Of a DNA stretch of 25,734 bases, positions 1-25,734 are shown in pieces (within the stretch, counting starts at the first letter, position 1; the number at the start of each line of letters is the position of its first letter). The notes beneath the pieces were generated by a model that made no database searches, was not told the DNA's origin, and saw only the letters and a list, made by a program, of their open reading frames with translations. The translations under genes were made by a program, and so were the position numbers. The DNA lies in the NCBI RefSeq assembly GCF_025526975.1, contig NW_026515690.1, positions 496,001 through 521,734 of the forward strand, read 5' to 3'. This DNA comes from Fimicolochytrium jonesii. Lineage: Eukaryota.

Positions 1-2629
1 TACATCGAGAATCTTTCTGCAACGGGATTCGTCGGTAAGGATTTTCTATTACTGTCCCAGACGCGAGCTGTCTTGGCGATCATTTGATTTCTCCGGTTGC
101 GTTCATTCCAGGGCGAACATTAGAAGAAACATTCCAGGGCAAGGGCCAAAGCCGCTTGGAACAGTTTCAGGCAAAGTTCGAGGCATTGGACAAGCAGCTC
201 AGCCGCGACACTCTTCTTCGACAGTTTGTTGATATTCAGCATATCAAGCGTACGGTCGATAACGTCAGCATGAAAGTGGAGAAAATGGAGAATACGTTGG
301 AGATGGTTTCTGTCGCAAGCAGTGGCAATCACGATTTGCATTTTCAACTTTTCTTGACAACGGTTCAAGCCAATAATGTTGATTTACTTCTGCGCTGGTT
401 GAAGGACAAACACCCTCCGCTGGTTAGTCGGTTGGCCCTTACTGCTAAAGGTACTGATAATGTGTTAACCCACAAATACATTCAATAGTCGACTCGTGAT
501 CATAAAGGTTGCTCCTTTATATGGCACGCCACCAAATGTAATGCGGAACAGTGTCTTGAAATCTTATTGAAAGAAATTCCTGCGAACTCGAACACAATCG
601 TCGACGCTGATGGGGAAGCAAGCCTTACGCCGTTGCATATCGCGGCATGGCATGGTTATGAGGGTTGCTTGCGATTGTTACTCAGCCATGTCAATGGCCG
701 GGGTCTGTTACAGTTGACCGATGGCAACGGTCAAACACCGTTGCATATCGCGGCATTACATGGGCATGAGGGTTGCCTACGCTTGTTGCTCAACCACGTC
801 GATGACGCGGATCTTTCGAAATTGAAAGATAATTCCAAGCGAACTCCTCCCGATTTGGCGGCAACGAATGGAAAAGTGGGCTGCCTTTCGTTGCTACTCG
901 AGCACCAAGGGGAACGCCTTCGTCCCGTGCTACATGACTTGATTGATCAAGCCGGCGAGCATTCCGATTGCTCGCGATTGTTGATTCGCCACGGGAAGCC
1001 CGAAGATTTCAACTATGTTCCTGGAGTCCTTCCTTTCGAAGAATGCGCTACTCTTTTGCGTTTCAGCGTGGGTTGTCGTACGTGTCTCGATTTCTTCTTT
1101 GTCTCGGTGAAAGAGACTGGGTTAAATATTTCCTTATTCTTCCAGGATCGATACCGCCTTTGTTCTACAATTGGACACATTCTCGGCATAGGCCAAGGCT
1201 TCCTTTGACATTGGCTGGGGGGATATTGGATCAATTGAGGATACGCTGGACGGATCCCAAGGAATTGAATGATTCCCACCTCGGAAAGTTCAACGGTGTC
1301 GGGCTCGTGATTGATGTTGACTCATCCGAGGACGCAAGTGCCGAAATGAAATGTACTCGGATTGCCGAGTTCCTGAGTGGCCCGGTTAAGCAGATATGTG
1401 ACAGCGGCATGGTCATGCATTTTCATTGTGAGTACGATGGTTTCCTGTGATGCAGCTGCTCTGAGACATCGACGTAAAGTATCTCACTTTTCTATATGCC
1501 GTTTACTGTATATTGCAGTTGAAATCAAGAAAGATGATTATGAGCTCCACGGTCCTCTTAGCGTGTTCAGCGACTTGCAAGACGAAGACTATTGGGGGGA
1601 TATTGACAACCCCAACGCGCAACTTCTCCAGTGGATTCTTGAATTTCCGGAAATTGTCCTAGGCTACCACCAGCTCGATGGACGTCTGGCCAAAGTATGG
1701 ATCAACGGGTCTCAAACTTTCCTGCTTGCCGGTACGTAAGGCCGGCGTCCCCGCTTTCTATATCTTGCGCTTTTACTCAAATTTCATGAAACAAATGCGC
1801 CCCAGACTGGTTTGACGCGAAAAAAGTGTGCGATGATTACTGGGATCCTATTCGGAGTTCGCTACTTGGGGCACTTGTCGTCGATGGCAGTGTCAAACAT
1901 TTGACTCTCACGGTCTCTTATTTAGCCGGCAATCTCGCGAAATGGGCAGATGGATGGCTAAATGATCTGAGGGAGTTGCTGTCGTTTCCTAGAAGTCTGG
2001 AGACGTTAACGATAGGTAGGTTCTCTGATTGTTGCCGTATCCGCTTCCCTACTCTTGCCTCAACAGTGGCGCATTTCGTACCCCAATTGCAGTCGACCTT
2101 TCAGATGCAGCATTTCTCTTCGGAATTGATATAGAGAGGAGCGTTGGTCCTATACTCCAGTGGGTTATTGAAGCTATACTGGAAGCGATGAAAACAAATC
2201 ATCGTTTCATCTTACGGCTGCCGAAGACTTGCTGGTATTGGATACCTGAGTCGGTCGATAAAGCTATAAAGAAAAGGTGCTTTTTCGGAGAGGATGTTGA
2301 TCTCAGTTGGAGGTGGGAAGTCGGTGAGTTTGAAGATTCCCGTCTGAAGCGTTCGGCTGCCCTCATCGTTGACTGAAACAACATTGTTTCCAGATCAAGA
2401 TTTCGATCATCTATGGGGGGAGTATCAACCTTACGACGAGGTCGAGATTCCGGATGGGAGCGACGATGACGAGGCGGCAGAGGCCACAGAAGAGGAGAAA
2501 TTCGAGGAAGACGAGATCGGAGTCGCCGACGACAAAGACGAGAAATGCGGCGAGATGGACAGACAGCCTCGCCCAGGAAATGCCGAGGCTTGTGGACCGG
2601 CTCATACCCACATTACACAAAACATCTAG
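1..2629 (+). CDS. Multi-exon ankyrin-repeat protein; 5' part lies outside the window
   Basis: Ankyrin motifs LTPLHIAAWHGYEGCLRLLL, GQTPLHIAALHGHEGCLRLLL and KRTPPDLAATNGKVGCLSLLL. Seven GT-AG introns join the + strand ORF pieces in phase: 35-111, 423-488, 1078-1145, 1428-1518, 1732-1805, 2016-2092, 2324-2393. Acidic C-terminus, stop TAG at 2627-2629. Confidence 0.85.
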
Positions 2630-2759
2630 TCCAAACACTGCTTGTGGCACATGTATTGAAAAATCCTACATAGGGGCAAACAAAATGACTCTATAACACT
2701 GCTTTCTATAAAGTAGGGATGAGGGTTCGACGGGGATACTCTTGCAAAGGTACGCCTAG

Positions 2760-3011
2760 TCAACTGGTCACGTCGCAGGCGAAGACTACTGGGGGGTAGC
2801 ATTCGTTACACACGGCGGCGGCACACTCGTTACCTATTGAGGATGTGCATGGGATGGGGCTAGCACAGTAGGCGGAGGTCCCTGTTGCCAGAAGTGCCAC
2901 ACTTGTCGCTGTGGGCGGGAGAGACGTGTTGGTGGGAGAAACTGCACACGTTGCGCCGGTTGCCCAGCAGAGGAGGGCGACCAGGACAGCGGCTGCGGCC
3001 GTTGCCCGCAT
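2760..3011 (-). CDS. Small secreted Cys-rich protein, about 83 aa
   Basis: ATG at 3011 starts a signal-peptide-like MRATAAAAVLVALLCWATGATCA, followed by a Thr/Pro/Ser linker and a 6-Cys segment. Additional exons cannot be excluded. Confidence 0.5.
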   Translation of the reverse strand: MRATAAAAVLVALLCWATGATCAVSPTNTSLPPTATSVALLATGTSAYCASPIPCTSSIGNECAAAVCNECYPPVVFACDVTS

Positions 3012-3351
3012 CAGGGTGGGCGGAAAGACATAGAGGCCAGGGCGTTGTGTGCAAGCGAGCAGAGCGTTGCCGAGAAGTCCTGGATGTGAAATGGGGATGC
3101 AGGAGGCTCCAGAGACTTGAAAACTGGCCATATATCCACTGCTACTCCCGAGGTCACTGTCAGTAGCATCCTACCCTAAAGAACCCACCCTAAAGAACCC
3201 TAAAGAACTGAACAAAAGCATCGGGGTCCATGGCGATTCGGGCATCGGCAGCGCTACTAACGATCGAGCAGGTGAATGACTTGCCTCCATTTAAGTCGCC
3301 AATGGGTGACACTATCATCAACTCCGGGGCTTTCATACGCTCAGACACGTA

Positions 3352-3869
3352 CAGTACCCTGGCAAAAGTTTTGGGAACGCACGCGTTTCAATTATAAACA
3401 ATTAGAATAATCGCTTACCGAAGGGCTCTAATTGACAACCATGCATACTGGACTTTAGCGCATGGGAGTGATACGGTCGGATTGTCCAGAAGCAGGAGCA
3501 TACTCAATCTACATAGTAGTCAAGTCTGAAAACAATCTACATAGTAGTCAAGTCTGAAAACTGTCTGGTTGTCAACTTATTGTCCGTTGAAGTCGGAAGA
3601 GCCGTCCTCCCATAATTGATTTTCAGGTCCAATTAGAGAAAAAACTTAAACCAATCTTCTCCATGGTATCCTGCCCAAACCTACTTGACAAAGCGCATGG
3701 CCAGTTATAAGGAAAACAAGCGGATCAACAGGAAGCTTATATTTGTCTCTATGGGCGGATTTAAGTTTAGTGCATAATTGTGAACTTTACCCAGTAGCAA
3801 AAGAAGACGGATTTTCTAATTGTTTGTAATTGAAACGCGTGCATCCCAAAAACTTTTGTCAGGGTACTG
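3352..3869. mobile_element. Non-autonomous Tc1/mariner-type MITE, 518 bp
   Basis: About 56-bp imperfect TIRs (CAGTACCCTGGCAAAAGTTTTGGGAACGCACGCGTTTCAATT... and ...AATTGAAACGCGTGCATCCCAAAAACTTTTGTCAGGGTACTG) flanked by TA at 3350-3351 and 3870-3871. AT-rich interior, no ORF. Confidence 0.9.
3505..3560. repeat. 28-bp perfect tandem duplication inside the MITE
   Basis: CAATCTACATAGTAGTCAAGTCTGAAAA x2. Confidence 0.95.
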
Positions 3870-3871
3870 TA

Positions 3872-4482
3872 ATTCTCAAATTCCGCCACGGCGTCCGATT
3901 GACATTGATATACAAGCTTTGAAAGCGTCGGATTTTGAACGTCGTTGGGAGGCCCGAAGGTGAACGCTCGCGGTCCAAGATCAGATCAGCTTCGACGAGC
4001 AGCCGGAAAGCTGCGAGCGTTCTGTATGACGCAAAGTGCTCTTTGACTGTTTTCTTCCAGGTGTCAGCGACCGGACCCACCATGCGAGCAAGTCGCAAGT
4101 CAAGCAAGACCTTATCCCACTCCTCCTCGGCGCGCATATACCCTTGTCGTCCAGCTTTGGTGTCAATAAGCACACTATGTAGCGCCGCCATGGAGGAAAC
4201 TTCCACCGGCAGAGCGACCAGTTCCTTCACGACCGGCAATACTCATACGGCCCTTGACGCGTATATTGGGTTACGAGTGGCAACCGGAGCCAAGATGATA
4301 GCTTCATCTGTGCAGTAGATACCCACAACCGCATCCAGTGCATGGGTTCCATTGTCCGATGTCAGAGTGGTACGATACTCGGCCAATAGAGGTGCAAGGA
4401 GGCTGCGCTCGCTAGCCTCTCCTAGCCACTTGAAGGCTACCCTTTCTTTGCTCCGCGGCCCCCATGATATCGTAGAGCTCAA
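3872..4482 (-). pseudogene. Possible degenerate gene of unknown function
   Basis: ORFs 4243-4482 and 3859-4239 are in the same frame, separated by a single TGA, and the frame runs into the MITE terminus. No family recognised. Confidence 0.3.
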
Positions 4483-4922
4483 ATACGAACGACGTGACGT
4501 GGCTTCACAAGTGTCCCCAAATTCATTTCCCGCCCTCAGCTCGCCCCCGACAAAGTAAGCATAACCGAGAAGAGCCCACTCCCGGATTGCACAGCAGGGA
4601 ACTAGAAAACTTGCCGAGCCGGTATTGGCAACAGGGCAATGACAAACCTATGGACAGTGATTAGAGTAGATGAGAGGAAACTGCTTGATAAATTTACGGT
4701 CAAAGGAAACTCGCACACACTCAGCATACCATAATAGAGCGAGGAAAAACAGCTCACTGCTCGCACATTGACGGGAGACGCGCTGTCGGAACTGATGCCG
4801 AGAGGAAGGAAGGAAGGAAGGCCGTTTTTGCCTCCTAAAGGGTATATCGCCAACGCGAGGGTGAGACCATAAACTGGATAAGCGGCAAAGTGGAACTATA
4901 TATATACTGTATACAGTACGTA

Positions 4923-6301
4923 CAGCCAATGGACATAAACCTGTGCACCCCCTCTAATCGAATTCAATGACCGTTTCACAAGCGGATGCGCGTTCCATCC
5001 AGCCTGCCTCCGGACAAGCCAGGATCTTACCGACATGCCCGCAATTGCGACCTCCATCTTCATCCCCTGCTATGGGCAAACCACTCTCCCCTCAGCAGAG
5101 GGCTGCCATAGTGGCGCTGCACAGGTCAGGCAAGAACAAGCGACAAATAGCTGCACAGGAGGGGGTTGCATTCAGGACTGTTCAGTATACTATCAAGAAG
5201 TTTGCTGCTGAATCTGCGGACAGCCCACCGTCCTATCAGTCAAAAAAGCCACCGGGAAGACCAGCTAAGTATCAACCAGAGGACGGTGACTTGGAGGAGT
5301 TCCGCAGACTTGTTCTCTCAGATATTCAGACACGAGAAAAGACATTAAAACAAATTCGGTTGGAACTCATCCCTCTTACAGGTATCACGGCATGCGAAAA
5401 GACAGTGCGTCCTTACCTTCACAAACTCCTCCATTTGACCTCCCGCTTCAAAATCCACAAGCCGTTTTTGTCTGACAAGCACAAAGCAGCACGCCTTGCG
5501 TTTGCGTTGGAACATCAGCACTGGACAGTTGCGGATTGGTCACGGGTTGTGTGGACGGATGAGACGTCTTTTGATATTGGCTGGGTTCCCAAAATGCGAT
5601 GTTGGCGTCTGCGAACTGAACATTTTCACCCTGACTGTATCAGAGGCACTCGACGTAGCGGATGCAAAACATTTATGTATTGGGGAGCATTTATTGGAAA
5701 CGCTGTTGGTCCGTTGACGCAGGTCCAGCCGGTTCAGCGTGAGGGCCAAGTTTGCGGTAGGGGTATCAATTCCACTGCTTACGTTCAGCATTTAACCGCT
5801 CATCTTTTGCCAATGTGGCAAAACCTTGAGATTTTTGTTCCCAACCTCCTTTTCATGCAGGACAACGCCCCTATCCACACTTCTGCCAAAACGCGCCAAT
5901 TCTTTGCGGAGCATGGCATCAACATCATGCCGTAGCCAGCGCAGAGCCCCGATCTCAACCCAATTGAAAACCTCTGGGCGATTGTCAAGCGGGAGGTATC
6001 GCGGGCTAATGCAAATGCAGATGGTGTTGTGCAGCAGGTGTGGCCAACAGTGGAAAGGCATTTGGATAACCTAGTTGGATCGATGCCGACAAGGATGCAG
6101 GCAGTCATTGTTGCAAACGGAGGAACGACACGGTATTAATAAGGGTATTAGGCAGGAACCGAAGTCTAGATTTCATCTAGATTAGGTTCCTTATTGATCC
6201 CCGAGACTAAGGATGATGAGTCCGCGTCTAAATCAGTTGCGGCAACGCGACCGGTCACTGACTTAGTCTCAAGGGGTGCACAGCTTTATGTCCGTTGGCT
6301 G
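4923..6301 (+). mobile_element. Full-length Tc1/mariner DNA transposon, 1379 bp
   Basis: 29-bp TIRs CAGCCAATGGACATAAACCTGTGCACCCC (4923-4951) and GGGGTGCACAGCTTTATGTCCGTTGGCTG (6273-6301), 2 mismatches. TA duplication at 4921-4922 and 6302-6303. Internal transposase frame. Confidence 0.96.
5072..6139 (+). pseudogene. Tc1-family DD34E transposase with one premature stop
   Basis: N-terminal HTH region and PPGRP motif; catalytic WTDE, QDNAPIH and SPDLNPIE with 34 residues between the second D and the E. The conserved W of WPAQSPDLNPIEN is TAG (5933-5935); the frame continues to TAA at 6137-6139. Confidence 0.93.
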
Positions 6302-6574
6302 TACAGTGGATTTCCGAAAAGGTGGTTCAGCAGTACTGTATTGCTACCACGTACACTGGGAGCCTCTCACTGATCGCTATGTCCTTGAACTTGAAACCTA
6401 CCTCACCTCGTTCCCAATGCCTGCCACTCCCACACCCCTTTGTGGGAGAATCGGAAGCTGAACTTCATAGAAATGCTGGAAAGGATGCGGGTTAGGCCTA
6501 GGGTTGGACCATGCATAAGGTTAAACCAGGTCGAGGTCGGACCAGCTCTCCGTCGGTGCTACTTACCCCAGAAC

Positions 6575-6650
6575 GGTTAGGGTTAGGGTCAAGGACGATC
6601 GGCCTTGAATTCTCGAAGACGTGCAGATCTAGGGTTAGGGTTAGGGTTAG
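6575..6650 (+). repeat. Short interstitial TTAGGG tracts
   Basis: GGTTAGGGTTAGGGT at 6575-6589 and TAGGGTTAGGGTTAGGGTTAG at 6630-6650, same polarity as the terminal array. Confidence 0.8.
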
Positions 6651-7409
6651 CTCGGCGAAAGCGTCAAGGGGAGGGGGGGTTAATTCAGTACATCAGTGGC
6701 CGGCATTGAATGCTCAAAACCGACGTCGTTCCATGTTCTCGTCAGGGTCGCGAGGTTGCGTGGTTCAGAGTGAGCTTGGAAAGACCCCTGAGTTTGTTGA
6801 ACAATAACAACTACGTACAAAGGAAGTCCATTATTTTCCAATGCTCCGCGAGATGAAGGAGACCTTAACCAGGGCCCATTAGCACTGCAGTTGCAAAAAT
6901 CGCATTTCCGCCGCATCAAATACTTCCTCCGATGATTCTGTGGTTCGCTCTCATTACACTTTCGGTCAAATGGACATTCTGGGCTAGATGAATACTGTGT
7001 ATTGCTATTGGTTCCATTCACTTTGAATTTGAGAGGCAACTGACCGGCGTGAGGAGCGCCATGAGAACCCTGGCATTCACCAGTATTCCGTTTTTCTTCG
7101 GAAAAATATGATTCCGAACGCCAAAGGGTTAGCTTAGCTCGGCGTGAGAGGTCAGTTGAGGAAGGATGTTTATGGTCTCCGCTACTCTTTCGTGTGAAGC
7201 AAACTGTCCATGTTCGATCGAGTGCCAATCCCGCCAACAGTCAATGTGCTCTCATACGCGCCATGCCGTCACTTCCAGGGTTTCTCGCTTGGACACAACG
7301 AGATGACTGTTGATGTCGCATGCAGTCTCTACAAAACGACTCCTCACGGAATGGTCTATCCTCCTGTGCAACTACAAGCATATATTAACTTATTTCAAAC
7401 GGTGTCAGT

Positions 7410-8450
7410 ATGAGCGGTTGCGCCACAACCCTCACCGGCGGGATCGCTGTCGCAACTACCCCAACCAGCACCGCCATGCCTCCGGGGACGACCAGCTTCG
7501 GCAATGTGTTTGGGAACCTCACCCCTCGAATCTGCCAAGGCTCGTATACCTTCCAATTCTCCGTCTTGGATCAAGGCCCCTATGCGCGGTGCACCGTCGG
7601 CGTCTTCTACCGGTACGACTCGGCGACTGAATGGTGGAAGAACGCGATCCAGTTCATCCTGCCCCCCGCCACGGCCAGCGAATGCAACCTCGTCATCGGC
7701 CCGGACGACGATACCTCCAAATGGACACTGGGCGCCTGGCAGGAGACGGGATATTACTGGCAAAGTCTCAACTACGGCTTGCAACCGCAGACCAATTCTT
7801 CGATCCCGGTTTGCGTCAATACTTTACCCTCAGCCACAAACGACCCTTCCCTGACCCCGACGATGACCACGACGACGACGACGAACGGTCAACCCGACAC
7901 CCAGGCATTGCTGCAGAACTCGGGAGTCGTTGTCCCTTGGACCAAGCAGGAGATATCCATCACCAAACCGGTGCTGGTGGGCGGAGTCATCGGCATCGCT
8001 CTCGGCGGCGCGGCGCTCGCCCTCCTCGGGACTACGCTCTACTGGTTCCTGAAGCGCAAAAGGAATGAAGGGGAGAGGAAGGTCGGGCCGAACATCGAGG
8101 CGCCATCATCTCCTGTGTCACACGCCCCCAAGATGCAGCGTGGAGGAGAGACGCCTCATGGAGGGGATACGGAGGAGGCTCCTGCCGTCACGGGCATGCA
8201 CCCGGTGCGGGATGTTGGTGTCTGTCCTACCCCCGCCGTTGCTCATCCTTACAGCGAGAAGCAGGCGCAGGGGGAGACAGAGATGGGAAGTGGTAGAGAA
8301 GATGCAGGTGACGCTGCCCATTCTGCTTCCGGCAGGCAGGACCCTGAAATAGATCCTGAATTGGAAGAAGCTTCTGCGGAAACGGCTGGGCTTGGCCAGC
8401 GGACGTCGTTCGTCCCGCAACCCTCTGCTGCTGAACTCGAGCGCACATGA
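7410..8450 (+). CDS. Single-pass membrane protein (Cys-containing ectodomain, Thr-rich stalk, TM helix, disordered tail); upstream exon(s) likely
   Basis: 346-aa GC-rich ORF with a poly-Thr stalk and hydrophobic VLVGGVIGIALGGAALALLGTTLYWFL followed by KRKR. A branch/acceptor-like TTAAC...CAG lies just upstream (7385-7408). Confidence 0.75.
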   Translation: MSGCATTLTGGIAVATTPTSTAMPPGTTSFGNVFGNLTPRICQGSYTFQFSVLDQGPYARCTVGVFYRYDSATEWWKNAIQFILPPATASECNLVIGPDDDTSKWTLGAWQETGYYWQSLNYGLQPQTNSSIPVCVNTLPSATNDPSLTPTMTTTTTTNGQPDTQALLQNSGVVVPWTKQEISITKPVLVGGVIGIALGGAALALLGTTLYWFLKRKRNEGERKVGPNIEAPSSPVSHAPKMQRGGETPHGGDTEEAPAVTGMHPVRDVGVCPTPAVAHPYSEKQAQGETEMGSGREDAGDAAHSASGRQDPEIDPELEEASAETAGLGQRTSFVPQPSAAELERT

Positions 8451-11111
8451 TGTTGCTTCATACCGCCGCCAATCTTTAAATAAGATCTATCTGCTGTATC
8501 TATTTTTCTGCACGGTCGCCCTATGTACCATATAGAGACTAGGTTGTACAACTCAACACCCATCACGCAATGCACCCGGTGTAATACGGCTGAGGTTTCA
8601 CCCTCTCCGCCACGGTCGTGACCCTCCACTCGGAATGTCTGACATGGGAACCCCGATTCCCCTGACACGTCCCCATACAACACGGCCTGTTCGACTGCCA
8701 CAGATCGCAGGATACCCTCACAGGGAGCAAAGTCCGCGGCCCAAATACCATCCGCAGCCCGCAAACATGACGTCTAGGAGGACGGCCGAGCGCTTCCTGG
8801 ATACCTGCTGTCCGTGCGAGAGAACAACTCCTGGCGCGTCGACCGAGCCGCGCCAGCCGAATTGGATGTTCATTGGGCCCGGAGACGCAGTTCTACAGTG
8901 TATACTAATGAGGGGCAACAAAAGGAAAAGCCGGCTGCGATTAGAAGACTAGGCAACGAGCGCGGCGGGAGAGGACAGACTTGTGTGAAAAAGCTGCTCA
9001 CATCCACCAATGCGCCATGGCCGGGGCGGCATTGCATAGCCCAGATAGCCCAACGGCTCAACTGCGCGACACCGGCGGGGATGACGAAGTCGGCATGCTA
9101 GGTAACGGCCCCGCTCAGCATCTGCCACATGAGCACATGCCTCGATGTACAGTATACACAGTTGGCGCCGGCACAAGGGGTACGGGTGCTGCTGCAGAAT
9201 GAACAGCGGGTCATCCCATCTCGACTCTCGCTATAAATCTCTAAGGGCCTTGGCGAGCGTCAAAGCGCATCGACTTCTCATTCGGTTGTCATCTTTGTCA
9301 AGGCGACAGCAAGCAATCCAAACGGTCGAAATACCTGGGCAAGCAAACCTGGCAGTCACAGGATGCCGCCAATGCCAACGGAGGTGTTGCGGGTGTCTAT
9401 TTGGATTACTAAGGCTCGGGAACCTCCATAACCCTCACTACCGCAAGAACCTCCGTCACAATCTCGAGACCCATTGCGCGCAATGCTGGGACACAGTGAA
9501 CACCACGCACTTATCAAGCGGTTGAGGAATATCCCTGGTCGCAGGACAGGGGGGACTTCGAGTTCGAAACGGAAAAATAGAGGCTGCCGACCTGCCGAGC
9601 AGTCTCTTTTTCCTTTTTCAAATGTAGTCTTCAGATTGCACGACGGGCGGAAGTGTGAAACTCTCCACGGTCGGACGCGCGTGCCTGCGTCGTGCGATGC
9701 GTCGTGCGCAGGTTTGCGGCACCGTTCAAACTCAGCTTCGCTGGAAGCCTTGGTTTGCTGGCTGAGGCACAAGACTGAGCAAGCTTGGGCGCTGGCACAT
9801 CCAGGGGAGGAGACCTGGAGACGCGGACGACGAAGGACTGAAAAGGCTGTCACGAGCGCGATGGAACCGCCGGGACGACTTACATTAAGCGGTCTTTCGG
9901 GGCCGCGAACGGGAAAGACATGATCACTGGCCGATTCTTGGGGTTCGGAAGCACCTTTAGTGTGCATGAGATATTGTCGCGGACTCCGAATGGAAAGCGG
10001 TGGTTAAGCTTAGCCGGAAACGCAATACGGTCGCCGTGGACGTTGAGCCTAGGTGTTGAGCATTCCCGACGGCTTCGGAAGCGTTCAATGATTCCTTGCC
10101 GGGGTAAGTCCGGCGTGCGGATCGGTGTAGTGGTTTCTCTTCTCTGTGACCGATTGCCATCGAGTCGAGCCTCAGGTTGAGCCCCGGACAAGCTGTGATG
10201 GTTTCTCGCGGAGCATCCACGCATAGCGTCGCTGCCCCATTGTCAACGTTTTCAGTCCGGAAAAGATCTGAAGTGGTCCGCCAGTGTGCGACGAGGTGCA
10301 AGATATGTCGCGGACACAAGGGACGATGCCATACGTCGCGGACTTCGGATTTGCGACTCCCGCCTACACCCGGAATTTTGAGGATGCCAGTCCTCGCCAC
10401 CCAATCTACGTATCTCCCAGGTTTCACACAGAAAATCCCATCAATTGGTCTGCGTGGATGAGTCTCTGTCGTCCTTGGCGGCGATGGCGAATACGGTGAT
10501 GGGCAAACTTCCCTGGCCTGCATATGAGCAGGTGAATATGGGGCATGATCGATGGCGTGCTTCCAATTTTACGACATTTGTTGCCTCACCGACCAACGAT
10601 GAGGAGGATTGTGGCGCTGCCACGAAAAAGCTTTCGGCGGCGTGACTGGGCGTTGGGTTCGCAAAGGCTTCCGTGGTGTGAGGATTGACAATTGAGGGGT
10701 GTGATCTGTGGGGTGCTTTGGGACGAACAATGTGCCCGACGAGTGGGATGGGAACATTCTTTTTGTTTCATGTAGGATTAGGGCTAATTGCAGGGCGGCG
10801 GTGGTATGTGCTTGAAGCACTTGTACGGACTACATCTGAAAACCAGTTTATATACATCTCTTTGCAAAATGTAACTAGCACACATATGAGATCATAGTCG
10901 CTTATCGTAACCGGAACCAATTACTGTTCAAGTATGCTGGGTATACGCCGATTGGGAAACAACAAGTGTGAGATGTATAAGGAAAAGGAAACGAGGGGCA
11001 ACAAGTCAGGACCTACACTACCCACTGCCGAATGGTTCCATCTGTACTACTATTATACTTCGTTCTCGCATCGGCAGAGACGACGACAGCCTTGACAGCT
11101 CCGGTGTGTCC

Positions 11112-11123
11112 TTAGGGTTAGGG

Positions 11124-11164
<41 letters not shown>

Positions 11165-11404
11165 GGTTAGGGTTAGGGTTAGGGTTAGGGTTAGGGTTAG
11201 GGTTAGGGTTAGGGTTAGGGGTTAGGGTTAGGGTTAGGGTTAGGGTTAGGGTTAGGGTTAGGGTTAGGGTTAGGGTTAGGGTTAGGGTTAGGGTTAGGGT
11301 TAGGGTTAGGGTTAGGGTTAGGTATAGGGTTAGGGTTAGGGTTAGGGTTAGGGTTAGGGTTAGGGTTAGGGTTAGGGTTAGGGTTAGGGTTAGGGTTAGG
11401 GTTA
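11112..11404 (+). repeat. Telomeric (TTAGGG)n tract 1, the innermost
   Basis: About 290 bp of TTAGGG with a few variant units. Confidence 0.99.
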
Positions 11405-12443
11405 CAAGACCCCCTGGGTTGGGTTTTATTTTTGGGTTGCCTGGAACCCTAGGGACTTAGAAATTTTCGGGTTTTTTGGCTTTTGGGTGTGTTCTACAGT
11501 TCAAATTCTTGACTCTGAGGGGTGTGGTGGCGGGGGGTGTTGCGCACCTAGGCAAGTCAGGGGGGACTAGGTGTGCAAGGGCAAGTGATGGGTCATATGG
11601 GTGGTGGTGCGGGTACGGGGGGGGGGGCAGGGGTGCCAATAGGGGAGGGGGGGGGGTTGATATAAAGGGGAAATATATGTTATATATACGTTATAGGACT
11701 TGTGCAAATTGGGATTTTTTTAGTGCCGATCTGGAGTTGGCGTCCTAATTAAAAGTTGGCCCCATATCATATTCTCTAATTGAAGTACTCTCGGATTGGC
11801 AATCCGTGCGGAAACGGCTTCAGAAACTTAGAAAAACGAAATTTTCACGCGACGGGGGGTAAAAAGTTGGAAAATGTGGTGATATCTCAACATCTGGCTG
11901 ACTATCCAGTGGAGGGCACTTAATGAAAGTTGATTGTAGCCTATGGTTTGCATAGCTGATGTGGTAGCAAATCTTGTGTAACCTTGCTTTTGGCTGAAGA
12001 ACAGGGCCCCTTTTCAATTCTCAAGTAGTGACCCCCAAGACCTCCTAACAAAAGACACGAGTACGTATGTGCAGGCAAAGGGGTTTGGCTGTGTTCTCCA
12101 GTAAACATTTTGTGATTCCGCTGTGCATCGTAGACTGTTTGTAGGACCGTTGCGGAATGTCATTTACCAAAACTGTTGAACATTTTCCGTTTAAAGCAGT
12201 GTTCTACAGTTTGTCCATGCAGGTTAGAGCACGTGACCTGGGCTTGCTTGCAGGGTATGCAGAGTGAGAGGGTTGGGGTTAGAGATTTCCCAGATCACTT
12301 ATTAAATTCAGCCAAACTGTCTCTGTCATGGAACATTTAAAATGGTGGAAAGTAGTATTGCATTTATTGATTTAGAGTACATTGGAAAAGCGCACATTCA
12401 GAAAAGGGTTTTGGTGTAAAGTTATCAACGACATTCAACAGTA

Positions 12444-14012
12444 CTAAAGGACTTCCGCAAGCATGTCACGGACTTGGTTCTGTCCAAAAGTCGTACGGCA
12501 CTCAGGGTACCTGGCGCAGCGGAGACGGAAACGATGCTGACCGCCAATGCTATGAAAAGCTGAGCCTCCACAGTTGGGACATTGAAGCTGATCACGATGC
12601 TGATGGAAGAGTTCACGGATATTGCCAATGGGAGCAGCATCAGGCACTTCCCCATCCCCATGACCCCACCAAGCACGAGCAGGATCAATGACGGGTGCAA
12701 TGCCTTTGAACCATCCGGGATTGAAACCAAAAGAGTTGAGAACATCTCGGAAGCGCTGACAGTCTGTCACAGTAGTCTGTCTATTGCGATCTCCTCTGAA
12801 TAGAACTCTGGTGGCAGCGTCCATGATGCCATTGATGAGACTGTAGTACTCTTCCACCGGCACAAGCTTCAAGGAGTTTGCGCCCATGTGCTGGAAAATG
12901 GTCTCGATCTGGTCCAAATGGAGATTCAAAACCATCTGTTCCGCTGATTCCAACCTGGCGCACTGAACTCGCACTTCAACTCGCATGCCAGTAATGTGGA
13001 GCGGGTGACCGTTGAGCCATTGACGTAAACCTCTCAGTGTCTCACTGCGATCACCAAGGCTGGACTTGGTTTGGGGCATTCGCGAAGACAAAGTCGAAGA
13101 GTAGGCTTTGAGCGCATGAACAAGCTTTGGGTAGCAAGTAACCCGAACATTGGCGTGACCCGCAATGTCAAAGCGGGTGGACCCAAATCCCTCACCAAGG
13201 ATGGTGAGCATGGGAAAGGTGGCTCCAACTCCACGTCCATTGTAGCAAACCAAAGGAATGACACCACGAGTGTTGAATGTCTGACCAATGTCCCATGTGT
13301 TGAGTGCAGCATCGGGATGGTTGCTCACTTCCTGGTCAAAGGAGTAGGCTGGCAAAGTCTGAATGCGTTGCTTCATTCCATACTGCACAATGCGTACAGA
13401 GGGTGACACAGCACCAATGATGTCCTGGAACCCAGACATCAACAGATTTTGCCGCCCAGCAATCAATCGTGAGTGATCCGTGCTTTCCCTCACGATGATC
13501 GAATGTTCATTGTGAAGTAACTCAAGAATCCTTGCCTTCGACTCTGGATTGAATGGAATGCTAATGACACAAGGTCTGCTAGCGATCCGCATCCAACCGG
13601 CGAAAGCTTCACTGTCCTTGATATGCTGCATCACTCCAGACAGTTCAACCAAGGTGAAGGCACCAAAGAGGGTGGTCAGCTTTGTGGTAGGGAGCGTAAA
13701 GGCCATCCAGTCCACATCAAAGTAGCCAGTACTGCGGAAGACCCCAAACTGCTCATCCTGAAGGGCAGGAGAGCGATGGTGTTCCTCATGTGAAGAGCTT
13801 GAGCGAGAAGTTGGCAACTCGATGTCCTCACGCCCCTCATCACTATGATGATGAGGGTTGGAGCTGTGTGAACCAGAAATGGACAACTCCACATCCAAAC
13901 TGCCGATGCTGGATGAGGTCTGGGAGATTTCGACCTGAAGGCTGGTGTTCGACATGGATGAGGTAAGGCTCGACGGCGAAAGGGTGTTGTTGGTGAATGC
14001 GGTGAAAGGCAT
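12444..14012 (-). CDS. Family A protein, 522 aa: Ser-rich N-terminus, putative Rep_trans/gpII-like nickase core, C-terminal topoisomerase-type C4 zinc ribbon
   Basis: Intronless ORF kept open in three copies, with a paralog in family B. Motifs DVDWMAFT, QYGMK, WDIG, TCYPK, GMRVEVR and CPNC-x17-CARYPEC. The CDS is well supported; the function is inference. Confidence 0.85.
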   Translation of the reverse strand: MPFTAFTNNTLSPSSLTSSMSNTSLQVEISQTSSSIGSLDVELSISGSHSSNPHHHSDEGREDIELPTSRSSSSHEEHHRSPALQDEQFGVFRSTGYFDVDWMAFTLPTTKLTTLFGAFTLVELSGVMQHIKDSEAFAGWMRIASRPCVISIPFNPESKARILELLHNEHSIIVRESTDHSRLIAGRQNLLMSGFQDIIGAVSPSVRIVQYGMKQRIQTLPAYSFDQEVSNHPDAALNTWDIGQTFNTRGVIPLVCYNGRGVGATFPMLTILGEGFGSTRFDIAGHANVRVTCYPKLVHALKAYSSTLSSRMPQTKSSLGDRSETLRGLRQWLNGHPLHITGMRVEVRVQCARLESAEQMVLNLHLDQIETIFQHMGANSLKLVPVEEYYSLINGIMDAATRVLFRGDRNRQTTVTDCQRFRDVLNSFGFNPGWFKGIAPVIDPARAWWGHGDGEVPDAAPIGNIRELFHQHRDQLQCPNCGGSAFHSIGGQHRFRLRCARYPECRTTFGQNQVRDMLAEVL

Positions 14013-14165
14013 GGTGTTGGCCCTGGTGTTGGCGATGGTATTGGTGTCGGTATTGGCGTAGGTGCTGAAATGTGGTGGTGGTGCGTGCTTTTGGAGGGAG
14101 GGAATCTGAACAGCCCTCTCCTTTTATAAAAGTCTGGCCAAAGGCAACCTGGAGCTGTTCTTCAG

Positions 14166-14338
14166 TTTTTTTCTGCAACCCTACCTTTTTTTTTTCCTAA
14201 CTTTTTTTTTCCCCTTTTTTGTTTTCACTACTCCTTTTTTTTCGTGACTTTTTTTTTTCACTACTCCTTTTTTTTTTTCGGACTTTTTTTTTTTCCACTA
14301 ATCCTTTTTTTTTCGACTTTTTTTTTTCACTAAACTTT
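14166..14338. repeat. T-rich tandem repeat in family A
   Basis: Units of about 32-37 bp, CACTA(C/A)TCC-Tn-CG(N)GAC-Tn, starting at 14226, 14259, 14296 and a partial unit at 14328. Confidence 0.85.
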
Positions 14339-14413
14339 TTAGGGTTAGGGTTAGGGTTAGGGTTAGGGTTAGGGTTAGGGTTAGGGTTAGGGTTAGGGTT
14401 AGGGTTAGGGTTA
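14339..14413 (+). repeat. Telomeric tract 2
   Basis: (TTAGGG)n between A1 and A2. Confidence 0.99.
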
Positions 14414-17217
14414 CAAGACCCCCTGGGTTGGGTTTTATTTTTGGGTTGCCTGGAACCCTAGGGACTTAGAAATTTTCGGGTTTTTTGGCTTTTGGGTGTG
14501 TTCTACAGTTCAAATTCTTGACTCTGAGGGGTGTGGTGGCGGGGGGTGTTGCGCACCTAGGCAAGTCAGGGGGGACTAGGTGTGCAAGGGCAAGTGATGG
14601 GTCATATGGGTGGTGGTGCGGGTACGGGGGGGGGGGGCAGGGGTGCCAATAGGGGAGGGGGGGGGGTTGATATAAAGGGGAAATATATGTTATATATACG
14701 TTATAGGACTTGTGCAAATTGGGATTTTTTTAGTGCCGATCTGGAGTTGGCGTCCTAATTAAAAGTTGGCCCCATATCATATTCTCTAATTGAAGTACTC
14801 TCGGATTGGCAATCCGTGCGGAAACGGCTTCAGAAACTTAGAAAAACGAAATTTTCACGCGACGGGGGGTAAAAAGTTGGAAAATGTGGTGATATCTCAA
14901 CATCTGGCTGACTATCCAGTGGAGGGCACTTAATGAAAGTTGATTGTAGCCTATGGTTTGCATAGCTGATGTGGTAGCAAATCTTGTGTAACCTTGCTTT
15001 TGGCTGAAGAACAGGGCCCCTTTTCAATTCTCAAGTAGTGACCCCCAAGACCTCCTAACAAAAGACACGAGTATGTATGTGCAGGCAAAGGGGTTTGGCT
15101 GTGTTCTCCAGTAAGCATTTTGTGATTCCGCTGTGCATCGTAGACTGTTTGTAGGACCGTTGCGGAATGTCATTTACCAAAACTGTTGAACATTTTCCGT
15201 TTAAAGCAGTGTTCTACAGTTTGTCCATGCAGGTTAGAGCACGTGACCTGGGCTTGCTTGCAGGGTATGCAGAGTGAGAGGGTTGGGGTTAGAGATTTCC
15301 CAGATCACTTATTAAATTCAGCCAAACTGTCTCTGTCATGGAACATTTAAAATGGTGGAAAGTAGTATTGCATTTATTGATTTAGAGTACATTGGAAAAG
15401 CGCACATTCAGAAAAGGGTTTTGGTGTAAAGTTATCAACGACATTCAACAGTACTAAAGGACTTCCGCAAGCATGTCACGGACTTGGTTCTGTCCAAAAG
15501 TCGTACGGCACTCAGGGTACCTGGCGCAGCGGAGACGGAAACGATGCTGACCGCCAATGCTATGAAAAGCTGAGCCTCCACAGTTGGGACATTGAAGCTG
15601 ATCACGATGCTGATGGAAGAGTTCACGGATATTGCCAATGGGAGCAGCATCAGGCACTTCCCCATCCCCATGACCCCACCAAGCACGAGCAGGATCAATG
15701 ACGGGTGCAATGCCTTTGAACCATCCGGGATTGAAACCAAAAGAGTTGAGAACATCTCGGAAGCGCTGACAGTCTGTCACAGTAGTCTGTCTATTGCGAT
15801 CTCCTCTGAATAGAACTCTGGTGGCAGCGTCCATGATGCCATTGATGAGACTGTAGTACTCTTCCACCGGCACAAGCTTCAAGGAGTTTGCGCCCATGTG
15901 CTGGAAAATGGTCTCGATCTGATCCAAATGGAGATTCAAAACCATCTGTTCCGCTGATTCCAACCTGGCGCACTGAACTCGCACTTCAACTCGCATGCCA
16001 GTAATGTGGAGCGGGTGACCGTTGAGCCATTGACGTAAACCTCTCAGTGTCTCACTGCGATCACCAAGGCTGGACTTGGTTTGGGGCATTCGCGAAGACA
16101 AAGTCGAAGAGTAGGCTTTGAGCGCATGAACAAGCTTTGGGTAGCAAGTAACCCGAACATTGGCGTGACCCGCAATGTCAAAGCGGGTGGACCCAAATCC
16201 CTCACCAAGGATGGTGAGCATGGGAAAGGTGGCTCCAACTCCACGTCCATTGTAGCAAACCAAAGGAATGACACCACGAGTGTTGAATGTCTGACCAATG
16301 TCCCATGTGTTGAGTGCAGCATCGGGATGGTTGCTCACTTCCTGGTCAAAGGAGTAGGCTGGCAAAGTCTGAATGCGTTGCTTCATTCCATACTGCACAA
16401 TGCGTACAGAGGGTGACACAGCACCAATGATGTCCTGGAACCCAGACATCAACAGATTTTGCCGCCCAGCAATCAATCGTGAGTGATCCGTGCTTTCCCT
16501 CACGATGATCGAATGTTCATTGTGAAGTAACTCAAGAATCCTTGCCTTCGACTCTGGATTGAATGGAATGCTAATGACACAAGGTCTGCTAGCGATCCGC
16601 ATCCAACCGGCGAAAGCTTCACTGTCCTTGATATGCTGCATCACTCCAGACAGTTCAACCAAGGTGAAGGCACCAAAGAGGGTGGTCAGCTTTGTGGTAG
16701 GGAGCGTAAAGGCCATCCAGTCCACATCAAAGTAGCCAGTACTGCGGAAGACCCCAAACTGCTCATCCTGAAGGGCAGGAGAGCGATGGTGTTCCTCATG
16801 TGAAGAGCTTGAGCGAGAAGTTGGCAACTCGATGTCCTCACGCCCCTCATCACTATGATGATGAGGGTTGGAGCTGTGTGAACCAGAAATGGACAACTCC
16901 ACATCCAAACTGCCGATGCTGGATGAGGTCTGGGAGATTTCGACCTGAAGGCTGGTGTTCGACATGGATGAGGTAAGGCTCGACGGCGAAAGGGTGTTGT
17001 TGGTGAATGCGGTGAAAGGCATGGTGTTGGCCCTGGTGTTGGCAATGGTATTGGTGTCGGTATTGGCGTAGGTGCTGAAACGTGGTGGTGGTGCGTGCTT
17101 TTGGAGGGAGGGAATCTGAACAGCCCTCTCCTTTTCTAAAAGTCTGGCCAAAGGCAACCTGGAGCTGTTCTTCAGTTTTTTTCTGCAACCCTACCTTTTT
17201 TTTTTCCTAACTTTTTT
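14414..17217 (-). mobile_element. Family A copy 2 (2804 bp)
   Basis: Near-identical to A1 (offset 3009-3010, few substitutions). Same start junction; ends earlier inside the T-rich tract. Confidence 0.9.
15454..17022 (-). CDS. Family A protein, copy 2 (522 aa from the ATG equivalent to copy 1)
   Basis: Translation matches A1 from MPFTAF to the stop. The ORF-track extension to 17157 uses a non-ATG start. Confidence 0.85.
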   Translation of the reverse strand: MPFTAFTNNTLSPSSLTSSMSNTSLQVEISQTSSSIGSLDVELSISGSHSSNPHHHSDEGREDIELPTSRSSSSHEEHHRSPALQDEQFGVFRSTGYFDVDWMAFTLPTTKLTTLFGAFTLVELSGVMQHIKDSEAFAGWMRIASRPCVISIPFNPESKARILELLHNEHSIIVRESTDHSRLIAGRQNLLMSGFQDIIGAVSPSVRIVQYGMKQRIQTLPAYSFDQEVSNHPDAALNTWDIGQTFNTRGVIPLVCYNGRGVGATFPMLTILGEGFGSTRFDIAGHANVRVTCYPKLVHALKAYSSTLSSRMPQTKSSLGDRSETLRGLRQWLNGHPLHITGMRVEVRVQCARLESAEQMVLNLHLDQIETIFQHMGANSLKLVPVEEYYSLINGIMDAATRVLFRGDRNRQTTVTDCQRFRDVLNSFGFNPGWFKGIAPVIDPARAWWGHGDGEVPDAAPIGNIRELFHQHRDQLQCPNCGGSAFHSIGGQHRFRLRCARYPECRTTFGQNQVRDMLAEVL

Positions 17218-17352
17218 TTAGGGTTAGGGTTAGGGTTAGGGTTAGGGTTAGGGTTAGGGTTAGGGTTAGGGTTAGGGTTAGGGTTAGGGTTAGGGTTAGG
17301 GTTAGGGTTAGGGTTAGGGTTAGGGTTAGGGTTAGGGTTAGGGTTAGGGTTA
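17218..17352 (+). repeat. Telomeric tract 3
   Basis: (TTAGGG)n between A2 and B1. Confidence 0.99.
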
Positions 17353-19530
17353 CAGGACTGTTCCGGGTTATGGGTTATTTTTGGTGGTCCGGAAAGTGTC
17401 AAAAATAGGTGCTAGCAATGTTCAGGGGCGTCTTACTGTACTGTACATAAAATTGTGGGGCATGTTTTCCACTCAATGCTCCCGGAAAATCCGTTTTTCA
17501 GATTTTTTACTATGAAAATGTGACCAAAACGCATTTTCTGAAGCTCTGAGTGGATGGAATTTGCTTGAAGTGGAATATGTCTCAGAAAACATCCCCAAAA
17601 ACATCTAGGAACCTTCATCTACTCTAGTATTCATCAACTCCTGGCACTTTTTGTTTCCAGGCAATATGGGGGTGTTCTCCAGTTGGTGGCGAATGGCTCA
17701 TTTTGGTTTGCTCTCAATTTGCTACATGTTCAAATCCTTTTGAGGCCCAAATACTTTCTTTTCTTCCACTGCTCCTCCTGATGGTGGAGGATGGCAAATG
17801 CCTTTTTGCATTGCAATACATGGATATGACAGGGTGTTTGTCAACCAGCAAATCATGCAAAAAGCATGCAGTGCATGTCCGTTTGCATGCACTATGTCAT
17901 CCGCACCACCTTGGACACCTGAGGAAAGTTGTGCGGATTTGAAAGATAATATAGTTACGGAAGTGGAACCAGGGAGATTCAATGACTATTGAAGGAGCTA
18001 TGGCACACGTAAGTCCCCAGGGGTGGGACTTAGAGAATTTTCAAAGATTTTGGTGACTCATGGCGCAGGTTTGATTCTCAGAGGGGGCCAGGCCTTCTTT
18101 TCTTTTTTTCCTCCTTCAAAATGTCTTTAAATACGTCTAGCATTGCTTGACAGTGTCAGGAAACAATCAAAAAGCTGAGAAGTGCAGGTAAAAAGTGTTT
18201 TTGGCCGATCTACAAGCAAAACATGCGAAAAACCGGCGGTGCGTGTCCATTCGCATGCACTACATCATCCGTTCCACCTTGGCCATCCAAGGCAATGGTG
18301 CGGATTCAAAAGATAGTATAGGTACGGAAGGGAAACCAGGGAGATTCAATCACTATTGACAGAGCTATGGCACCCGCAAGCTCCAATGGGTGGGACTTAG
18401 AGAATTTTCGAAAATTTTGCATTTTGCGCCGTCTGGTTGACCTGACCAAACACAGGTAACATTCTACCGACAGACATTGGCATAGTGGCAAGTGCTAATG
18501 TTATCTGAACTAGTGCCCCAAGTTCCAACCCCGGTTTTGCTGGGGATACTTTTTTTTTTCTTTTTCCCGCGCCACCCGAAACACGATGTGGGCGTAACGA
18601 AAGTTGTAGCCAGATATATGTTCTCATAGTTAAAGTCATCTCAGATGTGCAATTAAGCTGTAAACGGCTGCAGAAAATGCAAAAAACAAAATAGGATTGA
18701 CGCTTTTCTCAAAATCCAACACCACCTGGAATGCATTAAAGCCAGTCCATACACATGTCCTTTACCTAGGAACCCCCTACAGATGAATTCCCATAGTCCC
18801 CGGACACCCATAGCGCACTCTATACAACTCTACTATGCACGCATACTGGTTAGGGTTAGCCTGCGCCCTATCTGGCGAATACGTTTTCAATGCATTTCAT
18901 CGATGGCAAATAGCGCAGTTGCATAAGATACTCAATTCACAACCGAGGGTGCATGGTTCAAACCTTGCGTTCGACACAACAACAGAGGGATTTTTCCGGG
19001 GGCAAAATAAATATCACCATGCACCCATATCAATACGATGTGGACTGGATGGCGGTTACGATCAGTTTAACTGATCTTAACCAGCTGTTCGATAGGTCCA
19101 CCATTGTCCAAATGGCGGGCGCTCGTCCGCCGTTCAAGGATGACCCATTCTATAAGGAATGGATTACGGTTGTGAGCCAACCGTTCATACTGAGCATCCC
19201 GCCGAGTCGGGGTGTTAGAGAGGGGATCATTGAGGGATTATATAGGGACCATGGAATAATTGTGCGGGGGAGTGACAGCCCTAATAGCACGATTCAGGGC
19301 AGACAGCATGTGGCGTTGGATACCCTGATTGGGACCTTGTCGGAATGCGTTGAAGGGGGAATGGTTAGGATAGTGCAGTACGGGATGAAGGCTTACTGGG
19401 AGACCATGGCAGCGAAGGATGCGGTCTACGAGAGTTCAGGGGGCCGGTCGAATACCTTCGACATAGGATTGATGATCAGGAGCATGGATATCCCGGTGCT
19501 GAGGGGACGAGATGAGGCAGGGGATGAGGG
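17353..19530 (+). mobile_element. Telomere-embedded element, family B copy 1 (longest, about 2.18 kb)
   Basis: Starts GGGTTA|CAGGACTGTTCC. 1.6 kb non-coding arm, then a + strand ORF homologous to the A protein, cut by TTAGGG. Four shorter copies in the window. Confidence 0.88.
17847..18419. repeat. Diverged direct repeat of about 205 bp inside B1 (17847-18052 and 18215-18419)
   Basis: Shared blocks GCATGCACTA, CCACCTTGG, AACCAGGGAGATTCAAT, GAGCTATGGCAC and GGGTGGGACTTAGAGAATTTTC at a spacing of about 367 bp. Confidence 0.9.
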
Positions 19531-19534
19531 TTAG
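18953..19534 (+). pseudogene. 3'-truncated family B protein, paralog of the family A protein
   Basis: Colinear matches to A: DVDWMA.T, SIP, H.IIVR, GRQ, VRIVQYGMK, NT.DIG. The stop codon comes from the telomere repeat. Likely start ATG 19019 (CACCATG) or 18953. Confidence 0.85.
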
Positions 19535-19581
19535 GGTTAGGGTTAGGGTTAGGGTTAGGGTTAGGGTTAGGGTTAGGGTTA
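19527..19581 (+). repeat. Telomeric tract 4
   Basis: (TTAGGG)n. Confidence 0.99.
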
Positions 19582-19704
19582 CAAGACCCCCTGGGTTGGG
19601 TTTTATTTTTGGGTTGCCTGGAACCCTAGGGACTTAGAAATTTTCGGGTTTTTTGGCTTTTGGGTGTGTTCTACAGTTCAAATTCTTGACTCTGAGGGGT
19701 GTGG
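19582..19704. mobile_element. Family A copy 3 (123-bp terminal fragment)
   Basis: Matches A1 from CAAGAC to GGGGTGTGG. Confidence 0.9.
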
Positions 19705-19776
19705 GTTAGGGTTAGGGTTAGGGTTAGGGTTAGGGGTTAGGGTTAGGGTTAGGGTTAGGGTTAGGGTTTAGGGTTA
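19703..19776 (+). repeat. Telomeric tract 5
   Basis: (TTAGGG)n with variant units. Confidence 0.98.
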
Positions 19777-20068
19777 CAGGACTGTTCCCGGTTATGGGTT
19801 ATTTTTGGCCATCCAAAAAGTGTCAAATAAAGTTGCTAGCAATGTTCAGGGGCATCTTACTGTAATGTGCTTCAAATCTTGGGGCATGTTTTCCACTCAA
19901 TGCCCCGGGAAAATCTGTTTTTCCGATTTTTTACTATGAAAATATTGCCAAAATGCATTTTCTGAAACTCTGAGTGGATGGATTCCGCTTAAAGTGGAAT
20001 ATGTCTCGGAAAACATCCCCAAAAACATCTAGGAACCTTCATCTACTCTAGTATTCATCAACTCCTGG
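19777..20068. mobile_element. Family B copy 2 (292-bp terminal fragment)
   Basis: Starts CAGGACTGTTCCC and ends CAACTCCTGG, followed by a short TTAGGG tract (20067-20084). Confidence 0.9.
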
Positions 20069-20084
20069 GTTAGGGTTAGGGTTA

Positions 20085-20807
20085 CAGGACTGTTCCCGGT
20101 TATGGGTTATTTTTGGCCATCCAAAAAGTGTCAAATAAAGTTGCTAGCAATGTTCAGGGGCATCTTACAGTAATGTGCCTCAAATTTTGGGGCATGTTTT
20201 CCACTCAATGCCCCAGGAAAATCTGTTTTTCCGATTTTTTACCATGAAAATATTGCCAAAATGCATTTTCTGAAACTCTGAGTGGATGGATTTCGCTTAA
20301 AGTGAGATATGTCTCAGAAAACATCCCAAAAACATCTAGGAACCTTCATCTACTCTAGTATTCATCAACTCCTGGTACTTTTTGTTTCCAGGCAATATGG
20401 GGGTGTTCTCCAGTTGGCAGCAAATGACCCATTTTGGTTTGCTCTCAATTTGCTCCATGTTCAAATCCTTTTAAGGCCCAAATACTTTCTTTTCTTCCAT
20501 TGCTCCTCCTGTTGGTGGAGGATGGCAAATGCCTTTTTGCATTGCAATACATGGATATGACAGGGTGTTTGTCAACCAGCAAATCATGCAAAAAGCATGC
20601 AGTGCATGTCTATTTGCATGCCCTATGTCATCCGTACCACCTTGGACACCCAAGGAAAGGTATGCGGACTCAAAAGAAAATATACTTACGGAAGTGGAAC
20701 CAGGGAGATTCAATGACTATTTAACGAGCTATGGCACACGTAAGTTCCCAGGAGTGGGACTTAGCACAATTTGAGAAAACATATCAGAGGAACTGGAGAA
20801 CACACTC
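20085..20807. mobile_element. Family B copy 3 (723 bp)
   Basis: Colinear with B1 up to GGGACTTAG (20764), then 43 bp not found in B1, then a short TTAGGG tract (20808-20822). Confidence 0.9.
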
Positions 20808-20822
20808 TTAGGGTTAGGGTTA

Positions 20823-20928
20823 CAAGACCCCCTGGGTTGGGTTTTATTTTTGGGTTGCCTGGAACCCTAGGGACTTAGAAATTTTCGAGTTTTTTGGCTT
20901 TTGGGTGTGTTCTACAGTTCAAATTCTT
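20823..20928. mobile_element. Family A copy 4 (106-bp terminal fragment)
   Basis: CAAGAC to CAAATTCTT, followed by a TTAGGG tract at 20929-20985. Confidence 0.9.
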
Positions 20929-20985
20929 TTAGGGTTAGGGTTAGGGTTAGGGTTAGGGTTAGGGTTAGGGTTAGGGTTAGGGTTA

Positions 20986-23400
20986 CAAGACCCCCTGGGT
21001 TGGGTTTTATTATTGGGTTGCCTGGAACCCTAGGGACTTAGAAATTTTCGAGTTTTCTGGCTTTTGGGTGTGTTCTACAGTTCGAATTTTTGACTCTGAG
21101 GGATGTAGTGGCGGGGGGGTGTTGCGCACCTAGGCAAGTCGGGGAGGACTAGGTGTGCAAGGGCAAGTGATGGGTCATATGGGCGGTGGTGCGGGTACGG
21201 GGGGCGGCAGGGGTGCCAATAGGGGGGGGGGGGGTTGATGTAAAGGGGACATATATGTTATATATACGTTATAGGACTTGTGCAAATTGGGATTCTTATA
21301 GTGCCGATCCGGAGTTGGCGTCCTAATTGAAAAGTTGGACCCATATCATATTCTCTAATTGAAGTACTCTCGGATTGGCAATCCGTGCGGAAACGGCTTC
21401 AGAAACTTAGAAAAACGAAATTTTCACGCGACGGGGGGTAAAAAGTTGGAAAATGTGGTGATATCTCAACATCTGGCTGACTATCCAGTGTAGGGCACTT
21501 AATGAAAGTTGATTGTAGCCTATGGTTTGCATAGGCTGATGTGGTAGCAAATCTTGTGTAACCTTGCTTTTGGCTGAAGAACAGGGCCCCTTTTCAATTC
21601 TCAAGTAGTGACCCCCAAGACCTCCTAACAAAAGACACGAGTACGTATGTGCAGGCAAAGGGGTTTGGCTGTGTTCTCCAGTAAACATTTTGTGATTCCG
21701 CTGTGCATCGTAGACTGTTTGTAGGACCCTTGCGGAATGTTATTTACCAAAACTGTTGAACATTTTCCGGTTAAAGCAGTGTTCTACAGTTTGTCCATGC
21801 AGGTGAGAGCACGTGACCTGGGCTTGCTTGCAGGGTACGCAGAGTGAGAGGGTTAGGGTTAGAGATTTCCCAGATCACTTATTAAATTCAGCCAAACTGT
21901 CTCTGTCATGGAACATTTAAAATGGTGGGAAGTAGTATTGCATTTATTGATTTAGAGTACATTGGAAAAGCGCACATTCAGAAAAGGGTTTTGGTGTAAC
22001 GTTATCAACGGCATTCAACAGTACTAAAGGACTTCCGCAAGCATGTCACGGACTTGGTTCTGTCCAAAAGTCGTACGGCACTCAGGGTACCTGGCGCAGC
22101 GGAGACGGAAACGATGCTGACCGCCAATGCTATGAAAAGCTGAGCCTCCACAGTTGGGACATTGAAGCTGATCACGATGCTGATGGAAGAGTTCACGGAT
22201 ATTGCCAATGGGAGCAGCATCAGGCACTTCCCCATCCCCATGACCCCACCAAGCACGAGCAGGATCAATGACGGGTGCAATGCCTTTGAACCATCCGGGA
22301 TTGAAACCAAAAGAGTTGAGAACATCTCGGAAGCGCTGACAGTCTGTCACAGTAGTCTGTCTATTGCGATCTCCTCTGAATAGAACTCTGGTGGCAGCGT
22401 CCATGATGCCATTGATGAGACTGTAGTACTCTTCCACCGGCACAAGCTTCAAGGAGTTTGCGCCCATGTGCTGGAAAATGGTCTCGATCTGGTCCAAATG
22501 GAGATTCAAAACCATCTGTTCTGCTGATTCCAACCTGGCGCACTGAACTCGCACTTCAACTCGCATGCCAGTAATGTGGAGCGGGTGACTGTTGAGCCAT
22601 TGACGTAAACCTCTCAGTGTCTCACTGCGATCCCCAATGCTGGACTTGGTTTGGGGCATTCGCGAAGACAAAGTCGAAGAAGAGGCTTTGAGCGCATGAA
22701 CAAGCTTTGGGTAGCAAGTAACCCGAACATTGGCGTGACCCGCAATGTCAAAGCGGGTGGACCCAAATCCCTCACCAAGGATGGTGAGCATGGGAAAGGT
22801 GGCGCCAACTCCACGTCCATTGTAGCAAACCAAAGGAATGACCCCATGAGTGTTCAACGTCTGACCAATGTCCCATGTGTTCAGTGCAGCATCGGGATGG
22901 TTGCTCACTTCCTGATCAAAGGAATAAGCTGGCAAAGTCCGAATGCGTTGCTTCATTCCATACTGCACAATGCGTACAGAGGGTGACACAGCACCAATGA
23001 TGTCCTGGAACCCAGACATCAACAGATTTTGCCGCCCAGCAATCAATCGTGAGTGATCCGTGCTTTCCCTCACGATGATCGAATGTTCATTGTGAAGTAA
23101 CTCAAGAATCCTTGCCTTTGACTCTGGATTGAATGGAATGCTAATGACACAAGGTCTGCTAGCGATCCGCATCCAACCGGCGAAAGCTTCACTGTCCTTG
23201 ATATGCTGCATCACTCCAGACAGTTCAACCAAGGTGAAGGCACCAAAGAGGGTGGTCAGCTTTGTGGTAGGGAGCGTAAAGGCCATCCAGTCCACATCAA
23301 AGTAGCCAGTACTGCGAAAGACCCCAAACTGCTCATCCTGAGGGGCAGGAGAGTGATGGTGTTCCTCATCTGAAGAGCTTGAGCGAGAAGTTGGCAACTC
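20986..23400 (-). mobile_element. Family A copy 5 (2415 bp, variant subtype)
   Basis: Colinear with A1 but with more substitutions than A2. Truncated inside the ORF's Ser-rich N-terminus. Confidence 0.9.
22024..23400 (-). pseudogene. Family A ORF, 5'-truncated by telomere repeats
   Basis: Frame is open and all motifs are retained, but the first ~64 codons including the ATG are replaced by telomere repeat. Confidence 0.85.
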
Positions 23401-23449
23401 TTAGGGGTTAGGGTTAGGGTTAGGGTTAGGGTTAGGGTTAGGGTTAGGG

Positions 23450-23490
<41 letters not shown>

Positions 23491-23551
23491 GGTTAGGGTT
23501 AGGGTTAGGGGTTAGGGTTAGGGTTAGGGTTAGGGTTAGGGTTTAGGGTTA
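23401..23551 (+). repeat. Telomeric tract between A5 and B4
   Basis: (TTAGGG)n with TTAGGGG and TTTAGGG variants. Confidence 0.98.
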
Positions 23552-23903
23552 CAGGACTGTTCCCGGTTATGGGTTATTTTTGGCCATCCAAAAAGTGTCA
23601 AATAAAGTTGCTAGCAATGTTCAGGGGCATCTTACTGTAATGTGCTTCAAATCTTGGGGCATGTTTTCCACTCAATGCCCCGGGAAAATCTGTTTTTCCG
23701 ATTTTTTACTATGAAAATATTGCCAAAATGCATTTTCTGAAACTCTGAGTGGATGGATTTCGCTTAAAGTGAGATATGTCTCAGAAAACATCCCCAAAAA
23801 CATCTAGGAACCTTCATCTACTCTAGTATTCATCAACTCCTGGCACTTTTTGTTTCCAGGCAATATGGGGGTGTTCTCCAGTTGGCGGCGAATGACTCAT
23901 TTT
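23552..23903. mobile_element. Family B copy 4 (352 bp), interrupted by an LTR
   Basis: B homology stops at GACTCATTTT, directly before TG at 23904. Confidence 0.88.
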
Positions 23904-24329
23904 TGCTATGATCTCGGGGACGGAGGCGGAAGCGAAGTAGAGAAGACAGGGCGAGAGTGATAGGCGACAAGAGATTTTATTGGCAAAACAAGAAACAAGG
24001 ACTAGAACAGGAGATGAGAAGAACTGGTGTTGATCTGCTGGGGAGGAAGGGAACGGACAAAGAGAGGCCGGCTATTTATAGATAGGCAACCCAGCAGATC
24101 AGAGAACTACAACAACAAGAGGGGACTGGGGGGGCATCAGCTATGCTCCTAGAGCGTGCGTGGCGAGCGTAGAGAGCATTGCTACAGCTGCTGGCTATGG
24201 GGAAGTAGTGGGGGGTGTGGAGAAGCCGAGGGGGGGATTGGCGAAATGAGAGGAGAGAGGAGGAGTGGCGATATTGCAAGAGGATTGGCAAAATGAGAGG
24301 AGAGAGGGGGAGTGGCATTGACATTGACA
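23904..24329 (-). mobile_element. Single LTR of an LTR retrotransposon, 426 bp
   Basis: Minus strand reads TGTCAATG...CATAGCA (TG..CA with imperfect inverted ends). U3-like 34-bp direct repeat (24236-24269 and 24283-24316), TATAAATA (24073-24080) and AATAAA (23976-23981) occur in canonical order. Confidence 0.75.
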
Positions 24330-24382
24330 GGGTAGGGTTAGGGTTAGGGTTAGGGTTAGGGTTAGGGTTAGGGTTAGGGTTA
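24329..24382 (+). repeat. Telomeric tract after the LTR
   Basis: AGGGTAGGG followed by (TTAGGG)n. Confidence 0.98.
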
Positions 24383-24957
24383 CAAGACCCCCTGGGTTGG
24401 GTTTTATTATTGGGTTGCCTGGAACCCTAGGGACTTAGAAATTTTCGAGTTTTCTGGCTTTTGGGTGTGTTCTACAGTTCGAATTTTTGACTCTGAGGGA
24501 GGTAGTGGCGGGGGGTATTGCGCACCTAGGCAAGTCGGGGAGGACTAGGTGTGCAAGGGCAAGTGATGGGTCATATGGGCGGTGGTGCGGGTACGGGGGG
24601 GGGGGGTTGATATAAAGGGGACATATATGTTATATATACGTTATAGGACTTGTGCAAATTGGGATTTTTCTAGTGCCGATCCGGAGTTGGCGTCCTAATT
24701 GAAAAGTTGGCCCCATATCATATTCTCTAATTGAAGTACTCTCGGATTGGCAATCCGTGCGGAAACGGCTTCAGAAACTTAGAAAAACGAAATTTTCACG
24801 CGACGGGGGGTAAAAAGTTGGAAAATGTGGTGATATCTCAACATCTGGCTGACTATCCAGTGTAGGGCACTTAATGAAAGTTGATTGTAGCCTATGGTTT
24901 GCATAGCTGATGTGGTAGCAAATCTTGTGTAACCTTGCTTTTGGCTGAAGAACAGGG
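24383..24957. mobile_element. Family A copy 6 (575 bp, A5-like subtype)
   Basis: CAAGAC to GAAGAACAGGG, with a small deletion between G-runs near 24600. Followed by a TTAGGG tract at 24954-24991. Confidence 0.9.
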
Positions 24958-24991
24958 TTAGGGTTAGGGGTTAGGGTTAGGGTTAGGGTTA

Positions 24992-25245
24992 CAGGACTGT
25001 TCCCGGTTATGGGTTATTTTTGGCCATCCAAAAAGTGTCAAATAAAGTTGCTAGCAATGTTCAGGGGCATCTTACTGTAATGTGCTTCAAATCTTGGGGC
25101 ATGTTTTCCACTCAATGCCCCGGGAAAATCTGTTTTTCCGATTTTTTACTATGAAAATATTGCCAAAATGCATTTTCTGAAACTCTGAGTGGATGGATTT
25201 CGCTTAAAGTGAGATATGTCTCAGAAAACATCCCCAAAAACATCT
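24992..25245. mobile_element. Family B copy 5 (254 bp)
   Basis: CAGGAC to AAAAACATCT, matching B4. Followed by a TTAGGG tract at 25245-25420. Confidence 0.9.
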
Positions 25246-25420
25246 TAGGGTTAGGGTTAGGTTAGGGTTAGGGTTAGGGTTAGGGTTAGGGTTAGGGTTA
25301 GGGTTAGGGTTAGGGTTAGGGTTAGGGTTAGGGTAAGGGTTAGGGTTAGGGTTAGGGTTAGGGTTAGGGTTAGGGTTAGGGTTAGGGTTAGGGTTAGGGT
25401 TAGGGTTAGGGTTAGGGTTA

Positions 25421-25476
25421 CAAGACCCCCTGGGTTGGGTTTTATTTTTGGGTTGCCTGGAACCCTAGGGACTTAG
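25421..25476. mobile_element. Family A copy 7 (56-bp terminal fragment)
   Basis: CAAGAC to GGGACTTAG. Confidence 0.88.
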
Positions 25477-25734
25477 GGTAGGGTTAGGGTTAGGGTTAGG
25501 GTTAGGGTTAGGGTTAGGGTTAGGGTTAGGGTTAGGGTTAGGGTTAGGGTTAGGGTTAGGGTTAGGGTTAGGGTTAGGGTTAGGGTTAGGGTTAGGGTTA
25601 GGGTTAGGGTTAGGGTTAGGGTTAGGGTTAGGGTTAGGGTTAGGGTTAGGGTTAGGGTTAGGGTTAGGGTTAGGGTTAGGGTTAGGGTTAGGGTTAGGGT
25701 TAGGGTTAGGGTTAGGGTGGGTTAGGGGTTAGGG
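25473..25734 (+). repeat. Terminal telomeric (TTAGGG)n array
   Basis: G-rich strand runs 5'->3' to the end of the window, as expected at a right chromosome end. Confidence 0.97.

Follow-up and report, generated by a model that had tools for sequence, protein, structure and literature searches.

Initiators of the Rep_trans group are described as bacterial and archaeal only in a 2026 account (PMC13107129). The nick site of Rep_trans/MOBT enzymes is CT'AA (PMC9371924), the 5' end is held on the tyrosine and then rejoined to a free 3'-OH (PMC9371924, PMC5703833), and in pT181-family origins the binding repeat comes after the nick (PMC4797284). The CT'AA nick site is visible in pT181. In the literature surveyed, eukaryotic rolling-circle transposons use HUH enzymes, and the elements that target telomeres are retroelements. 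Replitron-1 has a fixed end after a short target and a fuzzy other end (PMC10288648), and the anatomy of telomeric arrays is set out for MoTeR (10.1101/845669) and FoTeR (PMC12857005).

Here, we analyzed a 25,734-nt stretch of DNA from the chytrid Fimicolochytrium jonesii (the window). A subtelomere with genes and small transposons extends up to position 11111, after which TTAGGG tracts alternate with other sequence as far as a terminal tract. This array comprises 12 copies, seven of family A and five of family B, which are truncated members of two related families stacked in one telomere. They are probably telomere-targeted nick-and-join DNA transposons that would be mobilized by a predicted Rep_trans-like tyrosine nickase. 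The array is laid out as follows.

11112..11404, plus strand: innermost TTAGGG tract, 293 nt, with a few variant units; here the subtelomere gives way to the element array
11405..14338, no strand: E1, longest family A copy, 2934 nt
14180..14340, no strand: family A far end, made of degenerate T-rich tandem repeats; T-runs close both E1 and E2 here
14414..17217, no strand: E2, family A, 99.75% identity to E1, with an intact minus-strand ORF (17022-15454)
17353..19526, no strand: E3, longest family B copy, subtype B1, handled as one element
19582..19702, no strand: E4, family A stub, 121 nt
19777..20066, no strand: E5, family B2 stub, 290 nt; variant flank repeats in common with E9
20085..20807, no strand: E6, family B2, about 723 nt
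20823..20927, no strand: E7, family A stub, about 105 nt
20986..23400, no strand: E8, family A variant, 97.7% to E1
23552..23903, no strand: E9, family B2, 352 nt; an LTR-like piece comes next (23904-24329)
24383..24954, no strand: E10, family A variant, 572 nt
24992..25245, no strand: E11, family B2 stub, 254 nt
25421..25473, no strand: E12, family A stub, 53 nt, barely beyond the signature
25474..25734, plus strand: terminal TTAGGG tract reaching the window end

Arm B of E3 contains an internal 212-nt direct duplication (82%; 17841-18052 and 18209-18419). The last 35 nt of E6 (20773-20807) have no match in the longer B copy E3 and represent either a diverged B2 continuation or captured sequence. 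The piece after E9, which we take to be of Gypsy-like type, is a 426-nt TG...CA sequence resembling a solo LTR; its left neighbor is E9, its right side runs directly into telomere repeats, and it has no matching flanks. The subtelomere itself contains an ankyrin-repeat gene (489-1208), a non-coding MITE-like element with 63-nt inverted repeats (90%) starting TACAGTA and an internal 28-nt tandem duplication (3350-3871), a Tc1/mariner element with 32-nt inverted repeats, whose transposase frame (Pfam HTH_Tnp_Tc3_2) is broken by a stop at 5933-5935 (4920-6304), and a gene for a predicted single-pass membrane protein without a Pfam match (7389-8450).

A first-pass annotation had assigned all 12 copies to one telomere register and had seen no poly(A) tail. 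Both observations hold: at 12 of 12 coordinates ...AGGGTTA precedes and CA[AG]GAC comes next, and no poly(A/T) was found at the junctions. The common pattern given there, CA[AG]GAC-n5/6-GGGTT-n5-TTATTTTTGG, was recovered in part. While its CA[AG]GAC start is present in every copy, six of the 12 depart from the exact pattern, four B copies by having CGGTT and two A copies by having TTATTATTGG. A relaxed signature of about 42 nt, CA[AG]GAC-n5/6-[GC]GGTT-n5-TTATT[TA]TTGG-n4-CC-n3-AA, defined after viewing the copies, is found in all 12 and has no other match in the window on either strand. The final 18 nt of this signature make up an imperfect palindrome, located 25-42 nt inside the element in 12/12 copies, the 4-nt spacer of which differs among A, B1 and B2; by analogy to the repeat that comes after the nick in pT181-family origins, this palindrome is a candidate binding site of a dimeric enzyme. 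The features concerned are:

11405..11446, plus strand: shared terminal signature, family A (CAAGAC...TTATTTTTGG-n4-CC-n3-AA); predicted origin end, function inferred
11429..11446, no strand: imperfect 18-nt palindrome TTTTTGG-n4-CCnnnAA
11752-11842 (A) and 18600-18692 (B), plus strand: 94-nt block common to A and B, 71% identity, same orientation, 0/400 shuffles

The A and B termini resemble each other more closely than chance would produce. Their global score of 32 was reached by two of 20,000 random arm-window pairs and by none of 20,000 shuffles, each terminus is the other's best match across the whole arm, and a local test gave 3/3,000 for B1 and 11/3,000 for B2. At nt 33-130, A/B similarity was not significant (1009 and 244 of 3,000). 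The earlier description of the arms as otherwise largely dissimilar has to be amended for the 94-nt block, which lies at different distances from the element end in the two arms and is a candidate second cis site, e.g. a second-strand origin. The exact element terminus is ambiguous from sequence, in that trailing telomere bases (A, TA or TTA) could be the element's own. Folding of both strands revealed no conserved stable terminal structure or nick hairpin, with hairpins at the terminus being weak only (-1 to -3 kcal/mol; z 0.3 to -0.6).

In all copies, the junction reads TA followed by CA[AG]. Because TA occurs once per TTAGGG, insertion of a TA-targeting cut-and-paste (Tc1/mariner-like) element would also fix the register, and TA followed by CAG presumably resembles mariner ends. 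However, no inverted copy of the terminus was found on the other strand in the window, a second end is absent from the 12 copies, and our main protein model matches TBP-fold rather than RNase H-fold proteins (see below). Without terminal inverted repeats and an RNase H-fold match, such an element is largely refuted and in our judgment highly improbable.

The 12/12 count overstates the evidence, as the copies are related by descent. E1 and E2 are 99.75% identical, E9 and E11 are identical across 254 nt, and E5 and E9 have two variant repeats in common in the telomere tract just before the junction, indicating that they were copied together with their flank. Only two or three of the junctions may be independent, and one of six phases would be common to two families in one case in six by chance alone. 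The informative evidence is rather that two diverged families, with 37% protein identity, have kept one phase and one terminus. Recombination or break-induced replication likely gave rise later to many of the 12 copies, and recombinational copying contributes under every model; most of the junction constancy is one junction inherited through such copying, an option absent from the first-pass annotation.

The outer ends, in contrast to the fixed inner end, are all different, and fresh TTAGGG repeats follow them. For eight copies, a longer copy is available for comparison; in these, the outer junctions exhibit 0-4 nt of microhomology and telomere repeats in several phases, a pattern that would be expected from telomerase healing. 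Production of the outer ends by the enzyme at T'AA was ruled out, as the outer junctions fall in many phases.

These data also bear on the idea that the copies stem from rolling-circle plasmids or circles bearing telomere repeats, which would be replicated by the Rep-like protein and enter telomeres by homologous recombination, the register then being one inherited junction. Copies that travel with flanking variant repeats (E5/E9) and the near-identical tandem copies E1/E2 would fit such a scenario, as would the role of Rep_trans proteins as replicon initiators and the location of many homologs on 2-6 kb contigs, although short contigs are usual in such collections. On the other hand, neither a second fixed end nor a circle junction is present in the 12 copies, and the outer ends lie in many phases, with 0-4 nt of microhomology. 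Moreover, circles would need selection to keep the terminus across two families that are 37% identical, which leads back to an enzyme site. We therefore regard an origin from circles as quite unlikely.

Genes were found in both families:

12444..14012, minus strand: ORF A, 522 aa from the first ATG; predicted Rep_trans-like TBP-fold domain and C-terminal four-cysteine zinc ribbon
19019..19528, plus strand: first 170 codons of ORF B; over this length the product is identical to P0001, a 523-aa database protein
18848-18859, plus strand: internal GGTTAGGGTTAG tract, 12 nt, inside E3, 160 nt before ORF B

The family A ORF is intact in E1 and E2, while in E8 the start has been lost and 458 codons are open. 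Between E1 and E8, 20 codons have changed, 11 silently and nine with replacement (P 0.002-0.01 against neutrality), so that ORF A, as judged from codon changes, is under purifying selection. ORF B is cut by telomere addition ahead of the predicted catalytic tyrosine, and the remaining fragment is 37% identical to ORF A. With ORF A on the minus strand and ORF B on the plus strand, homologous genes face opposite ways in one polar array. The named source of P0001 is the chytrid Fimicolochytrium jonesii. The P0001 record comprises two identical copies with adjacent locus tags on one 460-kb contig, which suggests that full-length elements of type B lie in tandem at another genomic site. At the C terminus, P0001 and its close homologs (P0001-P0004) have a domain of some 60 residues rich in tryptophan, which is absent from ORF A.

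The GGTTAGGGTTAG tract ahead of ORF B could be a promoter-type motif or a 13th junction. Its phase differs from that of the 12 junctions, and the signature is absent. Continuity of arm B and ORF B across the tract was not found, the best alignments being reached by 34-36 of 400 shuffles. Short telomere-like tracts comparable to it are present in the subtelomere at 6575-6649; GGGTTAG tracts occur there and at 7125-7140, two of them followed by CTCGGCG, and are possible binding sites or old healing scars.

A profile search retrieved 389 homologs (E up to 0.001), which together with ORF A and ORF B constitute a previously undescribed family; for the protein core, Pfam (51 proteins scanned), NCBIfam and PHROGs gave no family match. 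Among 22 homologs looked up, organism names are given for four, all of them fungi; the named homologs derive from the chytrids Fimicolochytrium and Blyttiomyces, from Ceraceosorus and from Puccinia coronata. In the basidiomycete Ceraceosorus, five cluster members lie on different contigs, accompanied by one more distant member, and an OTU protease is present in 17 of the 51 homologs scanned. With several copies in one basidiomycete and OTU fusions, the relatives look mobile. In a quick tree (110 rows, midpoint root), ORF A and P0001 are sisters with a support of 0.87. A distant homolog, P0129, gave a weak Rap1-Myb match (E 0.002), below the cut-off. Related loci were not found in the metagenome and viral contigs searched, and no RNA sequencing runs were listed as containing the sequence. 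One soil DNA sequencing run (share 0.07) yielded two 151-nt contigs that lie within ORF A at 99%, as well as a single partial match, with nothing on family B and no junction sequence in the contigs.

Gene content and gene orientation also bear on the leading alternative, a retroelement origin with movement in trans. In that case, A and B would derive from a telomere-targeting retroelement of the MoTeR/FoTeR or Athena/Coprina/Terminon kind, either as its 3' fragments or as its non-autonomous partners; reverse transcription of an RNA ending in TAACCC would start from the G-strand end, with the Rep-like gene as cargo. Head-to-tail arrays with fixed inner ends, variably truncated outer ends and telomere caps are known for MoTeRs, FoTeRs and Terminons, FoTeR 3' ends are reported to be followed by TAACCC in the same phase (PMC12857005), and Terminons carry accessory Rep genes (PMC6431247). 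In addition, ORF A is oriented as such an RNA would require, and no copy in the window is known to be full length. ORF B, however, runs antisense to an RNA of this kind. These truncated copies gave no YxDD motif in any frame and, in the ORFs scanned, no reverse transcriptase Pfam match, no Rfam match was obtained at E up to 5 across 11000-25734, the hammerhead core pattern is absent from the inner ends on both strands, and poly(A) is lacking. Furthermore, all genes found in the array are members of one conserved nickase-like family, represented in both element types and under purifying selection. We consider a retroelement origin unlikely. The first-pass annotation had offered, as one of two explanations, that a terminal TAACCC anneals to the G-overhang, as in Athena/Terminon; no reverse transcriptase or hammerhead was found in the window to go with it, and that option is the less probable of the two.

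To what protein fold do these genes point? An AlphaFold model of the ORF A protein (pLDDT 93, from 129 sequences) matched Rep_trans initiators at all of ranks 1-5 in a Foldseek search of the PDB (RepDE 4cwc, E 4.1e-3, probability 0.97, TM 0.24/0.35), with no E below 0.001. VIA ranked RepSTK1 first among 823 Foldseek candidates (Z 6.2, rmsd 4.2, 177 aligned), with TBP next, and likewise among 48,161 representatives (Z 6.0, rmsd 4.5, 186 aligned), where helical bundles aligned to a different region scored equally, at a Z of about 6. With the exception of one weak row (2p61), every listed chain that spans residues 1-285 belongs to Rep_trans or TBP. Among viral models, inovirus proteins account for the top named match and for two further named entries in the first 16, two of these proteins being named as replication proteins; Atlas provided leads only, to G2P (0.82) and Rep_trans (0.76). 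With a second model, of homolog P0004, in which the first strand is absent (9 sequences, pLDDT 79.5), RepDE appeared only at rank 9 (E 0.66). At the sequence level, searches of solved structures returned weak unrelated rows or none, PF02486 was not matched in Pfam scans that included 51 proteins, and hhalign against a narrow profile built from 27 pT181-like Reps gave no significant match (probability 0.3, with the RxE strand alone aligned). The predicted structural match to the Rep_trans TBP fold is moderate.

The residue pattern is a stronger argument than the structural scores. In an alignment of the window protein with 128 of 150 listed homologs (22 mostly short or partial ones left out), D7 is conserved in 93/94, D147 in 122/122, G183 in 124/124, Y200 in 124/125, R250 in 117/124 and E252 in 121/124 rows (core numbering), and D7, D147, Y200 and E252 are all present in 87 of the 90 rows covering them. 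In the model, these four residues lie in strands E5-14, E145-152, E192-201 and E249-256, respectively. The order D, D, Y, E is that of RepD D46, D142, Y191 and E214, a correspondence by motif, not by superposition. Also conserved are a K at Y-2 (116/124), R/K at Y+2 (84/125) and G/A at D+2 (121/122). G183, R250, the basic residues at Y-2 and Y+2 and the small residue at D+2 parallel G180, R212, R189, K193 and A144, respectively; the reference Rep_trans residues were taken from PMC4797284, PMC13107129 and PMC5714925. In ORF A, the predicted catalytic residues are D101, D241, Y294 and E346 (codons beginning at 13712, 13292, 13133 and 12977).

Deviations were also noted. Motif I reads N-x-x-D, not R-x-D as in Rep_trans, and position Y-2, critical in RepD (PMC4797284), is T in both window families but K in most of the family. 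An HUH motif was not found, as none of the conserved His columns (33, 138, 205 and 393) are two apart, and Y200 is located in a strand, as opposed to the helix-borne HUH tyrosine. Based on these predictions, the ORF A protein is very probably a Rep_trans-like nickase; it is a distant Rep_trans relative, outside PF02486 as defined.

The first-pass annotation had also proposed sequence-specific cleavage and joining at TTA^GGG, with the shared 30 bp as likely cis-acting origin. The predicted nickase fold and catalytic pattern favor cleavage and joining as such, and the predicted Rep_trans-like activity lends support to an origin; the signature is longer, at about 42 nt, and a cut at the T'A step (TT^AGGG / CCCT^AA) is more likely than one at TTA^GGG. 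CTAA is present in the telomere C-strand and is one of 12 among the 256 possible four-mers that occur in the telomere repeat. Its T-A step, a bond common to both strands, precedes the junction given earlier by one base. If the family chemistry applies, a cut there would shift the terminus by one base, to 11404, and the element would begin ACA[AG]GAC.

We suggest the following route for nick-and-join transposition. The enzyme would bind the palindrome 25-42 nt inside the element, nick the G-rich strand at GGGTT'ACA[AG]GAC and stay on the 5' end of the element. Host synthesis from the freed 3'-OH would displace the element strand toward the chromosome end, so that a terminator would be unnecessary. 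The element 5' end could then be joined to a GGGTT-3'-OH that arises from cutting the single-stranded overhang of another telomere, for which the overhang might do without a nick hairpin, and broken outer ends would be healed by telomerase. Alternatively, nicking would occur at CT'AA on the C-rich strand, and the junction would be the end at which termination takes place; this version would match CT'AA exactly and could carry upstream repeat variants. As the pT181 repeat comes after the nick and the palindrome comes after the junction on the G-rich strand, the G-strand nick is modestly favored over its C-strand counterpart. The G-strand route would account for the polarity, the single fixed end and the indifference to gene orientation. 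The variant repeats before the E5 and E9 junctions could not be carried by it and would need recombination, and the absence of a helicase counts against the transposon reading.

In the literature searched (open listings and the openings of abstracts), neither a eukaryotic Rep_trans-like transposon nor telomeric elements of this chytrid are described, and the elements are likely a new class. If nick-and-join transposition applies, they would represent a new transposase class for eukaryotes and extend TBP-fold initiators to the third domain; they would also provide a DNA-only route, without an RNA step, for adding sequence to chromosome ends and thus act as DNA-based telomere extenders. More tentatively, and with slightly less than even confidence, we envisage a superfamily of fungal DNA transposons with a TBP-fold tyrosine transesterase, which would be the first Rep_trans relative known from eukaryotes, whose ancestral T'A(A) preference happened to match the telomere, which ligate their 5' end to chromosome ends and in which run-off synthesis plus telomerase replace the terminator. 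Even with another route of movement, 389 unannotated proteins, the named ones being from chytrids, a smut relative and a rust, would gain a catalytic assignment. A telomere-specific nick-and-join enzyme could, moreover, serve as a tool for tagging chromosome ends.

Among known systems, the array resembles in outward form the ascomycete non-LTR elements MoTeR and FoTeR, which likewise form polar head-to-tail arrays in TTAGGG; their inner end is fixed, their outer ends are truncated and telomere-capped, the far end carries tandem repeats, and copying includes flank variants. In the window, unlike in these, no reverse transcriptase or REL endonuclease was found, though no complete copy is known, and the ORFs occur in both orientations. 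The endonuclease-deficient Penelope-like Athena, Coprina and Terminon elements have in common with the present ones G-rich telomere-end attachment, truncation by telomere repeats and Rep genes, which are passengers there; here, a reverse transcriptase and 3' hammerhead were not found, and no gene other than the Rep-like one was detected. The Reps of Terminons belong to the HUH type.

Helitrons, Replitrons and IS91, which employ HUH enzymes, share orientation-specific insertion at a short target and one precise plus one imprecise end. One-ended transposition of IS91 is a further parallel, and Replitrons also lack a helicase. Helentrons share the OTU accessory domain (PMC6431247). Differences from the HUH transposons lie in the missing HUH motif, the strand tyrosine, an unrelated fold, the telomere-repeat target and a second fixed end not seen here.

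With regard to the Rep_trans (PF02486)/MOBT/Phage_CRI initiators and archaeal Rep-Arvir, the elements differ in residing at chromosome ends of a eukaryotic host and not on plasmids, phages or ICEs. Their protein lacks a sequence-level family match, a GC-rich nick hairpin was not found, and the family has an extra invariant D, H and K, a zinc ribbon and often an OTU domain. What links them to this group is the predicted TBP-like fold with an ordered D-D-E triad and a strand-borne tyrosine and, as possible parallels, a T-A step at the junction like that in CT'AA and a palindrome after the site.

Follow-up and report, generated by a model that had tools for sequence, protein, structure and literature searches.

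Results

Two interleaved repeat families at a chromosome end

We analysed a window of 25,734 nucleotides from Fimicolochytrium jonesii (contig NW_026515690.1), the right half of which is a chromosome end. TTAGGG tracts span positions 11112-25734, and interleaved with them, head-to-tail, lie 12 repeat copies from two families, A and B (Table 1). The near end of the copies is fixed: it reads GGGTTA|CAAGAC in the seven A copies (starting at 11405, 14414, 19582, 20823, 20986, 24383 and 25421) and GGGTTA|CAGGAC in the five B copies (17353, 19777, 20085, 23552 and 24992), the bar marking the join between tract and element. The far ends are variable, and copy length ranges from 52 to 2933 bp. The long truncated A copy has 11 synonymous and nine non-synonymous codon differences over 458 codons. 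The B ORF points away from the fixed end, and the A ORF has the opposite orientation.

Smaller features accompany the array. In one copy (23552-24332), 363 bp of the B end adjoin about 420 bp of unrelated sequence that lacks a long ORF; this copy may be a non-autonomous chimera or represent a third family that has its end in common with B. In the T-rich distal end of A (14180-14340, 17190-17219), the G-strand contains degenerate versions of the C-strand telomere motif (cctaac, cactaa, cactac), and these could base-pair with the tract that follows. Short internal telomere-like stretches occur at 18849-18858, 12272-12283, 21850-21862, 6577-6589 and 6630-6649; one immediately precedes the B ORF, another lies in A past the stop codon and before the fixed end, and two are subtelomeric and have no CA junction. 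The remainder of the window includes an inverted repeat, which may mark the termini of a small non-autonomous DNA transposon, and three further ORFs.

Table 1. Features of the window, with positions counted from its first nucleotide
Feature	Positions	Strand	Remarks
Ankyrin-repeat ORF	489-1208	+	Pfam match
63-bp inverted repeat	3350-3412 / 3810-3871		90% identity, about 400 bp apart
Tc1/mariner-type transposase ORF	4958-5935	+	HTH_Tnp_Tc3_2, E 4e-10
ORF with hydrophobic membrane-like stretch	7389-8450	+	Zero Pfam matches
Innermost TTAGGG tract	11112..11404	+	About 48 units, target array
Fixed junction GGGTTA|CAAGAC, innermost A copy	11399..11424	+	Predicted nick/strand-transfer site, G-rich strand
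Family A element, longest copy	11405..14337		2933 bp, distal end T-rich
Family A ORF, copy 1	12444..14012	-	522 aa; intact in the two longest A copies
C4 zinc ribbon C478, C481, C499, C505	12498..12581	-	C-terminal
R344-x-E346	12975..12983	-	E346, predicted third metal ligand (RepSTK1 R194/E196)
G277...T292-x-Y294-P-K296...H299, K302	13107..13184	-	Y294, predicted nucleophile (RepSTK1 Y179)
N238-x-x-D241	13290..13301	-	D241, predicted second metal ligand by motif order (RepSTK1 D116)
D99-x-D101	13710..13718	-	D101, predicted first metal ligand (RepSTK1 D9 / RepDE D46)
Family A element, copy 2	14414..17216		2803 bp, ORF intact, 99.76% identity to copy 1
Family B element	17353..19530		Fixed end GGGTTA|CAGGAC; distal truncation within own ORF
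Family B ORF, 5' part	19019..19534	+	aa 1-170 of 172 identical to P0002 (Fimicolochytrium jonesii); identical part 19019..19528
Short truncated copies A124, B293, B723, A105	19582..20927		Telomere tracts between
Truncated A copy	20986..23400		Break in 5' part of ORF, 97.8% identity
Short truncated copies B781 (chimeric), A575, B253, A52	23552..25472		Telomere tracts between
Terminal TTAGGG tract	25473..25734	+	Window's end

The A protein and its family

The A protein (numbered from M1 at 14012) comprises a low-complexity N-terminus (residues 1-95), a predicted TBP-fold, Rep_trans-like catalytic core (~96-385), a helical region with conserved D423, G429 and WW448-449, and the zinc ribbon. The cysteines of the latter are conserved at 81-96% in the family alignment, and its Pfam matches are weak, both below the cut-off (Zn_ribbon_IS1595, E 0.006; Zn_ribbon_Top1, E 0.22). 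The original prediction had recognised four motifs on the minus strand, and these lie in the order and at the places it gave: VDWMAFT (13695-13715, with D101), WDIG (13284-13295, D241), VTCYPK (13125-13142, Y294) and MRVEVR (12969-12986, R344/E346). It had also considered the first two to be kept in B. VDW and FDIG are indeed present in the B fragment, but conservation is not restricted to them, since the full-length B protein (P0002) also keeps VTVYPR and VRIEAR. B and its close relatives (P0002-P0005, P0152) carry a Trp-rich C-terminal extension of ~70-110 aa, which A lacks.

Word-index homolog searches matched only P0002 and P0127. Searching 1.84 billion proteins with a profile of A and P0002 gave 302 matches at E<=1e-3; the best 150 of them entered a conservation alignment of 151 proteins (the query, P0002 and 149 other best matches). 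Counting the rows that cover each site, D101 is kept in 96/97, D241 in 126/129 and R344 in 133/138; Y294 and E346, which the original prediction expected to be conserved among homologs, are so in 137/140 and 135/138. The two aspartates, the tyrosine and the glutamate are all present in 84 of the 87 proteins covering the four proposed catalytic sites. Further invariant or near-invariant residues are D99 (98/98), K214 (125/127), N238 (118/124), G277 (138/138), H299 (140/140) and K302 (138/140), and G429 and WW448-449 are also among the most invariant. Two details of the predicted motifs do not extend to the family: W102 of the DW motif is not conserved, and the lysine of Y-x-K is an exception, position 296 being R in 82 of 140 proteins, K in 12 and another residue in 46 (including L in 12 and H in 6).

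Of 30 proteins looked up, all those with a named organism are fungal; with P0002 and a cluster member included, they come from three chytrids and three basidiomycetes. The host range may extend beyond fungi, as the other proteins looked up are metagenomic. In a FastTree tree of 104 of the best 150 rows (those with at least 230 core residues), A and B cluster with P0003, P0004, P0005 and P0008 (support 0.99), apart from the clades with basidiomycete names. A C-terminal OTU protease occurs in 22 of the 63 longer members (21 above the Pfam cut-off), and the same 63 have zero Pfam matches to Rep_trans, reverse transcriptase (RT) or helicase. The C-terminus of P0134 has a weak match to the Rap1 Myb-like domain (E 0.002, below cut-off), by its sequence a possible telomere-binding module. 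A pattern scan of viral contigs and prokaryotic genomes, which detects close relatives only, found no relative, and neither did tblastn against 50,697 phage records.

A predicted fold resembling Rep_trans enzymes

The core of A is predicted to form a TBP-like curved beta-sheet catalytic domain, and TBP sheet topology is common to Rep_trans enzymes (PMC4797284). Once the fold check suggested by the original prediction was run, RepDE and RepSTK1, both Rep_trans crystal structures, matched best, followed by TBP. Foldseek gave RepDE an E-value of 1.8e-4 against 0.1 for the next unrelated row, a gap of ~500-fold. No HUH or RdRP structure stood among the top matches listed, which is not in itself an exclusion of these folds. 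The alignments start at model residue 1 against residue 4 of 4cij and residue 41 of 4cwc, which puts D101 (model residue 6) in register with D9/D46 if they are ungapped. D101, D241 and E346 fall on separate predicted strands (E4-13, E144-151 and E248-255 of the model), in the order of the metal ligands of RepSTK1 (D9/D116/E196; RepDE D46; PMC4797284), D101 being mapped by the alignment start and the other two by motif order only.

The likeness lies below what sequence comparison detects. Profiles of PF02486 and Phage_CRI had no matches in the query (E<=10) or in 63 homologs (E<=0.05). Against a 12-sequence RepSTK1/MobT alignment, hhalign gave probabilities of 0.3-0.4%, with an equally good reversed control, and profile-profile comparison was non-significant in all five forward or global settings, although these alignments put DVDW on CVDW and YP on FYEK. 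Membership of PF02486 at the sequence level is thus rejected. Searches of PDB by phmmer and profile returned only OTU domains, from homolog tails. In Rep_trans/MOBT enzymes the catalytic tyrosine sits on the strand that follows T-x-Y-x-G, with R at -2 and K at +2; the A family keeps Y294 and G277, not the T and Y of T-x-Y-x-G, and has K at -2 (position 292) in 131/138 proteins, replaced by T in A and B. The motif R-x-D-x-A-x-D (R114, D116, A118, D120) is not kept: the family has N-x-[WF]-D-[IL]-G, and positions 239 and 245 are variable. A homodimer prediction, run without an alignment, left the partner poorly folded.

The reading as a tyrosine nicking and strand-transfer enzyme withstood the tests that were run against it, and we infer nicking itself from these features. 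The A protein is very probably a Rep_trans-like tyrosine nickase; in the model, its fold is predicted to be Rep_trans-like, with D101, D241 and E346 binding metal and Y294 acting as nucleophile.

The telomere-joined end in relatives

A metagenome scan with a distant sub-clade of the family returned 62 loci (38 clusters after removal of redundancy); with the close clade (the nearest relatives, P0003-P0008, and full-length B) it returned none. C-strand telomere tracts start 28 times in these loci, always on the ORF strand, 19 times after TG, six after TA and three after AA. With redundant loci included, the ORF strand has 27 occurrences of TGTAACCC and the opposite strand two, where 4.9 would be expected naively. 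The GGGTTA|CA junction is found in the same phase in 12/12 window copies and, as TG|TAACCC, at 19/28 tract starts of relatives, whose tracts are TAAC(3-5). TAAC(4,5) is given as the telomere motif of Cryptococcus and Kwoniella in the part of PMC11185503 consulted. Downstream junctions lie ~190-1420 nt past the ORF. Of the clusters whose sequence runs at least 800 nt past the ORF, 20 in all, 11 have the junction (under a permissive pattern; two are TA) and nine, several with broken ORFs, do not.

Tandem elements with short tracts between them occur in L004, L026-L028, L034 and L045, and the same element can sit on different unique flanks via only 1-3 telomere units (L026/L027/L028, L004/L005). 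Beyond the CA, the window B end resembles 12 metagenomic TG ends (top 0.3%); the A end does not. Two clusters in L002-L005 end in TA|TAACCC instead of TG|TAACCC and differ in terminal sequence, by which they would be a possible sub-family with altered end recognition. Folding of 17 ends (57 nt per end, DNA parameters) gave 0 to -13 kcal/mol and no shared stem that could be an origin hairpin.

Other features recur in these loci. Tandem repeats of ~187 bp separate the ORF from the fixed end in many elements, and four contigs (L004, L015, L022, L026) have terminal overlaps of 126-173 nt, as circles or collapsed tandem arrays would. An upstream ORF in 15/62 loci (including L009:944-2392, L013:983-2023, L022:4267-5724, L026:799-2226 and L032:408-1868) shows the H-x-D...H...R spacing of 2OG-Fe(II) dioxygenases. 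It has a sub-threshold Tet_JBP match (E 0.18) in one of six members and no PDB match, and is possibly, to judge by its motifs, a TET/JBP-like DNA-modifying cargo inside the elements. TET/JBP genes are known as cargo of fungal transposons. A C2H2-like zinc-finger stretch is fused N-terminally to the core in P0076, P0056 and P0036, and lies upstream of the core ORF in L008, L013, L017, L022, L033 and L034, with stops or frame changes and GTGAGT donors between. The donors of these candidate introns are plausible and their acceptors ambiguous; L022 gave none.

Discussion

Our results suggest that A and B almost certainly belong to a telomere-joined family of mobile elements. Because the junction is conserved in distant relatives, protein and telomere-joined end travel together across two phyla, like a transposase and its cis end. 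It is likely that the ORF encodes the transposase of its own repeated element.

We think that the elements probably move by nicking of the G-strand and strand transfer onto a telomere, as single-stranded DNA. The enzyme would nick the G-rich strand at GGGTTA|CA, Y294 staying linked to the 5' C of the element, and host synthesis from the telomeric 3'-OH would displace the element strand towards the chromosome end. No termination signal would strictly be needed, because displacement runs to that end. A GGGTTA-3'OH on the target G-strand (at a GGGTTA|GGG nick in a tract, or at the 3' overhang) would then attack the phosphotyrosine, recreating GGGTTA|CA, and the free 3' end, full-length or broken, would be capped by telomerase and its C-strand filled in. 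The G-strand is the preferred nicked strand because a nick at TG|TAACCC on the C-strand would tie the tyrosine to the telomere, and synthesis primed there would run away from the element. The polarity is that of Rep_trans-type enzymes, whose tyrosine becomes bound to the 5'-phosphate while the 3'-OH is left free (PMC13107129). Telomere-phase microhomology at far junctions adds up to 10 nt, where the null expectation averages 2.9 (P ~0.005, with breakpoints set by hand), over the eight of 12 far junctions with a longer reference copy, four of which have none; this is consistent with capping by telomerase.

The most serious alternative, which we nonetheless consider unlikely, is that a Rep_trans-like nickase only nicks at or near the tracts and that host break-induced replication (BIR) or gene conversion does the spreading, as for a homing nickase or a Y'-like element. 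Copies 1 and 2 form a near-identical tandem block that includes the tract between them, MoTeR arrays are documented to amplify through BIR and D-loops (bioRxiv 10.1101/845669), and both window proteins have T292 in place of a residue with a counterpart in RepD that is important for religation. Yet host recombination alone leaves unexplained a base-exact CA terminus in the same phase across families 20-40% identical in protein, and the occurrence of one element on different unique flanks via so few telomere units.

A fixed end with variable far ends had been taken as a sign of rolling-circle transposition, but this is not diagnostic, since MoTeR retrotransposon arrays look alike: they are head-to-tail, with tracts between copies, truncated ends healed de novo and growth also by BIR (bioRxiv 10.1101/845669, in the parts consulted). 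This shared geometry, and the orientation of the A ORF and of those metagenomic ORFs that have a downstream junction, which point to the fixed end like the sense strand of a retroelement, would fit an RNA-mobilised, MoTeR2-like non-autonomous element, or a nicking partner of an RT encoded elsewhere, with target-primed reverse transcription on the G-strand. We regard this as quite improbable: the RNA required would carry the B ORF in antisense, the fixed end has no poly(A), and possible sense-strand introns lie between the zinc-finger exon and the core (L017, L018, L033, L034), a weak argument given their ambiguous acceptors. Neither was an RT with REL or APE endonuclease found in the five window ORFs, the 63 homologs, 40 of the 104 other locus ORFs of at least 200 aa or the scanned family ORFs, nor a YxDD-like motif in locus ORFs of at least 300 aa. 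The DNA route is thus favoured by the type of enzyme, the lack of an RT in the elements examined, the opposite orientation of the B ORF and, weakly, the candidate introns.

The role of Rep_trans enzymes in initiating replication, and the terminal direct overlaps of four contigs, which are those expected of circles, would suit an extrachromosomal rolling-circle replicon (plasmid- or ssDNA-virus-like) with telomere repeats in its origin that integrates at telomeres by homology. Collapsed tandem arrays yield identical overlaps, however, the 40 locus ORFs include no capsid or other viral gene, the pattern scan of viral contigs, limited to close relatives, and the search of 50,697 phage records gave no relative, and the window copies are chromosomal and mostly truncated, making this very improbable. 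It is hardly credible that the fold is a generic TBP-type curved sheet with another role (e.g., telomere-DNA binding, or an RdRP-related one), in view of the near-invariant D, D, E, Y and R on separate strands in Rep_trans order, the Foldseek gap and, for RdRP, the lack of DxDGD among the conserved columns.

A tyrosine-dependent DNA transposase acting at telomeres, the reading that we favour, has counterparts in several known systems. Rep_trans (PF02486)/MOBT enzymes (RepC/RepD/RepDE of the pT181 family, 4cwc, 4cwe; RepSTK1 of pSTK1, 4cij) and gpII/Phage_CRI of inoviruses share the order D...D...G...x-x-Y...R-x-E, and in the Rep_trans structures, the best structural matches, the catalytic residues also lie on strands. 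CVDWLQVTF, ITRLDVAVDD, TLYFG, VRFYEK and NRTEIQL of RepSTK1 correspond to DVDWMAFTL, NTWDIGQT, GEGFG, VTCYPK and GMRVEVR of A. The A family differs by its reduced motif II, the additional invariant D99, K214, N238, H299 and K302, large insertions, the zinc ribbon, often an OTU protease, and its eukaryotic hosts. It sits in a chromosomal telomere-joined element rather than a plasmid, phage or ICE, and no conserved hairpin origin was found. Rep-Arvir archaeal rolling-circle endonucleases, compared by their description in PMC13107129, also have a TBP fold whose relation to Rep_trans came to light through structure alone, at similarly modest Foldseek scores. Their tyrosine motif (KHYYM) is likewise divergent, and a conserved DNA element follows the gene. 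Unlike A, they are replication initiators of archaeal viruses and plasmids with no link to telomeres.

HUH transposons (Helitrons, Replitrons, IS91/ISCR and IS200/IS605; PMC10288648, in part) resemble A/B in their likely tyrosine-linked transfer of single-stranded DNA without RT, in orientation-specific insertion at a short target and in one fixed end. Their differences are clear: A has no H-x-H among its conserved columns (only H299 is invariant) and a predicted TBP-type instead of RRM-type HUH fold, A/B target telomere repeats, and no terminal direct repeats were seen. Pfam matches to a helicase, which Helitrons carry as a fused SF1B/PIF1 domain, were lacking in the query, in 63 homologs and in 40 locus ORFs. 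OTU proteases are also carried as cargo by Helitrons. The retrotransposons MoTeR1/2, FoTeR and TRAS/SART form similar head-to-tail arrays in TTAGGG tracts, fixed at the proximal end and truncated distally with healing by telomere addition, but A/B have another class of enzyme, no RT or REL/APE endonuclease, and ORFs in either orientation. UTASa/UTASb of U. maydis, described as helicase/OrsD-related in the portion of PMC10532341 used, were not equated with A/B, on the basis of that description.

By analogy, the A protein would act as a Rep_trans relaxase does, but in the role of an IS91/Helitron-style transposase, being neither PF02486 by sequence, nor HUH, nor a retrotransposon. On balance, we lean slightly towards a new class of eukaryotic DNA transposons, present in chytrids and basidiomycetes. 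It would hold the first eukaryotic rolling-circle tyrosine transesterase of TBP fold and non-HUH type, recognising telomeres, ligating its 5' end to the G-strand, using the chromosome end as displacement terminator, and able to lengthen telomeres without RNA. In the same reading, the element would be akin to a DNA counterpart of HeT-A/TART and would provide a natural telomere-specific nickase-ligase. The consulted text of PMC10288648 lists Rep-mobilised transposons as HUH and contains neither 'telomer' nor 'Rep_trans', and that of PMC13107129 (2026) has Rep_trans as apparently restricted to bacteria and extended to archaea only. The terms searched retrieved no such element from the portions consulted of PMC8381367, PMC12857005, PMC13234504 and PMC10532341. 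We found no prior description in a literature search whose scope did not include Repbase, subscription journals and supplements, where such elements may have been named earlier.

Eukaryotic transposons are classed by their catalytic enzyme. If our reading is true, these elements define a new transposase class and the Rep_trans superfamily reaches the third domain of life. A nickase-ligase specific for the TTAGGG sequence would also serve as a tool to label or edit telomeres. MoTeR and FoTeR are retrotransposons in the fungal literature, and a DNA element would thus be a second route to the telomere niche, one that may destabilise or extend the chromosome ends that it targets.

Follow-up and report, generated by a model that had tools for sequence, protein, structure and literature searches.

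Two sister families of mobile units, all sharing one polarity, at a telomere of Fimicolochytrium jonesii, with oppositely facing genes for a predicted Rep_trans-like nickase

What kind of element builds the repeated units at this fungal chromosome end, and how much can be read from the fact that the genes of its two families face opposite ways? The window, by which we mean the whole stretch of 25,734 nucleotides analysed, has the chromosome tip as its outer end, where it finishes in a TTAGGG tract. From position 11112 outward it holds an array of 12 units, seven of family A and five of family B, with telomere tracts between them. The two families are sisters, and their mobile units lie one after another in this fungal telomere, all with the same polarity. 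The features of the array are listed here, a slash marking the junction between telomere repeat and unit throughout.

11112..11403, plus strand: innermost telomere tract, between unique DNA and the array
11404..14337, minus strand: A unit 1, its far end an A/T-rich satellite
14012-12444, minus strand: ORF of A unit 1, 522 aa from the first ATG, toward the fixed end
14413..17219, minus strand: A unit 2, ORF 17022-15454, 99.8% identical to A unit 1
17352..19528, plus strand: longest B unit, with fixed end, 1.67-kb non-coding arm and truncated ORF toward the tip
17352..17396: B fixed end, G strand GGGTT/ACAGGAC, C strand GTCCTGT/AACCC, homologous to that of A
17841..18419: two 212-nt copies, 82% alike, in the arm of B
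18600..18692, plus strand: non-coding B block homologous to A 11752-11842 (73% over 95 nt, E 1.7e-7), in the same orientation despite the opposed ORFs
18848..18859, plus strand: internal telomere-like 12-mer, 159 nt before the ATG of B
19019-19528, plus strand: family B ORF, the first 170 of 523 codons of a Rep_trans-like protein, cut by telomere repeats
19529..19580, plus strand: telomere tract that caps the truncated B and carries the next unit
19581-19704: short truncated A unit
19776-20068: short truncated B unit
20084-20807: short truncated B unit
20822-20928: short truncated A unit
20985..23400, minus strand: A unit, second variant, 5' part of the ORF lost
23551-24329: truncated B unit with LTR-like tail
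24382-24957: truncated A unit
24991-25245: truncated B unit
25420-25476: truncated A unit
25477..25734, plus strand: terminal TTAGGG tract

All 12 units begin on the centromere side directly after (TTAGGG)nTT and continue with ACAAGAC in family A or ACAGGAC in family B, so that the junction keeps the single register GGGTT/ACA in every copy. A single phosphodiester pair is concerned, which reads TT^A in the G strand and T^AA in the C strand. Over their first 45 nt the A and B fixed ends align with a score of 27, against maxima of 15 in 2000 shuffles and 8 in 1556 windows of the arms. The outer ends stop at differing points in all 12 units and are followed by new telomere repeats, with tracts of 14-70 nt separating the short units within 19581..20928. 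Telomere seeds of at least 2 nt were present at five of the nine distal joints scored (p 0.13), too weak a signal for use; one further joint outside these nine, where the next repeat is degenerate, has a 4-nt seed by eye. No terminal inverted repeats were found among the A and B units of the array, and the junction, unlike the origins of Rep_trans replicons, forms no stable hairpin (z -1.2 to +1.3). An assembly artefact is an unlikely source of the array, since its copies carry variant-specific differences with a synonymous bias.

Some units have details of their own. A unit 1 carries, within 14012-14337, a TATA-like word about 110 nt upstream of its ATG, which is altered in unit 2. The 426-nt tail at 23904-24329 (minus strand) of one B unit has TG...CA ends, TATAAAT and AATAAA, with telomere repeats directly at its edge; it is likely an LTR inserted in B, and because this copy finishes in the segment, some truncation came after insertion. 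The last 36 nt of another B unit (20772-20807) contain an inverted copy of a motif present in the arms of both families, which raises the question of a template switch before healing.

The sequence-only reading had proposed that B, at 18953..19534, encodes a paralog of the A protein in the opposite orientation. Paralogy is borne out: the five pairs of A and B motifs that it quoted are all present, and the two frames align in BLASTP with 56 of 151 residues identical (37%, E 7e-22), the alignment score of 224 lying far beyond the maximum of 56 in 1000 shuffles and the 28-38 given by the three antisense frames of B. The plus-strand ORF is real, but its limits shift. Its likely start is the ATG at 19019 rather than 18953, since P0001, a 523-aa protein of F. 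jonesii recorded under two adjacent locus tags, begins there and is identical in 170 of 170 residues up to 19528, and positions 19529-19534 are already added telomere repeat. The truncated frame contains D7, D9, K124 and D148 and is without Y197 and E249. Full-length B shares 41% identity with A over 436 columns, and the two are sisters in a FastTree of the core domains (support 0.84).

Orientation is likewise confirmed. The B ORF lies on the plus strand and those of three A copies on the minus strand; as all 12 units start after (TTAGGG)nTT on the centromere side, the A ORF points toward the fixed end and the B ORF away from it. The earlier statement that the protein is under selection also stands on a dN/dS check. 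Between A and B the identities by codon position are 75, 84 and 51 of 140, the third being the most diverged, and different codons are used at 35 of the 56 identical residues. The A copies at 14413 and 20985 differ by 12 synonymous and nine non-synonymous codons (omega ~0.22, Fisher p 0.0007).

The 45-nt ends and the block shared by the arms of A and B run the same way in both families, in spite of the opposed ORFs, so B seems to be an element of the A kind whose gene has been reversed. The change likely came about by inversion of the ORF or by a nested insertion behind an ancestral arm, and the 12-mer at 18848 is possibly a fossil junction or an inversion breakpoint. A stronger form of nesting would make the B ORF a separate unit that starts at the 12-mer, B proper then being a 1.5-kb element with no ORF. 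The 12-mer is about as long as the 14-nt spacers between other units, and a single B copy in the window extends into the ORF, two others having unrelated tails. The sequence past the 12-mer, however, is without the ACA[AG]GAC end common to A and B, and a like telomere-like motif lies inside all three long A copies (12271, 15281 and 21851); the 12-mer is moreover G-rich on the plus strand, hence the ORF would face the tip anyway. We regard a separate unit as improbable; it may be compatible with the nickase reading developed below, though the argument from orientation would change.

Word-index searches returned two or three homologs each, and a full HMM search was needed to see the family. A profile from five sequences found 494 representatives at E<=0.001, 150 of which were listed. 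Its hosts include chytrids, Cryptococcus, smuts and rusts, and those named among 20 homologs looked up are Tilletia indica, Ceraceosorus bombacis, Cryptococcus neoformans, Puccinia graminis, Blyttiomyces helicus and Nowakowskiella. Among the 64 core-spanning homologs in the 150 listed of 494, K124, D148, G183, H202, E249 and G333 are kept in all 64, D7, D9, Y197 and K205 in 63 and R247 in 62. Tyrosine 121, in the YGMK motif, was set aside as a nucleophile because it is F in six of the 64. An OTU protease domain lies C-terminal of the core in 23 of 50 mostly long homologs and in two of 50 shorter ones; no RT or helicase domain was found in either set. Pfam, PHROGs, PDB sequence and phage tblastn searches gave just weak zinc-ribbon rows or noise. 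The full-length B protein that had been called for exists in P0001 and has both the R-x-E (R247-x-E249) and a zinc-ribbon-like C-terminal stretch, but the likely catalytic motif is [KT]-x-Y197-P-x3-H-x2-K and not the Y-x-K expected.

Two further observations concern single proteins. Residues ~465-523 of P0001 form a small strand-strand-helix domain that ends B and its three closest relatives, is lacking from A and gives weak VIA rows to Serrate/ARS2. In one homolog, P0115, residues 821-874 weakly match a Rap1-type Myb (E 0.002), which falls under the cut-off.

What does such a protein do? A model of the A core built from 95 sequences has pLDDT 96 and pTM 0.91. With it, Foldseek rows 1-6 are all Rep_trans structures, RepDE and RepSTK1 (4cwc, 4cwe, 4cij), the best, 4cwc, at E 9.6e-4 (prob 0.98) and the first unrelated row at E 0.45; the TM-scores of the Rep_trans rows are 0.25-0.41. 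In VIA the top row is RepSTK1 (4cij; rmsd 4.3, 181 aligned), followed by TBP and RepDE, at a Z of 6.5 that falls in the "common" range of that tool, with TBP less than 1 Z away. A weaker model of full-length B returns the same top rows as the A core. The top Atlas feature match, a G2P-type Rep (0.82), is a lead only, and the Atlas structure rows are driven by the zinc ribbon (TM<=0.21 by query). A viral fold search with the weaker model gave no rows at E<=0.001.

From these models the A/B protein is predicted to be a TBP-fold, Rep_trans-like tyrosine nickase, with D9 or D7, D148 and E249 as predicted metal ligands and Y197 as the predicted nucleophile. Rep_trans enzymes hold the metal with three acidic residues from separate strands, and their tyrosine also sits on a strand (excerpts of PMC4797284, PMC6499999 and PMC5714925). 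The near-invariant D, D, Y and R-x-E of the family fall on strands and follow one another as Rep_trans motifs N', I, II, III and IV do, and order and spacing agree between RepD D43, D139, G177, Y188 and E211 and family residues D9, D148, G183, Y197 and E249, an equivalence based on order and secondary structure, not superposition. RepSTK1 shares with the family an N-terminal VDW-x-x-V-T. Rep_trans and MOBT enzymes (RepD/RepDE, RepSTK1, RelSt3, archaeal Rep-Arvir) resemble it in the predicted TBP-like sheet, in a like succession of D, D, E and Y, which in the family model lie on separate strands, and in a junction at the T^AA bond; they nick CT'AA and bind downstream of the nick (PMC9371924 and PMC4797284, excerpts).

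There are differences as well. PF02486 matches neither A, B nor any of 112 homologs, and hhalign gives the family profile a probability of 3.8%, in the wrong register, against RepD and 0.5% against RepSTK1. The RxD of motif I and the YxKxxE of motif III are absent, the family having N-x-[FWY]-D and K-x-Y-P-x3-H-x2-K instead, while R-x-E is kept. The A/B proteins also differ in an H-x-x-K helix after the tyrosine, a helical and W-N-x-G extension, the zinc ribbon and often OTU, and their units lie at a eukaryotic chromosome end. Searches for HUH or helicase families gave no match; one His only is invariant, and the fold rows are of Rep_trans and TBP. The lack of a link by sequence, moderate structural scores, non-canonical motifs, the missing hairpin and the absence of an encoded helicase all count against our reading. 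We take the protein family and its elements to be real and well conserved, and probably a new superfamily.

Our preferred reading, which we hold to be probable, is that A and B are telomere-targeted rolling-circle DNA transposons, driven by a TBP-fold tyrosine nickase and working like the telomeric Helitrons of Paramecium. They likely move as DNA, via rolling-circle strand transfer by their own predicted nickase. The DNA-level mechanism put forward earlier gains support in that a full-length B protein exists and its predicted fold is like that of rolling-circle initiators. The enzyme would recognise the conserved ~45 nt inside the fixed end, nick the G-rich strand at GGGTT^A and stay bound to the 5' end of the element through a phosphotyrosine, while a host polymerase and helicase would displace the nicked strand. 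The 3' end of a telomeric G strand (...GGGTT) would then attack the phosphotyrosine, leaving the copy joined by one end only, and copying would stop at a variable point to be capped by telomerase. Polarity would be set by a DNA end and not by a transcript, so the gene could face either way.

Given a DNA mechanism, we lean toward this one-ended G-strand route, which is favoured by element-specific sequence downstream of the junction on the G strand and by outer ends that differ in 12 of 12 units. The fixed end is the origin in one-ended events of IS91 and Helitrons. Under the same premise, insertion of both ends into the C strand, at CCCT^AACCC and with erosion afterwards, keeps a substantial though lesser chance, and is favoured by an outer end shared between two related metagenome loci (L015 and L016) and by the exact CT^AA match. 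Two-ended C-strand insertion with later erosion has been proposed for the Paramecium Helitrons (PMC13085455, excerpts).

Those Helitrons are a precedent, in which fixed polarity goes with ORFs in either direction (PMC13085455, excerpts). They share with A and B the insertion into telomere repeats, an absolute polarity, satellites in the arms, and an ORF direction that is constant within a family and opposite between families, but carry HUH RepHel ORFs of 9-10 kb (same excerpts). The units described here are 3-6 kb long; their 1.6-kb ORF has a predicted TBP fold, and both a HUH motif and a helicase are missing.

Relatives were sought in metagenomes. Scans of metagenome and viral sequence with the A/B-clade alignment gave no matches; when a distant subfamily was used instead, 43 metagenome loci came up, many of them near-duplicates of one subfamily. 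Their TAACCCCC-like repeats (cf. PMC12810828, excerpts) and a CPL1-like gene hint at a Tremellales-type host. Nine of the 43 loci contain 12 telomere-like tracts, against 0.38 in shuffled sequence, and 11 of the 12 are C-rich on the ORF strand. A motif defined after these tracts had been viewed, T[GA]T/AAC3-6, occurs 20 times in 16 of the 43 loci, always on the ORF strand and never on the opposite one, local shuffles giving 4.6 and 3.7 (maxima 10 and 8). Eleven of these ends were aligned with those of A and B, and they share T-x-T-A-A-C-C-C exactly. Identical ends stand beside different flanks in L004 and, twice, in L035. L004, with its exact 127-nt terminal repeat, is either a circle or a tandem unit. 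In L015 the units follow each other in tandem with one or two spacer repeats between them, and L016 contains a complete unit bounded on each side by T^AA, within repeats that would mask a target-site duplication. Decayed copies lie among host genes (L024, L031, L033-L035, L040, L041), so the family is not only telomeric.

All 20 sampled ends have the A arrangement, with the ORF toward the fixed end, and none that of B. This bears on the argument that orientation independence by itself favours a DNA mechanism: the opposed ORFs are confirmed, but the argument is weaker than claimed, because there is one reversed family, none of the 20 ends (43 loci, one subfamily) is B-like, and the 12-mer at 18848 could mark nesting.

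Other parts of these loci may be noted. A second co-oriented ORF with an H-x-D...H...R pattern (L002:4267-5724, L004:3581-4621, L009:943-1983, L013:408-1868) has no Pfam or PDB match; by eye the pattern resembles that of TET/JBP-type 2-oxoglutarate dioxygenases. Upstream of the core ORF, two C2H2-like zinc fingers (L002:45-848, L004:4653-5618, L008:745-2028) are perhaps a spliced N-terminal targeting domain. Tandem repeats of ~187 nt lie between ORF and fixed end in L001-L006 and L017-L019, comparable to the 212-nt duplication of B and to the satellites of the Paramecium Helitrons. The sole helicase-like row among the ORFs of the related loci is a weak SNF2 match in the flank of L016.

Could the units instead be made from RNA? 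Taken alone, the geometry of A and B is also compatible with retrotransposition, and they might derive from MoTeR2-like or Terminon-like telomeric retroelements, as non-autonomous or truncated 3' portions that an RT copies in trans, the Rep-like gene being cargo or an accessory nickase. The fixed inward end, truncated outward end, TTAGGG spacers and mixed arrays are MoTeR-like (PMC7367193 and PMC12857005, excerpts); Terminons are cut by telomere repeats and have Rep ORFs as accessories (PMC6431247, excerpts); and A and all 20 sampled related ends have the ORF toward the fixed end. The B ORF, however, would be antisense to such an RNA. No RT was found in the window, in 107 homologous proteins or, by Pfam, in 182 ORFs of the related loci (the 32 long ones, and 150 of the 154 that measure 125-249 aa in 34 of the 43 loci), including the apparently complete units L002, L004 and L015/L016. 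Across 19 ends there is no poly(A) and no hammerhead core pattern, and Rfam gave no hammerhead match at E<=5, though minimal variants could escape. The T[GA]T/AACCC end also travels with the protein from the chytrid into a distant subfamily, which fits a protein acting on that end. We judge a retroelement origin unlikely.

The telomeric non-LTR elements MoTeR1/MoTeR2, FoTeR and Cnl1 form head-to-tail mixed arrays with TTAGGG spacers, a fixed inner end and a truncated, healed outer end; in A and B no RT or REL endonuclease was found, and the ORF can face outward. The endonuclease-deficient Penelope-like Athena/Terminon elements share attachment to the G-rich telomere strand, outer ends cut by repeats and the possibility of Rep ORFs, whereas in A and B no RT or hammerhead core was found and the Rep-like gene is the main ORF.

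That there is no transposition at all, the units spreading by recombination, break-induced replication and telomerase healing with the protein a telomere factor maintained by the host or a passenger, is very unlikely: A units 1 and 2 do form a 99.8% tandem pair, MoTeR arrays grow by such repair (PMC7367193, excerpts), the B copy with an LTR-like end tells of some truncation after insertion and the seeds at five of nine distal joints (p 0.13) would suit it, but it leaves unexplained why two diverged families, and distant fungi too, keep exactly one register and why identical ends stand beside different flanks in L004 and L035, and mobile elements are what the many paralogs, the decayed copies and the OTU fusions (in 23 of 50 long homologs) are typical of.

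How new would a rolling-circle transposon of this kind be? To our knowledge, the known eukaryotic rolling-circle transposons use HUH enzymes. The A/B family is not PF02486 by sequence and is not a HUH transposon of the Helitron or Replitron type, and its mode is likely rolling-circle-like. The Rep_trans initiator class is described as bacterial and, recently, archaeal only (PMC13107129, 2026, excerpts), and no eukaryotic Rep_trans-type transposon was found in the literature searched, which lay outside Repbase, Dfam and most subscription journals. We put at slightly better than even the case that A and B represent a third, undescribed class of eukaryotic rolling-circle elements, in chytrids and basidiomycetes, with a Rep_trans-like nickase, a telomere/T^AA match and one-ended extension of the tip, a DNA counterpart of telomeric retrotransposons. 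If true, this would place the Rep_trans-type class in eukaryotes and reveal a transposon superfamily missed by Pfam-based annotation, whose members stand as hypothetical proteins in much-studied fungi. Chromosome ends would then be lengthened and rearranged without RT, and a 360-residue sequence-specific nick-and-join enzyme would be a candidate with named candidate residues and substrate.

Elsewhere in the window, positions 4920-6304 hold a Tc1/mariner element, whose terminal inverted repeats measure 32 nt and whose transposase frame has 325 aa, and a 522-nt MITE-like element with 58-nt terminal inverted repeats lies at 3350-3871. Short internal telomere-like tracts occur at 6577-6650 and 7128-7145, TTAGCTCGGCG following two of them; they may be what is left of an earlier chromosome end, or of a third family.
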